A DNA stretch of 64,000 nucleotides. Source: an uncultured delta proteobacterium. GTDB lineage: Bacteria > Desulfobacterota > Binatia > Binatales > Binataceae. Below are positions 1 to 64,000 of the stretch, piece by piece; position 1 is the first letter of the stretch; the number at the start of each line of letters is the position of its first letter. The notes beneath the pieces are model-generated. The model had not been told where the DNA came from and ran no database searches. It saw only the letters and a program-made list of their open reading frames with translations. A program made the position numbers and the translations under genes. The stretch is from positions 352,001 through 416,000 of the forward strand of contig CAWCDG010000005.1 of NCBI GenBank assembly GCA_963794325.1, written 5' to 3'.

Positions 1-320
1 AGATTGAAGGCTCCCAGCGAAGCCAGCTCGAGCACGCTCTCGGGAATCAGGTGACGATACGAGAAAGAATAGATCACCGCCGGCTTCAGCATGCCGATTT
101 TCGCGGCAGCGGCCTCGACGCTCTCATCAACGTAAACCGGGACGTCGTGACCCGCGGCCAGCTCAGCACACGACCGCCACCAGATCTCTTCATGTGAATC
201 GTCGCGATGCGTAAACAGGGCTGCAATCGGCACGCCCATCTTCAGCAACGCATCGATGCACGCGTAACCCATCTCATGGTACGCGAACAGGACACATCGA
301 GCCGACTTCACAGACTCCAC
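1..320 (-). CDS. UDP-Ara4N formyltransferase (ArnA N-terminal-like), 3' end outside window
   Basis: Manual translation from GTG at 320: ...RCVLFAYHEMGYACIDALL...FTHRDDSHEEIWWRSCAELA...IYSFSYRHLIPESVLELASLGAFNL, matching the ArnA formyltransferase N-terminus; directly downstream of arnC. Confidence 0.88.
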   Translation of the reverse strand, partial: MESVKSARCVLFAYHEMGYACIDALLKMGVPIAALFTHRDDSHEEIWWRSCAELAAGHDVPVYVDESVEAAAAKIGMLKPAVIYSFSYRHLIPESVLELASLGAFN

Positions 321-329
321 GATTGATCG

Positions 330-1358
330 TCAGTCGCGATGGTCGGGTTCCGACTCGTCCGGAGGGGCTTCGGCTCCATGGACCTTTCGCACGATGTAGG
401 TAGGGCGGCGCCGCACTTCCAGGTAGATACGCCCGACGTATTCCCCGATCAGTCCGAGCGCCAGGAAAATCAAGCCGAACAGAAAGAACTCGACGGAGGA
501 TACCGTCCACAGCGCGCCTTCCTCCTGCGGCCCGTAGATCAATCGATGACCCAGCAGGACGAACGCGAAGAGCACGGCGGGCACCGAAATTAATATCCCG
601 GTCATGCTCAGAATCTGAATCGGAATGAGTGAGAACCCGGTGATCAGGTTGAGGCTGAGCTTCACCAGACTGAACAAGTTGTACTTCGACTGGCCACTAG
701 CGCGATCGTCGTGGGCGACCGGGATTTCCGCAACGCGCTTGGCGAACGAGTTCGCGAGCGCGGGCACGAACGCCGCCTTCTCGTCGCACTCGACGACCGT
801 ATCGACGATGTGCCGACGATACGCGCGCAACATGCATCCATAATCATGCATCGGTACGCCGACAACCAACGACGTCACCCGGTTTTGCAGCCGTGACGCG
901 AACTTCCGGTATGCCTGGTCATGACGCTCCTCGCGCCATCCGCCGACGACGTCGTTGCCTTCGTCGATCGCGGCGATCAGCCGCGGAATTTCCTCCGGCG
1001 GATTCTGCAAGTCCGCATCGAGGGTGACGACCACGTCGCCGCGCGATTGTCTGAAGCCGGCGAGGATCGCCGAATGCTGTCCGAAGTTGCGCGCCAGCTC
1101 CACGACTCGCACGCGACCTTCTTCACCCGCCGCTATCTCGCGCAGGATGCCGAGCGAGTCGTCGCGCGATCCGTCGTCGATAAAGACCGTTTCCCATGGA
1201 CGGTCCAGGCCGTCGAGCACCGGCTTGAGGCGCGCCCAGAGCGACGGCAAATTCGCCGATTCGTTGAACACCGGAACGACGATCGACACCAAGCCTCGCT
1301 CCGCACGCGATACTGCCGAAGTGCTTCGGATCGGTGATATTTTGCCGGGGAAACTCAA
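330..1358 (-). CDS. arnC: Undecaprenyl-phosphate Ara4FN transferase (GT2)
   Basis: VSIVVPVFNE, FIDDGSRD, RNFGQHSAILAG, LDADLQNPPEEIP, DYGCMLRAY, two C-terminal TM helices, GEYVGRIY; exact start uncertain. Confidence 0.9.
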   Translation of the reverse strand: MSFPGKISPIRSTSAVSRAERGLVSIVVPVFNESANLPSLWARLKPVLDGLDRPWETVFIDDGSRDDSLGILREIAAGEEGRVRVVELARNFGQHSAILAGFRQSRGDVVVTLDADLQNPPEEIPRLIAAIDEGNDVVGGWREERHDQAYRKFASRLQNRVTSLVVGVPMHDYGCMLRAYRRHIVDTVVECDEKAAFVPALANSFAKRVAEIPVAHDDRASGQSKYNLFSLVKLSLNLITGFSLIPIQILSMTGILISVPAVLFAFVLLGHRLIYGPQEEGALWTVSSVEFFLFGLIFLALGLIGEYVGRIYLEVRRRPTYIVRKVHGAEAPPDESEPDHRD

Positions 1359-1492
1359 GGAACGTGCGCGACCTGACCGTGATCATTCGACGTGAAACCG
1401 CCGTCGCGTGAGGTGATTCTTGCAGACGGCGTGGCGAAATTAAAGATAGCCCAGTTGACCGCGCATGATCTCCTCGCGAGACTGCATCGACC

Positions 1493-3224
1493 ATGCTCGA
1501 TCGCAACCTCCGACTTACCATCTACGCGCTGCTCGCGGCGATCGTCTATCTTCCCGGTCTGGGCCGGCCCGCGCTGTGGGAGCCCGATGAAGGCCGATAC
1601 GCCGAAATCGCGAGAGAGATGGTTGTGACGGGCGACTACGTCACGCCGCACGACGACTTCGAGCTATATTTCGAAAAGCCTCCCCTGGTCTATTGGGTAA
1701 ACGCGGCGTCGATCAAAATCTTCGGCGTCAATGAATTCGCGGTGCGTTTGCCGGCCGCGCTCTTCAGCATCGGACAAATCGTAGTCACCGCCGCATTGGC
1801 AGAGATCATGTTCGGCGCAGCGACGGGACTGTTCGCGGCACTCGCGCTCGCGCTGAGTCCGCTCTTTTTTGGCTTCGCGCGATTCGCGACGCTCGATCCC
1901 GCGCTCGCATTTTTCCTTACCGCCGCGCTCGGCGCCTTCTATGTCGCCGCGCGTGACGATTCATTCTCACAAGCTTCATCGCGCCGATGGATGCTGATTG
2001 CCGCCGCGATGCTCGCGATGGGCACGCTCGCCAAAGGCCCGATCGCATTGCTTCTCGGCGGCGCGATCCCACTGGCATGGCTGGCCGTTCAGCACCGACT
2101 ACGCGAGACCGCGAAGATGCCGCTGGTCTGGTGCGGCCTCCTCTACGCTGCAATCGTCATCCCGTGGTTCGTCTTGATGGAAGCGCGAAATCCCGGCTTC
2201 TTGCGCTTCTTCTTCATCCACGAGCATCTCGAACGCTACGTCACGTCGAGCGAACACGGATGGGGCCCGTGGTTCTTCATTCCAATCGTGATCGGCGGAA
2301 CCTGGCCGTGGATTTTCTTCGTGCCGACTGGATGGTCCGCGATGCGCGCTGACGACGCCTTGCCCGACACCGTGCCAGCGTTGTCGTTGTCTCGCCGATC
2401 CGCCGCGAACTTTCTCGCCATCTGGTTCGTCGTGGTCTTCGTGTTCTTCTCGATTCCCCGCTCCAAGCTCGGCAGCTATATCCTGCCCGCGCTTCCTCCG
2501 CTCGCGATCGTCGCGGGCTACGGCCTGGCGCGTATCTCCACTCTCGACGGCAATGCTTCGCCGCCGTCTGCTTGCGGCCGTCGCGATTGCAAATATCCTA
2601 CTCGCGGCGGCTGTGTTCGGATTGGTCGAACTCGCACACGCTTCAATAAATCCGGCGCTGAGCTTCGACGGATTGCTGATCGCCGCCGTTCTGGCCGCTG
2701 GCGCGATTGCCATGTACGTGCTCGGCCGCAACGCGTCGCTCGTTCTGTACGCAATCGGCGCGCTCGCGCTCGCGATGCTCGCGACGGTGCCGCTGGCCGC
2801 GCGTCTGCGCGAAGACGCATCCCCGATTTCCACATATCGCAACCTTGCAAATGCGGTCGTGCCCTATCTGTCGGACGACTGCGCACTGGCCTCATACCGC
2901 CATTACGTCCAATCGCTGCCGTTCTACACCAACCATCGTGAGACTCGCGTCGAGTACTGGGGCGAGCTGTCCGAAGTTTCCCCTCCGATACCGGGCAAGT
3001 CTGTATATCTCGTCGGCTCCGAAGCGCGGCTGCGCCAGGTCTGGTCGTCTGGCGCGTGCATGGTTCTGATTGCGAACGCTCGCGATCTGAAGGGGCTCGA
3101 GGATTCGTTGAAGCCTGCGCCGGTTGTCATCGGATGCGAGGGTAAGAAATTTGCGCTGTACAATGGCTACCTCGCGCCGCCACCGGCCGCAGCCGCTTGT
3201 CTCAACCCGGGAGCAACAAAATAG
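1493..3224 (+). CDS. arnT: ArnT/GT83 (PMT_2) membrane glycosyltransferase, split by a +1 frameshift near 2550
   Basis: WEPDEGRYAEIAREM, YFEKPPL, LAKGPI, RSKLGSYILP; the hydrophobic helices continue in ORF 2553..3224 in the +1 frame. Confidence 0.85.
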
Positions 3225-3297
3225 TGGAAACTGGAATCGAGACACTTGGATTCGGACGCGTTCGACTGTAGCTTGGCCGATGAGAGAATAATCAATC

Positions 3298-3954
3298 GTG
3301 GCTGACAATAAATCAAAATCGAAAATTCAGGCTGCCGAATCAGCGGCCAACGGCGTCGACGCGGAACCTTCGCTCGGCCATTTGATTACCGAGACCCGCG
3401 AGCGCAAAGGCATGACCCGCGATCAAGTCGCGACCGAAGCTCATCTGCCGCCGCATTACGTCAAAATGATCGAGAGCGACAGCTACGACATGATTTCGGA
3501 TCGCCTCTACCTGGTTCCGTTTCTTCGCCGCTACGCAACTTTCCTGGGTCTTGATGCCGAAGAGATCGCTTCTCGCTTCGTCAGCAGCGTTCAACACGCC
3601 GAGGCCAACGTAGTGCGTATCTCGCAAGAGATCACGATGGTCGATAGGAAGCCCGGCGGCAGCCGTGGAATCCTGTTCGCGATTCTTGTCGTAGCGGTGG
3701 TTCTATTGCTCGCGGATCTCGCCTGGCGCCGCTACCAGGAGCATGAAGCGTCGCTCCCTGCTCCGGTAGCCTCACCGGCTGCGATGGCTTCCAGCGCCCA
3801 GGCGCCGAATGAGACTCTGCCGCCGGTTAGCATCGTGACGAATCCCGAGGCGGCTGCTCCGCCCGCTGTTTCAAATATCCCGCGACCCGCTACGGCGCCG
3901 CCGGCTGCGAATCACTCAGCACCGCCGCACCCGATACCGCATCCCGCGAACTGA
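3298..3954 (+). CDS. RodZ-like HTH_25 membrane protein with a Pro/Ala-rich tail
   Basis: LGHLITETRERKGMT...IESDSY...FLRRYATFLGLD, one TM helix, no recognisable C-terminal DUF4115 domain. Confidence 0.75.
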   Translation: MADNKSKSKIQAAESAANGVDAEPSLGHLITETRERKGMTRDQVATEAHLPPHYVKMIESDSYDMISDRLYLVPFLRRYATFLGLDAEEIASRFVSSVQHAEANVVRISQEITMVDRKPGGSRGILFAILVVAVVLLLADLAWRRYQEHEASLPAPVASPAAMASSAQAPNETLPPVSIVTNPEAAAPPAVSNIPRPATAPPAANHSAPPHPIPHPAN

Positions 3955-3964
3955 CGACTGATCG

Positions 3965-4615
3965 CTAGTGAAGGACGGCGTTGGCGATCTCTTCGGCAAC
4001 GAGCTCTTTGGCGTGCCGCACGTCGTCGCCCGAATGTACGACTGCAACCACCTTTAACTGATCGGCCGCGCCTTCCAGTGATGCGCGCGCGACAATCACG
4101 GTGTCGTAGATCTGGTTCTTCGGGATGGAATCGTACGGCGTCGGCCCGTTACTGAACGCATTGCGGCGCATCTGGTAGGCTCGGAACTGCGCGGTCATCG
4201 GATCGTCGGGAGCAAGTGCCTGGCGGCGAGCCTCCTGTGCGAACGGATCGATCGGTTGATTTCCGCTGTCGCCCAACGGCGGCGCGTCAGCTCCGGCCTG
4301 TTTCAATAACTCGACCATCGCCGGATCGCCGGGGAACATCTGATGCAACGACACTCCCGGCGCGAGCATTTGCTGATTCACCGTCACCGTGAGCGTAACC
4401 GAATTCTCCGAGTTGGACGGCTGCCCATGACGCGCGGCGCGCAGATCTTCGTTCAACACGTTCTGCACGACCGGATCGGTGCATATTGCGATGACGGTGG
4501 CGTTGGCGGGCGCGTTCAGCTTGCCCGCCATCTTGACCTCGGCCGCTTGCGCAAATCCGCCGATAGCTACTGCAATAGCCAGTGCGCCGATCGCTCGATG
4601 CCGTGCTTTACTCAC
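3965..4615 (-). CDS. Secreted hypothetical protein
   Basis: Likely GTG start at 4615; signal peptide ...AIGALAIAVAIGGFAQA; downstream of the aldolase gene on the same strand. Confidence 0.6.
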   Translation of the reverse strand: MSKARHRAIGALAIAVAIGGFAQAAEVKMAGKLNAPANATVIAICTDPVVQNVLNEDLRAARHGQPSNSENSVTLTVTVNQQMLAPGVSLHQMFPGDPAMVELLKQAGADAPPLGDSGNQPIDPFAQEARRQALAPDDPMTAQFRAYQMRRNAFSNGPTPYDSIPKNQIYDTVIVARASLEGAADQLKVVAVVHSGDDVRHAKELVAEEIANAVLH

Positions 4616-4622
4616 TCGATTC

Positions 4623-5705
4623 TCACCGGTATGCGCGCGCGGCCTCAATCGGCCAGATCGCGATCACCTCGTCGCCGCGCACTACATAGTATTCGCTATG
4701 CAGATTGATGGTGGTGTCGTTATGGCTCGGAATGATCTCGATCTTCGATCCGGGCTCGAGACTGCTTTCACCCGCCGCCACACTTGCATGTTCTTCTGAC
4801 AGATGCGCCACCTTCATCCCGGTGCCCTTGATCATCGGGGGACCGAATTCGTTGGTCAGCGATTTCATCCCCGCGTCGATAATCGCACGCGCCCCGCGCC
4901 GCGATATTACTGTCGAAAGCAGCGACAACGCCGGACGACCGAGGTCCGGGCGCACGTTGCGATACGCGCCGTCCATGAAAACGTATGAACCCGCCTGTAC
5001 TTCGGTTACGTCGGGCCAGTTGCCGGTGATGTCATAAGTGCCGGTCCCGCCTGCGCTCACAATCTCCGGCGCGAGTCCCGCAGCTCGCAGTGCTTCGACG
5101 TGGCGGCTGAGCGTGGTCAAAGCCTCACGCGCAGTGGCGATTCGTTTCTCAGCATTCGGAATGAGCACCGCGTGGCCTTCATAGCCCATCACGCCGCGAT
5201 AGTTGAGCCCTGATCGCTTCGCGAAGCGCACCAGCCCGACGGTCTCCTCGGGCGACTCCGTGCCGCATCGATGCATACCGGTGTCGACTTCGATAATCAC
5301 GTCGGCGGTTCTGCCGGCACGCGCCGCGCCCGCTTCGAGCTCGCGCACGTTGAACTCGCTCTCGATCGTTCCGATCAAACTGATTTGCGCCGCGGCTTTG
5401 AAAAACCGATCGATCTTGGACGCCCCCGCAATCTGATTTGCGAGCAGCACCGGGCCCAGGCCGGCGCGCGCCAGCACCTCGACCTCGCCAAGCTTCGACG
5501 CGGTTACTCCGATCGCCCCGGCGGCGAGCTGTCGCCGGGCGATCTCCGGCGTTTTCGGCGTCTTGAAATGCGGCCTGAGTTTCTGCTGACGCGCGGCGAA
5601 GTACTCGCCCATCGCGCGGATATTTTCCTCGACGATGTCGAGGTCGAGGATCAACGCGGGCGTATCGATATCGCGCTTGGTCATCGCAAAAACTCCATCA
5701 CGCAC
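4623..5705 (-). CDS. D-threonine aldolase/D-serine dehydratase (DSD1)-like PLP enzyme, alanine racemase fold
   Basis: IDTPALILD, LRPHFKT, EVDTGMHRCG, MGYEGH, GGTGTY, EVQAGSYVFMD, LSEEH, PSHNDTTINLH. Confidence 0.88.
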   Translation of the reverse strand: MRDGVFAMTKRDIDTPALILDLDIVEENIRAMGEYFAARQQKLRPHFKTPKTPEIARRQLAAGAIGVTASKLGEVEVLARAGLGPVLLANQIAGASKIDRFFKAAAQISLIGTIESEFNVRELEAGAARAGRTADVIIEVDTGMHRCGTESPEETVGLVRFAKRSGLNYRGVMGYEGHAVLIPNAEKRIATAREALTTLSRHVEALRAAGLAPEIVSAGGTGTYDITGNWPDVTEVQAGSYVFMDGAYRNVRPDLGRPALSLLSTVISRRGARAIIDAGMKSLTNEFGPPMIKGTGMKVAHLSEEHASVAAGESSLEPGSKIEIIPSHNDTTINLHSEYYVVRGDEVIAIWPIEAARAYR

Positions 5706-6200
5706 TCACGGAATCTTCTGCTGCAGCAATTCATTCGCGCGTGCAGCGCGCCACTTCACGAGACGATCGCCGAGCTTGGCGTCATTCAGCGCGATTATCT
5801 GCGCCGCTAGCAGACCGGCATTCGCCGCGCCGGGTTTGCCGATCGCCATCGTCGCCACCGGCACGCCCTTGGGCATCTGCACGATCGACAACAGCGAATC
5901 GATTCCATTGAGCGACGTCGTCGGCATCGGCACGCCGATCACCGGGAGGATAGTCTTCGCCGCGACCACGCCCGCAAGATGCGCCGCACCGCCGGCGCCT
6001 GCGATTATTACACGCAGCCCGCGGCCCGCCGCCTTCGCCGAATACTCCAGCGTGACGTCGGGCGTGCGATGCGCCGACATGATCCGAACTTCATGCGGCA
6101 CTTGAAGTTCGTCCATGACCTCCGCCGCCGCCGACATGTACTCCCAGTCGCTCTTGCTGCCCATGATCACGCCCACAATCACTGCCTTGCTGTCCGCCAT
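5706..6200 (-). CDS. purE: N5-CAIR mutase
   Basis: VGVIMGSKSD, SAHRTP, IIAGAGGAAHLAG, SIVQMPKGVPVAT; ATG at 6200 with GAGG RBS. Confidence 0.97.
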   Translation of the reverse strand: MADSKAVIVGVIMGSKSDWEYMSAAAEVMDELQVPHEVRIMSAHRTPDVTLEYSAKAAGRGLRVIIAGAGGAAHLAGVVAAKTILPVIGVPMPTTSLNGIDSLLSIVQMPKGVPVATMAIGKPGAANAGLLAAQIIALNDAKLGDRLVKWRAARANELLQQKIP

Positions 6201-6295
6201 GTTGTCCCTCGTACGCAGCAGGCTGATTCTCGTCCGGCTCCATGTCAAGCCACACGCGGTCCGCGCCAATCTGGAACGGCTGAACGATTCCTGCG

Positions 6296-7315
6296 ATGAA
6301 TTGGCGCGTGGCTTCCGAGAAACAGGAGGAGAGCTCAGCAGAGCGCGCTCAGCCGCATGAGGTCAGCCTCGGCCATTGGCATCGAATTGGCGCCGAGCTG
6401 ATCGCGATAATCTATATCGCGCTGATCGCTGGGATCGCGCACGCAACCGGCGCTTTCTACGTTTTGTTTCCCGAACTCGGCGCGCTTTCTCACGATGTCT
6501 TCACGCGGCCGCGAGGCACTTGGGCAAGCGCGCCGCTGCTCCTGGCGATTACTCCAGTGCTCACCGGCGTGATCGGGATCGTCGTCACGCGCGCCCTCCC
6601 GTACGGATTTTTCTCGGTGCTGCTGACAGTGACTGCCGCGGTCGTCGCGATACTGGCGCTCAAATCACCTATCGCGCCTGCGATTTCGGCCGGCCTGCTC
6701 CCGCTGGTGCTTGGGGTGAAGAGCTGGTGGTACCCGCCGGCGATTCTGCTGGGCACTACGATCCTGGCGGTGCTTTCGGTTCTATGGACACAGCTGAGTG
6801 TGGCGCAAAACTGGCTCGAGCCGATCAACGCGGCGGAGGTGCTCGATGAAGCAATCGAGCAGACTCCGGCCGGCTCCTGGTGGCTGATCCCGCTGATGCT
6901 GTTCGTGGCGACTGGCGTCCTGTTCGTGAAACTGACAGGCCTGCGATTCTTACTTTTTCCGCCGCTGGTCGTCATCGGGTTCGAGATGTTTGCGCATACT
7001 GCGATCTGTCCGTGGGCCAAGCGGCCATGGCTATTACCGGTCGCCTGTATGCTGACCGCCGCGGTCGGACTTCTGTTCTGGAATTTGCTCGGAGTCGGAC
7101 CGATTGCAGTCGCGTGCAGTATGGCAGGTGGAGTTTTGGTGCTGCGCTTGTTCGACTTGCACGTGCCACCGGCGCTGGCGGTCGCACTACTTCCGTTCGT
7201 GATGGACTCTCCGACTATCGCCTACCCGATTTCAGTCGGAATCGGCACCCTGCTCATGACGCTGTGGTTTCTTTTTTACAAATCGTTTTTCGGCGGATTG
7301 GAGCAAGGCGTTTGA
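6296..7315 (+). CDS. HPP-family-like polytopic membrane protein with an internal duplication
   Basis: About 10 TM helices; two repeats (VLFPELG..PIAPAISAGLLP / LLFPPLV..HVPPALAVALLP). Confidence 0.65.
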   Translation: MNWRVASEKQEESSAERAQPHEVSLGHWHRIGAELIAIIYIALIAGIAHATGAFYVLFPELGALSHDVFTRPRGTWASAPLLLAITPVLTGVIGIVVTRALPYGFFSVLLTVTAAVVAILALKSPIAPAISAGLLPLVLGVKSWWYPPAILLGTTILAVLSVLWTQLSVAQNWLEPINAAEVLDEAIEQTPAGSWWLIPLMLFVATGVLFVKLTGLRFLLFPPLVVIGFEMFAHTAICPWAKRPWLLPVACMLTAAVGLLFWNLLGVGPIAVACSMAGGVLVLRLFDLHVPPALAVALLPFVMDSPTIAYPISVGIGTLLMTLWFLFYKSFFGGLEQGV

Positions 7316-7326
7316 TTTGTAGGACA

Positions 7327-8469
7327 TCAGTCCTGCACCAGGTTTCGAAAGTTCTCTGTGAAGAAGCGCGCCTTGGTCGCCTCGGGATAGTCGGCAATGC
7401 TCGCTTCGAATCTGCCGATCGGATCGCGGCCGCCCTCAGCGTGCGGATAGTCGGTCGAGAACATAAAGAGCCGGTCGTTGGACTGGCGGATCAGTTCGCC
7501 GACATCTTCGAAGGGATATGGCGTAAAGCGCAACTGATCGTCGATCTGTTCGGACGGCCGCCGCTGCATTTCGCGCAAATGCGGCTCGGGCTTTGACCAT
7601 ACGTTGGCGATATGATCGAGCCGCCGGCGCATCGCCGGAACCCATCCGGCGCCGAGCTCGATACATCCACCGCGCAAAGTGGGAAATCGATCGAGCACAC
7701 CGTCGAGGATCAGCACCGAGAGAAATTTTTCGGCGGAGTGAAAGATGCAAGTCATGTCCTTGGAGCCGACGACCTCGGCGCCGCCGCGCGCGGTCTTGCG
7801 ATTCGGGAAGCCGTCAATCATCCATTCGGGGCCGATCGACAACGTGCTGCTGCCGACGTGCAGCACGAATGACGCGCGCGCTTCAGCGAGTCGGGCCCAA
7901 ATCGGATCATGAGCGCTATGTCCCGGTGAGCGTCCGGGCGCTTCCGAGGGCAGCATGAACATCCGCAATCCTTCGGCCAGCGCGCGATCGAGTTCAGCCG
8001 CCGAGCGCTCGGGATCGTCCAACACGAGAATACCGGTTGCGACCAGGCGCGGTTCATCGGCAACGAACGCCATCATCGCGCGATTGAATGCCCTGACGCC
8101 TCCGTAGCGGACCTCGCGATCCTTGCACGCGAAAAGGGTGGCCGCGGCGAATGAAGAAAAGATGACTTGGCGCTGGATTCGCAGCGCGTCGAGCACATTG
8201 CCGCGCTCCTTGCTGTTGAATGCGCCGAGTGCGGCGTACCACTTCGGCCCGCGAAGGATTTGATCGCCAAGCGCTTTCAGCTCCGCGACGGTTTCCGGCG
8301 TATGGCCGTGCCTCCCGCTGTCGGGCAGTCCGGCCAATGTCGAATCGAGACTTCCGACCGGAAGGATCGCCGGCAAGCGGTCACGAATCGCAGGATCCGC
8401 ATACGCGGTCAGAAAATCCGGCAACTCCATGATATGGCTGTCGGGATCATTTAGAATTCGCGGCGTCAT
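7327..8469 (-). CDS. Amidohydrolase_2 family protein
   Basis: DPDSHIME, VLHVG, ELGAGW, FSTDYPHAEG; ATG at 8469 after GGAGG. Confidence 0.85.
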   Translation of the reverse strand: MTPRILNDPDSHIMELPDFLTAYADPAIRDRLPAILPVGSLDSTLAGLPDSGRHGHTPETVAELKALGDQILRGPKWYAALGAFNSKERGNVLDALRIQRQVIFSSFAAATLFACKDREVRYGGVRAFNRAMMAFVADEPRLVATGILVLDDPERSAAELDRALAEGLRMFMLPSEAPGRSPGHSAHDPIWARLAEARASFVLHVGSSTLSIGPEWMIDGFPNRKTARGGAEVVGSKDMTCIFHSAEKFLSVLILDGVLDRFPTLRGGCIELGAGWVPAMRRRLDHIANVWSKPEPHLREMQRRPSEQIDDQLRFTPYPFEDVGELIRQSNDRLFMFSTDYPHAEGGRDPIGRFEASIADYPEATKARFFTENFRNLVQD

Positions 8470-8559
8470 TGTCCTGACCTCCGAATCGACCTCGGCGGCA
8501 TCGATTGCTCGCTTGATCGATATCAGAATTGAAGGCCGATCATCCACGGGTCCACGGTC

Positions 8560-9331
8560 TTAAGGCTTGCCTGGAAGGGTGGGCGGTAAAGAACCCGGCA
8601 ACGCGGCCGGCGGCGGTGGCGCTATCCCCGCTCCACCAGTATCGCCCACCAAACTACTCACGTCACCGGACGGAATCCCTGTCATTCCTAGCGGTCCGGG
8701 CGACAGCGGAGGCGAGTCGCCAGGAATGGTAGTTTCGTAGCCCGCGTCAATCATAGTTTCCGAAGAAGATGGAAGCGCGGCATTTTGCGCGCCGACGCTG
8801 CCCTCGTAGGTCTTGACGTCCGTGAAGCGAGTGATTTCGCCGAACCCGTACCTGTGAGCACCATCCGAGTAGGCAGTGTCAAACTTGGTGCCGCGTACCG
8901 AAAGTATCGCGTTGGGTGTGTGGATCTGGAAATTGGGCGGACTGCCGCTAGAGGTATGCTTGACGATCGAGCGCAGGACTCCTGCAAGCAGGCCAATCTT
9001 CGTTGAAGTCGCGGCGCCATCAGCGCCTAGCAGTTGCTCATCGATCGTAAGCACACTTGCTGAGCCTGCTTTGAGAACGCTGCCGCCGGCTAGAGTTATG
9101 GCAAGGTGGCCCGAGGTAATAGTTATCTGATCGCCGATATCTACAACCGTCCCTATCGCCACATCGATTCGATTACCAGCTCGTTGAAGACTTGCGGTTC
9201 CGCTAAGGGCGGTCACGGACCCGGCGATAGTTTGCGCTTGCGCCATCCCAGCTGAATGCTAGGAACGCAAGGCAGCCAGCGATGGCAAGGATATTCGAGT
9301 CACGCGAGATTGAGCGGCACCGCAGCTTCAT
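8560..9331 (-). CDS. Secreted FecR-domain protein; signal peptide separated by a +1 frameshift at about 9248
   Basis: GSVTALSG...GDQITI...FQIHTPNAILSVRGTKF...YEGSV; upstream ATG 9331 gives MKLRCRS...ILAIAGCLAFLAFS, 85 nt (28 codons + 1) before ORF 9246. Confidence 0.75.
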
Positions 9332-9382
9332 AATTTTACTTAGCGTGGTCACTGAGATACGGACCTCCCAACCCGGGGGCAG

Positions 9383-12300
9383 CTAGCGATTCTCGCGCGC
9401 AGTTGGCTTGTCGCTCACAGTGTAAACTTGGCCGGCCCGAATGTAGAGCTTTCTGGCTTCCTCCAGCGTGAACGGGCGTGCGCCGCGGCGGCCGAAGACC
9501 GCCAGCTGGTTACCGCTCTCGTCGACGGCGCGATCGCGGTCGAGACCCTTCGGAATCGCAAGCGCGGGCCCTCGCGTCGCAAAGGTCGCGATCAGCTTGG
9601 GTGAAGGACGCGGAGAAAACCCCTGATAGGTTGGGGAGTCATTCGGAGAGATCAGCTCCAGCACGTGCAGGCCGTTCTTTCCGTCGGCCAGATATGCAAA
9701 AACACTTGCGTCGGTCATGCCTATCTTGGTGTCGTTCAGATCATTGATCTTGCCATCGGCATTGTAGGTCTGATCGATTCGCGGATGCTCGGGACGTTCC
9801 ACATCGACGATCACCAACCCCTGTGCTCCGGCTGATAAGTATGCGTAAGTGCGAGCCACGTAGATGTTGCGCGCATCCGGCAGCGCAATCGCGGCGGCGT
9901 CCACGGGGCGCGGACTGGTTGGCTCGGTAACGTCGATGACCTTCAGTCCCTGCGAGTCGACAACGAACGCGTAACGAAATTGCACCGAGATTGCCCGCGG
10001 CTGGACGACGTGCGGCGCGTTGACTTCGCTTACCACCTTGAGCTGTGCGGGGTTAGAGATATCCACAACAACGATTCCCCGATCGCAGAGCACGTACGCA
10101 TAGTTACCAGCGATCGTACCGCCGAGCGCGCCGTTCAGGATTCCGCCAGGATTGAACCCAGGGCCACGCTTGAAGAAGTTATCGTCCGGATTGCCATTCC
10201 CCAGGGTTATTACATCAACTGCTATAAGTCCTTCGTACTTGTCCGTGATGAAAGCGTACTCAGCAGAGAGCGGGGGCTTTTGCTCCAGGTTCTCCGCGCG
10301 ATGCGATCGCTGGGGATCTATAAGCATGGTCGTCGGCAGCATGACGGAGGTCGCGTACTTGGTCGACACGTAGGTTCGCTGCCCTAGCGGCGAAACGGGC
10401 GCGGAGGTAAATCGCTCGGAGAATCCCTTGTTGTCCAGATTCGCTATATCGTAAACGACGAAACCACCTTTGCCCTGCGCGGTGAAGAGATACTCCCCTC
10501 GATTCTGGATAGTCTTACATTCGCCGTGGAATTCAGGCGCGGCGCCTTTCCACCCGATCTTAAGGACTGCGCCATGCTCAAAGGAATCGTGCAGGACACG
10601 TCCGCCGGTTACGAAGGATTTGAATTCGTCGGGATAAGCCAATTCGTGCAGATGACTCCCAATAACAGCTTGAGGCTCGTCGCGTTCTGTAACGATCACC
10701 GCTTCCATTCCTTCAGTTCCTTCGGCAACCCAGCAGTACCTTCCGATGAAATTGACGAAATTGGTGCCTTGCATCAGCAACTGCGCCATCTTTGCGTTGT
10801 TGTCGTTGTCCGCCGAGATGTGACAATCGGTGCATTGCTTGGTCTCTTCCGCGCGGACCGTGTGCGGAACCGTCGTACTGAATGCCTGCGCGGCAAAGCC
10901 TTCGGCAGAAACTGGAACCTGCTGCGTGTAAATCACTTCGCGCTCGGGATTGTATGAAGAAACCTCGACGGCGCATGACGACCGCGCCGGCGAAATCCGG
11001 TTTCCGGTAGTCACGCCGTCCTTGGCGATCATGAAAACGTCGTCGCGCAGCGTCTGAAAGTTGTAGCTGGTCCAGTTGCGCGTCATGTCGCCGTCGTAGT
11101 GAAGAATCGGGCGACGCATGTTCGCCTTCATCGGCAGATGGCATCCGAAGCAACTCGGAACCCATGACGAATGACAGGTCTGACAGGCCATGCTATCGAG
11201 CGGATGCGCCAGGTCCGCATCGGAAACGTCGATTTTACCCCAGGTCTTACCGTCCTTCTGGATTGTGTGTGCATAGGCGGCCTCTTCCCAAGCACTCTTC
11301 CATGCCTTAGAGGCGGGATTATCGATCGTAGCGAGTTGAGGTATAGGCCATTGCAGGTCCTTGTCCATTGTGGATTGTTGCTTGACTTCGATTACGCCGC
11401 CAGCCTCGCGCCGCACTCGAAAGCGCTGTCCGAAGGGCGTCTTCTTCGCGCCGGAGTCCCTGGAGAAATTAATTCGCTCACCCGCTGCGCCATTACCGCT
11501 GGCTTCAAAGGTCGTGTACTTCGAGTAAGTACCGTGACAGTCCTCGCATCGAACCTGGATGGGCCCACGCACCTCATCATATAGCTTGCCATTACCATGT
11601 GCGTCGCCAACGAAATGGCAGTCTGCGCATTGCATTCCGTATTCATTGTGGATGTCCTGCAGCTTGACCGCCCGCCGCCACTTGTACTTGTTGTCTGCGA
11701 TCACGTGATCGTGCTTGTCGAGCAGATTACCGTGGGTATCGTGCTTCCAGACGTATCTGAATAGCCAGCCATGACCATGGAAATCGGCGAGCTGCACCCG
11801 GCTGAGTTTGGGATTCAGCTCAGAACTCGCCTGCAGGAACTTCCGATCCGACCATAGACCTTTGACGTTGGCGCCCTCGGGATTCGCCATCAGGTCAACC
11901 GCTTCTTCGTCCGCTCCGGGACGCTTGGCCTTCTTTGGGTAGAAGAACTCACCGTCACTTTCATTGTCCCACCAGATGGTGCCGAAGTAACTGTTAGTGA
12001 CGGTAGTCCCCGGATGGACATGGCATACGACGCACTGGGACGAAGGAATTGAATTAGTCAGTTGATGCTTGATGGGATAGCCTGACACATCTTTAGGTAT
12101 CGACTTGTCCGCCGACGCACTGTGGCCGGTATTTCCGAACTTTGCGAAGGTTCCCGAATGCTCCTTGTCGCTATCGTTCGCATAAACGACGTGGCAAGAG
12201 GTGCATCCGCTGGACCTATAGTCGCCCGGATGATCGTTGGTGCCGAGAAACCACAGCGTTGGATCCATGAGACGGGTCTTGTGCAGGCTGAGAAACACAG

Positions 12301-13138
12301 GGTCCGTTCGCACCTTGGTGCCCAGGCCTCGGACACTCAGGCGGTTTTCGCCACGCTCGAAGACACGAAGGACGTTGCCGGGCTGTGAGATCTCAAAGCG
12401 GGCGAGCGGATCCAGATAAGGCACGACTCCATGTTTGAGGGTGTCCTCCGCAGTGGGAGGGGGAAGTGTTTGCACGCGAGTAGGATTGCCGTTCTCCGAG
12501 TAGGACTCGCCGAATCGCCCGATTTTCTCAGGATAAACTCCGTTGTTGTATAGCGCCGCTTCCCACAGCATGGGACCGGTCGCCATCATGCTCTTGCGGA
12601 CGTTCTCGACTTCGTCGATGTGGCATCCCTTACTGCCGCAACTCATACGCGCCGCGCGCAAATCGCCCGGATTCACAAATCGCACAAACTGCGGCGACTC
12701 GTTGTTTAACATCGAATAGGAGCGCACCGGATTCTGGCCGCTCTTTGGCCAATCTTCGGGATAAAGCGGCTGAACGTGAGCAGTTTCTTTTTTTGACGCC
12801 TTAGGATCTCCGCCGTGACAATCGACACATCCTATGGGCAGTTTGTCGGGATGCATCTCCTCGATTCCTGCGTGACAACCGGCCGCTTTGCAGCCGACGC
12901 TTTTCGCATCCGCCTCGGCCTGCGTCTGATCGGAAATGTCCGGCGGAATTATTACTTTGGCGTCTGCAAGGCGGGCTGGTACTGAATGCTCCGGAAGCAT
13001 CGCGCCAGGATTTGCAGGATCGTAAGCGCGATTGCATCCGAGATACACCATAGCTGTGCCGAGAATCGCGCATACCACGAGAGCTACGCGCAGCATGGTT
13101 CGTATCAACTGCGTAGGGTGGTCTCGGCTCGGTATCAC
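9383..13138 (-). CDS. Large multiheme c-type cytochrome lipoprotein with C-terminal LVIVD-repeat beta-propeller
   Basis: Lipobox YLG-C; 8 CxxCH (CVDCH, CTSCH, CVVCH, CADCH, CEDCH, CQTCH, CFGCH, CTDCH) plus 2 CX4CH (CKAAGCH, CGSKGCH); repeats GIVVVDISNP, GLKVIDVTEP, GLVIVDVERP. Confidence 0.88.
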   Translation of the reverse strand: MIPSRDHPTQLIRTMLRVALVVCAILGTAMVYLGCNRAYDPANPGAMLPEHSVPARLADAKVIIPPDISDQTQAEADAKSVGCKAAGCHAGIEEMHPDKLPIGCVDCHGGDPKASKKETAHVQPLYPEDWPKSGQNPVRSYSMLNNESPQFVRFVNPGDLRAARMSCGSKGCHIDEVENVRKSMMATGPMLWEAALYNNGVYPEKIGRFGESYSENGNPTRVQTLPPPTAEDTLKHGVVPYLDPLARFEISQPGNVLRVFERGENRLSVRGLGTKVRTDPVFLSLHKTRLMDPTLWFLGTNDHPGDYRSSGCTSCHVVYANDSDKEHSGTFAKFGNTGHSASADKSIPKDVSGYPIKHQLTNSIPSSQCVVCHVHPGTTVTNSYFGTIWWDNESDGEFFYPKKAKRPGADEEAVDLMANPEGANVKGLWSDRKFLQASSELNPKLSRVQLADFHGHGWLFRYVWKHDTHGNLLDKHDHVIADNKYKWRRAVKLQDIHNEYGMQCADCHFVGDAHGNGKLYDEVRGPIQVRCEDCHGTYSKYTTFEASGNGAAGERINFSRDSGAKKTPFGQRFRVRREAGGVIEVKQQSTMDKDLQWPIPQLATIDNPASKAWKSAWEEAAYAHTIQKDGKTWGKIDVSDADLAHPLDSMACQTCHSSWVPSCFGCHLPMKANMRRPILHYDGDMTRNWTSYNFQTLRDDVFMIAKDGVTTGNRISPARSSCAVEVSSYNPEREVIYTQQVPVSAEGFAAQAFSTTVPHTVRAEETKQCTDCHISADNDNNAKMAQLLMQGTNFVNFIGRYCWVAEGTEGMEAVIVTERDEPQAVIGSHLHELAYPDEFKSFVTGGRVLHDSFEHGAVLKIGWKGAAPEFHGECKTIQNRGEYLFTAQGKGGFVVYDIANLDNKGFSERFTSAPVSPLGQRTYVSTKYATSVMLPTTMLIDPQRSHRAENLEQKPPLSAEYAFITDKYEGLIAVDVITLGNGNPDDNFFKRGPGFNPGGILNGALGGTIAGNYAYVLCDRGIVVVDISNPAQLKVVSEVNAPHVVQPRAISVQFRYAFVVDSQGLKVIDVTEPTSPRPVDAAAIALPDARNIYVARTYAYLSAGAQGLVIVDVERPEHPRIDQTYNADGKINDLNDTKIGMTDASVFAYLADGKNGLHVLELISPNDSPTYQGFSPRPSPKLIATFATRGPALAIPKGLDRDRAVDESGNQLAVFGRRGARPFTLEEARKLYIRAGQVYTVSDKPTARENR

Positions 13139-13157
13139 TCTCGATCGCTCCGACTGC

Positions 13158-15152
13158 TCAATAGGTCAGCGTGAGATTCATGAAGCTCGAGAAGAGCGTC
13201 TTTGCCTGATAGATATCGCGAAACCCATTGCCAGGAGCCAGGACCGAGAACCCGCCGGTCACGATGACGTTATCAATCAGCAGCGGTCGGTAACGGAACG
13301 CGACACTGTAGTCAAAACCAACATTGTGACCCAGGTCATTTTGATGGAGTATCGATTCCAGAACGGCAACCTTGTCGAACTGGATGAAGCTCACGTTAAA
13401 CATCGCCATAAGCTCAGGCGTGATCTTGGCGTCAACACCCGCGTTGTACTGCAAGACGCCGGGATTCACGAAGTTTGCCTGCCCCTGTAGTTTGTCACGC
13501 AAATCCGGAACCAGGCTCAAAGGATTGATCAAAGGAACTTGTGTGCCGGACAAGCCGATACCCACACGGTTGAAATAGGAGAATGGGACTCCGGAGAAAT
13601 TCGGATCGTCCTGTATCGTGTCGAATCCGCTCGCGGTATGCCCGTGTGGGTTGCCGCTCCCCGACGCATAGAAAAAGGAGCCCCTGAATCGGAGCCAATC
13701 GTGATCGTACGAGAGCTCGAGCGCTGCCATCTGCGCGTTGATATTGACCTTGTGGCCGGCGATGTCGTTGAAGCCGTCGTGGCCAACGGCTTCGTAGAAC
13801 GCATGCGAGACGTTGATTCGGCCTATGTGACCGTCACTGGTACAGCCGAAATAGGCCGTATCGACAGCGTGAGGTTTAACCGTTCCGATCAACGACGGAC
13901 GCACCAGGAACCCATTGTCGTTGTATAGGATGTGTCCGTTGTCGTTGTTATAGGCGAAGTCTAACTGCATATTGTAGCCGTCAAACAGAAAATCCTGACG
14001 GGTGAAGTTGAACAGTCCTATATTCTGATCGCGCCCGACGAATAGCGTGTTCAGTCCGCTGTTAGTGTCCTTTTCGAGAGGCCTGAAGTATGCGAGGTTC
14101 CATTGATCGCGGTTCGACTCGAAATTGCCGAACAGTCGAATGCCCGGATCGTTGTCAGAGAAGATGAAGCCACGGAAATCGCTGGTGAAACCCTGAACAC
14201 CCGCAGTCACTGACACGATGTCGTAGTAAGGGCTGAGGTCGGCGAGCTTGTAGGATACGAAGGCCTCCTGCACCGCGATGTGGCCGTTGGTGCGAGTGGT
14301 TCCATCGGCCGGATTGACATTGACGATCCCTCTTTCGTTTGTGTCCAGGTAGTTGAGATTGAACACCGGGGTAAACTTGAATTCCCAATCAAGCGGCTTG
14401 AAGCCCGCATCGCCATGGAACAGGTCGAACGAAAAAATCAGATTTTCCTGAACTGAAGTCTCGTCGCCGCTGCCAAAAAAGTTTGAACTATTCGGGCTCT
14501 GGGTGCTCACTCCGCTGGCCACCGGTAGCCGTTTGAACACCCAATCGACGTCATTGACTCCGGTCAGATCCAAAAACGTGTGGTCGCCAATAATCGGATA
14601 GTCGCCTTTCAGCACGTTCTGGTCGTAAGGATCCCACCAATGCCCCAACTGATACGGGTATTCGCCGGGGGTATTGAGCGTGTAGCGATCCCAGTCAGGA
14701 AATCCTATGCGCCATCGATCCGGTACCGGGATGAAATCCTGATCCGGAGTGGACTTAACCGCGGGCTCTAATACCGGTGGCGCAAAACCAAGCGGCGCCA
14801 TCGGATTAGTCGCGCCGCTCCATTCGGCGGCCTGCGCCTTCAGCTTCTCGTCGGTCGAGCTGGCGCTGCTTTTGTTTGACGGGCTCGAATTGGACGCTGC
14901 CTCCGTCGACTGGTCGTCGTTGGCCGCGACTATTCGTGGAAAAAATATTGTGACAGAGACGAGGAGACCGACAACGCTCAGGCGGAGCAGGCTTCGAGAA
15001 CCGATAGCGAATCGCGAGGTCGCGACCACCGCAGGAGCCCGACTGTTATTCAAAACAGGCGGAACATATTCCAGACGTTCGCATAGTGTCAACCATTGCG
15101 GAGGCCCGGCTTGACTCTGGGCAAGTCCTCTTGTGTATTGTAGCCGACTCAA
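13158..15152 (-). CDS. Putative outer-membrane beta-barrel protein
   Basis: Signal-like segment RSLLRLSVVGLLVSVTIFFPRIVAA, amphipathic aromatic/Gly/Asn-rich strands, C-terminal beta-signal-like FMNLTLTY; true start probably about 15053. Confidence 0.75.
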   Translation of the reverse strand: MSRLQYTRGLAQSQAGPPQWLTLCERLEYVPPVLNNSRAPAVVATSRFAIGSRSLLRLSVVGLLVSVTIFFPRIVAANDDQSTEAASNSSPSNKSSASSTDEKLKAQAAEWSGATNPMAPLGFAPPVLEPAVKSTPDQDFIPVPDRWRIGFPDWDRYTLNTPGEYPYQLGHWWDPYDQNVLKGDYPIIGDHTFLDLTGVNDVDWVFKRLPVASGVSTQSPNSSNFFGSGDETSVQENLIFSFDLFHGDAGFKPLDWEFKFTPVFNLNYLDTNERGIVNVNPADGTTRTNGHIAVQEAFVSYKLADLSPYYDIVSVTAGVQGFTSDFRGFIFSDNDPGIRLFGNFESNRDQWNLAYFRPLEKDTNSGLNTLFVGRDQNIGLFNFTRQDFLFDGYNMQLDFAYNNDNGHILYNDNGFLVRPSLIGTVKPHAVDTAYFGCTSDGHIGRINVSHAFYEAVGHDGFNDIAGHKVNINAQMAALELSYDHDWLRFRGSFFYASGSGNPHGHTASGFDTIQDDPNFSGVPFSYFNRVGIGLSGTQVPLINPLSLVPDLRDKLQGQANFVNPGVLQYNAGVDAKITPELMAMFNVSFIQFDKVAVLESILHQNDLGHNVGFDYSVAFRYRPLLIDNVIVTGGFSVLAPGNGFRDIYQAKTLFSSFMNLTLTY

Positions 15153-15257
15153 TCCGGGGATGATCTTTTCCCCAAGGTCGACTGCTCGCTATCGTTCGCT
15201 GGGGGCCTGGAGCAACGAATGGGTGACAAGCATCGAGCTGCAAAGGAGGGCGCCAGC

Positions 15258-16793
15258 GTGCGTCGAGGAGCGATGGTCCTGCTCGCCTTCGTTCTTAGCG
15301 CGATGCATCCTGTTGCCGTTTGCGCGCTCGAAACGTTGAACACAGCGCCTCTCACTGTCAGCGACGTCGAGAACATAATCTCGGCGGCCGTGACCCGTGC
15401 GGTGCACGACAGAGTGGCTGTGATTGTTGCCGTAAGCGATCGCGAGGGTAACCCGCTCGCCGTTTACGACATGACCAACGCTCCAACCGGCAGCAAGGAC
15501 GCCGACGTCATCAACAGAATTGCGACGCTGCCCTGCTCTCCTCCCACCACAACGCCTTGCAATCCGACTCTGGCAGAGCGCACTGCGCTGGAAAAAGCCC
15601 GGACGGCGGCATTTCTGAGCAGCGACCAGGACGCGTTTTCGACCTTGACCGCTGCGACTCTGGTCGCAACTCACTTTCCGCTGCATATCTCCAACACTGC
15701 ACAAGCGCCATTGTTTGGCCTGCAGTTTTCTCAACTCCCATGCAGCGACGTGACGCCGGCTAACGGCGCGACTGGGGCGCTCGGCGGTATCCCGCTGTAC
15801 AAAAATAACGACATTGCCGGTGGAATCGGCGTCGACGGCGCAAGCAAGGGCGAAAACGAAAAGATCGCGTTGGCCGGCGATTCGAAATACAGCCCGAGCG
15901 CCGCAATCACCGCCAACCAGATCTACCTCGGCGGATTTCAGCTGCCATGGACCAATCAGCCGCCGCCGAAGCGGCTCGCATTGATTCCATTCGCCAGCCT
16001 CCCCGGAGCCCCCAGTCCGAACTACCCGGACATAATCGCCACTCCACCGACGAGCTTCCCGCCCGCGGTGTTTGCAGGAGTCGCAGGCGAGATTCGCTTT
16101 CCAATCGTGGACAGCTCGAGGCCGGTTCCGGTGAAGCTCACGGCGGCGGACGTGACGACGATAATCACCCAGTCTGTTGCCATAGCCAAACAGACCCGCG
16201 CGGCGATTCGCCAACCTATAGGGGTGCCCGCGCGAATGCAGGTCGGCGTGACCGATCTCGATGGCTCAATCCTTGGCGTCTTTAGAACTAACGACGCAAC
16301 CATGTTCAGCCTGGATATTGTTGTGCAGAAAGGTCGCTCAGTAACCGCATTCAGCGATCCCAATCAGCCTCTCGGTCATCAGTTGCGGCAATCGCTCGGA
16401 GTCGGCGCCAATCGCGAGATTGCCTTCACGACGCGAACGATTGGATTCCTGGCCCAGCCTTTCTATCCACCGGGCATTGACGGGACATCGCCGGGACCGC
16501 TACTCCACTTGCAGGGTAATCTGTTTAAGATGAAACCGACGGCGCCATGCATTCCCAATGGTGTTACCAACGGCGATGGCATCACCGCGTTTCCGGGTAG
16601 CACTCCGCTGTACAAGTCGGGGATCCTCGTCGGCGGGCTCGGTATCAGCGGCGACGGCGTCGACCAGGACGACTATGTGACAAACGCGGGCGCAGCAGGT
16701 TATCTCCCGGACCTATCCATTAGGGCAGACCAGATTGTGTTTCGAGGCACCCCGCTTCCATTTTTTAAATTTCCGCGACAGCCGGGTTTATAG
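15258..16793 (+). CDS. Secreted tandem GlcG/HbpS (DUF336) heme-binding-like protein
   Basis: AAGGAGG RBS + GTG 15258; signal peptide; two domains: VAVSDREGN..ALEKARTA..GGIPLYK..GGIGVDG and GVTDLDG..VQKGRS..PGSTPLYK..GGLGISGDGVDQDD. Confidence 0.82.
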   Translation: MRRGAMVLLAFVLSAMHPVAVCALETLNTAPLTVSDVENIISAAVTRAVHDRVAVIVAVSDREGNPLAVYDMTNAPTGSKDADVINRIATLPCSPPTTTPCNPTLAERTALEKARTAAFLSSDQDAFSTLTAATLVATHFPLHISNTAQAPLFGLQFSQLPCSDVTPANGATGALGGIPLYKNNDIAGGIGVDGASKGENEKIALAGDSKYSPSAAITANQIYLGGFQLPWTNQPPPKRLALIPFASLPGAPSPNYPDIIATPPTSFPPAVFAGVAGEIRFPIVDSSRPVPVKLTAADVTTIITQSVAIAKQTRAAIRQPIGVPARMQVGVTDLDGSILGVFRTNDATMFSLDIVVQKGRSVTAFSDPNQPLGHQLRQSLGVGANREIAFTTRTIGFLAQPFYPPGIDGTSPGPLLHLQGNLFKMKPTAPCIPNGVTNGDGITAFPGSTPLYKSGILVGGLGISGDGVDQDDYVTNAGAAGYLPDLSIRADQIVFRGTPLPFFKFPRQPGL

Positions 16794-16838
16794 ATATCGG
16801 AGCCAAGGTGTAGAAGTGATGCCGAGAGGGAGGTCCAC

Positions 16839-17477
16839 ATGAACAAACCAACGAGTAACCTTGCCGCGTTCCTCATGATGGCGCTCGTGGCGGGCCTTTT
16901 CGCGTTGACGCCATCCGTAGTGCTGGCCGACGGACATGCGTACGTCGGTGAAAGCAAATGCGAGGACTGCCACGATTCGCAGCACGAAAAACTCGACGTC
17001 ATCGGCCCCGACGGCACTAAGTCCGACCCGGTCACTGTCTGGATGAAGGACCCTCACCATAAGGCATTCGATGCGTTGACTGGGGATTGGGGAAAACAGG
17101 CGGCCAAAAAAGCGAGCGTCGCCGATCCACAAGCTGACGGATCGATGTGCCTGACTTGTCATGCCACCGGCACGGGCGGCAACAATCCACCTGATCCTAG
17201 TGAAGGAGTGTCATGCGAGGCATGTCACGGTGCAGCGGCTGACTATGTGGCAAGAGACAAGCACGGCGAGATCGGCAACGATCCGGCGAAAATGGCGGCG
17301 GCGGTAGCGCTGGGTATGATCGATATGCGCAAGATTGACGTGCGCGAGAATAATTGCCGCGGCTGTCACGTGGTCGATACTTCCAAGCGGCCCTGCTATC
17401 GCGCAAGCGAGAAGCCCTTCGACGTTCACAATGACAAGAAGTTCCGGCATTGGAGAGATAACATCCCGCCAATCTGA
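16839..17477 (+). CDS. Periplasmic tetraheme cytochrome c (c554-like)
   Basis: Signal peptide; YVGESKCEDCH, CLTCH, EGVSCEACHG, CRGCH; GGAGG RBS. Confidence 0.88.
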   Translation: MNKPTSNLAAFLMMALVAGLFALTPSVVLADGHAYVGESKCEDCHDSQHEKLDVIGPDGTKSDPVTVWMKDPHHKAFDALTGDWGKQAAKKASVADPQADGSMCLTCHATGTGGNNPPDPSEGVSCEACHGAAADYVARDKHGEIGNDPAKMAAAVALGMIDMRKIDVRENNCRGCHVVDTSKRPCYRASEKPFDVHNDKKFRHWRDNIPPI

Positions 17478-17548
17478 TCTGATCCTGGGTTGAGCCGCTA
17501 ACTGCATCATGAGGGGCCGGCGGGCTAGCCGACTCCTTATGTCGTCGA

Positions 17549-20096
17549 TCAGAATCCTTTTCGAGTCATGCGGATACCTATCGATTTCATGAATGCGGTC
17601 GGCAACTCCGCATTTAGCATCGCGAACACGAAGTCGTTCTCGATTTCAATCGGCTCGGTCAGCCTTACGACGCTCGGATTGGCTTCTTGGCGCTCCGCGG
17701 AGGGTGTCTGAGGCGCTCGCTCTTCGGTCTTGCGGCTTCTGAACGATGTTGTCAGCCACGCGAATAAACCACGCCGCGGCGGTTGTTGAGCAGACTGGTC
17801 TGTCGTTTCCTGCACCTGCTGGCGCGATGATTCCGCCATTGGAGCAAGGACGACTTTGCCAGGTTTGATCTCGGTCACTTGACTCCACGGATACACAGTA
17901 ATCTGCGCTCTCTGCTGCAGGTCGCTGATTTTTACGGCGTTCTCAGGCGAGACCCGCGAACTGAGTGCCGCGTCGCGGAAGGAGTAGGAGACGGTATTGC
18001 GCAGCGCAGGATCCGCGAGCATCTGTGTCACCTCGGCGCCGGAGTTTCCCCCTCCAACGACCAGGACCCGCTTGTCCTTGAACTCCTCGGGCTCGATCAG
18101 GCCGTAGAAAACGCGATCGGCCGTTTCGCCATCAACATTCAGCTTGCGTGGAGTGCCACGCACGCCGATTGCCAGGACTACATAGCGCGCTTTGAAGCTT
18201 TTGCCGGGACGCGTTGCGATTTCAAACAATTCGTCGGCCCGACTTATGGAAATGACCTCCTCGCGCTCATTGATCTGGAGCTGCATCGTACGCAGCATCT
18301 CTTCCCATTTTTCGACCAGCTCTTCCTTGGTGCGATCGCCCTCCAAATAGAAGGAGCCGTATTCATCCAGCTCGATTGGACTTGCCTGAACAAACTTGCC
18401 GCGCGGAAAGGTGCGGATCGTGCTTGCCGCAGTATCTTTCTCCAGCGCCAGGTAGTTCAGCCCATTTGACTTGGCCGACCATGCCGCGCCGATTCCCGTC
18501 GGACCGCATCCAACTATCGCGACGTCGTAAACCTCGGGCTCGACCGCTCGCTTCTCATGTCGAATCGCATTGGCAATAGCCACAACCACCTGGCGGCCCG
18601 AACGCATCACAAGATTGATCGAGGACGTTCGTCCGCTAGCTTCGCCGGCGACATAGACGCGTGGGACGTTGCTCTCATAAGTGTCGTCGAGCACGGGAAT
18701 CTCCGGCGTTCGCTGTGGACCGGAGTCCGAAACCAGCCGGCGACGTGATTCCGGCGGCAGATAGCGGAGGTAGCCAACTCCGATCAAGGTCATAGTCACC
18801 AGTGCGAGGATCGCGAGCCACCACGGACGCAACGTGACCCTTCGAAGCGCGATGCTCGGAGATCCATTGTGCAAGCCGTGCAACGAAATCGTGTAGGCCG
18901 CAAGCCGCAACTCCGGCGGTTGATGGGGCCGGGTCGTAGGCGCCTTGGACGGGAAATCCTTGATCAGTTTGCCGCCGCGATAGTAGGTGTGGAACGCGTG
19001 GCAATCAGCACAGGCATTAAGCGTCTTCTCCCATGGATAACTCCAGTACCTCGAGCTGACCAGCTTCAGCTCGACTCGAGCTCAGGATGCCAAGGGGGTC
19101 TGTCCATGACGCTACTTGCCCCGAGGGTGTTCCTGCCTCGTGCGCGTGACAACTGAAGCATTTCCCGATCTCTCTGGTGCTCGAATCCCGCGGCTTCTCA
19201 CTCTCCTCGATATGCAGATGACACTCGGCACACTCCGCCTTTAGATGACCCGCGGAATGAGGTGTGAAAGTCGCGTTGATAGGACGGAACACTGCTGACT
19301 CAACAAACGGGATTGTCGGAGGCTCGGGCGTAGCGCTGCCGGCGGCGCTCGCGAGCTTCAAGTCTTCGTCCTGCCAACTCGAATGGCAGGTGCTTGCGGT
19401 GCATCCGGTGGTTACTATCGCAAATTCTTCGGGCTTTTCGCGTGACGGAGCGCTCACCAGATGACACGACCGGCAAGCGAGATGCTGTTCCGTGTGATCG
19501 AGCCCGCCGGCCAGCTCCGCAGCGGCCTTCTCGGCAGCTTGCTTGCGCGACGCTGATCGCATCCTTTGCGCGTCGGTTCTCGCTTCCCGCAAGTGTTTGA
19601 GAGTGTCTTCGAGATGCTGCTTATGGTTGAAGTCCTTGGCAAAGTTTTGGATCGACTTCCATTGAACATGCAGGCTGTGACCGTGTGCGCCGACCCCAGC
19701 TATCGAGTCATGCGCATGACACGCGCTGCAACTAGTTCCCGAAGTGGCGACAAAATCGACCTTGCGGCCCTTGTGATCCGTATGGCAAGAAAGACATGCC
19801 AGTTGATCGTTGAAACCAGCCAGATGCTTTCCGGGGTCCAGCCCAACGTCCTTGTCGTCGAGATTGACGTTCAAGTGGTCGGAGTTATGAATAATGTTAC
19901 CGTGACAATCGACACATCCGGTGCTGGCTAACGCGACGCCGCTCCACGGCTGGTGGCATACGGCGCAGTTTCCACCGAAGGGCTCGTGACCTTCAAGGAC
20001 AGGGCCCGGCGAATAACTTCGATGGAATGAGAGCAGGATGGCCAGCACCGCCAGTGTGACTATGCCGGCGACTGTCAGTTGGCTACGGCGCTTCAT
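17549..20096 (-). CDS. Multiheme cytochrome c fused through a TM helix to an FAD/NAD(P)H oxidoreductase (TrxR/YpdA-like); +1 frameshift at about 19031
   Basis: ATG 20096 overlaps the upstream stop (ATGA); 7 CxxCH + 1 CX4CH before the shift; the +1 frame continues EKTLNACADCHAFH...ELRLAAYT into ORF 17549..18910 with GCGPTG, GVRGTPRKL and GGGNSG. Confidence 0.8.
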
Positions 20097-21028
20097 ATTC
20101 CGCCGAAGTAAAGAACCCCTACCACGTGAAATATCAGAAGTGCGAATGTCAGCACCGATAAGACTATGTGAAGATCCAGCCACCCAGTGCTGAGATGAAT
20201 ATTGAAAGAGTTATGATCGAGATTTACCTTGCGAGCCGCGAGGGCTAGAAGCTCGCGATAGGTCTTCTCATCGCCGGATTCTGCAATCCTTGCGGCCGCC
20301 GCCGCGCAGACTTGCTGACCGGGATCGATACCCTTTATCGTCGCCATCAAGAGAGTCCATCTCGACGCGGATCTATCGCTGAGAAGTATAGGCTTGATGT
20401 GGTCGATGTATGCCTTGGTTAGCTGCTCGCTATGCCCGAGAATTTTCTCCTCTGCCTCGCGATAGACCGCGCTGACCTTGGAATCGACATCCTCGAGCCG
20501 CACCTGGTGCTCGGCGAGCCGCGTCATCGCGTGCGGAAGTTTGTCCTGCAGTATCGCGCCGAAGATTCCGCTGATGAATAGCAACAGCACGAGTGTTGCG
20601 AGCGCAGCCTCCAAAGGACTCATCGCGGTCGTGGTGATGTGCCACGACAAGGGCAGCAACGCGAGCATCCCGAGCGTGAGATGAAACGCGCGCCATGTTT
20701 CGAGCCGATCTAGCTGGACCAGCCGATGTTGAATTGAGGCTGGAAAGATCTTCCCAGTGAATTGCAGCACGCGGATCGAGAACCAGATGTTGCGCTTGCG
20801 GACGCTGTACCATGCGATCGCGATAAAGCTTGCCAGCGCGATAGAGCCCGACCAGTATTCTCCAATCTCACGCCCGAAGGTTGAAGTCGCCGCGTTCAGG
20901 CCTGCCACCGCGATCAGACAAATGGTCAGCCAGAGCCAGATGCGGATCGGGATCGCGCGACCTCGGCGATCGCGAATATTCAAGGTTGGTCGGTTTGCGG
21001 CGGCGGCTCGAGCCTCTCGAGTAGCCAT
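20093..21028 (-). CDS. Integral membrane protein with four TM His (cytochrome b/ferric-reductase-TM-like)
   Basis: WYSVRKR, WRAFHLTLG..LSWH, WLDLHIVLS..LLIFHVV; 5-6 TM helices. Confidence 0.7.
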   Translation of the reverse strand: MATREARAAAANRPTLNIRDRRGRAIPIRIWLWLTICLIAVAGLNAATSTFGREIGEYWSGSIALASFIAIAWYSVRKRNIWFSIRVLQFTGKIFPASIQHRLVQLDRLETWRAFHLTLGMLALLPLSWHITTTAMSPLEAALATLVLLLFISGIFGAILQDKLPHAMTRLAEHQVRLEDVDSKVSAVYREAEEKILGHSEQLTKAYIDHIKPILLSDRSASRWTLLMATIKGIDPGQQVCAAAAARIAESGDEKTYRELLALAARKVNLDHNSFNIHLSTGWLDLHIVLSVLTFALLIFHVVGVLYFGGI

Positions 21029-21031
21029 CGG

Positions 21032-22706
21032 CTAGTCGTTCGAGCCCATGGCTTTTCTGACGCGATCGGGCCCGGCGATTACCACGCCGGTCGCGGTCGG
21101 GAAGAGATCGGAAGGCTTGATTCTCATCGCGGAGCCCGTCGGGCACGCATGAACACATCCCATGAACGGAAGCCCGTCGCACAGATCGCACTTTATGGGA
21201 TAGGCAGCCGGGATGTGGGCCGCGCTCTTTGACAAAGACTCGGTGCTCGATTCGGACTGCTCTTTGGATGCCTGATTGCGGCCAAGAATCCGTTGCCAGA
21301 GGCTGCGCTCGATCCGCTCGTGATCGCCGCGCTCGTGACTCGCAAAGATCCTGCTCCATAGGCCTTGTTCGACCGCGTGTGAAGGAACCGGATAAGGCCG
21401 GAAGAATTCTTTGCCGAGAGTCTCGGCTTTTCGATCCTGCGCCGCATCGAACTTACCGGTCTCGATCATCGCGATGTTGTCGTAGGGGCAGGCGATCGCG
21501 CAATTGCCGCATCCGATGCACATGTCGTATTGAAAGTAGATCTCGCCTTCCGGCCTTCGCTTGACCGCGCCGGTCGGGCAACTGTTCATGCATTTGGGAT
21601 CGTCGCAATGGCGGCACGCGGCCGGTATCAGGTATTTGCCCAGCTGGATCCCGGTCCTAATCAGGCGGCTGGTGCCATGAAGCGACTCGCACGCGGTTAC
21701 GCAATTATCGCACTTGACGCATAGGTCCAGATCCATCACCAGCAGCGCATCGGCCTGAATGACGCCAAACTGTCCGCTGTCTTTCAGAATCTCCGATAGC
21801 TCCGGCGTCAACTGTTCCTCAGCCGCGAGGCGGCGTTCTATGGTCGAACGCACTTGCGCTTCGGCCGAAGGAAATTGCTTGATGAGAGCCGCGACGTCCT
21901 CGCCGAGAATCTTGATCACCTCGCACTTACCCGCCGTTAAGACGCTCGCATTGCGAACGCCGCCACCGCCGATCAGCGACATCTCGCCGAAATACTCGCC
22001 GGCCCGCCGATATGCGAGCACCCGTTGAGTGCCATCTTTGGCTTGGCGGACAACTTGGACGTAGCCGTCGCGGACGATGTACAGACTGTCGCCGACCTCA
22101 CCCTGCTTGACCAGCACGATTCCGCGTTGGTCGTAGCGTTTGATCTCGCAATCCGCGAGCAGGCGATCGATGAACTCGTCCTTAACGCCCTTGAAGAGCT
22201 CGAGTTCATTGACCATCACGCGAATTGCGCGTTCGCGAAATCGGGCGGAGAGCAAGGCGCGTGCCTCGTCATTCGTTTCGACAAATTTGAGGCAATGCCG
22301 CGGGAATGTAGAAGATCTCGGCACCGTCCTGCGCAGCGACTATATCCAGCGTGCGTGGAAGTCCGCCCAACGCGCCCATTTCGCCGTAGAACTCGCCGGC
22401 GACACGCGCGGCAACCTTGGTCCTGACCGCGCCATCGATTTCGAAGAGGTCCACGCCGCCCTTCAGAATGAAGCAGAGATCGAGCTCATATTCGCCCTTA
22501 CTGCAGATGAGCTCGCCCCGGCGAAAATTCGCGAGGCGCATCGCAGCCTCGGAATCAAAGCCTTTCAGGAATGCGTCGCGCTGTTCGTCAGAAAAATGTT
22601 TGAAGAGATCGAATCCGGAAAGCTCGGACCACAATTCGTTCCCGGGCCTTCTAATCGGTACTCCAGCAAAACTCACAGGGCCACCGGCTACCGTGCCGCT
22701 GCTCAT
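21032..22706 (-). CDS. Two cNMP-binding domains plus a 4x[4Fe-4S] DmsB/NrfC-like domain; +1 frameshift at about 22303
   Basis: GEFYGEMGALGGLPRT and GEYFGEMSLIGGGGVRNA; CVKCDNCVTAC, CRHCDDPKCMNSCP, CIGCGNCAIACP, KCDLC..CVHACP; the join reads AEIFYIPRHCLKF. Confidence 0.85.
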
Positions 22707-22741
22707 CTGTCAATAGCGGCCGACTGAACCGCATTTCGCTT

Positions 22742-23464
22742 TTAGAATCTTTCCTTGAAGGGACGGACTTCGAGCTCCATCGTCCATGCGCTCGGATCCT
22801 GATGCGCGAGATGCCAGTAGGTCTCTGCGATCGCCTCGGGCTTGAGAAAGTCGCCGTCTTTCAGGCTCGGCTTTAGTCCCCGCGCGCCAGGGATGTCGAT
22901 GCTGCCGTCCACGTTGATCCACACCACGTGGATGCCTTTCGGACCAAGGTCGCGAGCGAGTGATTGCGCCAGCCCGCGCATCGCGAACTTCGCGGGTCCA
23001 AACGAGACCGACTTCGCCCCAGCCTTCACGCCGGCGGTCGCCCCGGTGAAGAGCATCGTGCCATGCCCGCGCGCGATCATGCCGGGCGCGACTTCCTTGG
23101 CTGCGACGAACGCCCCGAGCGCATTCACCCGCCAGTCCGCTTCGTACTGCTCGGGCGTGATCTCTGTGATACTTCCGAATGCGCCGGTGCCCGCGTTATA
23201 GAGGAGCACCTCGGGCTCGCCGAGTTCTTTCCGAATGACGCGAAACGCATCGGCTATCTGCGCGGGATCGCTGACATCGCAACTGACGTCCAACACCGTC
23301 GCGCCGCTCTTCCGGACCTCGCCAGCGAGTGCTTTCAAATACTCCGCTTTGCGCGCGAGCATGGCGACCGCGTAGTTCGTAGCGAAGCGACGGGCGAGTG
23401 CGGCGCCAAGTCCCGGACCGACTCCGATAACGACCGCAACAGGTTGGTTAGACAGGGTACCCAT
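22742..23464 (-). CDS. Short-chain dehydrogenase/reductase (atypical)
   Basis: GVGPGLG, LYNAG, FTGATAG, FGPAKFAMRGLAQSLARDLGPKGIHV. Confidence 0.88.
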   Translation of the reverse strand: MGTLSNQPVAVVIGVGPGLGAALARRFATNYAVAMLARKAEYLKALAGEVRKSGATVLDVSCDVSDPAQIADAFRVIRKELGEPEVLLYNAGTGAFGSITEITPEQYEADWRVNALGAFVAAKEVAPGMIARGHGTMLFTGATAGVKAGAKSVSFGPAKFAMRGLAQSLARDLGPKGIHVVWINVDGSIDIPGARGLKPSLKDGDFLKPEAIAETYWHLAHQDPSAWTMELEVRPFKERF

Positions 23465-23540
23465 AACTGGTGCTCCTTTGTGCGTGACGCGCTAGCGACT
23501 GCTCGCCAAGTGCATTCTCGCATGACACTCCAGTGATTGC

Positions 23541-24398
23541 CTATTTGTCTGCGGCGACATCGGAGCCGCTCCGGTCACTGGGTGCAGGGGTCACCCCTGC
23601 CGCCAGGATCGCGAGCGCGGTCTTGTGCAGCTCGCGATCGCCGGCGGCGATGATTTGTCCACCGTCGTACGGCGAGCCGCCCGACCAGTTCGTCACGACT
23701 CCACCCGCAGCCTCGATGATCGGGATGAGCGGCTGGATATCGTAAGGCTGCAAGCCCGATTCGATAACCAGGTCGATGAAGCCCGCGGCGACGAGGCAGA
23801 ACGAATAGCAATCGCCGCCGTAACGCCTCATGCGCGCCTTCGACGCCACCGCTCGAAACGCATCGCGCTCGCCCGGTCCCGTGAACATCGCAGGATCGGT
23901 TGCGCTGACGATCGCGTCGTCGAGCCGCCGGCATTCCCGCACGTTAAGCTTGTCGCTGGAACCGCCGCGCCTCAGTTCGGCCCCCATGCGCGAACCAACG
24001 AACGTCTCACCCGTGTACGGCTGATGCATCACGCCAATCACCGGCCGCACACCGTCGTTGAGTGCGATCAAAACTCCCCAATGCAGTTGTCCGATAATGA
24101 ACGCTCGCGTGCCGTCGATCGGATCGATGATCCAGGTGAGCGGGTCGGTGCCGGCTGCGAAGCCATGCTCCTCGCCGAGGATGTTGTGGCCGGGATAGAC
24201 GCGCTGAATCTCGTCGCGAATCGCCTGCTCCGCCGCACGATCGGCGAGCGTCACCGGATCGTAGCCGGCCCCGGCGATCTTGTTCTCGACCTCGAGGCGC
24301 GCGCGAAAGTGCGGCAGGATCGTGCGTCCCGCGAGGTCCGCGAGATGGCACGCGAATGCGGTGTACTCCGAGATCGCGCGATCGTCCATCGTCGTCAT
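23541..24398 (-). CDS. hisN: Histidinol-phosphate phosphatase, inositol monophosphatase family
   Basis: DPVTLADRAAE, GEEHG, WIIDPIDGTRAF, YGGDCY, LQPYDI. Confidence 0.82.
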   Translation of the reverse strand: MTTMDDRAISEYTAFACHLADLAGRTILPHFRARLEVENKIAGAGYDPVTLADRAAEQAIRDEIQRVYPGHNILGEEHGFAAGTDPLTWIIDPIDGTRAFIIGQLHWGVLIALNDGVRPVIGVMHQPYTGETFVGSRMGAELRRGGSSDKLNVRECRRLDDAIVSATDPAMFTGPGERDAFRAVASKARMRRYGGDCYSFCLVAAGFIDLVIESGLQPYDIQPLIPIIEAAGGVVTNWSGGSPYDGGQIIAAGDRELHKTALAILAAGVTPAPSDRSGSDVAADK

Positions 24399-24499
24399 AG
24401 TTGGCAATCGAGGAAGTTTTTGCAATGCATGGAAGGCGATAATGTTGAAGGGCGGCGCAATAGTTGGACGGCCCAAGTTTGCGAGTTGACAAAATCCTT

Positions 24500-25162
24500 G
24501 TGAATACCGAACGAATCAGAATCGAAAGGGACCGCGCGGCTTTACTGATAGTCGACATGCAACCGGATTTCCTTCCGGGCGGCACATTGCCCGTCCCCGG
24601 AGCGGACGCGATTGTGTCCCCTATGCGCAAACTAATGAACTCCGGGTGCTTCGACTTGATCGTCGCATCGCAGGACTGGCACCCGCGCGACCACGTTTCG
24701 TTTGCCAGCAACCATCCTGGTCGAAAGCCGATGGACACGATCGAGCTCTACGGCCATCCGCAAACCCTCTGGCCCGACCACTGTATCCAGGGCACACCGG
24801 GTGCCGCGATGCATCCGGAGCTGCCTTGGGAGAGAGTCGCCGCAATCATCAGAAAGGCCACCGATCGACAAACTGATTCTTACAGTGCGCTTCGCAACAA
24901 CTGGAATCCGCAAGGCAATCGGCCGCCGACCGGACTGACCGGTTATCTTAAGAATCGAGGCATCGAAGATCTCTTCCTATGCGGTGTCGCCGGCGACTTC
25001 TGCGTCAAATGGACTGCCGAGGACGCCCTCGATGAAGGCCTCCGCGTGCACGTAATTTGGGACCTATGTCGATCTATCGATCCTTCATCTGACGAGCTAG
25101 TCGCTCGCGCGCTCCACTCGCGCGGCGCCGATATCATCTCCGTCCTGAACCTGCCGCTGTAG
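24500..25162 (+). CDS. pncA: Nicotinamidase/pyrazinamidase
   Basis: VDMQPDFLPGG, QDWHPRDH, LWPDHCIQGT, DSYSA, GVAGDFCVKWT. Confidence 0.93.
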   Translation: MNTERIRIERDRAALLIVDMQPDFLPGGTLPVPGADAIVSPMRKLMNSGCFDLIVASQDWHPRDHVSFASNHPGRKPMDTIELYGHPQTLWPDHCIQGTPGAAMHPELPWERVAAIIRKATDRQTDSYSALRNNWNPQGNRPPTGLTGYLKNRGIEDLFLCGVAGDFCVKWTAEDALDEGLRVHVIWDLCRSIDPSSDELVARALHSRGADIISVLNLPL

Positions 25163-25205
25163 GCTCGACGGCAAGCGTTCCCGCAAGTGTGCCGCATAGC
25201 CGCGG

Positions 25206-26633
25206 TTACGGGACTTCGGTGCTCGCGTCCAGCCACGCGAGCATCAGCTCATTCACCATCGACGGATCGAGCGAGGCCGCGCCGCCGCCGTACACCGCGC
25301 CGCTGCGCGCGGGCGTCGCCGGCGGATTCTTCGCGTATTCGACGCCGGCCGCGATGTCCCTGACGAAGCGCGTCGCAACTCCCGGCAGCGTCTGCGGCAA
25401 TGTGACGCACAGATGAAAGCCCGCGGGCTTCTGAAGCCCGTTGAGACGCCATCCGCGCTCCGCGAGAAAATCGTTCACGTGGTAGATATCCACCTGGTCG
25501 GACGTGAACGCGATGCAGTAGGTCGGCTTGCCGATAATCTTGAGCTCAGGGATTTTTGCGACTCCTGTTTTGATCGTATCCGCTGCCTTCATGATGCGCC
25601 GCGTCGCCTTCAGGTAGCCCTCCTCGCCGAGCGTGACCATCGCGGCCCAGGTCGATGCGCTGATTCCCTCCGAGCGGCTGCCGGCAACCGTCGGCGACGC
25701 ATACAACCCGCCCTGCCAGTCGGTGATCGAAAAGTACATGCGCCGGCGCAACGCGCGATTTCGATAGAGCACGACTGACGCACCCTTCAGCCCATAGCCC
25801 CATTTGTGCGTGTCGCAGGACATCGAGGTGACGCCCGGCAAACGGAAGTCGAACACAGGAATGTCGTACCCGAGCTTCGCGATCCACGGCAGGATGAACC
25901 CGCCGAAGCAGCTATCGACATGCAGGCCGATGCCGGCTTCTAGCGCGAGGTTGGATAACTTCTCGATCGGATCGATCAACCCGTGCGGATAATTCGCCGC
26001 CGAGCCCGCGATCGCGATGGTGTTGGGACCGATTGCGCGCCGCATCGCGTCCACGTCGGCCAGGTAATCGGGGCCGACCGGTACGCGAATCAGCTTGATG
26101 CCGAAAAAGTGCGCGCCTTTTGAAAATGCCGGATGAATCGTGTCCGGCACCACCATCTCGGGCGCCGTGATTGCGCGCTCGGCCCGCGCTTTCTCCCGAT
26201 ACGCCAGCATAGGCAGGATGATGCTCTCGGTGCCGCCCGACGTGATCGCGCCGCACACGTCGGCCTGCGGATCTTTCTCGCGCGCCAGCTCTGCGCCGAG
26301 CATCCGCGCCGTCATCGCGATTACTTCGCCCTCGAACTTGGTGCCGCTCGGGCACATGTCGCGCTGCAGCAGGTTGACGTGCGAAAAGAGCGAGAACACG
26401 CGGTTGAGGTAAGCGTAGTGCTCCATCCCGCCGTGGTAGTAGGTGCCTGATATCTGGCCGGTCTGCCAGCGTGCGTTTTCCTCGCGCGCGATGCTGCGCA
26501 GCTCGCGCATGACGTCCTCGGGCTTGCGGCTCTTTGTGGGCAGCTCGCGATAGGTCTCGAAGGTTTCGCGATAGGGAAACATATCTCCGAAAGGCCCGGA
26601 GGGTTCTTGCTGCTTCTTCGCTGCTTTGGGCAT
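25206..26633 (-). CDS. Sphingosine-1-phosphate lyase-like PLP enzyme (group II decarboxylase fold)
   Basis: SGTYYHG, TSGGTESI, LHVDSCFGGF, DFRLPGVTSMSCDTHKWGY, DWQGGLYASPTVAGSRS, VYG near the C-terminus. Confidence 0.85.
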   Translation of the reverse strand: MPKAAKKQQEPSGPFGDMFPYRETFETYRELPTKSRKPEDVMRELRSIAREENARWQTGQISGTYYHGGMEHYAYLNRVFSLFSHVNLLQRDMCPSGTKFEGEVIAMTARMLGAELAREKDPQADVCGAITSGGTESIILPMLAYREKARAERAITAPEMVVPDTIHPAFSKGAHFFGIKLIRVPVGPDYLADVDAMRRAIGPNTIAIAGSAANYPHGLIDPIEKLSNLALEAGIGLHVDSCFGGFILPWIAKLGYDIPVFDFRLPGVTSMSCDTHKWGYGLKGASVVLYRNRALRRRMYFSITDWQGGLYASPTVAGSRSEGISASTWAAMVTLGEEGYLKATRRIMKAADTIKTGVAKIPELKIIGKPTYCIAFTSDQVDIYHVNDFLAERGWRLNGLQKPAGFHLCVTLPQTLPGVATRFVRDIAAGVEYAKNPPATPARSGAVYGGGAASLDPSMVNELMLAWLDASTEVP

Positions 26634-26699
26634 GGAACGACTCCTTGGAGATCTCTCGTCGATTTGAATACTAGTCCATCGACCCGTTCAATCCGACGC

Positions 26700-28277
26700 T
26701 CATGTGCCCGGGTTGAGGCGGCGGTAGATCGCGCGGTTGCGCTTGTAGAATTCGAGGAATTCGCGGAACTGGCGATCGTAGATGCGCCGGTTGATCTCGA
26801 TCGGCCGATACTCGGCGGCGATCTTCACCCGTCCAGAGATTTCCTCGATCGTAATCTCGCCCAGCGCGGCAAACGCCGCCATCGCAGCGCCGACAGCGTT
26901 GGCATTGCGCGGATTGGCGACCTGCCGCACTGTGCATCCGAGTACGTCGGCCTGGATCTGGCACCATAGATCAGAGCTCGCGCCGCCGCCGATGAAATTG
27001 AGCTGCTCGAACGGCCGCCCAATGAACTTCTCGAGGTGACCCTTGAGCCATCGCAGGTTGTACGCGACGCCTTCCATCACCGCGCGCACGTAATGGCCGC
27101 GGCTGGTGCGCGCAGTCTGGTTGAAGAAGGCGCTGCGCGTCGATGCGTCCTCGTGTGGTGCAAGCACCCCGTTGATCCATGGCGTGAAGATTAAGCCGTC
27201 GCTCCCGGGCGGGACTTCCGCGGCGAGCCGGTTCATGTCGGCATAAACGTCGATGGGAGAATTCGCACTTCCAGCGGGATACAAAATGTCTTTCAGGAAT
27301 TCGAGACTGCGACCCGCGGCGCCCTGCTCGGCGCCCACCATGTAGCGACCCGGGAGCGCAGCCGGCATCGCAGTCAGCATGTGCAGCGGATCGGTTTTCT
27401 TCGCCGGCACATGGCAGCTCATCCACGACGAGGTGCCGATATAGAAGTATCCCTCATAGTCGCGCACGGTGCCGGCGCCTAGGGTCGCCGCATGGCCATC
27501 GGCGGAGCCCATCACGACGCGAGTTGAAGGCGTCAGGCCGAGGTCCGCCGCGACCCCGGGTTTGATTGGGCCGAGCACGGAGTTGACCGGCCGCAAGTCA
27601 GGCAACTTCGCGCGATCGACTCCGGCCATCGCAAGCAACTCGGGTACATAGTCAATCCTGTCAGGATTGCGAATGTCAGTTAACCAGTAAGTGAACATCG
27701 TCGCGTACGACGCCGCAAATTGCCCGGTGAGGCGCAGGTTGAGGTAGTCCATCGGCTCGAGAAACTTGAAAGTCCGCGCATACATCTCGGGTCGCTCGTT
27801 CTTGATGAAGAGGATATGCCCGAGGCCATCGACGCCCGATTGAACTGGCGCGCCGCCCGTGAAGCGCAGCCATTTGAGCACCTTGAACAGTCCGTAGCCC
27901 TGGATTCGCGGCCATCCGCCGGAGACTGCGCGATTGTATTTCGCGCCGCGCGTGTCCATCCACGAGATCGCATTCCCGATTGCCGCGCCGCCCTCATCAA
28001 CGGCCACTGTGACAGCCCACAGCGTGGTGCATGCGACGGCGATGATCTGTTCCGCTGGTACGCGCGAGGCCGCGATCGCCTCCTTCGCTGAGCCGCACAC
28101 GGAGCGCCACCATTCCTCGGGATCATGCTCGACCGCACCGCCCTCCATGAACATCGTAGTGGTATGACGGATTGCCGATGCGACGACTTCACCCGCACTC
28201 GAAACAACGGCGGCCTTGGTGCTGCCGGATCCCATATCGATGGCGAGCACGTATTTCAGCGGAATGGAGGATGGCAT
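26700..28277 (-). CDS. FGGY-family carbohydrate kinase (xylulokinase-like)
   Basis: LAIDMGSGSTK, SWMDTR, DYLNLRLTG, IGTSSW, RAVMEGVA, GGGASSDLWCQIQADV. Confidence 0.9.
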   Translation of the reverse strand: MPSSIPLKYVLAIDMGSGSTKAAVVSSAGEVVASAIRHTTTMFMEGGAVEHDPEEWWRSVCGSAKEAIAASRVPAEQIIAVACTTLWAVTVAVDEGGAAIGNAISWMDTRGAKYNRAVSGGWPRIQGYGLFKVLKWLRFTGGAPVQSGVDGLGHILFIKNERPEMYARTFKFLEPMDYLNLRLTGQFAASYATMFTYWLTDIRNPDRIDYVPELLAMAGVDRAKLPDLRPVNSVLGPIKPGVAADLGLTPSTRVVMGSADGHAATLGAGTVRDYEGYFYIGTSSWMSCHVPAKKTDPLHMLTAMPAALPGRYMVGAEQGAAGRSLEFLKDILYPAGSANSPIDVYADMNRLAAEVPPGSDGLIFTPWINGVLAPHEDASTRSAFFNQTARTSRGHYVRAVMEGVAYNLRWLKGHLEKFIGRPFEQLNFIGGGASSDLWCQIQADVLGCTVRQVANPRNANAVGAAMAAFAALGEITIEEISGRVKIAAEYRPIEINRRIYDRQFREFLEFYKRNRAIYRRLNPGT

Positions 28278-28310
28278 CAGTAATTCCGCTCGCGCTGGAC
28301 GGTTTCGCGG

Positions 28311-29456
28311 CTACTCTTCTGTCAGCGCGTTCAGGTCGGAGATCGCCTCGACGAAGTCTTCCATGAACTCTTTCACCACTGCGCGAGTTGATTTCACGCT
28401 GTCGATCAAACCGACGCCCTGGCCGACGAAATAGGTGACCATTTCGCGCGCCTTCGGGTTGCCGCGCTCGGCTGCGAGATCGACGGCGTGGAGAGCAGGC
28501 TCGCTGATGAGGCTTTGCAGCGGCATCGGCAGCGCGCCGGGGCTGCCCGCGCCCTCCCACGCGTCGGTCCAGGTCGAACGCAACTGGCGCGACGGTTTGC
28601 CAGTGCGGCCTTTGGAACGAACGGTGTCGCGCGATCGCGCTTCGATCATTTTCTGGCGAAAGATTTCCGAGGTCTCCGATTCCGTCGTCGCCAGCCACAC
28701 CGACCCGGTCCACACGCCGGCCGCGCCCATCGCCATGCAGGCCGCCATCTGGCGGCCGGTCATGATGCCGCCGGCGGCCAATACCGGAACCTCGCGGATC
28801 AATTTGATCGCGCGAAGCACTTCGGGGATAAGCACGATAGTCGAGACTTCGCCGCAATGGCCGCCAGCCTCGCCGCCTTGCGCGACAATTATATCGACTC
28901 CCGCTTTGGCCTGGCGCACTGCATGTTCCGGCGCTCCCACCAGCGCAGCGACCGGCACTCCATGCTGATGGCCCATATCGATCATGGCCTGCGGCGGCAC
29001 GCCAAGCGCGTTGGCGATCAATTTGATCGGATGCTGAAATGCAGCCTCGAGCAGCTTCAGCGCGTATTCCGGCTGAAACGGGACGGGCCCATCGGGAGAC
29101 CTGACGCGCCCTTCTTCAATCGCCTGCGAGGGCTCGATTCCATGCCTGGAAAGGAGATCGCGCACGAAATCCTTGTGTTGCTGCGGGATGCGCTCCGCGA
29201 GCGAGCGGTTTGTGACGCCCTGCTCGTATTTGATCGAGAGGTTCTCCGGAATGAGCACATCGATCCCGTATGGCTTGCCGTCGATGTGATCGTCGATCCA
29301 TTTCAGCTCGCGCTCGAGCTGATCGATCGTGAAGGCGGTTGCTCCAAGCACTCCGAAACCGCCCGCCCGGCTCACGGCGGCCACCACGTCGCGGCAGTGG
29401 CTGAACGCCACCAACGGAAAATCGATGCCGAGCATTTTACAAATCGGTGTGTTCAC
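28311..29456 (-). CDS. Nitronate monooxygenase/FabK-like FMN oxidoreductase
   Basis: AFSHCRDVVAAVS, AQGGEAGGH, VLAAGGI, VWTGSVWL, GQGVG. Confidence 0.88.
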   Translation of the reverse strand: MNTPICKMLGIDFPLVAFSHCRDVVAAVSRAGGFGVLGATAFTIDQLERELKWIDDHIDGKPYGIDVLIPENLSIKYEQGVTNRSLAERIPQQHKDFVRDLLSRHGIEPSQAIEEGRVRSPDGPVPFQPEYALKLLEAAFQHPIKLIANALGVPPQAMIDMGHQHGVPVAALVGAPEHAVRQAKAGVDIIVAQGGEAGGHCGEVSTIVLIPEVLRAIKLIREVPVLAAGGIMTGRQMAACMAMGAAGVWTGSVWLATTESETSEIFRQKMIEARSRDTVRSKGRTGKPSRQLRSTWTDAWEGAGSPGALPMPLQSLISEPALHAVDLAAERGNPKAREMVTYFVGQGVGLIDSVKSTRAVVKEFMEDFVEAISDLNALTEE

Positions 29457-29483
29457 TCTGACGACTCCTTGCAGCTCATGATT

Positions 29484-29552
29484 CTATCTGCCGATTCGTC
29501 GCGCGTTGAGCTCACTGAACCATACACCACCATCGGGCGCGATATCGATTCC
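29484..29552 (-). pseudogene. C-terminal remnant of a Vgb-lyase-like beta-propeller gene
   Basis: RGIDIAPDGGVWFSELNARRIGR-stop is one Vgb-type repeat with no upstream continuation. Confidence 0.45.
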
Positions 29553-29554
29553 GC

Positions 29555-29800
29555 GGCAAGTTGAGGTCTCGCCACTGCGCAAGGATTTCGATTTCATTTT
29601 CGAGTTGCCCGCGTCGGTGTTCGAAGGAGTCGCGGCGGGACTGATCGACTTGATCGACGCCGGATTAAAGGACAGCGTCAAGATCACCGGGGATATGAGA
29701 GTCCTGATCAGGCATGCAGAATTGGTGAACGTGATCTACGGCGTTTACGCGCGCGAGATCGAAACGACTTGGCCGAAGGGCAAGCCGGCAAGACCGGCGA
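29555..29800 (+). pseudogene. 5'-truncated SCP2 sterol-carrier-like gene remnant
   Basis: DFDFIFELPASVFEGVAAGLIDLIDAGLKDSVKITGDMRVLIRH matches an SCP2 C-terminal half; no N-terminal half present. Confidence 0.5.
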
Positions 29801-29832
29801 CGCGATGCTCCGCGCCGATTCGCGTCGCGTCG

Positions 29833-30429
29833 CTATGAAGCTTCAGCGGCCTTCGCCGCCATCGTCGCGTGGGCCCACCAGACGAGCTCATCCAAAGCCG
29901 ACTTCGTGGCAGCAAGCAGGCTTGCCTCGATGTCTTCGATGGGCTTGTTTGCCCCCATCGGGGAGGTCGACATGAAATCGGCGCCGCCAATGTGGACGGA
30001 GGCTGCGGTCGAAACCATTCGCAGCGCAATCGCGATGAGGCCTAGATGCTCAACCGCCCGCGCCGCTCCGCTTCCCCCGTAACCAATGGCAGTGAACGGC
30101 TTCCGTCCCCACTCCTTATAGGCCTGGTCGAGTGCGTTCTTCAGCACACCCGTGATCGAGTGATTGTATTCGGCGACCACGAAGACGAAACCGTCATACC
30201 GTGCGAGCGTTTTCTGCCAGCGCAATGCCTCGGCGTTCTCGCTGGGCATCGAGATAAGCGGCCCCTTCTCATCGAAGAACGGCAGCGGATGGTCGAGGAG
30301 GTCAAGAAGCTCCGCCTCGATGTCGTCACGGGCCTGTGCCTGCTTCAGCATCCAGCCAGCGGCCTTGTCGGCGTACCGACCGGGCCGGGTGGAACCAATC
30401 ACGACGGCGATGCGGGGTTTCGTGGTCAT
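29833..30429 (-). CDS. NADPH-dependent FMN reductase
   Basis: GSTRPGR, AEYNHSITGVLKNALD, YGGSGAARAVEHL. Confidence 0.92.
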   Translation of the reverse strand: MTTKPRIAVVIGSTRPGRYADKAAGWMLKQAQARDDIEAELLDLLDHPLPFFDEKGPLISMPSENAEALRWQKTLARYDGFVFVVAEYNHSITGVLKNALDQAYKEWGRKPFTAIGYGGSGAARAVEHLGLIAIALRMVSTAASVHIGGADFMSTSPMGANKPIEDIEASLLAATKSALDELVWWAHATMAAKAAEAS

Positions 30430-30454
30430 GATAACTTCAAATTTTGATTTCGGA

Positions 30455-30955
30455 TGCCGCTGTTCAACCTATTCGCTGACTTTACGACTCGTTTCGTGTG
30501 GTATCGGTCTCGATGGGCTAGGGCTTGGGGCTCGCGTCCATCTCGGAGGCCCGCGCCAGTGCTTGCGTGTCGACATACTCCTGGATGTTCGTCAGTTTGC
30601 CGTTTCGAACGGTAATGGCGAAGACAAAGTGGTCCTCGAACGTCCTATTCGTGGCTTTGACTTTCCCCCTCGCGAAACCGACGACCAGAACCCGGTCTCC
30701 CTGCGCTACGAATTCGGGGGGATTTGGGAATGAAGTTTCCATATTTTTGGAAGCCTTCTGAAGCAAGTCCGCCAATCCCGCGTGCCCGCGGTACGTGCCG
30801 GCCAGCGGCCAGTCCTCGCCCGGAATGATCCACTCGATATCTTCGGCACACAACGCCAGCAGACCTTGCCTATCGCTGCCGCCCATTGCTGCAAAAAAGT
30901 CCTTCACAATCTGGACATTCTTCTGAATGCTCATCGAGATCTCTCCATTTCTCTC
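30455..30955. repeat. Direct repeat, copy 1 (SnoaL gene plus downstream flank)
   Basis: tgccgctgttcaacctattcgctga..tttacgactcgtttcgtgtggtatcg..gatgggctaggg recurs at 31624 onward. Confidence 0.85.
30518..30934 (-). CDS. SnoaL-like/NTF2 (ketosteroid isomerase-like) protein, copy 1
   Basis: NVQIVKDFF, EDIEWIIPG..PLAGTYRG, VAQGDRV, EYVDT. Confidence 0.88.
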   Translation of the reverse strand: MSIQKNVQIVKDFFAAMGGSDRQGLLALCAEDIEWIIPGEDWPLAGTYRGHAGLADLLQKASKNMETSFPNPPEFVAQGDRVLVVGFARGKVKATNRTFEDHFVFAITVRNGKLTNIQEYVDTQALARASEMDASPKP

Positions 30956-30982
30956 TACATCGGATCGCGCGGTGTCGGTAAA

Positions 30983-31408
30983 TCAGCCGACACCGACGCC
31001 AAGTTGTTGCTGCATTACAGAAGCCGCATTGTAGCAATGAAAGGAAATGATCTTTCCATCCTCGAGGTGAAAAACATCGCAAGACGGGACATCTATTGCC
31101 TTGCCCGTGGGAGCTAGAGTTCCAGAAGCAAGGACCAGCTCACCTTTATGCGTTCCCCGAGTTGCGAGCTCGACAACGACGACGTTCTCCGCGACGTAGA
31201 TGCTGATCAACTCACGGTGGACATCAGGAAATGCACTTGCGAAGCCGGCAATAGAGTCACCAATGGCCTGCCCGCGAAACTTTTTGCCGGAAGGAATGTC
31301 GTACATGTATCCTTCCTCAGAGAAGAGAGAGACAAACTTCTCTCTATCCGTTCCTTGCCCCTCTGCGGCGGCGTAAAGCTCTCTGATGAGTTCTTCATTG
31401 CGAAGCAT
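30983..31408 (-). CDS. SnoaL-like ester cyclase family protein
   Basis: AFPDVHREL, VVVELATRGTHKG..APTGKAIDVPSCDVFHLEDGKI. Confidence 0.88.
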   Translation of the reverse strand: MLRNEELIRELYAAAEGQGTDREKFVSLFSEEGYMYDIPSGKKFRGQAIGDSIAGFASAFPDVHRELISIYVAENVVVVELATRGTHKGELVLASGTLAPTGKAIDVPSCDVFHLEDGKIISFHCYNAASVMQQQLGVGVG

Positions 31409-31590
31409 ATTTAATCCTTCCCGCAGTCGGTTACTGTCTGTTGACTTGCTGCCGGTGGTGTTGTGGATCTGCCGGTGAGTCGTACTGTCGGTGATTCAGC
31501 CGATATCGACTTTCATGGCGATATCCCAGGTGCCGGCTCCGATCACCCCGTTAGGGGGTCCTTGTTCCACGCCCGCGCGCAGCATGAACG

Positions 31591-31637
31591 CGCGCGGCAC
31601 GCTGTTTACGGTTCAGAAGGCGTTGCCGCTGTTCAAC
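31591..31637 (+). repeat. 47-bp perfect inverted copy of an internal SDR segment (33306-33352)
   Basis: cgcgcggcacgctgtttacggttcagaaggcgttgccgctgttcaac is the reverse complement of 33306-33352 (RGTLFTVQKALPLFN). Confidence 0.9.
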
Positions 31638-32125
31638 CTATTCGCTGAGTTTACGACTCGTTTCGTGTGGTATCGATCTCGATGGGCTAGGGCCTGGGGC
31701 TCGCGGCCGTCTCGGAGGCCCGCGCCAGTGCTTGCGTGTCGATATACTCCTTGATGTGCGCTATTTTGCCGTCTCGAATGGTAATGTCGAAGACCCACTC
31801 GTCCCTGTACGGCTTATTCGTAGCGTAGATTTTTCCCGTAGCGACGCCGATGACTAGAACCCGGTCTCCCTGCGCCACGAATTCGGGGGGCGTTGGGTAT
31901 TTCATTTCCACCTCTTTGGACGCCTTCTTAAGCACAGCCGCCAATTCCGCGTGCCCGCGGTACGTGCCTGCGAGCGCCCAGCCCTCGCCCGGAATGATCC
32001 ACTCAATATCTTCGGTAACCAACGCCAGCAGATCGTGCTCATTGTAGCTGCCTATTGCTGCAAAGAAATCCTTCACAATTTGGACATTCCCTTCGATAGT
32101 CATCGATATCTCTCCTTTTTCTTAC
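31624..32125. repeat. Direct repeat, copy 2 (SnoaL gene plus downstream flank)
   Basis: Colinear with 30455-30955. Confidence 0.85.
31687..32103 (-). CDS. SnoaL-like/NTF2 protein, copy 2
   Basis: Same length (138 aa) and clearly paralogous to 30518..30934. Confidence 0.88.
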   Translation of the reverse strand: MTIEGNVQIVKDFFAAIGSYNEHDLLALVTEDIEWIIPGEGWALAGTYRGHAELAAVLKKASKEVEMKYPTPPEFVAQGDRVLVIGVATGKIYATNKPYRDEWVFDITIRDGKIAHIKEYIDTQALARASETAASPRP

Positions 32126-32197
32126 ACTAAGTGTGTCCGATCTAATCGGACGTTTCGCAACCGACCTTCTTAGGCCAAACAAACGGTCGTAAATCGA

Positions 32198-32800
32198 TTA
32201 CTGCTCCTTCTTGAACAGGTCCTGGAAGATGAGCCGACCCCAGGTTTTTCCGCGTGCGTGCACCAGCGCGCCACCCTCGTTGAGCTTTCCCAGGTTGACG
32301 GGTGCGAACCCGAGTTGTTTGGCCAAATCCGCCACGGGAGCGGTCGCGTCCTCGTCATCGCTCGACAGGAAGACGACCCGGTGGCCGCCCTCGACGATCG
32401 GGTCGGTAGCCAGTGTGGCCGCAACCAGGTGATTAAAACCCTTCACCAACTTGGCGCCGGTGAACGACTTCGCAACGAATGCGGAGGACGGGAGACCGTC
32501 CAGTTCCTCAGGTGGGACTGGAAACGAGTTCATCGCGTCGATGACCGTCTTGCCTTTCCAACTCGGCAGGGCCTTCGCAATCTCGCGATGTTCCCCGAAC
32601 GGAACCGCCAAGATGATTGTGTCAGCCTCGAGTGCATCCCGCAGCGACTTGGCGACGACCGTGGATCCAATCGCCCGAGCCTGCGGTGCCAACGCCTCGG
32701 GGGGCCGGTGACTCGCAACGGTCACGTCGATGTTTTTACGGGCGAAGGCGTGGGCGAGGGCCTGACCTATCTTTCCGAATCCTACAATTGCATAGCTCAT
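32198..32800 (-). CDS. NADPH-dependent F420 reductase-like (F420_oxidored) protein
   Basis: MSYAIVGFGKIG, ILAVPF, VIDAMN, LVKGFNH, GFAPVNLG. Confidence 0.88.
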   Translation of the reverse strand: MSYAIVGFGKIGQALAHAFARKNIDVTVASHRPPEALAPQARAIGSTVVAKSLRDALEADTIILAVPFGEHREIAKALPSWKGKTVIDAMNSFPVPPEELDGLPSSAFVAKSFTGAKLVKGFNHLVAATLATDPIVEGGHRVVFLSSDDEDATAPVADLAKQLGFAPVNLGKLNEGGALVHARGKTWGRLIFQDLFKKEQ

Positions 32801-32951
32801 AATATTTCTCCGATCCTTGTTGATATTGATTCCCAGCCTTCGACGGTGTGGGACATCAAATTCCGTTCTGCGGCCACCTTCCATAAACGTCCCGCGGTAA
32901 ATCACTTTGCGGGCGGCCGGAAGGTCAGCCACTAGCCGAGGTCTGCAGACG

Positions 32952-33686
32952 TTAGATGGCCGTCATGCCGCCGTCGACGGACAACTCCACCCCATTCACG
33001 AAGCTCGAATCGTCTGAAGCAAGAAACAGCGCGACCGTCGCGATTTCCTCAGGTTGACCCATCGTTCCCCGCGGGATCAGGGATTCGAACATCTCCTTCG
33101 CCTCCTTGGTGAGAACTTCTTCCTGCATCGGTGTGGCGATCGGCCCCGGGCCCAGCACGTTCACCCGGATCTTCCTGCCCTTCAGTTCGTTAAGCCACGT
33201 GCGTGCGAAGGAGCGCAATGCTGCCTTGCTCGCCGCATACACGCTGAAACCAGGAAAACCCTTCACCGAAGCAACTGATCCGGTCATGATGATCGATCCG
33301 CCATCGTTGAACAGCGGCAACGCCTTCTGAACCGTAAACAGCGTGCCGCGCGTATTCAGGCCGAAGGCCGCATCGAAGTGCCGCTCGGTAATCTCGCCCA
33401 GTGGGACGGCTTCGCCCGTGCCAGCGCTCGCGAACAGGACGTCGATCTTGCCCTTTTCTCGCTTGACCGTAGCGAACAGACGGTCGAGGTCGTCGAGATT
33501 TGCCGCGTCACCGCGCACGCCGGTCACGTTCCGGCCAATCAACTTGACGGCCTCATCGAGCTGCTCCTGCTTCCTACCCGTGATGAAAACGTAGGCGCCT
33601 TCTTCAACGAACAGCTTGGCGCTCGCCAGCGCCATGCCGCTCGATCCCCCCGTAATGACTGCAACCTTACCTTCAAGCTTTCCCAT
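32952..33686 (-). CDS. Classical SDR oxidoreductase
   Basis: TGGSSGMA, YAASKAA, IRVNVLGPG, VDGG. Confidence 0.92.
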   Translation of the reverse strand: MGKLEGKVAVITGGSSGMALASAKLFVEEGAYVFITGRKQEQLDEAVKLIGRNVTGVRGDAANLDDLDRLFATVKREKGKIDVLFASAGTGEAVPLGEITERHFDAAFGLNTRGTLFTVQKALPLFNDGGSIIMTGSVASVKGFPGFSVYAASKAALRSFARTWLNELKGRKIRVNVLGPGPIATPMQEEVLTKEAKEMFESLIPRGTMGQPEEIATVALFLASDDSSFVNGVELSVDGGMTAI

Positions 33687-34021
33687 AATTACTCCCTCTG
33701 GTACATGTTTAGCATTCAGTATAGTGAAATAGATTCTTTGGCAAAGGACGAGAACTGCTCGAAAGTCCTAATCTTTTGTCCATTCGTCCAAAAGAGGGGG
33801 CTAGGTTGGACTGTGGTCTAGCACTGCGCTCGGTCAATATGTAGCAGATGCAACTGGTTGCGGCTTTCGCGACCAAGCGAAGTAGTCAAAATCGAGGGAT
33901 CGTTGTCTGAATTGCCTTCGGGACCCAAAGAACCGGGACGGTGAAGGCTTCCAAGATCGGGTCGGATTCCAACGTTTCCAAAGGAAAGTAATCAACACAG
34001 ATTCCAGTAGAGAGGTTTCCA

Positions 34022-34987
34022 ATGGACCCGATAACAGACATCTTCAGAACGATGCACGTAACCGCTTTCGGTCTGCACAGGCTCGAAGCCACAGCCCCGT
34101 GGGGCGTAATACAGGAGAAGCAGACCGAGGAAAAAGTCACGCCTTCCGACAAAAAGATTGCACCCACAGATTTGGCTCACTTCGCCATGCTTTCGCGCGG
34201 CAACTGCTGGCTGAGTGTGGAAGGGATTCCGGAGCCGATTCCCCTCACCGGTGGTGATTGCTTTTTGCTGGCCCGGGGGACTTCGATTGTTTTGCGCGAC
34301 AGCCCACGAACACGTCCAAGGTGGAGTTTCCGCGAGATCGGGGCCAAAGCCAAAAGTAATGTCGCTCATTATGGAGGTGGTGGCGCACCGACGACAATCG
34401 TCTGTGGGTCCTTGAGTTTCGATCGCGCCAGCCTCAAGCCGATCACTCAGTTATTGCCGAGCTTCATTCTGATCAAGGCCGAGCAGGCACGCACGCTTGC
34501 TCTTCACAACACAATGCAAGCGCTGGCATCAGAAATGGCAGAACAGACGCCGGGATCTGAAGCAGTCGCGACCCGGCTAGCCGAGGTCCTATTTATCCAG
34601 GTACTCCGGGCGCATATCGCGTCGGGACCGAAACGCAACAAAGGATGGCTTCGTGCTGTTTTCGATCCTCAAATCGGCACTGCCCTGAGTGCCATTCACG
34701 ACAGAGTGAATACACCTTGGACGGTCGAATCCCTGGCCGAAGCGGCGGGTATGTCTCGCTCCGCATTCGCAGCACGATTTAAAGAGCTACTCGGACAAAC
34801 ACCACTGGAATATGTAACCGAGTGGCGGATGCAGAAGGCGATGCAGCTACTACAAGAGCGTGACAAAAAGCTCATAGACGTCGCTCGGTTGGTCGGTTAC
34901 GAGTCCGACGCTTCGTTCAGTAAGGCGTTCAAGCGAGTTGTCGGGGCCAACCCTGGTGAATACCTCAAACGATCTGACCGTGCTTGA
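34022..34987 (+). CDS. AraC-family regulator with a Cupin_6 domain (RclR-like), divergent from the SDR operon
   Basis: MDPITD, GNCWL, PWTVESLAEAAGMSRSAFAARF, VGYESDASFSKAFKR. Confidence 0.92.
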   Translation: MDPITDIFRTMHVTAFGLHRLEATAPWGVIQEKQTEEKVTPSDKKIAPTDLAHFAMLSRGNCWLSVEGIPEPIPLTGGDCFLLARGTSIVLRDSPRTRPRWSFREIGAKAKSNVAHYGGGGAPTTIVCGSLSFDRASLKPITQLLPSFILIKAEQARTLALHNTMQALASEMAEQTPGSEAVATRLAEVLFIQVLRAHIASGPKRNKGWLRAVFDPQIGTALSAIHDRVNTPWTVESLAEAAGMSRSAFAARFKELLGQTPLEYVTEWRMQKAMQLLQERDKKLIDVARLVGYESDASFSKAFKRVVGANPGEYLKRSDRA

Positions 34988-35200
34988 CGGCTGGCGCGGT
35001 CAGGCAGGGGCATTTTCATTTTTCGATTCTGCGGTTGAAGTCAGTCGCGCGCGCGAGTCCGATGTACCCGATCGCGACATTGATTCCTTGGGCACCGCCG
35101 GCGCGGCTCGGCTGGCCGAATCCGCGGCGCGGGTCTATAAGCTGGAAAGAAGAACGCGCACGGTACTTGCTTCGATGGCGCTGACGGCAAGGAGGCTACA

Positions 35201-36955
35201 ATGGCAAAAATCGACGGCGGCGAGATGCTGGTACGGACACTCGAGCATGAGGGCGTTCACGAAATTTTCACGCTCCACGGCGGCCATCTTGATGCGATCT
35301 ACGCCGCGTGCGCTGAGCATGGCTTGCGCGTGATCGACACTCGTCACGAGCAGGCGGCGGCGCACATGGCCGACGGATGGGCGCGCACGACTGGGCGTCC
35401 GGGCGTCGCCATCGTTACGGCTGGGCCGGGAGTCACCGACGCGGTCACCGGAGTCGCCAACGCGTTCATGGACTCGATCCCGATGATTCTGATCGGAGGG
35501 CGAAGTCCGTTAGCCGACGACGACAAGCTGCCGCTGCAAGCCGTCGATCAGATGGGCATCCTGCGCCCAATCACCAAGTGGGCGCGCAGCGTCACGCATA
35601 CCGAGCGGATTCCGGAATACCTGGCGGCCGCATTCCGCCACGCAACTACCGGCCGCCCCGGACCGGTGTTCCTCGAGCTGCCGATTGACGTGCTGTTTGC
35701 GCGCGTCGATGAAGAACGCGTCGAATTTCCCAGAGATCGGCTCAAGGAGCCGGCGGGACCGGGACGAGCCGCGCTCGCGCAGGCGCTCAAATGGCTTCGC
35801 GAGGCGAAGCGGCCGGCAATACTTGCGGGCGGCGGAGTATGGTTCGCGCAGGCCGCGGCGGAATTGACACGTTTTGCCGAGCTGACCAACACGCCGGTGA
35901 TGACCAACGCCAAGGCGCGCGGCTCGATTTCCGAGGAGCATCCGCTGTGCTTCGGCGGCTTCGGCGCGATTCATCCCACGATCCATGCGAAAAGCGGCGG
36001 CAGCGCCGATCTCGTAATTCTGCTCGGTACGCGAATTGGGATGTTCACCGGCGGTCGCAACTCGGTGATTCCCGGCGACGCACGCGTAATCCAGGTCGAT
36101 ATCGAGCCCGAGGAGATCGGGCGCAACCGGAACATTGAACTCGGCATCGTTTCGGACTGCGGCGAGTTCCTGCGCCAGGCCTGCGACGCGGCGAAAAACG
36201 AAAAGTTCGATCGTCACGAGGAATGGATCGAGCGGTTGAGCGCGGTCCGCAATGCGATGCGCCATCGCTTCGACGATGCACTCAAAGATCGGCCCGGCCC
36301 GATTCATCCGGCGCGGATGGTGCACGAGATCGCGAAGAGCCTAAGTCCCGATGCGATCGTCGTCGCCGACGGCGGCGAAACCGCCAATTGGATGTCGAAT
36401 GCATGGACCGCGCGACACCCCGGCCGATTCCTCTCGCATGGTTACCTCGGATGCCTTGGAACCGGCCTGCCTTTCGCGCTCGCGGCAAAAGCGGCGCATC
36501 CGGACAGCCAGGTTTTTTGCATCGTCGGCGACGGGTCGGCGGGACTCAATTTCGCGGAGTTCCATACCGCGGCGAAGAACAACCTGCCCATCACTGTCGT
36601 GATCAACAACGACCAGCAATGGGGGATGTCGAAGCACGGGCAGGAGCTGATGTGGGGGAAGGGCCGCAGCATGGCGACCGAACTCGGGATGGTTCACTAC
36701 GAACGCGCGGCTGAGGGTCTCGGCGCACAGGGCGAACTAATCGAGCGCGCGGCGGATATCGCACCTGCAATGAAGCGGGCGCTCGCATCAGGACGGCCCG
36801 CCTGCCTCAACGTCGTCACAGACCGCGATGTGATCGAGCCGGGCACTCTCGCGATGTACAGCGCCGGCCTTTCCGGACCCGCAAAGGAAAAACCAAAGCC
36901 CGACGCCGGCGGAGAAACTACGCTGCCCTATTACGGAAAGCGGAAGCTTGATTGA
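35201..36955 (+). CDS. ThDP-dependent enzyme, benzaldehyde lyase/2-hydroxyacyl-CoA lyase-like
   Basis: FTLHGGHLD, DTRHEQAA, FLSHGYLGCLG, GDGS...NNDQQWGMS, C-terminal PYY. Confidence 0.85.
   Translation: MAKIDGGEMLVRTLEHEGVHEIFTLHGGHLDAIYAACAEHGLRVIDTRHEQAAAHMADGWARTTGRPGVAIVTAGPGVTDAVTGVANAFMDSIPMILIGGRSPLADDDKLPLQAVDQMGILRPITKWARSVTHTERIPEYLAAAFRHATTGRPGPVFLELPIDVLFARVDEERVEFPRDRLKEPAGPGRAALAQALKWLREAKRPAILAGGGVWFAQAAAELTRFAELTNTPVMTNAKARGSISEEHPLCFGGFGAIHPTIHAKSGGSADLVILLGTRIGMFTGGRNSVIPGDARVIQVDIEPEEIGRNRNIELGIVSDCGEFLRQACDAAKNEKFDRHEEWIERLSAVRNAMRHRFDDALKDRPGPIHPARMVHEIAKSLSPDAIVVADGGETANWMSNAWTARHPGRFLSHGYLGCLGTGLPFALAAKAAHPDSQVFCIVGDGSAGLNFAEFHTAAKNNLPITVVINNDQQWGMSKHGQELMWGKGRSMATELGMVHYERAAEGLGAQGELIERAADIAPAMKRALASGRPACLNVVTDRDVIEPGTLAMYSAGLSGPAKEKPKPDAGGETTLPYYGKRKLD
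36886..36955 (+). repeat. 3' end of the ThDP gene, direct repeat copy 1
   Basis: gaaactacgctgccctattacggaaagcggaagcttgattga; second copy at 38098-38139. Confidence 0.85.
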
Positions 36956-36992
36956 AGAGATTTGAACCTTGCCGGCCGCGAACGCCGCCGAC

Positions 36993-37029
36993 GTATCCGA
37001 AGTAACGCAGCACTGGTTCCATCGGACAC
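36993..37029. promoter_or_regulatory. Tandem 14-bp palindromic boxes upstream of the Crp gene
   Basis: GTATC-CGAA-GTAAC (36993-37006) and GTTCC-ATCG-GACAC (37016-37029). Confidence 0.5.
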
Positions 37030-37177
37030 ATTTTCCGAGGACCAAGTTGCCCCTTATTCGATCTCATCCGCCTTTCAGACGCCCAAACTTGGCGAAAAGT
37101 CATTCAGCAGGCTCGGGCGTTTGGTACGCGCCTTGCTGCTCTTCCTATGGGCGTTTTAGTCACGGGAGGAGGACGGA

Positions 37178-37963
37178 ATGGACAGACGGAAAAACGGGAC
37201 ATGGACAGATTTCGATTTGCTGAATCAGTTGAATCCCCTGTCGTTTCTGTCACCCCTCGCGATGCACGAGCTCGCAAGCGGACTCAATTCGGCAAACTTC
37301 AGAAGGGGCGCGCTTATCCTTCCTGAAGAGGAGCTCGCCGCAGGTGTCCATATCCTGCTGAGGGGCGTTGCGAAGATTACTTGCCTGAACACGGCTGGTC
37401 AGCGTGTAACCGTAAATTTACTCGCGCCAGGTCCAATCCCGCAGTTTGTTTGTCACCCAGCCCACGCGTGGCATTTTCGATGCGAGGCTCATAGTGATTG
37501 CAGGGTCGGCAGTCTGAGCTGGGAGCAATTCGACGTCATCACCAGGGACGCGCCGAGATCTGACCTAAGAAAATTTCACGAAAACAATCTTACGGAATGG
37601 TATCGGTTCTTCGGAGGGAGCCTCGACCTTCGCGAGCGCCTTTTGCTGACGCTTCGTAAATTGTGTTCGATCTTTGGAGTCAAAGATTCCCGAGGTACGC
37701 TCTTGCGAGTCTTCCTCAGCCACAACGATTTGGCCGGCCTGGTGGGTGCGACACGGCCGAGAGTCACCGAGCATATAGCCGAGTTCGAGCATGAGCATCT
37801 GCTTATTCGCCAAGGCCGGCAAATGATTGTGAAGCTGGACAAGCTCGATAAATCGATCAACTTCCCACCGCACAAGTCGAATGACTCACCGTCAAGAACT
37901 GGTGTACCAATCCAGTTTCAGAAGGTAGCCCAGCTCTATAGTCGACGCTCGATGGCAGGGTGA
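37178..37963 (+). CDS. Crp/Fnr-family regulator (atypical), paralog 1
   Basis: ILLRGVAKITC, LLAPG, CEAHSDCRVG, HTH LSHNDLAGLVGATRPRVTEH; GGAGG RBS. Confidence 0.85.
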   Translation: MDRRKNGTWTDFDLLNQLNPLSFLSPLAMHELASGLNSANFRRGALILPEEELAAGVHILLRGVAKITCLNTAGQRVTVNLLAPGPIPQFVCHPAHAWHFRCEAHSDCRVGSLSWEQFDVITRDAPRSDLRKFHENNLTEWYRFFGGSLDLRERLLLTLRKLCSIFGVKDSRGTLLRVFLSHNDLAGLVGATRPRVTEHIAEFEHEHLLIRQGRQMIVKLDKLDKSINFPPHKSNDSPSRTGVPIQFQKVAQLYSRRSMAG

Positions 37964-38068
37964 CCCGGCCGGAGCAGGCGACCACCCGTCAAGAGCATCA
38001 GCAGCCACCACCGGGTCAGCAACCCGACAAGGCAGCACGGGGATGGTACTAGCAAACCGTAGTTGTGA

Positions 38069-38139
38069 GGAAAAAACCCTGGGCTGATACCGGCTGCGAA
38101 ACTACGCTGCCCTACTACGGCAAGCGGAAGCTGGATTGA
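38069..38139 (+). repeat. Orphan duplicate of the ThDP gene 3' end, copy 2
   Basis: Encodes ADTGCETTLPYYGKRKLD-stop versus PDAGGETTLPYYGKRKLD-stop; differences in the last 13 codons are synonymous. Confidence 0.85.
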
Positions 38140-38728
38140 GAGGTGGCGGCGCGGGCAGGTGGCCGAGCCCGCGGTCCGATCGCAGATAAGCTTTGGCGTC
38201 GCGAATCGCGCTGGCGAAACACGCCGACCCGTCGAAGTACGGGATCTTGTAGTGGCAGCATTCTCGGCGCAGGTATTCGCTGAAGATGCGAAGCTCGCCG
38301 ATCAGCTTGAGGAGACGGGCATCGTCGAGTTCTTCCGTCCAATCTATCACGTCCACGACATGCGCCCGGATCGCATGCAGCTTCTTTACCGGATCCACAT
38401 CCGCATAGCCGATGAAACAGGCCTTAACGCTGATCTGAGCACGGTCACCGAACTCCATCAGGTGCTTCGGTAAGAGCACGTCGCCTTCCAGCAGAAGATC
38501 CTCGCCGCTGTGCAATACATCGCTGGCAACCTTGCGGATCGTCGGCCAGACTACTTCCATCCTCTTCAACGCAGGATCGCTCACCCGCATCCCGAGTTCG
38601 GGCACCGCGCTCGCCAAACTGGCGATCAGAGTGTCGATCGAAAAGTACGGAAGTCCATGCTCGGCGAGCATTCGTCGAGCGAGCGTGGTTTTCCCCGAGC
38701 GCGGGGCGCCGCCGATCATATAGAGCAT
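38102..38728 (-). CDS. P-loop NTPase/small-molecule kinase
   Basis: YMIGGAPRSGKTT, FSIDTL, LLLEGD, IPYFD; start codon uncertain. Confidence 0.7.
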   Translation of the reverse strand: MLYMIGGAPRSGKTTLARRMLAEHGLPYFSIDTLIASLASAVPELGMRVSDPALKRMEVVWPTIRKVASDVLHSGEDLLLEGDVLLPKHLMEFGDRAQISVKACFIGYADVDPVKKLHAIRAHVVDVIDWTEELDDARLLKLIGELRIFSEYLRRECCHYKIPYFDGSACFASAIRDAKAYLRSDRGLGHLPAPPPLNPASACRSRAA

Positions 38729-38995
38729 CTGCTTTTACCTCGTAACGGCCTGCAGGCTGCCGCAACTTTAAGCAAGGTCTCTGCCAAAGATCGGCATTCG
38801 GAAAACCGCTCAAATGGAGAAGGATCTGAGTGTAAGCATATCTACCGATCGGTCGATAATGTATCCGAACGACCCAAGGGTGATTCGTTTCGCGCCACCG
38901 CGGAAACGTTCTATCGATGGGCAGTGCACTTTTGAATAAAGTCCTGGCAATGTTGGCGCCTGCGGGGTCCGGATGAAAATGCGAGGCAATGCAGG

Positions 38996-40009
38996 ATGAG
39001 TGACGCGGGAGCTGGAACACATGCCGCCTTGCCGATGCGCAAGGTACCGATCGATGTCATGCGCGCGGTGAGCATGCTCTACATCGTCGGATTTTGGCAT
39101 TTGCTCGATTATACGAAAGTCGGGACATGGCATTATAACCCGGTCACCTATCGCCTCACGGTTGGAGCGCTTTCCCTTTTCGTCCTGATCTCCGGCTTTC
39201 TGACCGGGCGCAAGGACGGCGGTCTGGCCCGAGGCGAAATCTGGAAATTCTATAAGACGCGGTTCTGGCGCATCTATCTCCCGTTCGTGATCGCCTCCGG
39301 CCTGTTTCTGGTCGCGGGCGTGAGCGACGCGGTTCCGCTCTTCAAGGGCGTCACACTCGTCGCCATGCTGCTCGCACCGCCGCCGTACACACTGTGGTTC
39401 GTAAACATGATCGTTCTCTTCTATCTGATTGCCCCGCTGCTCATCAGTTTGCGTGGGAACGAGGTGGCTTACGTCGCCTCATGCACGGCGATCGTCGGAG
39501 CCATGATTCTGTATCAAGCGGTGACGGGCAGGATAGACATGCGCCTTATCCTCTACTTCCCTTGCTTCGCTGCGGGCGTATTTCTGGCCGGCGGGGCCCT
39601 GCCGTCATCGACGCTAAGCCTCATCGGCCTCCTACTTCTCGCCGTTCTGTCTCTCGTGCCTACGCTGGCAGATCCTTCATGGAGCTTGGAGGGCGATCCA
39701 TGGGCGGCGCCTTGGGTGCTTTTCAGCTCTATCGCAGCCTTTGTTGTCGTGATGCGCGCTGGCCGGAATCTAAAGCCGCACGCGATTCTCACGCAGGTCA
39801 GCGATGCGAGCTTCTTCATGTACCTTCTGCATCGTCCCCTCTATATTTGGACGCAGTTTGTTTGGTTTCCGATCAGGGAGAATGAGCAGGTTCTTTATCT
39901 GTTCTTCGTATGCCTGCCGATTATCGGGATCGTGTCATGGCTTTGCCAGAGCGCTTACTCAGGATTTTTGCAACGGCGTGAGGTTCGAGTCGCAGCGTCG
40001 CCGGGATGA
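38996..40009 (+). CDS. Acyltransferase_3 family membrane O-acyltransferase
   Basis: IDVMRA..WH, FVLISGF, FYKTRFWRIYLP, LWFV, SFFMYLLHRP; about 10 TM helices. Confidence 0.88.
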   Translation: MSDAGAGTHAALPMRKVPIDVMRAVSMLYIVGFWHLLDYTKVGTWHYNPVTYRLTVGALSLFVLISGFLTGRKDGGLARGEIWKFYKTRFWRIYLPFVIASGLFLVAGVSDAVPLFKGVTLVAMLLAPPPYTLWFVNMIVLFYLIAPLLISLRGNEVAYVASCTAIVGAMILYQAVTGRIDMRLILYFPCFAAGVFLAGGALPSSTLSLIGLLLLAVLSLVPTLADPSWSLEGDPWAAPWVLFSSIAAFVVVMRAGRNLKPHAILTQVSDASFFMYLLHRPLYIWTQFVWFPIRENEQVLYLFFVCLPIIGIVSWLCQSAYSGFLQRREVRVAASPG

Positions 40010-40029
40010 CCACGGCAAAGTGCCGAAAT

Positions 40030-40752
40030 CTATTTCGTCCTGGCCTTGGTGTAGATCCCGTTGAAGCTGACGTTCAGCCCGCCGCAGTTGTTGTTATCCG
40101 ACGCGACCAGGTAGGGTCCGCGCCGATGAAGTTTAACCACGCAAGACGATTCGTCATTGCCTTCCCTGAACACCAACTCCTTCTGTCCCGCCGCCAAAGG
40201 AGCGCGAGCCGAAAAGGCTCCCTCATTGACGGTTTCAGCGGTTTGGTAGTAGGCCTGTCCGTCGCCGGTGACTTGTCCCGCGGCCGCCGTCTTTATCTCG
40301 ATAGAATCACTTTCGTACTTCCACGTTCCGATCAAGAAATCGACCGACATGCCGTTGTCCTCAGCCATCGCCTCAAGGTTCTCGACCGGAATGAAGCCGG
40401 CGACGATCTTGCCATTGGACCTGCCATAGTAAACGCATCGAAAACCTCGATTCGGTGGGCCCGCGAAAATGACATCACCGCTCACCAGGTAGGTTTTTTG
40501 ACGCGATCCGCACGGCTGGTCTTTCCGGCAGGGCTCAGTCTGCTTGTATAGATAGGCGCGCTCCGCACCCGAGCTTGGCTTGACCGCGAACAACGGAGCG
40601 TTTTCATAGGCAGAGTCATAGGTTAGACATTCCTGCTCCGCCTTGGGTTGTTCATCGGCGAAAGCGGTGGGAGAGCCTGGCAGTCCCGCTTCGAGCAGCA
40701 CCGCGAGCGAGAGTGTCAAAAGCGTTCTGATTACGGGTTGCGTATCTATCAT
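40030..40752 (-). CDS. Secreted Cys-containing hypothetical protein
   Basis: Start MIDTQP (40752), signal peptide, six Cys, C-terminal DNNNCGGLNVSFNGIY. Confidence 0.65.
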   Translation of the reverse strand: MIDTQPVIRTLLTLSLAVLLEAGLPGSPTAFADEQPKAEQECLTYDSAYENAPLFAVKPSSGAERAYLYKQTEPCRKDQPCGSRQKTYLVSGDVIFAGPPNRGFRCVYYGRSNGKIVAGFIPVENLEAMAEDNGMSVDFLIGTWKYESDSIEIKTAAAGQVTGDGQAYYQTAETVNEGAFSARAPLAAGQKELVFREGNDESSCVVKLHRRGPYLVASDNNNCGGLNVSFNGIYTKARTK

Positions 40753-40918
40753 TGTGGTCCCAAGGTTATCGGCGTCTGTTGCGGGCCGCCACCCGCCGGC
40801 GCTTGGTCGCGGAGAAACTTCGCTGGTACGACTTTTCAGCGGATGCGCTAAAATGAAAAAGCCGCGTGGCGGCTCAAGATCGAGGCAGACAAACCTGATT
40901 TGAGACGAATCGTTTGCC

Positions 40919-41692
40919 TTAGTGACGTCGCGGATCGACCCGCGGAACAAGCGCAGTGGCCTGAGCATTTATGGAATCGAGAAGCTTGGCGACCTTCACA
41001 ACCATTTGTCGTCCCTGGCGAATCATGAACTTTTCCCGTTCCAATCGCGCCAAATGCTCGGTGACTCTTGGGCGCGAGGCGCCCACCAGGTTGGCGATAT
41101 CCTTATGGCTGAAGGCTACCCGGAGCAGAATGCCCCGCGACTCCTCGACTCCAAAGTCCGAGCATAGTTCCAGCAGCGCGATGACTATTCGCTCGTGCAG
41201 GCCAAGGTTCATAAAACTCGAGCTGCGCAGGAGAAGGCGGTACCATTGCTTCAAGTCGTTGCTGTGAAATTGCCTGAAGGCGGAATCGGGAGCATTTGGG
41301 GTAATTCCGCCGAAATCAGCCCAGCTCACAGTTCCAACGCGGCAATCGTTGTACGCTTCGCATTGAAAACCGGATTGACTCAGCGGCAGCGTTGGGAAAT
41401 CTGGAATCGGCCCCGGCGCCAGCAGCGCCACCGTGACACGCTGGTTGCGCGCGGTGCGGCAGGTGACCCGCGCAATCCCTGAGATCAGAATGTGCGCACC
41501 TTCGGCCAGCGAAACGTCGCGCAGAATGAGAGCGTTTCGTTTGTAATTGGTAATCGAGAGCGCGCTCGCCAGAAGTCTGAGTTCAGACGGAGAGAGCCAC
41601 GACAAAGCTTTGATTCGGCTTAGTTTGTCGAGATCGGTTTCCCGAGAAGAATTTTTCTCATTCAAAATTGCACCGCGCAGGATCGAGCGCAT
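40919..41692 (-). CDS. Crp/Fnr-family regulator (atypical), paralog 2
   Basis: ILISGIARVTC, LLAPGPIP, CEAYNDCRVG, FSHKDIANLVGASRPRVTEH; start uncertain. Confidence 0.87.
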   Translation of the reverse strand: MRSILRGAILNEKNSSRETDLDKLSRIKALSWLSPSELRLLASALSITNYKRNALILRDVSLAEGAHILISGIARVTCRTARNQRVTVALLAPGPIPDFPTLPLSQSGFQCEAYNDCRVGTVSWADFGGITPNAPDSAFRQFHSNDLKQWYRLLLRSSSFMNLGLHERIVIALLELCSDFGVEESRGILLRVAFSHKDIANLVGASRPRVTEHLARLEREKFMIRQGRQMVVKVAKLLDSINAQATALVPRVDPRRH

Positions 41693-41766
41693 ATCCAGGG
41701 GCAAGCCTGAATAACGAGTGCGAATATGTTTCTAAGCTGAATGAAGTTAGGTTCAAGGCCAATTCC

Positions 41767-41780
41767 GTTACAAAAGGAAC
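41767..41780. promoter_or_regulatory. Palindromic box between divergent Crp genes
   Basis: GTTACAAAAGGAAC; identical 14-mer at 48729-48742. Confidence 0.55.
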
Positions 41781-41900
41781 AAATCCTCCGTTGTTTTATG
41801 GCACCAATTGTCGTCATATCCGGCGACTCTGCTCGACGCCCGCGGTCGGACGGATTCGATTAAGCTTAAGGGACAAGAGTTCGCTTCAATCTTTGTAGCT

Positions 41901-42650
41901 ATGCCATCACGCTCGAAACCCGGCAAATCCGTCAGGCAACGTGGGGCCAGGCCTCCTCAGCCTCGCGCATTCAACCCTCAAGATTTAGGGAAATTGAAAG
42001 GGCTGGCGGGTCTTTCCGTGCGCAAATTGGAGGCCTTGCGCGCCAGGATGAAGATTCGGCAGTTTTCCAGACACACTATCGTCTACAAGGAGGGGGAATC
42101 GGATGACGCCGTGTTCGTCCTGCTCTCGGGCATCGCCCGGCTGGTCTTCCTCAACCGAAAAGGAAAACGCAATCTGCTCGAAGTGCTGGGACCCGGCGAC
42201 GTGATCCAAATTCCGTCATTGTTGCCCGACATTCATCACAGACTCACTTGCGAGGCCTTTACGGATTGTCAAATCGGGTTGATAAGCCCAACCGCGCTGG
42301 TGGAGGGCGTCGTCGGCATTCCGTTCCGCGATTTCGGCGAAGCGCTCAATCTGACCGTCGGCCGATGGTGGGCGCTGCTGGAGCGCCATTCAAACTTTCT
42401 CAGCCAGACGGTTCGAGAGAAAATCATGCTCGCCTTGCTCGATCTCGGCCGCAAGTTCGGTCAGCGAGACGACCACGGGATAATCATAGATCTGGGTCTA
42501 AGTGGTAAGGACATCGCGGACCTCGTGGAGAGCTCGCGGCCGAAAGTGAGCGAGTGCCTCAAGCAACTGGTTGCTGAAGGCGTGGTGAAGCGCGACCACC
42601 GCCGTTTCATCATCGACTCGGCAAAAATCCAGACCAGCCTGCGCTCATAA
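41901..42650 (+). CDS. Crp/Fnr-family regulator (atypical), paralog 3
   Basis: VYKEGE, VLLSGIAR, LGPGD, CEAFTDCQIG, LSGKDIADLVESSRPKVSEC. Confidence 0.87.
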   Translation: MPSRSKPGKSVRQRGARPPQPRAFNPQDLGKLKGLAGLSVRKLEALRARMKIRQFSRHTIVYKEGESDDAVFVLLSGIARLVFLNRKGKRNLLEVLGPGDVIQIPSLLPDIHHRLTCEAFTDCQIGLISPTALVEGVVGIPFRDFGEALNLTVGRWWALLERHSNFLSQTVREKIMLALLDLGRKFGQRDDHGIIIDLGLSGKDIADLVESSRPKVSECLKQLVAEGVVKRDHRRFIIDSAKIQTSLRS

Positions 42651-42853
42651 CGGATTTTCTCCTGCGACGACTCTTTCGGTTCCTCGGAGCTCAATCCTGA
42701 TAGCAGCAGCCGACGTCGATACTCGATCATCGTTGTCGCGACTGCTGTATAGTAGTACGAAATATTTTCTCGCCATCGCGCCGGTCTCTCGCCCCTGCGT
42801 GTTTCAAAAAAATTAATCGGGCGCGGTGGCCGCTCGGAGCAAGGTCCAGATAA

Positions 42854-44092
42854 ATGACTATCGCTCTCAAAGCTGCACGGATCTTCGACGGCAAGTCGGA
42901 TCGGATTGAAGCAAGTGGCGTGCTCCTGATCGAGGGAGAAGAGATCGCCGCATGCGCCCCCGACCTGCAAGTCCCGGCCGGCGCCGAACTGATCGATCTC
43001 GGCGATGTGACGCTGTGTCCCGGCTTCATCGATGCGCACACTCATCTGACAGTTGGGGTGAAATCCTATAACGAGTTCTTCATCGATCGCTTTCGGCAGC
43101 ACGTCGCGGAGAAAGCGTACCAGGCGGCGGTCCATGCCCGCGTCACGCTGGAGGGCGGCTTCACCACGGTGCGCGACGTGGGATGCCTGTATCCCGACAG
43201 CTTTATCGATGTGAGCCTGCGCAATGCGATCGCCAAGGGACAGCTCCCGGGTCCGAGGATGCTGGTGGCGATCAATCTTATCGGCGCGACCGGTGGGCAT
43301 TCCGATCGCAATGCAGGCCTTCACTTCCGCGCCACCGGCAGAGAGTCCGACTACACTGACGGCATCGCGGACAGTCCGGCCGGCCTGCGCAAGGCGGTGC
43401 GCTTCAACGTGAAGTACGGCGCCGACGTGATCAAGTTTTGCGCGTCGGGCGGCGTCATGTCGCTGGCCGACGAGGTCGATACTCCACAGCTGACGCTCGA
43501 TGAAATGACGGCCGTGGTGGACGAGGCGCATCGGCTGCGCAAACGGGTCGCGGTCCATTGTCATGGCGACTCCGCTGCGCGCGACGCGATCGAAGCGGGG
43601 GTTGATTCCATCGAGCACGGCACCTTTCTCCGCGATGAGACGCTCGAAGCGATGAAGGCAGGCGGGGTTTACCTGGTGCCGACGCTGTTGGTTCAGCATC
43701 AGCTTGGGCGCGGGTTGGATCGGCTGCCGCCCGAGCTGGCCGTCAAGGCCCGCCAGGCAATCGAAGCGGCGCCCGGGATGGTCAGGCGCGCGCTGGAGAT
43801 CGGAGTGAAGATCGCGCTTGGCACCGACTCTGGAGTTTGCCGCCACGGAATAAACGCTCGCGAGATGGGTCTGTTGGTGAAGGCCGGCATGAGTCCGATC
43901 GCCGCGCTCAAGAGCGCCACCTCGGTGAACGCTGAACTGCTCGGTCTCAGCGGGAAGATCGGAACGCTGGAAGCGGGCAAGCGTGCCGATATCATTGCGG
44001 TGCCGGGCGACCCCGGCAACGATATCAGGGTCACCGAAAGAGTGGTGTTTGTAATGAAGGACGGAAAAATTGTCAGGAACGCCGACCGCTGA
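42854..44092 (+). CDS. Metal-dependent amidohydrolase (Xaa-Pro dipeptidase/ochratoxinase-like, M38)
   Basis: PGFIDAHTH, GFTTVRD, TGGHSD, ADVIKF, VHCHG, SIEHG, GTDSG, GKRADII. Confidence 0.9.
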   Translation: MTIALKAARIFDGKSDRIEASGVLLIEGEEIAACAPDLQVPAGAELIDLGDVTLCPGFIDAHTHLTVGVKSYNEFFIDRFRQHVAEKAYQAAVHARVTLEGGFTTVRDVGCLYPDSFIDVSLRNAIAKGQLPGPRMLVAINLIGATGGHSDRNAGLHFRATGRESDYTDGIADSPAGLRKAVRFNVKYGADVIKFCASGGVMSLADEVDTPQLTLDEMTAVVDEAHRLRKRVAVHCHGDSAARDAIEAGVDSIEHGTFLRDETLEAMKAGGVYLVPTLLVQHQLGRGLDRLPPELAVKARQAIEAAPGMVRRALEIGVKIALGTDSGVCRHGINAREMGLLVKAGMSPIAALKSATSVNAELLGLSGKIGTLEAGKRADIIAVPGDPGNDIRVTERVVFVMKDGKIVRNADR

Positions 44093-44103
44093 GGCAGTAA
44101 GAA

Positions 44104-44952
44104 ATGCGGGTTGATATCGGCGGTTGCAGGATGTTCTTCGATGTCGAAGGGGCCAAGCTGCGGCCCGACGGACCGCGGATGCGCGAGGTGCCTACCCTGC
44201 TCTTGTTACATGGCGGCCCCGGCGCCGATCATTCGATCTTCAAACCCGCATACTCGCAGCTCGCCGACATCGCGCAAGTCGTTTATTTCGACCATCGTGG
44301 CGATGGACGCAGCGACGGGCGCGACGACTCCGAACAATGGAGGCTTTCGCAGTGGGGCGATGACGTAAAGGCGCTGTGCGACGCGCTCGAGATAGAACGG
44401 CCAATCGTCATGGGGGTGTCGTTCGGCGGTTACGTCGCGATGTCTTACGCGCTGCGCCATCCACAACATCCCGCCAAACTGATTCTTTGCAGCACGGCGG
44501 CATCGCCCAGCAAGAAAGAGATACAGGTCAAAGTTTTCGAGGGGCTCGGTGGAGCGGCGGCCGGTGCGGCAGCGAGAGCATTTCTCGAGGATCCCACGCG
44601 GGATGCAACGCGCGAGTTTCGGCGCCTATGCGGCCCGCTCTATCACCGCAGTCCCCACGACCGGAACATCGATGCGCGCACGATCTGGAATCCGCGCTTG
44701 ATGGCTGCATTCCGCCGCGGCGAGAGAGAGTCGATGAACTTCCTGCCGGAACTCCACCGGATCAAGTGCCCGACGCTCGTGATGGTAGGCGAGGACGACC
44801 CGATGACGCCGGTAGCGTGCGCCGAAGAGATCGTCGCGGCGCTGCCACCGGAGCTGGTGCGCTTCGAACGATTCGCCGGCGCTGGCCACGGCATCGTCGC
44901 CGATCAGCCGGAACGATTTTTTGAAGTGATCCGCGCGTTCATCGCCGCGTGA
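44104..44952 (+). CDS. Alpha/beta hydrolase (proline iminopeptidase-like)
   Basis: LHGGPG, DHRGDGRS, GVSFGG, GEDD, GH. Confidence 0.88.
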   Translation: MRVDIGGCRMFFDVEGAKLRPDGPRMREVPTLLLLHGGPGADHSIFKPAYSQLADIAQVVYFDHRGDGRSDGRDDSEQWRLSQWGDDVKALCDALEIERPIVMGVSFGGYVAMSYALRHPQHPAKLILCSTAASPSKKEIQVKVFEGLGGAAAGAAARAFLEDPTRDATREFRRLCGPLYHRSPHDRNIDARTIWNPRLMAAFRRGERESMNFLPELHRIKCPTLVMVGEDDPMTPVACAEEIVAALPPELVRFERFAGAGHGIVADQPERFFEVIRAFIAA

Positions 44953-44972
44953 GCGGACAACGAACACGACTC

Positions 44973-46517
44973 CTAGAGCGCGCCGAGAATTCCGCCGGGA
45001 ACGTTGTCCCATGCGCGACGCTCTTCTTCGAAGGGCGCATCGGCGACGCTGCTGGTCTCGCCGAGTAGCATCGTTGCGCGGCGCGCCTCGGTGTATCCCG
45101 GCCATGCGCCGAGGCTCGCGCAACCGGGATCGCCGGTGCGCGCGAACGCGAGCCACGCATCCTGCATCTCGCCAGCAAGCTTTTCAGCCGCCGGACCTTC
45201 GCCGGCGAAACGACGCATTCCCGCCAGATGATTAGTGCCAAAGACGAAGCCGAGCTCCAGCGCGTGGCACGAGCCCAGCGCGCCGCGCATCGCGGGTGAC
45301 CGCCAGGTGAAAAGATAGTTGTAGATGCGCTGCTCGCTCCGTCCGTGGATCTCCGCGAGACGGACCCCCGGCATCCTGAAGACGCGGTCGGTCTCGATCG
45401 CCGAAAATAACTCCGGCGGCGTAGTCGAAGCGCCCGCGGATGCACGTGCGCGCTCGTAAGTTGCGATCACCGAGCCCGCGAAATCCGTGGGCAGCCGCTT
45501 GCTCATCCGCGCAAGCAGGCCGGCCTGGTCCAGTTTCTGGGCTGAAGGATCCATTGCGGAGAATAATTTCCATTCCTCGAGATTGGACCCAACCATCACC
45601 GCGACGCCGGCTGCCGAGCCTTGCGCCACCATCTCGATCAACTCGCCCGGAATGACGGTGCCGTCCACCACCGGCTGGTAAGCCATCCCCAGCTCGCGAT
45701 CGGGCGTCTTGCCGTCCGCGCCGAACACACCGGTGAGCAACTGAGCAACTGGCAGCGCGCGTATCGCTTCAGCGTCGTCGGCGGAGACGCCCAGCTTCGA
45801 CAGCACTCGCTCGGCCGTCCGGTTCGCCCTCGCCACCGTCGACACGGTGTCGCACGACCCGCTCTGCGCGATCGCTTTGTGGAATAGACCTCGCGCCGAC
45901 GGCATTGCCAGCAGCGCCCCGACGCTCATACCTCCGGCCGATTCACCGAAGATCGTGACGTTGTCGGGATCCCCGCCGAATTCGGCGATATTGTCGCGGA
46001 CCCATTCGAGCGCTGCGATCTGGTCGAGCAGCCCTTCGTTGCCGCTCGATGGAATTCGTCCGTTGGTGACGTCGTTGAGACGCAGAAAGCCGAGCGGTCC
46101 GAGCCGGTAATTAATCGTGACAATGACCACGTCGCCGCGCCGGGCGAGAACCGCGCCGTTGTAAATTTCCTGCGAGCCCGCGCCGATCGTAAATCCGCCG
46201 CCATGAATCCAGACCATCACCGGCCGCCGAGCGCCATCGAGTCCTGGCGTCCACACATTTAGATTCAGGCAATCTTCCGAGTGCGCTTGATCGATCTTCA
46301 TCGCGGCGAGGGCCTGGTTGGTAACCGGGTTTTGATGCGCAACCGCGCCAAAGCGCCGCGCATCGCGAACTCCCGTCCACGGCAGTGGCTTCTCGGGAGG
46401 AAGCCATCGCCGAGCGCCGTCAGGAGCCGCCGCGAACGGCACTCCTTTGAAGACGAACAGCCCGTCCTGTTCCTCACTTTCGAGTCTTCCGTAGCGGGTC
46501 GATACGATCGCGCTCAT
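44973..46517 (-). CDS. Type-B carboxylesterase (PnbA-like)
   Basis: SEDCLNLNVW, WIHGGG, NYRLG, FGESAGG, GSCHALE. Confidence 0.92.
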   Translation of the reverse strand: MSAIVSTRYGRLESEEQDGLFVFKGVPFAAAPDGARRWLPPEKPLPWTGVRDARRFGAVAHQNPVTNQALAAMKIDQAHSEDCLNLNVWTPGLDGARRPVMVWIHGGGFTIGAGSQEIYNGAVLARRGDVVIVTINYRLGPLGFLRLNDVTNGRIPSSGNEGLLDQIAALEWVRDNIAEFGGDPDNVTIFGESAGGMSVGALLAMPSARGLFHKAIAQSGSCDTVSTVARANRTAERVLSKLGVSADDAEAIRALPVAQLLTGVFGADGKTPDRELGMAYQPVVDGTVIPGELIEMVAQGSAAGVAVMVGSNLEEWKLFSAMDPSAQKLDQAGLLARMSKRLPTDFAGSVIATYERARASAGASTTPPELFSAIETDRVFRMPGVRLAEIHGRSEQRIYNYLFTWRSPAMRGALGSCHALELGFVFGTNHLAGMRRFAGEGPAAEKLAGEMQDAWLAFARTGDPGCASLGAWPGYTEARRATMLLGETSSVADAPFEEERRAWDNVPGGILGAL

Positions 46518-46565
46518 CTGTTGTGTCCTCGTGAGTCCCAGGGATTCGCCTTCATGATCTTTTGA

Positions 46566-46763
46566 TCACGAGGTCAAAGTCCACAGCGGGTCGCCATTCT
46601 GATCACGAGGTCCAGCGTCCATTGCGGTGTACCATGGCGCGCTTGTGTGGGCTCGAACAGCGCCTGCTACGTTACCGACAATGGCCCTGGCTTGTGCGGC
46701 GTGCGCTGACTGGATCGCCAGCGACACGCCCACGATAAATCCAGCCAGAATCGTCAGCCGCAT
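46566..46763 (-). CDS. Small secreted peptide (65 aa)
   Basis: Signal peptide ending AHA; 14 nt downstream of the BON gene on the same strand. Confidence 0.5.
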   Translation of the reverse strand: MRLTILAGFIVGVSLAIQSAHAAQARAIVGNVAGAVRAHTSAPWYTAMDAGPRDQNGDPLWTLTS

Positions 46764-46776
46764 ATTTTATACTCGG

Positions 46777-47190
46777 CTAGCTCTGAGGAACTGAAGGGTC
46801 TACTTGCAGATCGTTGGTAACATTTCGCACACCGCTCGCATCCTTCGCGATCGCTACCGCGCGCGACGCGACGTCCGAATCGTGTACGCGGCCTTCCAGC
46901 GTCACGACGCCGGCGGTTGTGGTGACGTGAATCTGGCCGGATCTCATGTCCTTGGCAGCAGCCAGATTTGTTTTCACCGCTGCTGTGATAGTCGTGTCAT
47001 CCACCGCGGTGACCGCGCCTTGATAGGCGTTCTGCGCCGCGCCTTCTGTGTCTTCGCCTGCCTGATGCATCGAAGTACTGGCGGGAACCTCTGAGCCGGC
47101 GCTCGTCTCCTGTGCGATAGCTGGAATTGCCAGCCCAAATCCCAGAACCATCGCAGGTACCATAGCCAGTATTTTGTTCTTGCTTTTCAT
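46777..47190 (-). CDS. BON-domain (OsmY-like) secreted protein
   Basis: Signal peptide; DDTTITAAVK, IHVTTTAGVVTLEG, GVRNVTNDL. Confidence 0.9.
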   Translation of the reverse strand: MKSKNKILAMVPAMVLGFGLAIPAIAQETSAGSEVPASTSMHQAGEDTEGAAQNAYQGAVTAVDDTTITAAVKTNLAAAKDMRSGQIHVTTTAGVVTLEGRVHDSDVASRAVAIAKDASGVRNVTNDLQVDPSVPQS

Positions 47191-47266
47191 AGCTCTAATC
47201 TCCTTGTTAAGTTTCAGTGGATCGAAATTTTAGGCGGCCACCGTATTTCAGAATGCACATCGCGAC

Positions 47267-47674
47267 TCAGGGCAGGCTCGGTATCGCCTTTACGATCTTC
47301 AAGGTGCGCCGAACGAAGTTGGTCAGCTCGTTGAGGTCTATCGGGCCAGAGGTGGTGCAGCCGGAATCAGGTCCGCGATAATGTCCCTGCGCGAAAGCGT
47401 GGATGGCGTCGAGGTCATCGAGCAGTTCACATGCAGGATGCTGCTTGCCGGTAGTGCGGATTTTCTCGATGATGCGCGCGAGAGAGTCATCCGAATCGAA
47501 GAACGTCGGATATGTGAAGGTGCAGTAAGTCACGACGACGAACCGCATCTTCGTGACCATCTCTTCGGGCCGTCCCTCTCCGGTTTTGTAGAAATACAAA
47601 AGATCGACGATCGCGGACGCGACACGTGAATTGCGCGAACCCTCAAAGCCAATATCTGCAGCTTCTAACGTCAC
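47267..47674 (-). CDS. Hypothetical protein resembling the C-terminal HEPN-like domain of RloC/AAA_13 ATPases
   Basis: YCTFTYP..F...LARIIEKIR..G.QHP..LLDDL..I...IDLNELTNFVRRTLKI; resemblance recalled from memory only. Confidence 0.45.
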   Translation of the reverse strand: MTLEAADIGFEGSRNSRVASAIVDLLYFYKTGEGRPEEMVTKMRFVVVTYCTFTYPTFFDSDDSLARIIEKIRTTGKQHPACELLDDLDAIHAFAQGHYRGPDSGCTTSGPIDLNELTNFVRRTLKIVKAIPSLP

Positions 47675-47732
47675 TCGCCACCTGTTCTTACCGGAAAGCC
47701 CGGTTTCTGTTTGAAAATCAAATGCACGAGCC

Positions 47733-48284
47733 TTACTTCATGCTGGTGCGATTGTTCGCCGGATTCTCGGAACTGCCCATCGCTGAGCGTTTCTGCAGGT
47801 TCTCGGTCATTGCAAGGTTCGCCTTCAGGATCGGAAGCGTCTGCTCGACGTAGAGCTGCATGTCGCGATCGTTTCTGAAACCGCGATTGGCGGTCTTGAA
47901 CGTTTCGATCGCGCCCTGCTGATCGCGAACCGACCTGGCAAAGTACGCCTCATTGAAAGCGCCGCCGTTCAATTTCGACATTTCGTCGTCTGCAGCGGTG
48001 TCCTTTTTGTACGCGTTCAGCGTGATCTTCCGCGAATCGGCCAGTGCCTTGACGGCTTCCTGGTTGGCTTTAAAATCGCCGGTCATCGTATCCGCCAACG
48101 TGATCATGGCCTGATTGTCGCCCGCCTTGCTGCGGAGCATTGTCGCCGCGTCCTGTTGTTCGTAGTTCATCTGATTCGCCCCGTTCAAAAACGTCATCGC
48201 ACTCTCCGATGCGGCGGAGGCCAACTGCGGAATACTAAGTGCACCTACTAGTGCAAGCAGCGCGGAAGTTGATTTCAGGTTCAT
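47733..48284 (-). CDS. DUF4142-domain secreted protein (ferritin-like helical bundle)
   Basis: Signal peptide; FLNGANQMNYE, KLNGGAFNEAYF, YVEQTLPILKANLAM. Confidence 0.8.
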   Translation of the reverse strand: MNLKSTSALLALVGALSIPQLASAASESAMTFLNGANQMNYEQQDAATMLRSKAGDNQAMITLADTMTGDFKANQEAVKALADSRKITLNAYKKDTAADDEMSKLNGGAFNEAYFARSVRDQQGAIETFKTANRGFRNDRDMQLYVEQTLPILKANLAMTENLQKRSAMGSSENPANNRTSMK

Positions 48285-49191
48285 CTCGAGGTCTCCTAAG
48301 TCTATTAGTTAGTATAGTTCTGTGGATCACTGACGATAGCAGCTAGTGAGCAAATGTACATCTTCAATGCGTCTGTCTTAGTTATTCGGATAACCAAACC
48401 TGGCGTCAGTTGAATAGCCAGTGCATGGCAAATGACTATTTGCCAACCACAGAGAAAATAGTCATTGAGTATTAGCAACTGGCGCTACGTAGATGGTGTG
48501 ATATCGCGCCGATGAGCCGTCGTCGCGGGCAGTCTCATGCACTACGCGACGGTCTGTGAGCTTACCTGCCGATTCGTCTTCAGACCGGGATTCTGAAACC
48601 GGGAAAAAAGAAAGCACGCGTCGGCTTCACCATGAGGGCATATGGCCGAGCGTGCTTTCGGATCGCGGGAGGCGAAGCCGACGATCCCTGTTGTAGTGGC
48701 AATGGGCGGTCGACGCCACCGCCGATGGGTTACAAAAGGAACGATTCTGAACGTTCTCATCGTTCACCGCACACCATGCCGTCAGTACACCCCGATAGGT
48801 GCCTTCCGTAACATTCCGGATCGCGCAAAACGAGGGAAATGTGCCCTCGATCCGATCGCCGGTGTTCTCTGAAGAACGTAAAACTTAGACCGAACGGGTC
48901 GTTTCCTTGACCCTGCCAGTGGGCGCGCCCAAACTTGAAATGGTCAGGACCGACATATGAATCGGGTCCGACTTTGATCCGGTCTGACTGTGGGCCTTTC
49001 TCTCGCCTTCGACCACTTTCCGACAGACCAACACTAACCCTTTAGAAACGAAGGCCTGTAGAGGCTCTCATGAGACCGCCTCATCTGTCGCAGGCGGAAC
49101 CGATTCATCGCAATCGCGACAGTTGGAGCTCTCGATTGGGTAATTCCACGACTTTCGTGGCGTCTATCTGGGTACACAAGGGTCAGCAACT
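48285..49191. promoter_or_regulatory. Large divergent intergenic region with several palindromic sites
   Basis: GTTAT-TCGG-ATAAC 48381, TGGCAAAT-GACT-ATTTGCCA 48426, GTTAC-AAAA-GGAAC 48729, GTGCC-TTCC-GTAAC 48799, GTTCT-CTGA-AGAAC 48864; no convincing ORF. Confidence 0.6.
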
Positions 49192-51078
49192 TTGAATCCA
49201 ACTCGCGCCAAACTTTCAAGCTTAGTCGAACTCCTTCGATTGCGCGCGCTCGAACAGCCAGCGCACCGGATTTACACCTACCTTACCGACGGAGAAACTG
49301 AAGGAGCGCATCTGACCTATGAGGCTTTAGACCGGCAGGCACGGGCTATTGCTGCGTTGCTCCAGAGCTACAACGCAAGCGGAGAGCGGGCACTGTTACT
49401 CTATCCAGCAGGTCTCGAATTCATCTCCGCTTTTTTCGGATGCCTATACGCCGGGGTTATTGCCGTTCCGCTGCCGCCGCCGAATACGGCTCAGCCACAG
49501 CGTGCGCTCTCACGGTTTCGCGCAATCGCGAACGACGCTCAACCGACGGTGGTTCTGACTACATCGTCGATACTCTCGAAGATCGAGGGTGTGTTCACTC
49601 AAGCTCCCGGGCTGCGCACGCTGCGTTGGATTGCGACCGACAAGATACTAGGCAACGCCGCCGATGAATGGCGCGACCCTGCGGCGACTCCCGGCACGCT
49701 GGCTTTGATCCAATACACCTCGGGCTCCACTGCCATACCGAGGGGCGTGATGGTCAGTCATGGAAACCTGCTCGAAAACTCCGCTCACATCGACCAGGCA
49801 TTTGAGATTTTGCCGGACGACGTTTCGGTCACATGGTTGCCGGTGTTCCACGATATGGGACTCACCAATGGAATTATCCAACCCATGTATGGAGGGCGTG
49901 AGTGCATTCTGATGCCGCCGCAGTCCTTTCTTCAGCGGCCGGTGCGATGGCTGCAGGCAGTTTCAAAATATCACGCCACTATCAGTGGAGGCCCTAACTT
50001 CGCCTACGAAATGTGCGCTCGCAAGGTTACTCCCGAGCAGCTAAGTGCGCTCGACCTTAGCAGTTGGAAGTTGGCCTACGATGGCGCCGAGCCCGTCCGC
50101 GCGGACACGCTGAAGCGGTTTGCTACGGCCTTCGCTCCTTGCGGATTCCGTCCAAAGTTTTTCTATCCGTGTTACGGACTGGCCGAGGCCACGCTGATCG
50201 TTTCGGGAGGCTTTGTTAAGGACGAGCCTATCCTGCGCACGATGCAGGTGTCGGAGCTCGAACACAATCACAACACTGTCGTCCAGGTTTACGACCATCG
50301 GGTGAACGTCCGCACTCTGGTTGGCAGCGGTCACGCGGTAGCGGACACAAAAATCGTTATCGTCGATCCTCAGTCGTTGACAGCTTGCGCCTCCGATGAG
50401 GTTGGCGAAATCTGGGTCTCGGCCCCAAGCGTGGCCCAGGGCTATTGGAACCGGCCTGAGGAAACCGATCTCACCTTCCACGCCTACCTGGCAGATAGTG
50501 GCGAAGGTCCGTTTCTGCGCACCGGAGATTTGGGATTCCTCGGCGACGGAGAGTTGTTCGTCACCGGACGCTTGAAGGATCTGATTATCATCGGTGGCCG
50601 CAACCTCTATCCGCAGGAAATTGAACTGACTGTGCAGCAGAGCCATCCCGCGGTGCGGCCGGCTTGTTGCGCGGCGTTCTCGGTCGAGGTCGCGGATGAA
50701 GAACGGCTCATCGTCGCCGCCGAATTGGAACCTCGCTACGCGTCGAATCTGTGTTCGGCTAATGGAAATGGGAACGGCAACGGGCACGGGAACGGCAATG
50801 GAAACGGGAACGGCAACGGAAATGGGAACGGCAATGGACACCGCAACGGAAATGGCAACGGCAACGGAACTGCGCATCCGAATCACAACGGACGGCTGCC
50901 GCTCGACGTCGATGCGTTAGTGCGTGCCATCCGGCGCGCGGTGGCCGAGGAGCATGACGTGAGAGTGCATGCCGTCTTGCTGCTGCGAGCCGGCAGCATG
51001 CCAAAGACTTCCAGCGGCAAGCTCGAGCGCCGCGCATGCCAAGCTGGTTTTCTGGACGGCACGCTCGCAAGCCTCTGA
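49192..51078 (+). CDS. Fatty acyl-AMP ligase (FAAL)
   Basis: QYTSGST..PRGVMVSHGNL, WLPVFHDMGL, GGPNFAY, CYGLAEATL followed by the FAAL insertion, LRTGDLGF, PKTSSGK. Confidence 0.93.
   Translation: MNPTRAKLSSLVELLRLRALEQPAHRIYTYLTDGETEGAHLTYEALDRQARAIAALLQSYNASGERALLLYPAGLEFISAFFGCLYAGVIAVPLPPPNTAQPQRALSRFRAIANDAQPTVVLTTSSILSKIEGVFTQAPGLRTLRWIATDKILGNAADEWRDPAATPGTLALIQYTSGSTAIPRGVMVSHGNLLENSAHIDQAFEILPDDVSVTWLPVFHDMGLTNGIIQPMYGGRECILMPPQSFLQRPVRWLQAVSKYHATISGGPNFAYEMCARKVTPEQLSALDLSSWKLAYDGAEPVRADTLKRFATAFAPCGFRPKFFYPCYGLAEATLIVSGGFVKDEPILRTMQVSELEHNHNTVVQVYDHRVNVRTLVGSGHAVADTKIVIVDPQSLTACASDEVGEIWVSAPSVAQGYWNRPEETDLTFHAYLADSGEGPFLRTGDLGFLGDGELFVTGRLKDLIIIGGRNLYPQEIELTVQQSHPAVRPACCAAFSVEVADEERLIVAAELEPRYASNLCSANGNGNGNGHGNGNGNGNGNGNGNGNGHRNGNGNGNGTAHPNHNGRLPLDVDALVRAIRRAVAEEHDVRVHAVLLLRAGSMPKTSSGKLERRACQAGFLDGTLASL
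50761..50892 (+). repeat. In-frame (Asn-Gly)n low-complexity tract
   Basis: NGNGNGNGHGNGNGNGNGNGNGNGNGHRNGNGNGNG encoded with mixed synonymous codons. Confidence 0.95.
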
Positions 51079-51087
51079 GGTGTAGCG

Positions 51088-54000
51088 ATGGCCGGGAATC
51101 CTATCACGGGTGAAATAGCGAACACGTCGATCGCGACGGCAAGTCCCCAATTGGACACTTATAGCGCCGAGGTCATCGAAAAATGGCTCGTCGATAAGCT
51201 CTCCGAGCTGCTCGGGGTCGCTCCGGAAGAAATCGACGTGCGGGAACCGTTCGCCAGCTACGGAATGGGCTCGACCGAGGCAGTCAGCCTCTCGGGCGAA
51301 CTCGGCGATTGGCTCGGACAAAAAGTCGCCGCTGATTTGGCGTACGAGTTTCCAACTATCGAAACGCTGGCTCGGCATTTGAGCGGCTCGACCGATGAGT
51401 CGCGACCCGACGCTCGAAACGACCTGGCCTCGGAGTCGATCGCGATCATCGGAATCGGCTGTCGGTTTCCCGGCAGCATCGGTCCTCAGGAGTTCTGGCA
51501 GTCTATCCGCGACGGGATTGACGCAATCACGGAAGTGCCGGCCGACCGCTTCAATCTCGACGAGGTTTACGATTCGGATCCAACTGTCCCGGGCAAAATA
51601 AGCACGCGATGGGGCGGCTTTATCGATCAGGTGGATCAGTTCGATCCGCAGTTCTTCGGCATCTCGCCCCGCGAAGCTGCACGGATGGATCCGCAGCAAC
51701 GCCTGTTGCTCGAAGTAACCTGGGAAGCACTGGAAGACGCGGGGCAGGCGCCCGAGACACTTACCGGAAGCCAGACCGGCGTCTTCGTAGGAATCTCGAA
51801 CAACGATTACGGCCGGACCCAGTTCGGCGATCTCAGCCGCATCGACGCGTACGCGGGAACCGGCAACGCACTTAGCATCGCCGCCAACCGGATTTCGTAC
51901 CTGCTGGATTTTCGCGGACCCAGCATCGCGATCGACACTGCATGCTCGTCGTCGCTGGTCTCAGTCCATCTCGCATGCACCAGTCTGCGCAACGGTGAAT
52001 CGACCCTCGCGCTAGCTGGCGGCGTGAATCTGATCCTGTCGCCTGCCATCACGATGAATTTTACCAAGGCCGGCGTGATGGCGCCTGACGGGCGCTGCAA
52101 GACCTTCGACGCGGGCGCCAACGGCTACGTCCGCAGCGAGGGCGCAGGACTCGTCGTGCTCAAGCCTCTCAGCCGCGCGCTGGCCGACGGCGATACTATT
52201 TACGCCGTCATCCGTGGCAGCGCCGTGAACCAGGACGGTCGCAGCAACGGCCTGATGGCGCCGAATCCGCTCGCGCAGGAAGCCGTCTTGCGCGAAGCAT
52301 ATCGCGCAGCCGCTGTCTCAGCCGGCGACGTTCAATACGTCGAGGCGCATGGCACCGGTACTCTGCTCGGCGATCCGATCGAGGCGCGAGCGCTCGGCCG
52401 GGTGCTGGCCGACGGCCGTGCATCGGGCAATTTTTGCGCGATCGGTTCGGTCAAGACCAATATCGGGCACTGCGAAGCGGCGGCTGGCGTCGCCGGACTG
52501 ATAAAGGTCGCGCTCGCGCTTAAGCATGCTGAGATTCCGGCGAGCCTGCACTTCCAGGAGCCCAATCCTCATATACCTTTCGACCAACTCCCGATTCGCG
52601 TGCAGACCCGGCCGGGTCCGTGGTCTGAAGAGAGCGGTCCACCGCTGGCTGGCGTCAGTTCATTCGGATTCGGCGGCACCAATGCTCACGTGGTCATGCA
52701 GCAGGCCCCCGAGTCGCGAAGTAAGAATCGCGAAGCGTCCGCGATCAAGTCCTGTTACTTTCTACCGCTCTCGGCGCGCAGTCCCGAGGCTCTGCAGGCC
52801 GTCGCGCGATCCTACCTGGAATTTCTGGCGAGCTCTGAGTTGTCGCTGCACGACATCTGCTACAGCGCGAGCGCGCGCCGCGGTCATCACGACTATCGCT
52901 TGAGTGTAACCGGCGATGCGTCGAATCAACTTATCGACGGGCTCGAGGCTTTCCTCAAAGGAGAGACTCGCGCCGGTCTTTCGTCCGGCCGCAAAGCTCT
53001 CGGCGCGCACAAAAAACTGGCTTTTGTTTTTTCCGGGCAAGGCTCGCAATGGTTCGGCATGGGCCGCACGCTCCTGCACGATGAACCCGTCTTTCGCGAG
53101 ATGATCGAGCGATGCGCGCTGGCGCTGCGGCCGCATACCGACTGGTCCTTGATCGCGGAACTGGCCGCCACCGATCCAACCGAATCGCGGCTCAACGAAG
53201 TCGACGTAATCCAGCCTGCGCTGTTCGCAGTTCAGGTCGCGCTCGCAAGTCTGTGGCGCTCATGGGGTATCGAACCCGATGCGGTCGTTGGCCACAGCAT
53301 GGGCGAAGTCGCGGCTGCGTACGTCGCCGGCGCAGTCAGCCTCGAAGACGCGGCGCTGATAATTTGCACCCGCAGCAAGCTGGTCAGGCGTACCGTCGGG
53401 CAAGGCGCGATGGCGTCGGTGGAGCTTTCCATCGAAGACGCTCGCCGCGCGATCGCAGGCTACGAAGATCGCGTTTCAATCGCGGTCAGCACCAGTCCCA
53501 CGTCCACGGTCCTGTCGGGCGACCCGACAGCGCTCGCGGAGATACTCGAACAGCTTCAGGCCCGCGACGTCTTCTGCCGGATGGTGAAGGTGGACTTCGC
53601 CTCGCACAGTCCGCAGATGGATCCATTGCGCGCCGAGTTGATGCGCGCGCTGGAAGAGGTGCAGCCGCATCTCGCGTCGATCCCGATTTATTCGACCGTG
53701 CTCGACTCGGTCGCCGATGGCTCGGAGTTCGATGCGCTCTACTGGGCGCGCAATCTCAGGGAGCCGGTGCTTTTTTCCGCGTCGGTGCAGCGCCTGCTCG
53801 AAGATGGCCATGAAACCTTCGTCGAGATCAGCGCGCATCCCATTCTGCTCAGCGGAATCCAGCAAGGGATTCATCACGCGGGCAAAGAAGGCGCGGTGCT
53901 CGCCTCGATCCGGCGCGAGGAAGACGAGCATACTGCGATGCTGCGGTCGCTGGGTCTGCTCTATTGTTCGGGATATGCAATCGACTGGAATCGCATCTAC

Positions 54001-57000
54001 CCCGAGCGAGGTGCAAACGTCGGCCTGCCCGGTTACCCATGGCAACGGCAACGCTGCTGGCTCGAGCCAGGCGCAGATCGCAGCCAGCCGATTCACTCGG
54101 CCACCAGAAATTCTCTACTGGGACACCATTTCAAATCAGCCGCGTCGGGCGGCGCCGACTATTGGGAAATCCGGCTGGACAAGGAGTCGCTGCCTTTCCT
54201 CGATGACCATCGAATCGAGAACGTCGCGGCCTTGCCCGCATCGGTCTACGTCGAAATGGCATCAGCCGCCGCACAGGTGGCGCTCGGTTCGAAATCAATC
54301 GCGCTAACCGATGTCGAATTTCACCGCGCGCTCTTCATTCCCGATGGCGCAAGCGTCACGATTCAAGTGATCGTCGCGCCCGCCGCGGACGGAGCAGCGT
54401 CGTTTCAAATTCTCAGTTCTTCTGCTGGAACCGGCTCGTCCGCCAGGTCATGGACTCTGCATGCGTCTGGCAAAGTGTGTACTCAACCGGTTTCTGGCTC
54501 AGCGCCTGTCATAAAAGAAGAGTCGCTCGACGATATCCAGCTTCGAAGCTCTGACAAAGTCTCAGGGCCCGACTACTATCGACAGCTTAGTGCGAACGCG
54601 ATCCAGTACGGGCCCTTTTTCCAAAGCATCACTCAGTTGTGGCTCGATGGTAAGAACGTCCTGGGTGAGCTGCAAATTTCAACTGATCAGGAGAGCAACT
54701 TCAATGCCTATCAGCTTCATCCAGCGGTTCTCGACGGCTGCTTACAGGTCCTTGGAGCAGCGGTAGCGACGGAAGCAAGGCGAATCGGGAGAGAAGGCAC
54801 CTACATACCAACCCGCATCGGTCAGATCCGCATCCTTAGCCGTCCCGGCACACACCTATGGTGTCGCGCGCGCATCGTCGACGACAATGCCAGCGGGATC
54901 GTCGGAGAACTAAGACTCCTGGATGACGCCGGAAAGCTGGTCGTCGAACTTGAGGGTGTACACTTCGAATCGTTGGACCAAGGTCTCAAAGAAAACCTCG
55001 ATGACTGGCTCTATGAGCTCAAATGGCAGCCGAAAGAACGCGTCTCAGGAAACATACCGCCATCGAGTCCTGGAAGCTGGCTTATCTTTGCCGATAGCAG
55101 CGGCGTCGGAGAGTCGTTGCGGCAAATCCTGGAAGCGCGGGGAGAAAAAGGCATCCTCGTCTCGCGCGGTAAAGCGTACGAGCGCACGGATAGCACGCAC
55201 CTTTGCATTCGTCCCGACGAGCCAGAGGACATCCGGCGGCTGTTCGAGAGCGCGACGGATTCCGATCAACCTGCATGTCGTGGAATTGTCCATCTGTGGA
55301 GCCTCGACGCCTCTCTTCCCGAAACTGCTACTGCTGCTTCGATGGAAGCGGCGCAGACTCTCGGCTGCGTCAGCGCTTTGCACGTGGTGCAGGAGATGGC
55401 CGGCGCCCGATGGCGCGAGCAGCCTCGTCTTTGGCTGATTACTCGAGGAGCGCAGGCAGCGGGCAACGATTCCCGGCCGGTCGACGTCGTTCAAGCGCCT
55501 ATCTGGGGACTAGGTCGAGTTATCGCCCAGGAGCATCCCGCATTTTGGGGAGGGCTGGTGGACCTCGAGCCCTCGTCTTCTGCTGGCGATGGCTCAGCTC
55601 GTCAGTTGTTTGAGGAAATCTCCTCTCCCGATGGTGAGAATCAGGTTACTCTTCGCAGCGGGCAGCGGATGGTGGCGCGACTCGCTCGAAGGCGCGAATC
55701 CAGCGCACGCGAAACTCCGCTGCGATGGCGTTCTGACGGCAGCTATCTGATAACCGGAGGCCTCGGCGACCTCGGCCTGAAGGTCGCGCGCTGGATGGTG
55801 TCGCAAGGTGCTCGGCGCCTGATCCTTTTAGGACGCACGCAGCTTCCGCCGCGTTCGAGCTGGAGCTCGCAGGAGGCCGGCAGTCACCTGGCTCGACAAT
55901 TTGCCGCGATTCGGGAACTCGAAGAATCCGGGGCCAGCGTGCATCTGGTGTCCGCCGATATCGCGGATGAAACACAGATGAGCGCATTCCTCGATCGGTT
56001 TCAGGCTGAAGGTTGGCCCCCGATTCGCGGGGTTGTGCACGCGGCGGGAGTGCTGCAGGACGGCCTGCTGTTACAACTCGATGCGGCCGCGATGAACAAG
56101 GTTCTGCGGCCAAAGATGGTCGGCGGATGGATCCTTCATCGCCTGCTTCGAGAAGCTCCACTGGATTTTTTCGTAGTCTTCTCTTCGGCCGGTTCCCTGA
56201 TTGGGCAGCCCGGACAGGGCAACTACGCCGCCGCTAACAGTTTCCTCGACGCGCTCGCGCATCATCGAAACGCCCAAGGCCTTCCAGCTCTGAGTATCAA
56301 CTGGGGAGCATGGGCCGAGTTGGGATTTGCCGAGACCGAAGGCGGCAGGAGTCTGACCAGGCGCCTTGCGCTGCTGGGAATAAGAAGCATGCCGCCCAAG
56401 CTGGCGCTCGAGGTCATGGATCGCCTGCTGCGCGAAACTGCCACCCAGGTCGTGGCGCTTCCAGTGAACTGGAGTAAGTATCACGAGTTCTATGGAATAG
56501 GCACTGAGCCGCCACTGCTCTCCGATCTTGCCAATGAAGAAGCGGTTAGCCCATCTCAAACGGTGCATCCGGGCGAAAAGCGCGGCGCGATACTCGACGC
56601 GGCTCCCCTGGAGCGCGCCCAGTTGCTGCAGTCCTATGTGACTGAGCAGGTAGCTCGTGTGCTCGGCCTATCGCCCTCGCAACTGGATATCCAGCAACCA
56701 CTGACCAACCTGGGACTGGACTCGCTGATGGCGGTCGAGCTGAAGAATCGCATCTCGGCGGATTTGGGCGTCAACGTGCCGATGGTGAAATTTCTCCAGG
56801 GCTTCAGCGTCGCGCAGGCAGCAACCCAGCTCCTCGAGCAGCTTACGGCGGAAGCCGGCAATCCGTCAGCCATTCGCTCCTTGGCGCGCGATCGCGAGAA
56901 CGATCAAATCGACAAACATCTGATAGCCAACATCGACGAGCTTTCGGAGGAACAGGTCGATTCGATGCTCGCCGATATGCTGACTAAAGATGCGGTTACC

Positions 57001-57003
57001 TAG
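51088..57003 (+). CDS. Type I PKS: ACP-KS-AT-DH-KR-ACP
   Basis: YGMGSTEA (ACP), DTACSSS/HGTGT/NIGH (KS), GHSMG/FASH (AT), HRIENVAALP and LDGCLQ (DH), GGLGDLG/NYAAAN (KR), GLDSLM (ACP). Confidence 0.95.
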   Translation: MAGNPITGEIANTSIATASPQLDTYSAEVIEKWLVDKLSELLGVAPEEIDVREPFASYGMGSTEAVSLSGELGDWLGQKVAADLAYEFPTIETLARHLSGSTDESRPDARNDLASESIAIIGIGCRFPGSIGPQEFWQSIRDGIDAITEVPADRFNLDEVYDSDPTVPGKISTRWGGFIDQVDQFDPQFFGISPREAARMDPQQRLLLEVTWEALEDAGQAPETLTGSQTGVFVGISNNDYGRTQFGDLSRIDAYAGTGNALSIAANRISYLLDFRGPSIAIDTACSSSLVSVHLACTSLRNGESTLALAGGVNLILSPAITMNFTKAGVMAPDGRCKTFDAGANGYVRSEGAGLVVLKPLSRALADGDTIYAVIRGSAVNQDGRSNGLMAPNPLAQEAVLREAYRAAAVSAGDVQYVEAHGTGTLLGDPIEARALGRVLADGRASGNFCAIGSVKTNIGHCEAAAGVAGLIKVALALKHAEIPASLHFQEPNPHIPFDQLPIRVQTRPGPWSEESGPPLAGVSSFGFGGTNAHVVMQQAPESRSKNREASAIKSCYFLPLSARSPEALQAVARSYLEFLASSELSLHDICYSASARRGHHDYRLSVTGDASNQLIDGLEAFLKGETRAGLSSGRKALGAHKKLAFVFSGQGSQWFGMGRTLLHDEPVFREMIERCALALRPHTDWSLIAELAATDPTESRLNEVDVIQPALFAVQVALASLWRSWGIEPDAVVGHSMGEVAAAYVAGAVSLEDAALIICTRSKLVRRTVGQGAMASVELSIEDARRAIAGYEDRVSIAVSTSPTSTVLSGDPTALAEILEQLQARDVFCRMVKVDFASHSPQMDPLRAELMRALEEVQPHLASIPIYSTVLDSVADGSEFDALYWARNLREPVLFSASVQRLLEDGHETFVEISAHPILLSGIQQGIHHAGKEGAVLASIRREEDEHTAMLRSLGLLYCSGYAIDWNRIYPERGANVGLPGYPWQRQRCWLEPGADRSQPIHSATRNSLLGHHFKSAASGGADYWEIRLDKESLPFLDDHRIENVAALPASVYVEMASAAAQVALGSKSIALTDVEFHRALFIPDGASVTIQVIVAPAADGAASFQILSSSAGTGSSARSWTLHASGKVCTQPVSGSAPVIKEESLDDIQLRSSDKVSGPDYYRQLSANAIQYGPFFQSITQLWLDGKNVLGELQISTDQESNFNAYQLHPAVLDGCLQVLGAAVATEARRIGREGTYIPTRIGQIRILSRPGTHLWCRARIVDDNASGIVGELRLLDDAGKLVVELEGVHFESLDQGLKENLDDWLYELKWQPKERVSGNIPPSSPGSWLIFADSSGVGESLRQILEARGEKGILVSRGKAYERTDSTHLCIRPDEPEDIRRLFESATDSDQPACRGIVHLWSLDASLPETATAASMEAAQTLGCVSALHVVQEMAGARWREQPRLWLITRGAQAAGNDSRPVDVVQAPIWGLGRVIAQEHPAFWGGLVDLEPSSSAGDGSARQLFEEISSPDGENQVTLRSGQRMVARLARRRESSARETPLRWRSDGSYLITGGLGDLGLKVARWMVSQGARRLILLGRTQLPPRSSWSSQEAGSHLARQFAAIRELEESGASVHLVSADIADETQMSAFLDRFQAEGWPPIRGVVHAAGVLQDGLLLQLDAAAMNKVLRPKMVGGWILHRLLREAPLDFFVVFSSAGSLIGQPGQGNYAAANSFLDALAHHRNAQGLPALSINWGAWAELGFAETEGGRSLTRRLALLGIRSMPPKLALEVMDRLLRETATQVVALPVNWSKYHEFYGIGTEPPLLSDLANEEAVSPSQTVHPGEKRGAILDAAPLERAQLLQSYVTEQVARVLGLSPSQLDIQQPLTNLGLDSLMAVELKNRISADLGVNVPMVKFLQGFSVAQAATQLLEQLTAEAGNPSAIRSLARDRENDQIDKHLIANIDELSEEQVDSMLADMLTKDAVT

Positions 57004-60000
57004 TGCCTGATGTATCCAATCGGATCGCCGGCCTCTCATCCGCGGAAAAACGTGCACTGCTTGCCGATCTCCTTCGGGAAAAAGCGCGCGCGGTCGAGTC
57101 ATTCTATCCACTGTCCTACAATCAGCAGGGGATATGGTTTCTATCTCAGTTGGCGCCTGAGAGTATGGTTTACAACGTCAGCTTCGCCGCACGAATCACC
57201 TCGGAGCTTGATGTCCCCGCGTTGCGCCGATCGTTTCAGGCTCTCGTCGATCGGCATCCTTGCCTGAGGACCACCTTCACCGTGCGCTCCGGGAAACCGG
57301 TGCAACGGATCCACCAGGGCGCGAAGGTCCACTTCGAAGAGTTGGATGCTTCAGCATGGTCGCGAGACGAGATCGAGTCTCGGTTGACCGACGAAGCGCA
57401 TCGTCCCTTTGATCTCGAGCAAGGTCCTTTGCTCCGCGTGAGTGTCTTCAAGCGATCCGAGCGGGAACACTACCTGTTGCTGGTCGTGCATCACATCGTG
57501 ATCGACTTCTGGTCGCTCGCGATTCTTCTAAATGAGCTCGGCGTGCTGTACCCGGCGGAAGCGGCGGACCGGCGGGCGACCTTACCACCGCTTCACCTGC
57601 AATACGGCGACTACGTTCGCTGGCAATCTGAAATGCTGGCGGGCGCGGAAGGTGAGCGTCTATGGGGCTACTGGCGCAAACAACTAGCCGGGTCGTTGCC
57701 GGTGCTGGAGTTGCCGACCGATCGTCCGCGCCAGCCGATACAAACGCATCGCGGCGGATCGCATGACTTCGTCCTCAGCGACGAATTGAGCGGGAAGCTG
57801 AAGCTGCTCGCGAAAGCTCAAGGTGCGACACTCTATGTAGTCATGCTCGCCGCGTTCCAGGCGATGCTTCACTACTTGTCGGGGCAGGACGATCTGATCG
57901 TGGGCTCGCCGGTAGTTGGCAGGAGTCGCGCCGAGTTTGAAGAGATCGTCGGGCTTTTTACTAATCCGGTTTTCTTGCGAGTAAGTCTCTCCGGAAATCC
58001 GACCTTCCAGGAGTTCGTAAGCCATGTGCGGCATACGGCGCTCGACGCGCTCGAGCATCAGGACTTTCCTACGCTGCTGTTGGTCGAAAGACTAAAGCCT
58101 GCTCGCGATCTTAGCCGACCGCCTATATGCCAGGTTATGTTCGTGCTGGATAAGCCACATGGGCTTGCGGAACAGGGCGCACCTACCTTCGTACACGGGG
58201 AAGCAGGGCCCACCATGAACTCTGGAGGGCTGGTACTGGAATCTTTCCCGCTCGAACATCGGTCCGCCTCGCTGGACCTTGTATTGCTGGTCGTCGAATC
58301 GACGCAGTCGCTCTCGATTTCCATGAGATACAACGCCGAACTGTTCGACCACTCTACCATCACTCGGTTTGGAAAATACTTTGAGGTTCTGCTTCAGCAC
58401 GTAGTCAGTCATCCGGACGCGCGGCTCAGTGCCTTGGCTGAAGTACTCGACGCGGCGGACCCGAAGCACCAATCGGCCGCACGCGAGGAGCTGGAGATCC
58501 TCGACGACGGCGAGAGAGCGCGAGTGTTAGAGGAGTTTAACCAGACTGCCGCTCCCTATCCTGACGAGGTCTGCATCCAGCGCTTGTTCGAAGAGCAGGT
58601 GGAACGTACGCCAGACCGCGTTGCGCTCACCTTCGAGAATCAAAACCTGACCTATGCGCAGCTCAACGCCCGCGCAAATCAACTCGCACACTATCTGCGC
58701 GCGCGGGCAGTGGGGCCCGAAGTGCTTGTGGCGATTTGCATGGAGCGGTCTCTCGAGATGGTCGTCGCGCTCCTCGGCGTTCTCAAGGCGGGCGGCGCTT
58801 ACTTGCCGATCGATCCGGCTTACCCCAGGGAGCGGCTGGCATTCGTTCTGGAAAATGCTCGGGCGCAAGTGCTGTTGACGACGGAGCCGCTGCGCGAGCA
58901 CATGCCGGATCAAGGTGTGCAACTGGTATGTCTCGACTCCGATTGGGAATCGATCGCCCGCGAGAGTTGTGACAATCCGCCGAACGTGACCACGGCCGGC
59001 AACCTGGCTTATGTCATTTACACCTCCGGCTCGACCGGGCAACCCAAGGGCGTGATGGTCGAGCATCGCGGCCTTAGCAACACGGTTAAGTGGCTATCGC
59101 AAACACTGGCGATCACCGCGGACGACAGCACTCTGCTCAAGACTCCGATCACCTTCGACGCCGCGGGGCGCGAGCTCTTTCCAACACTCTTGGCGGGAGC
59201 GCATCTGGTAATCGTGGAGCCCGATGCCCACCGTGACACGCGCTATGTAGCAGAGAAAATGCGCGACCACAGCGTCTCGATACTTCACTGCGTCCCCTCT
59301 TTCCTGCGCCTGTTGATAGCGGAATCGGCTTTCGCCGACGCCGTGACCTTGCGCGCGGTCATGAGCGGCGGCGAGGCGCTGACACCGGACATAGTCGCGG
59401 AGTTTGGCCGTCGCTCCAAGGCCAGCTTATACAATGTCTATGGGCCGACCGAGACGATTATCGACTCGGCGTACTGGCTATGCGACGGAACCAGCGATGC
59501 TTCGATAGTGCCGATAGGACGACCTATTCCAAACGCGCGCATGTACATTCTGAACAGAGCGCTGCGCCCCGTGCCGATCGGAGTTTCCGGAGAACTATAC
59601 ATAGGTGGAGTGAGTCTGGCACGTGGCTACCTGAACCTGCCGGGTCTGACCGCCGAGAAGTTTATTCCGGATCCTTTCTCCGGCGAGCCCGGCAAGCGGC
59701 TCTATAAGACTGGCGACCTGGCGCGCTATCTGCCTGATGGAAATATCCAGTATCTCGGTCGCGGCGACTATCAAGTCAAAATCCGCGGCTTCAGAATTGA
59801 ACTCGGAGAGATTGAAGCGGCCCTTACGCAATATTCGTCGATCGCTCAGGCGGTTGTCACAGTTCACGAAGGCGCGCATGGAGAAAGGCGGCTGGTCGCG
59901 TACGTGGTCGCTCAGCCGGATTGCGCTCCGACCCCGATTGAACTGCGCACGTTTCTGAAAGACAAGCTGCCTGACCACATGGTGCCGGCGGTTTTCCTGA

Positions 60001-63000
60001 TGCTCGACCGGTTTCCTCTAACTCCCAATGGAAAAGTGGATCGGCGCGCTCTGCCAGCGCCCACCGATACGAGGCCGGAATTGGCCAGAGCATTCGTGGA
60101 GTTCCGCACACCCACGGAAGAGCTGCTCGTCGGCATCTGGTCGCAAGTCCTGGGCGTCGAGCGCGTCGGCATCTACGATGATTTCTTCGACCTGGGAGGC
60201 CACTCGCTGCTTGCTACTCAAGTCGTCTCTCGAATCCGTGAAACCTTTCAGGTGGAGATGCCGCTGCGTCGTCTGTTCGAAACCCCTACGGTGGCAGATC
60301 TTGCCGACAGCCTCGATCTATCGCGGCGCGACGACAAGAGTCTACAGCTGACACCTATACAACCTGTTCCTCGAGATGGAGACCTGCCGCTCTCCTTTGC
60401 TCAACAACGGCTATGGTTTATCGATCAACTTGATCCGGGAAACTCGGTTTACAATTTTCCGGTAGCGGTCCGACTAAAGGGCTCGCTCAACCTTGCTGCT
60501 CTCGAACAGAGTCTCAACGAAATTGTGCGGCGCCACGAAGCTCTGCGCACGACATTTTCGACGGTCGATGGACAACCTATTCAGGTAATCGCGCCGAGAC
60601 TCACCATAGGACTGCCAGTCATCGATCTGCGAGAGCTATCCGAGGCTGAGCGAGAGAACGAGGTTCAACGGCTGGTAGTCGAAGAAGCTCGGCGACCGTT
60701 CGACCTGGCCAAAGGTCCGCTGCTGAGAGCGAGCGTGCTGCAGCTTGCCGAGGACGAGCAAGTCGGGCTTCTCACGATGCATCACATCGTCTCAGATGGC
60801 TGGTCGGCCGGCATCCTGGTTCGCGAGATGGCGGCGCTCTACCAGGCGTACTGCTCTGAAAGCCCGTCGCCGCTGCTTGAACTGCCAATCCAGTACGCCG
60901 ATTTTGCCTACTGGCAGCGAGAGTGGCTGCAGGGTGAGGTACTTCAACGGCAAATCGACTATTGGAAAAAGCAGCTCGAGGGCGCTCCGCCGTTGTTGGA
61001 ACTGCCGGAGGACCATCCCAGGCTGGCGGTGCAGACTTTTCGCGGCAATCATCAATCGTTGCTGTTGCCCAAAGAAGTCGGGCGCGCACTGAAAGCACTT
61101 AGCCGGGATGAAGCCGCCACGCTTTTCATGACGCTGTTGGCGGCGTTCAAAGTCCTACTGCACTGCTATACCAGGCAGGACGATGTGGTCGTAGGCACGC
61201 CGGTTGCCAACCGCAACCGACTCGAGATTGAAGGACTTATCGGATTTTTCGTAAACGCGCTGGTATTGCGCACTGACCTATCCGGTGATCCGAGCTTTCG
61301 AGAACTCGTGCTGCGTGTGCGCAAGGTATGCGTGGACGCTTACGCTCATCAGGATCTGCCGTTCGAGCGGCTGGTCGAGGAATTGCACATCGAGCGCGAT
61401 CTCAGCCGCAATCCGCTGTTCCAGGTGATGTTCGTTCTTCAGAATGCGCCGATGCAGGCGGTCGAGCTGCCGGGCCTCAGCTTGAATCCCGTGATTGCAG
61501 ACGGTGGGACTACTCACTTCGACTTGACGCTTCACATCGTCGATTCCGAGCAAGGTCTGCTTGGGACCGTGGCATACAACACCGACCTGTTTGACGCCGA
61601 CACGATAACTCGCATGTTAGGCCATTTCCAGACCTTGCTCGAGACGATAGTTAAGGATCCCGACCAACGCCTTTCTCACCTATCCCTGTTAACTGACGCC
61701 GAGCGCCAACAAGTCCTGGTGGGGCGGAATGACATCCCTCATGACTATGTTCCAGGGCCAGGTATCACTGAGCTTTTTGAGGCTCAGGTGGAGCGAACGC
61801 CCGACGCGATAGCACTCGTCTTCGAAGACCAACATCTGACTTATCGCGAGCTGAACGTGCGCGCCAACCGGCTTGCTCATAGCCTGCGCAAATTAAACGT
61901 GGGACTGGAAGTTGCTGTCGGTGTTTGCCTCGAGCGTTCGTTGGAACTGGTAATCAGCTTGCTTGGTGTTCTCAAGGCAGGAGGCGTCTATCTGCCGTTG
62001 GATCCTGCCTACCCAAAGCAACGCATTGGCTTTATGCTGCATGACGCGAACGCTTCGGTGCTCGTGACGGAGAAGCGGCTGATTCAAAACTTGCCGGAGC
62101 ATGGCGCGCGAGTGATCTGTTTGGATTCAGACGCGGAATCTCTCAGCCGGGAAAGTGCGGAAAATCCGGCGAGCTCGGTCGAGCCTGAAAACCTCGCGTA
62201 TATCATCTATACCTCGGGCTCCACCGGTCAGCCGAAGGGAGTTCTCGTTTCGCATGGCTCGATCGCCGAACATTGCCGCGATGCTGAAAAGTACTACGAG
62301 CTGAAACCCACCGACCGGGTACTTCAGCTAGCTTCAATGAGTTTTGATCTGTCACTGGAACAGATACTGCCAACTCTTATTGTCGGCGCGCGCCTGGTTG
62401 TGGTGAAAGAACTATGGCGGGCGGAAGAGTTCCATAGCAGAGCAGCCGAACTCGAACTAACTGTAGTGGATCTTCCGACTGGGTATTGGCAGGAGCTGGT
62501 CCAGGAATGGGAAGGCGCAGCGGAACCGGTTTTGAATTCGCAATACCGGCTGTTTGTCGTGGGCGGCGAGACTATGTTGCCGGAAATTCTCGCTCTCTGG
62601 CTGCGGACCGCGCTAAGTTCCGTGCGTCTGATCAATGCCTATGGACCAACCGAAGCGACCATAACCGCGACCGCGTTCGAGACTGCATCGCGATGTGGAA
62701 CAAATGCGCGGCTTCATCGTGTTCCAATCGGTCGCCCTCTGGCTAATCGAGAAATCTACATCCTCGACGGACATTGTAATCCGGTCCCAATCGGAATTCC
62801 GGGCGAGCTTCATATCGGCGGCAGGAGCCTCGCGCGAGGATATATGAACCGGCCGGACCTGACCGCTGAAAAGTTCATTCCGAATCCGTTCAGTAACATA
62901 GCCGGCGCGAGGATGTACAAAACCGGCGACCTGGCGCGTCACTTGCCCGACGGTAACATTGAATACATCGGACGTACCGATCATCAGGTGAAGATCCGCG

Positions 63001-64000
63001 GATTCAGAATCGAACTCGGAGAAATCGAGGCGGCTCTCGCGCGACATACTTCGGTGCGTCAAGCGATCGTGTCGGCGCATCAGGACGTCCACGGAGAGAA
63101 GCGGCTGGTTGCCTACGTCGTCGGCGACCCCGAGCATCCGCCGACCGCCAATGACCTGCGCAGTTTTCTGAAGGACAAGGTTCCCGAATACATGGTGCCT
63201 TCGGTCTTCCTGTTGCTTGAGACGCTTCCTACTATGCCCAACGGAAAAGTGGATCGGCGTGCGCTGCCAAAGCCAGACCAAACGCGACCCGAGATGGGTA
63301 GAACATTTGTGGGGCCGCGAGACGAGCTGGAACTACAACTGACCGGTCTCTGGGAAGAAGTCCTGGGTATCCGGCCGATCGGGGTAACCGACAATTTCTT
63401 CGAGCTCGGCGGGCATTCTCTGCTGGCGGTGCGCTTGTTTGCGCTAATCGACAAGCGGATGGGTAAGAGACTTCCGCTAGCGGCTCTTTTTCGAGGAGCA
63501 ACCATCGAAGGTCTGGCTGAGATCGTGCGTAAGAACTCTTTGTCAGTGACACCGTCATCGCTGGTGCCTATCCAGCCTGACGGCAGCAAACGACCGCTCT
63601 TCCTCGTGCATCCCGCTGGTGGACATGTGTTTCCGTTCATTGGGTTGGCGCAATGTCTAGGTCTCGATCAGCCCTGTTACGGGTTGCAAGCCCGGGGCGT
63701 GGAAAATGGGCAGGAACCACACACCCGGATCGAGGACATGGCCGCTTGTTACGTTGAAGCTATTCAGTCCGTGCAGTCGGAAGGTCCCTATCTGTTAGGC
63801 GGCTGGTCGATGGGCGGTGAGATAGCATTCGAGATGGCTCAGCAGCTGCACGCGCGGGGACAGAGAGTGGCGTTGCTGGCTCTACTCGACGCTCGCATTC
63901 CCTCCACCGCTGAGAATGTTACCGACGAAGATTTTGAAGCAATGTTGATGGCCGATGTCGTCCGCTATTTCGGTCTTTCGGCGGATTTCAGTGCGTCCCT
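57003..64000 (+). CDS. Bimodular NRPS C-A-T-C-A-T-TE, 3' end outside window (absent from the ORF track because no stop is reached)
   Basis: GTG 57003 overlaps the PKS stop; MPDVSNRIAGLSSAEKRALL.., HHIVIDF, YTSGSTGQPKG, LGGHSL, HHIVSDG, second A and T domains, TE GWSMGG at about 63800 in the same frame. Confidence 0.93.
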   Translation, partial: MPDVSNRIAGLSSAEKRALLADLLREKARAVESFYPLSYNQQGIWFLSQLAPESMVYNVSFAARITSELDVPALRRSFQALVDRHPCLRTTFTVRSGKPVQRIHQGAKVHFEELDASAWSRDEIESRLTDEAHRPFDLEQGPLLRVSVFKRSEREHYLLLVVHHIVIDFWSLAILLNELGVLYPAEAADRRATLPPLHLQYGDYVRWQSEMLAGAEGERLWGYWRKQLAGSLPVLELPTDRPRQPIQTHRGGSHDFVLSDELSGKLKLLAKAQGATLYVVMLAAFQAMLHYLSGQDDLIVGSPVVGRSRAEFEEIVGLFTNPVFLRVSLSGNPTFQEFVSHVRHTALDALEHQDFPTLLLVERLKPARDLSRPPICQVMFVLDKPHGLAEQGAPTFVHGEAGPTMNSGGLVLESFPLEHRSASLDLVLLVVESTQSLSISMRYNAELFDHSTITRFGKYFEVLLQHVVSHPDARLSALAEVLDAADPKHQSAAREELEILDDGERARVLEEFNQTAAPYPDEVCIQRLFEEQVERTPDRVALTFENQNLTYAQLNARANQLAHYLRARAVGPEVLVAICMERSLEMVVALLGVLKAGGAYLPIDPAYPRERLAFVLENARAQVLLTTEPLREHMPDQGVQLVCLDSDWESIARESCDNPPNVTTAGNLAYVIYTSGSTGQPKGVMVEHRGLSNTVKWLSQTLAITADDSTLLKTPITFDAAGRELFPTLLAGAHLVIVEPDAHRDTRYVAEKMRDHSVSILHCVPSFLRLLIAESAFADAVTLRAVMSGGEALTPDIVAEFGRRSKASLYNVYGPTETIIDSAYWLCDGTSDASIVPIGRPIPNARMYILNRALRPVPIGVSGELYIGGVSLARGYLNLPGLTAEKFIPDPFSGEPGKRLYKTGDLARYLPDGNIQYLGRGDYQVKIRGFRIELGEIEAALTQYSSIAQAVVTVHEGAHGERRLVAYVVAQPDCAPTPIELRTFLKDKLPDHMVPAVFLMLDRFPLTPNGKVDRRALPAPTDTRPELARAFVEFRTPTEELLVGIWSQVLGVERVGIYDDFFDLGGHSLLATQVVSRIRETFQVEMPLRRLFETPTVADLADSLDLSRRDDKSLQLTPIQPVPRDGDLPLSFAQQRLWFIDQLDPGNSVYNFPVAVRLKGSLNLAALEQSLNEIVRRHEALRTTFSTVDGQPIQVIAPRLTIGLPVIDLRELSEAERENEVQRLVVEEARRPFDLAKGPLLRASVLQLAEDEQVGLLTMHHIVSDGWSAGILVREMAALYQAYCSESPSPLLELPIQYADFAYWQREWLQGEVLQRQIDYWKKQLEGAPPLLELPEDHPRLAVQTFRGNHQSLLLPKEVGRALKALSRDEAATLFMTLLAAFKVLLHCYTRQDDVVVGTPVANRNRLEIEGLIGFFVNALVLRTDLSGDPSFRELVLRVRKVCVDAYAHQDLPFERLVEELHIERDLSRNPLFQVMFVLQNAPMQAVELPGLSLNPVIADGGTTHFDLTLHIVDSEQGLLGTVAYNTDLFDADTITRMLGHFQTLLETIVKDPDQRLSHLSLLTDAERQQVLVGRNDIPHDYVPGPGITELFEAQVERTPDAIALVFEDQHLTYRELNVRANRLAHSLRKLNVGLEVAVGVCLERSLELVISLLGVLKAGGVYLPLDPAYPKQRIGFMLHDANASVLVTEKRLIQNLPEHGARVICLDSDAESLSRESAENPASSVEPENLAYIIYTSGSTGQPKGVLVSHGSIAEHCRDAEKYYELKPTDRVLQLASMSFDLSLEQILPTLIVGARLVVVKELWRAEEFHSRAAELELTVVDLPTGYWQELVQEWEGAAEPVLNSQYRLFVVGGETMLPEILALWLRTALSSVRLINAYGPTEATITATAFETASRCGTNARLHRVPIGRPLANREIYILDGHCNPVPIGIPGELHIGGRSLARGYMNRPDLTAEKFIPNPFSNIAGARMYKTGDLARHLPDGNIEYIGRTDHQVKIRGFRIELGEIEAALARHTSVRQAIVSAHQDVHGEKRLVAYVVGDPEHPPTANDLRSFLKDKVPEYMVPSVFLLLETLPTMPNGKVDRRALPKPDQTRPEMGRTFVGPRDELELQLTGLWEEVLGIRPIGVTDNFFELGGHSLLAVRLFALIDKRMGKRLPLAALFRGATIEGLAEIVRKNSLSVTPSSLVPIQPDGSKRPLFLVHPAGGHVFPFIGLAQCLGLDQPCYGLQARGVENGQEPHTRIEDMAACYVEAIQSVQSEGPYLLGGWSMGGEIAFEMAQQLHARGQRVALLALLDARIPSTAENVTDEDFEAMLMADVVRYFGLSADFSAS

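Follow-up and report, generated by a model that had tools for sequence, protein, structure and literature searches.

The window, a stretch of 64,000 nucleotides, carries a locus made up of two modules. In the outer module, a decaheme cytochrome that ends in an LVIVD propeller (A) is joined by an AlgE-like beta-barrel with ~18 strands (B) and a tandem protein of the HbpS kind (C), and the inner module consists of a cNMP-binding/[4Fe-4S] protein (I-H), a di-heme-b membrane protein (G) and a fusion of a nine-heme cytochrome with an FAD/NAD(P)H domain (F-E). We give an even chance to the reading that the two modules cooperate in regulated, NAD(P)H-fed electron export from the cytoplasm to a terminal cytochrome associated with the outer membrane, and comparison across genomes supports a functional link between the parts of the locus. 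The initial annotation had proposed an undescribed electron conduit; the linkage of its parts was supported by comparative genomics, but its novelty, its status as a single unit and the placing of terminal chemistry in the LVIVD protein were not.

All seven proteins that had been proposed were found with their expected domains. As it stands, however, the window holds nine open reading frames (ORFs) rather than seven genes, because two genes are each broken by a one-base insertion. The gene for the 2x cNMP/4Fe-4S protein is split at ~22301 into ORFs 22269-22706 and 21032-22324, and the nine-heme/FAD gene is split at ~19033 into ORFs 19017-20183 and 17549-18910. When short-read contigs of four soil runs were compared with the window at both frame breaks, the extra base at 19033 was absent from contigs of two runs (X2 and X3) and the extra base at 22301 was absent from a contig of another (X1, depth 13.5). 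Without base 19033, F-E reads as one frame of 886 aa between stops, without base 22301 I-H reads as one of 558 aa between stops, and both genes are single ORFs in four relatives (L001, L004, L005, L085). The genes form three transcription units on both strands, B-A, C-D and I/H-G-F/E; C-D and B diverge, and I/H-G-F/E and D converge. Motif counting gave 23 heme motifs, ten in A, four in D and nine in F-E, matching the earlier estimate of about 23 c-hemes, and cytochrome c maturation genes are present in the same genome.

F-E (17549..20183, minus strand), defined by its motifs and domains and encoded as one gene in relatives, runs from an N-terminal anchor through nine heme motifs and a second membrane helix to a TrxR/YpdA-like FAD-NAD(P)H domain, and is predicted to place its hemes in the periplasm and its FAD domain in the cytoplasm. 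In the split form F carries the membrane anchor, E starts with the membrane helix, and the ninth heme motif sits ahead of the called start, within the frame of the FAD part. An intact relative (L085:7787-10444, 885 aa) has both the cytochrome and Pyr_redox_3 domains. The FAD domain of the window protein scores 118 bits against Pyr_redox_3, above the cut-off, and 139.8 bits against TIGR04018 (YpdA), for which the cut-off is 339.9. Three kinds of NAD(P)H-type flavoprotein recur beside or fused to the inner module: the YpdA/TrxR-like kind of the window locus, Pyr_redox_2 (near the module in 12 loci) and a NuoE-F fusion (near it in 6 loci). With the E-like FAD domain as query, only 9 of the class's 26 genomes with B gave a match, and no E-like flavoprotein was found beside Pyrinomonadaceae-type clusters. 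One protein of a further locus (L088) combines three FHA domains, 11 hemes, Fer4 and FAD.

I-H (21032..22706, minus strand), likewise defined by domains and one gene in relatives, combines two cNMP-binding domains with four [4Fe-4S] motif sets, as had been described from the sequence; 15 Cys of the four motif sets in H are invariant in 12 sequences. Four such sets are also the mark of NrfC/DmsB/DsrO-type four-cluster ferredoxins, but H is no DsrO equivalog, since it scores 69.3 bits against the NCBIfam DsrO model versus a cut-off of 200. A hydrophobicity scan found no hydrophobic segment in H or I, and the protein is predicted to be cytoplasmic. The gene is intact in a relative (L085:5295-6938, 547 aa). 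Elsewhere the cNMP-binding gene adjoins an FHA-GAF-nucleotide cyclase gene (L092), and NuoE/NuoG-like FeS domains are fused with cNMP domains in two loci (L087, L090).

G (20093..21028, minus strand) is a di-heme-b-type membrane protein, and the four His noted earlier are indeed invariant: the pairs H116/H130 and H287/H301 are kept in 15/15 sequences, and also in 11/11. Each pair is spaced 14 apart on a hydrophobic helix, in keeping with di-heme cytochromes b of the ferric-reductase/DUF4405/cytochrome b561 kind, in which His pairs lie 13-14 apart per helix. None of the di-heme b Pfam families matched G above its gathering score (DUF4405, 18.3 bits vs 26.7), and weak matches among 11 family members were to DUF4405 (five), Ni_hydr_CYTB (one, 3e-6) and Ferric_reduct (one, 0.0018). 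A G-type protein is fused behind an FeS domain in seven loci (L066, L038, L054, L021, L040, L077 and L058), and this FeS-membrane protein fusion is found in several Acidobacteriota.

From these parts and their predicted sidedness, together with the conservation, co-occurrence and fusions of the genes, we infer the steps, direction, regulation and acceptor of the proposed route as follows. The FAD domain of F-E would oxidize NAD(P)H and pass electrons to the four [4Fe-4S] clusters of cNMP-binding I-H, from which they would traverse the inner membrane via the pair of b hemes in G to arrive at the nine periplasmic c hemes of F-E, with no quinone in the inner-module route. Flux would be set by the cNMP domains, and by FHA domains in relatives. 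Tetraheme D may be the onward periplasmic carrier, a place that other small multihemes would take in relatives. A, docked at barrel B probably via its propeller, would then reduce an acceptor that is either extracellular or enters via B, with C as a putative heme- or iron-binding helper.

Parts of this inner-membrane path have counterparts in known enzymes. NOX/Fre enzymes and MsrQ with Fre move electrons from NAD(P)H across the membrane through a flavin and a pair of b hemes whose four His ligands sit on two helices, and the inner module would share this NAD(P)H-flavin to two-b-heme path. It differs in having a four-cluster FeS protein between flavin and b hemes and a membrane-anchored nine-heme cytochrome on the acceptor side, and Ferric_reduct is matched, weakly, by just 1/11 G members. 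The Hmc and Tmc complexes of sulfate reducers join periplasmic multihemes, cytochrome b and cytoplasmic FeS proteins, and a quinone step is not obligatory in them; the same multiheme-cytochrome b-FeS link without an obligatory quinone is proposed here. NCBIfam matches to HmcA, HmcB, TmcA and DsrO were nevertheless weak and far below cut-off, and the present locus lacks an HdrD-like subunit and adds cNMP, FHA and NAD(P)H-flavoprotein domains and an outer-membrane module.

How electrons leave the periplasm is where the strongest competing reading departs from export to the cell edge. It keeps the same electron supply but takes A as a periplasmic terminal reductase and B as its dedicated AlgE/OprD-like substrate channel; a soluble acceptor, which might be Fe(III) in chelated form, an oxyanion of a metalloid or of nitrogen, or organic matter of a quinone-like kind, would enter via B, and electrons would have no protein path through the outer membrane. 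We consider this possible, though less probable than the export route, and the features of A and B bear on both.

A (9383..13138, minus strand, 1251 aa) is by its motifs and Pfam matches a secreted decaheme c-type cytochrome with an LVIVD beta-propeller. The heme part spans residues ~80-775 and the C-terminal propeller residues ~830-1251, where LVIVD (PF08309) scores 86 bits (cut-off 20.2). Its ten heme motifs (eight CxxCH and two Cx4CH) and ten more His are all invariant in 26 sequences, and a motif scan of A found no CxxCK. The ten invariant His outside the motifs leave no obvious open heme in A, which argues against a reductase; since all ten hemes can be bis-His ligated, we propose that A is a wire with no catalytic site. 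Also against a reductase, and against the suggestion that the LVIVD protein houses the terminal chemistry, the propeller contains no conserved His, Cys or Met, and hence no conserved metal ligands, among the 111 positions conserved in 95% or more of 56 sequences. Distant resemblances of the heme domain favor a reductase: its profile matches octaheme nitrite reductase in the PDB (E 8.7e-7, 30.6 bits) in two stretches only, of ~40 and ~55 residues, NrfA itself matches at E 0.04-0.06, and the ExtM family of the selenite/tellurite operon matches at 73.5 bits (cut-off 800). A was rejected as a member of the NrfA/octaheme nitrite reductases, lacking CxxCK and resembling them over less than the whole heme domain. 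The structure prediction for the heme domain was poor (pLDDT 37), and the propeller profile matched YncE-family propellers in the PDB weakly (E 0.0025).

The initial annotation called A a 10-heme lipoprotein; the ten hemes stand, but a Cys right behind the signal h-region occurs only in the window protein and one relative (L004). Among A relatives, 42/53 have no Cys after the h-region and 2/53 N-termini have a lipobox-like Cys. Since most relatives carry a standard signal peptide that lacks a lipobox, A is periplasmic by default, a location that suits a periplasmic reductase.

B (13158..15152, minus strand, 664 aa) is a predicted outer-membrane beta-barrel of ~18 strands, and the barrel proposed for this ORF was upheld by AlphaFold2 and Foldseek. 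The modelled barrel is all-beta, covers residues 186-664 and has ~18-19 strands (pLDDT ~80-90). Among solved folds AlgE comes closest (Foldseek E 6e-15, target TM 0.64-0.69), at a sequence identity of 9-12%, followed by substrate-specific porins, an order that favors a substrate channel. MtrB is a 26-strand barrel, and a heme chain may not fit through the much narrower B with its 18 strands. On the other side, B is ~50% identical across phyla, an unusual degree of identity for a plain porin, and keeps a conserved N-terminal segment of ~65 residues. No Pfam or NCBIfam family, MtrB/PioB included, matched B, and of its more than 6000 relatives none bears a functional name. B shares the 18-strand fold of AlgE, but membership of the alginate export barrels was rejected, as B matches no Pfam family and no polysaccharide export genes are among its conserved neighbors.

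B and A are separated by 19 bases, and a complex of B with the A propeller was predicted at a score of 0.54 (runs 0.54, 0.01 and 0.62; best control 0.01), with a partner pLDDT of at least 71 and a between-run contact agreement of at least 0%. With one run at 0.01 the runs disagree, and the prediction gives weak support to a contact between the barrel and the propeller, and counts to that extent against B as a mere channel. The C-terminal residue of B is aromatic, and its single hydrophobic segment is N-terminal (residues 58-76); the hydrophobicity scan found one N-terminal segment each in A, B, C and D. The true start of B is probably 90-125 bases inside the called ORF. A weak sigma-70-like site (15063..15092, minus strand, 10/12 hexamer matches) lies 5' of this probable start but is no evidence by itself, as four such sites were found in the region against a chance expectation of 5.8.

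C (15219..16793, plus strand) is a secreted tandem HbpS/GlcG-like protein with an N-terminal hydrophobic segment; PF03928 scores 90.3 bits against 25, over three stretches. It is present in 58/80 loci, and in 33 of the 41 loci flanked by 8 kb or more on either side. D (16839..17477, plus strand) is a periplasmic tetraheme c554-like cytochrome with four CxxCH motifs (PF13435, E 2e-10) and a signal-like segment, and a relative was found in 15/80 loci. A FecR-domain gene (8560-9246) lies directly downstream of A.

C invites an unlikely reading in which NAD(P)H electrons reduce envelope Fe(III) for uptake, or counter heme, iron or peroxide oxidative stress, with C as the iron/heme-binding part. 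MsrQ with Fre and NOX/Fre enzymes provide protective or assimilatory electron delivery of this kind, and many carriers belong by record title to soil lineages, the soil groups so named being mostly aerobic. Streptomyces HbpS is described as binding iron and heme and guarding against iron-mediated oxidative stress (PMC3754957). The FecR-domain gene would fit iron or heme handling too, but it occurs in only 1/80 loci and is not conserved, no Fe(II) or heme transporter was seen among the conserved neighbors, and 23 hemes would be a heavy cost for assimilation.

For electron export, the obvious comparison is with MtrCAB and Pcc (OmbB-OmaB-OmcB), which resemble the present locus in a barrel gene adjoining a decaheme gene, in periplasmic multihemes nearby and in the presumed role of bringing electrons to the cell edge. 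The barrel here differs: it has ~18 strands, its fold is closest to AlgE, and it matches no MtrB/PioB family. No MtrA- or MtrC-family match rises above cut-off: against MtrA/DmsE TIGR03508, D scores 18.2 bits and F 20.5 bits (cut-off 192.2), and a Pfam search of A gave no match to MtrC-type PF22113. A is not a conserved lipoprotein, and the supply is a cytoplasmic FeS/flavoprotein module, whereas MtrCAB/Pcc systems are supplied by a quinol dehydrogenase such as CymA. With neither an MtrB porin, an MtrA decaheme nor an MtrC lipoprotein found, the locus was not classed as an MtrCAB-type complex. PF22113 is matched by some neighboring cytochromes in Acidobacteriota loci.

The porin-cytochrome systems MtoAB and PioAB run inward, and all parts of the present locus are direction-neutral, so the outer module could in principle oxidize Fe(II), reduced humics or a similar donor, extracellular or periplasmic, for the inner module to reduce NAD(P)+. 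We regard this as very improbable: on reasoning, such flow would go against the membrane potential and uphill from a high-potential donor to NAD(P)+, and the module has no recognizable proton-pumping subunit or quinone site.

The locus is not fully undescribed, contrary to the first description, as an uncharacterized operon of matching composition with a nearly identical part list, ptdABCDEFG of marine bacteria, is named in a 2024 preprint, whose authors propose that it encodes a porin-cytochrome complex with a function they give as unknown (10.1101/2023.11.21.568154). As the preprint describes them, the ptd parts have a multiheme beside a porin in common with the present locus, along with a tetraheme of the periplasm, an oxidoreductase that binds FAD and NAD(P), a 4Fe-4S protein with cNMP binding and a membrane protein resembling ferric reductases; they also include a periplasmic protein of ~ten hemes, the likeness being one of described parts (10.1101/2023.11.21.568154). 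By the same description PtdA is a pentaheme with a beta-sandwich, kin of pentaheme c552, whereas A has ten hemes and LVIVD; the ptd part list contains no HbpS-like protein; PtdG is a separate periplasmic decaheme, whereas multiheme and flavoprotein form one membrane-anchored, nine-motif polypeptide here; two 4Fe-4S clusters are described against four motif sets; and the carriers are marine rather than soil lineages (10.1101/2023.11.21.568154). The A profile found no pentaheme c552-like chain in the PDB, only segments of octaheme nitrite reductase and NrfA, and a search for short PtdA-like forms yielded gene fragments only. NrfA kinship is noted in the preprint for PtdA too (10.1101/2023.11.21.568154), a parallel that favors A as a periplasmic reductase. 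Porin-multiheme clusters EET1-EET4, sequence-divergent from Mtr/Omc and one of them termed a 'porin-scaffold-cytochrome system', are described in peat Acidobacteriota and Verrucomicrobiota (10.64898/2026.05.27.727921). They resemble the present locus as conserved clusters of porin and multihemes in the same phyla; compared by main-text wording, they differ in that the main text contains no LVIVD, propeller, HbpS, cyclic or NADH (10.64898/2026.05.27.727921).

Neighborhoods were counted in 80 fetched B loci, 41 of them well flanked, with 8 kb or more to either side. A adjoins B in 73/80 loci and is present in 41/41 well-flanked loci, 31 of which have a further multiheme. Genomes were counted in the class (121) and in a Pyrinomonadaceae-titled family (81, the family of L054), and related genomes in these counts are not independent samples. 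In the class, B and A occur in 26 genomes each, 25 in common, the two exceptions sitting at contig ends; the G-family profile matched 34/121 genomes, all 26 B carriers among them. In the Pyrinomonadaceae-titled family, B occurs in 38/81 and the FeS-membrane fusion in 39/81 (both 38, fusion only 1, B only 0, neither 42), or both in 37/80 when one unpublished genome (G234) is set aside.

Gene co-occurrence holds for the A-B pair and for B with the inner module (26/26 and 38/38), but the cNMP-FeS gene lies within 10 kb of B in only 18/41 well-flanked loci, and in 10/41 neither it nor another multiheme does. Rather than one seven-gene unit, the locus joins two separable modules: they are 447 kb apart in one genome (G222) and on separate contigs in two (G297, G262), and strong matches to the inner module occur without A or B in four genomes of the same family as the window, so the inner module has other partners too. 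These solitary cases and the non-adjacency of the modules in 23/41 well-flanked loci would fit chance neighbors with unrelated functions, but this very improbable reading appears close to refuted by co-occurrence in 26/26 and 38/38 genomes of two distant lineages, unlinked cases included, and by module adjacency that recurs in Binatia, Terriglobia-type and Pyrinomonadaceae-type loci with differing gene orders. The outer pair of decaheme and barrel is very common in soil bacteria.

Nine long open reading frames (ORFs), labeled A to I, occupy positions 9383-22706 of the window, and their domains match the list given in the initial annotation. On the minus strand lie A (9383-13138), a 1251-aa protein with eight CxxCH and two Cx4CH motifs and a C-terminal LVIVD region, and B (13158-15152), which has no Pfam or NCBIfam family match. 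C (15219-16793; tandem HbpS-like domains) and D (16839-17477; c554-like, four CxxCH motifs) are on the plus strand. The remaining ORFs are on the minus strand: E (17549-18910), a membrane helix followed by a YpdA/thioredoxin-reductase-like FAD-NAD(P)H domain; F (19017-20183), a membrane anchor followed by seven CxxCH and one Cx4CH motifs; the membrane protein G (20093-21028); H (21032-22324), with one cNMP domain and ferredoxin-type motifs; and I (22269-22706), with one cNMP domain. A ninth heme motif of the F/E pair lies in the E frame upstream of the called start of E, and with it the cluster has 23 heme motifs in total. The genes form three transcription units: B followed after 19 bases by A; C followed by D, divergent from B; and I-H, G and F-E, which are tightly packed and run convergently to D. 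A single N-terminal hydrophobic segment was found in each of A, B, C and D; those of F and E are the anchor and the initial membrane helix, G has several, and a search of H and I found none. An Rfam scan of window positions 8000-24000 returned zero matches, and promoter and terminator scans of the cluster region gave counts at chance level.

The F/E and I/H pairs overlap in different frames in the window, and each pair is one ORF in four close relatives (loci L001, L004, L005 and L085). When contigs from four soil sequencing runs were aligned to window positions 17500-22800, base 19033 was absent from the contigs of runs X2 and X3 and base 22301 from the contig of run X1, which had no contig spanning 19033; no further indels were reported over this stretch. 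The X2 and X3 contigs showed 18 other differences from the window in the piece covering 19033, so their source is a near strain of the window organism. Scripted removal of base 19033 produced an 886-aa ORF, stop to stop, with eight CxxCH motifs and one Cx4CH motif followed by the FAD domain, and removal of base 22301 produced a 558-aa ORF, again stop to stop. Both frameshifts are most likely assembly errors, and a pseudogene reading was rejected in view of the short-read contigs and the intact relatives. Because removing the two inserted bases restores these ORFs, the seven proteins originally proposed are real. If the assembly contains more such insertions, further split genes of this genome may be artefacts.

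Every cluster gene is single-copy in the window genome, which also has cytochrome c maturation genes and just eight ORFs with at least three CxxCH motifs, three of them in the cluster. The G+C content of the cluster (window 10001-22000) is 0.55-0.58, compared to 0.60-0.62 in both flanks, and within the genus the cluster occurs in two of seven sampled genomes, the window's own included. Low G+C and patchy distribution fit an accessory, mobile trait, and the cluster may have been acquired by transfer.

The inner module comprises I-H, G and F-E. Histidines 116, 130, 287 and 301 of G are invariant in all 15 sequences compared and form two pairs, 14 residues apart, each pair on one hydrophobic helix, as is the pattern in di-heme b proteins. 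Pfam matches of the G family were weak: among 11 members, DUF4405 matched 5, cytochrome b561 matched one (3e-6) and Ferric_reduct matched one. The G profile found only chance-level matches in the PDB. H carries four sets of Cys motifs, with 15 Cys invariant in 12 sequences. Related loci join these parts in other combinations: in Pyrinomonadaceae- and Blastocatellia-titled loci a single protein carries the FeS domain followed by the G domain, NuoE/NuoG-like FeS domains are joined to two cNMP domains in L087:6203-10180 (-) and L090:8658-10790 (+), cNMP is fused with FHA and Fer4 in L091 and L092, and one 1330-aa protein (L088:8988-12980 (+)) combines three FHA domains, 11 heme motifs, Fer4 and an FAD domain. 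In L092, from the same class as the window, an FHA-GAF-adenylate/guanylate cyclase gene (3428-5335 (+)) adjoins genes for a 10-heme cytochrome and a cNMP-FHA-Fer4 protein, and this cyclase may supply the cNMP signal.

Across 26 sequences of A, all ten heme motifs are invariant, as are exactly ten other histidines, which would be enough for bis-His ligation of every heme. A CxxCK motif was sought in A and was absent. Searching the PDB with the heme-domain profile gave octaheme nitrite reductase through two short stretches (30.6 bits) and NrfA at E 0.04-0.06, and A scored 73.5 bits against NCBIfam ExtM, for which the cut-off is 800. The AlphaFold2 model of this domain, with a mean pLDDT of 37, could not be used. 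Of the 451 propeller residues, 111 are conserved in 95% or more of 56 sequences; many of them are Asp, Glu, Arg or Gly and none is His, Cys or Met, and on this ground a catalytic metal site there was rejected. We take the propeller to be a probable domain for docking or binding rather than a metal-centre enzyme. A had also been taken for a lipoprotein, which is not a family trait: a Cys directly after the hydrophobic core of the signal peptide occurs in the window and L004 only, and 42 of 53 relatives have no Cys at this position. A propeller profile gave 35831 matches at E <= 0.001 among 1.84 billion representatives, mostly giant LVIVD-repeat proteins, and the ESM Atlas showed only uncharacterised LVIVD-cytochrome clusters. 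Literature searches on LVIVD proteins, GlcG/HbpS/DUF336 and Binatia, with multihemes, found no description of an A-B-C module, and none of the LVIVD papers retrieved concerned cytochromes.

The proposal that B is a beta-barrel was borne out by structural modeling. Residues 186-664, modeled from a 16-sequence alignment, form long antiparallel strands (pLDDT roughly 80-90); the model does not cover the first 185 residues, although residues 120-185 are strongly conserved. In a Foldseek comparison to the PDB, the best match of the model was AlgE (E 6e-15, target TM 0.64-0.69, identity 9-12%), ahead of general and substrate-specific porins. Sequence searches of the PDB with A and B as single sequences and with a B profile found nothing at E <= 1. 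Distinct B relatives number in the thousands in public metagenomes: of 8000 scored candidates, at least 6176 matched at E <= 0.001, and a second search with a Bryobacterales-titled B query returned at least 7942 at E <= 1e-50, again from 8000 scored. No functional name appeared among the B relatives in these searches, and the 120 best matches to the Bryobacterales-titled B were all from metagenomes or MAGs, with no cultured carrier among them.

Complex prediction for B (residues 120-664) with the A propeller scored 0.54 (individual runs 0.54, 0.01 and 0.62), compared to 0.01 for the best control; partner pLDDT was 71 or higher, and the runs agreed in at least 0% of contacts. Of 157 solved complexes, 116 passed the mark used for a complex, as did 2 of 215 mismatched pairs, and scores of 0.60 or below comprised just 18 of those solved complexes together with both mismatched pairs. 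The prediction tool rates this as weak support, and the modeled contact between B and the propeller is a hint only.

To define the conserved neighborhood, we compared 80 loci around B relatives, the best 80 of at least 590 confirmed among at least 599 candidate stretches, using tblastn at 1e-5 with each window protein. Relatives of A were found in 73 of the 80 loci and of C in 58, followed by H (26), D (15), F (14), G (9), E (4) and I (3). Of the 41 loci that extend 8 kb or more to each side of B, all 41 had A, 33 had C, 31 had another multiheme, 18 had a cNMP-FeS gene and 11 had a flavoprotein cluster; ten lacked both a cNMP-FeS gene and another multiheme. Conserved neighbors in Acidobacteriota encode MtrC/MtrF-domain multihemes, an FHA-multiheme membrane protein, Pyr_redox_2 and a NuoE-F fusion. 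A conserved protein of ~265 aa with no Pfam match (L054:6809-7552 (-) and 22 other loci) sits between C and small multihemes in Pyrinomonadaceae-type clusters. In eight loci a 129-aa gene of the PD-(D/E)XK family (PF13366, E 3.7e-40; for example L067:11752-12141) lies between the B and A genes and looks like an inserted selfish gene.

Results of the genome surveys are given here as plain counts, since related genomes are not independent. Among 121 genomes of the window's class, B occurs in 26 and A in 26, with 25 common to both and the two exceptions at contig ends. The G-family profile matched 34 of the 121, including all 26 with B, and an E-like FAD domain occurred in 9 of these 26. The eight G-only genomes comprised four strong matches from the window's own family, in which I-H, G and F-E form a stand-alone operon, one strong match in a 710-contig assembly and three weak matches. 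In the family of L054 (Pyrinomonadaceae-titled, 81 genomes), B was found in 38 and the FeS-membrane fusion in 39: both in 38, the fusion only in 1, B only in 0 and neither in 42 (both in 37 of 80 when the unpublished genome G234 is left out). The two modules are far apart or on different contigs in several of these carriers. The outer pair also gave strong matches in 43 of 301 genomes of the Planctomycetota-titled phylum. In two genomes of the class, at G189:C1:415780-420046 and G144:C47:112012-114237, the A and B matches fall in several pieces with TGA stops, which reflects either decay of the copies or poor assembly.

The most likely reading is an outward electron chain, with which sidedness, cofactor motifs, fusions and co-occurrence are all consistent. 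Electrons from NAD(P)H would pass to FAD in the E part, to the four [4Fe-4S] clusters of I-H, to the two b hemes of G and on to the nine c hemes of the F part, from which the periplasmic tetraheme D would relay them to A with its ten hemes, positioned at barrel B. We reason that outward flow would be favored by the membrane potential and be downhill in redox terms, whereas inward flow would call for energy input, for which there is no recognised part. Regulated flux is suggested by the cNMP and FHA domains of the cytoplasmic proteins, together with the cyclase neighbor in one relative. At the outer membrane, electrons may exit through B, a reading favored by how highly B is conserved, by the wire-like ligation of the hemes in A and by the weak complex score. 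Alternatively, an acceptor may enter through B and meet A in the periplasm, as favored by the narrowness of the barrel and by signal peptides of the plain type. Should the route take NAD(P)H electrons to the cell edge, a quinone-independent entry point would be added to extracellular electron transfer, and this ability would be placed in abundant soil lineages with no such reputation, providing a testable candidate for unexplained iron and organic-matter reduction in soils. The cNMP and FHA domains would make it a rare electron-transfer chain with built-in second-messenger control.

By composition, the closest described system is the ptdABCDEFG operon, which a preprint reports from marine Alpha- and Gammaproteobacteria, Nitrospirales and Planctomycetes, its function being "completely unknown" (10.1101/2023.11.21.568154). 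Its listed parts are a pentaheme with a beta-sandwich, a porin, an FAD/NAD(P) oxidoreductase, a tetraheme, a cNMP-binding 4Fe-4S protein, a ferric-reductase-like membrane protein and a decaheme (10.1101/2023.11.21.568154). Compared to the parts listed there, the window cluster has a terminal cytochrome with ten hemes and an LVIVD propeller, adds an HbpS-like protein, and fuses the multiheme to the flavoprotein. A search for short, PtdA-like forms of A yielded no link to Ptd, as the six shorter single-match proteins examined read as gene fragments: P0244, P0245, P0246, P0248 and P0263 start inside the region aligning with the A heme domain, and P0284 stops inside the propeller. A 2026 peat preprint describes conserved porin-multiheme clusters in Acidobacteriota (10.64898/2026.05.27.727921); its text makes no mention of the parts that mark the window cluster, which its figures and supplements may show. 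The cluster is not a member of Mtr/Pcc by any tested feature, and its proposed way of working resembles Mtr/Pcc at the outer end and NOX/Fre, MsrQ-Fre and Hmc/Tmc at the inner end. The system is real, widespread and uncharacterised. The initial annotation's observation stands with corrections, and its interpretation finds partial support; "undescribed" does not hold, since a sister arrangement has already been named.

A broader proposal, which we consider rather unlikely, is that the inner module represents a new class of "electron export valve", a quinone-independent, cNMP/FHA-regulated NAD(P)H:periplasm oxidoreductase (flavin, four FeS clusters, two b and nine c hemes) that in dominant soil phyla feeds a new outer membrane terminal complex (decaheme-propeller, 18-strand barrel and HbpS-like protein) reducing extracellular iron, organic matter or oxygen. 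If so, aerobic-looking Acidobacteriota, Binatia and Planctomycetota would gain a switchable non-respiratory reductant dump or extracellular redox driver in soil.

Other genes in the window were also recorded. A FecR-domain gene (8560-9246 (-); PF04773, E 3e-9) shares the strand of A, 137 bases downstream of it, and has a relative in only 1 of the 80 loci. At 49192-57003 (+), a gene for an AMP-binding enzyme precedes one for a type I polyketide synthase of 1971 aa (KS-AT-DH-KR-ACP). Three consecutive SnoaL-like genes at 30518-32103 (-) adjoin an F420-type oxidoreductase, a short-chain dehydrogenase and an NADPH-dependent FMN reductase.
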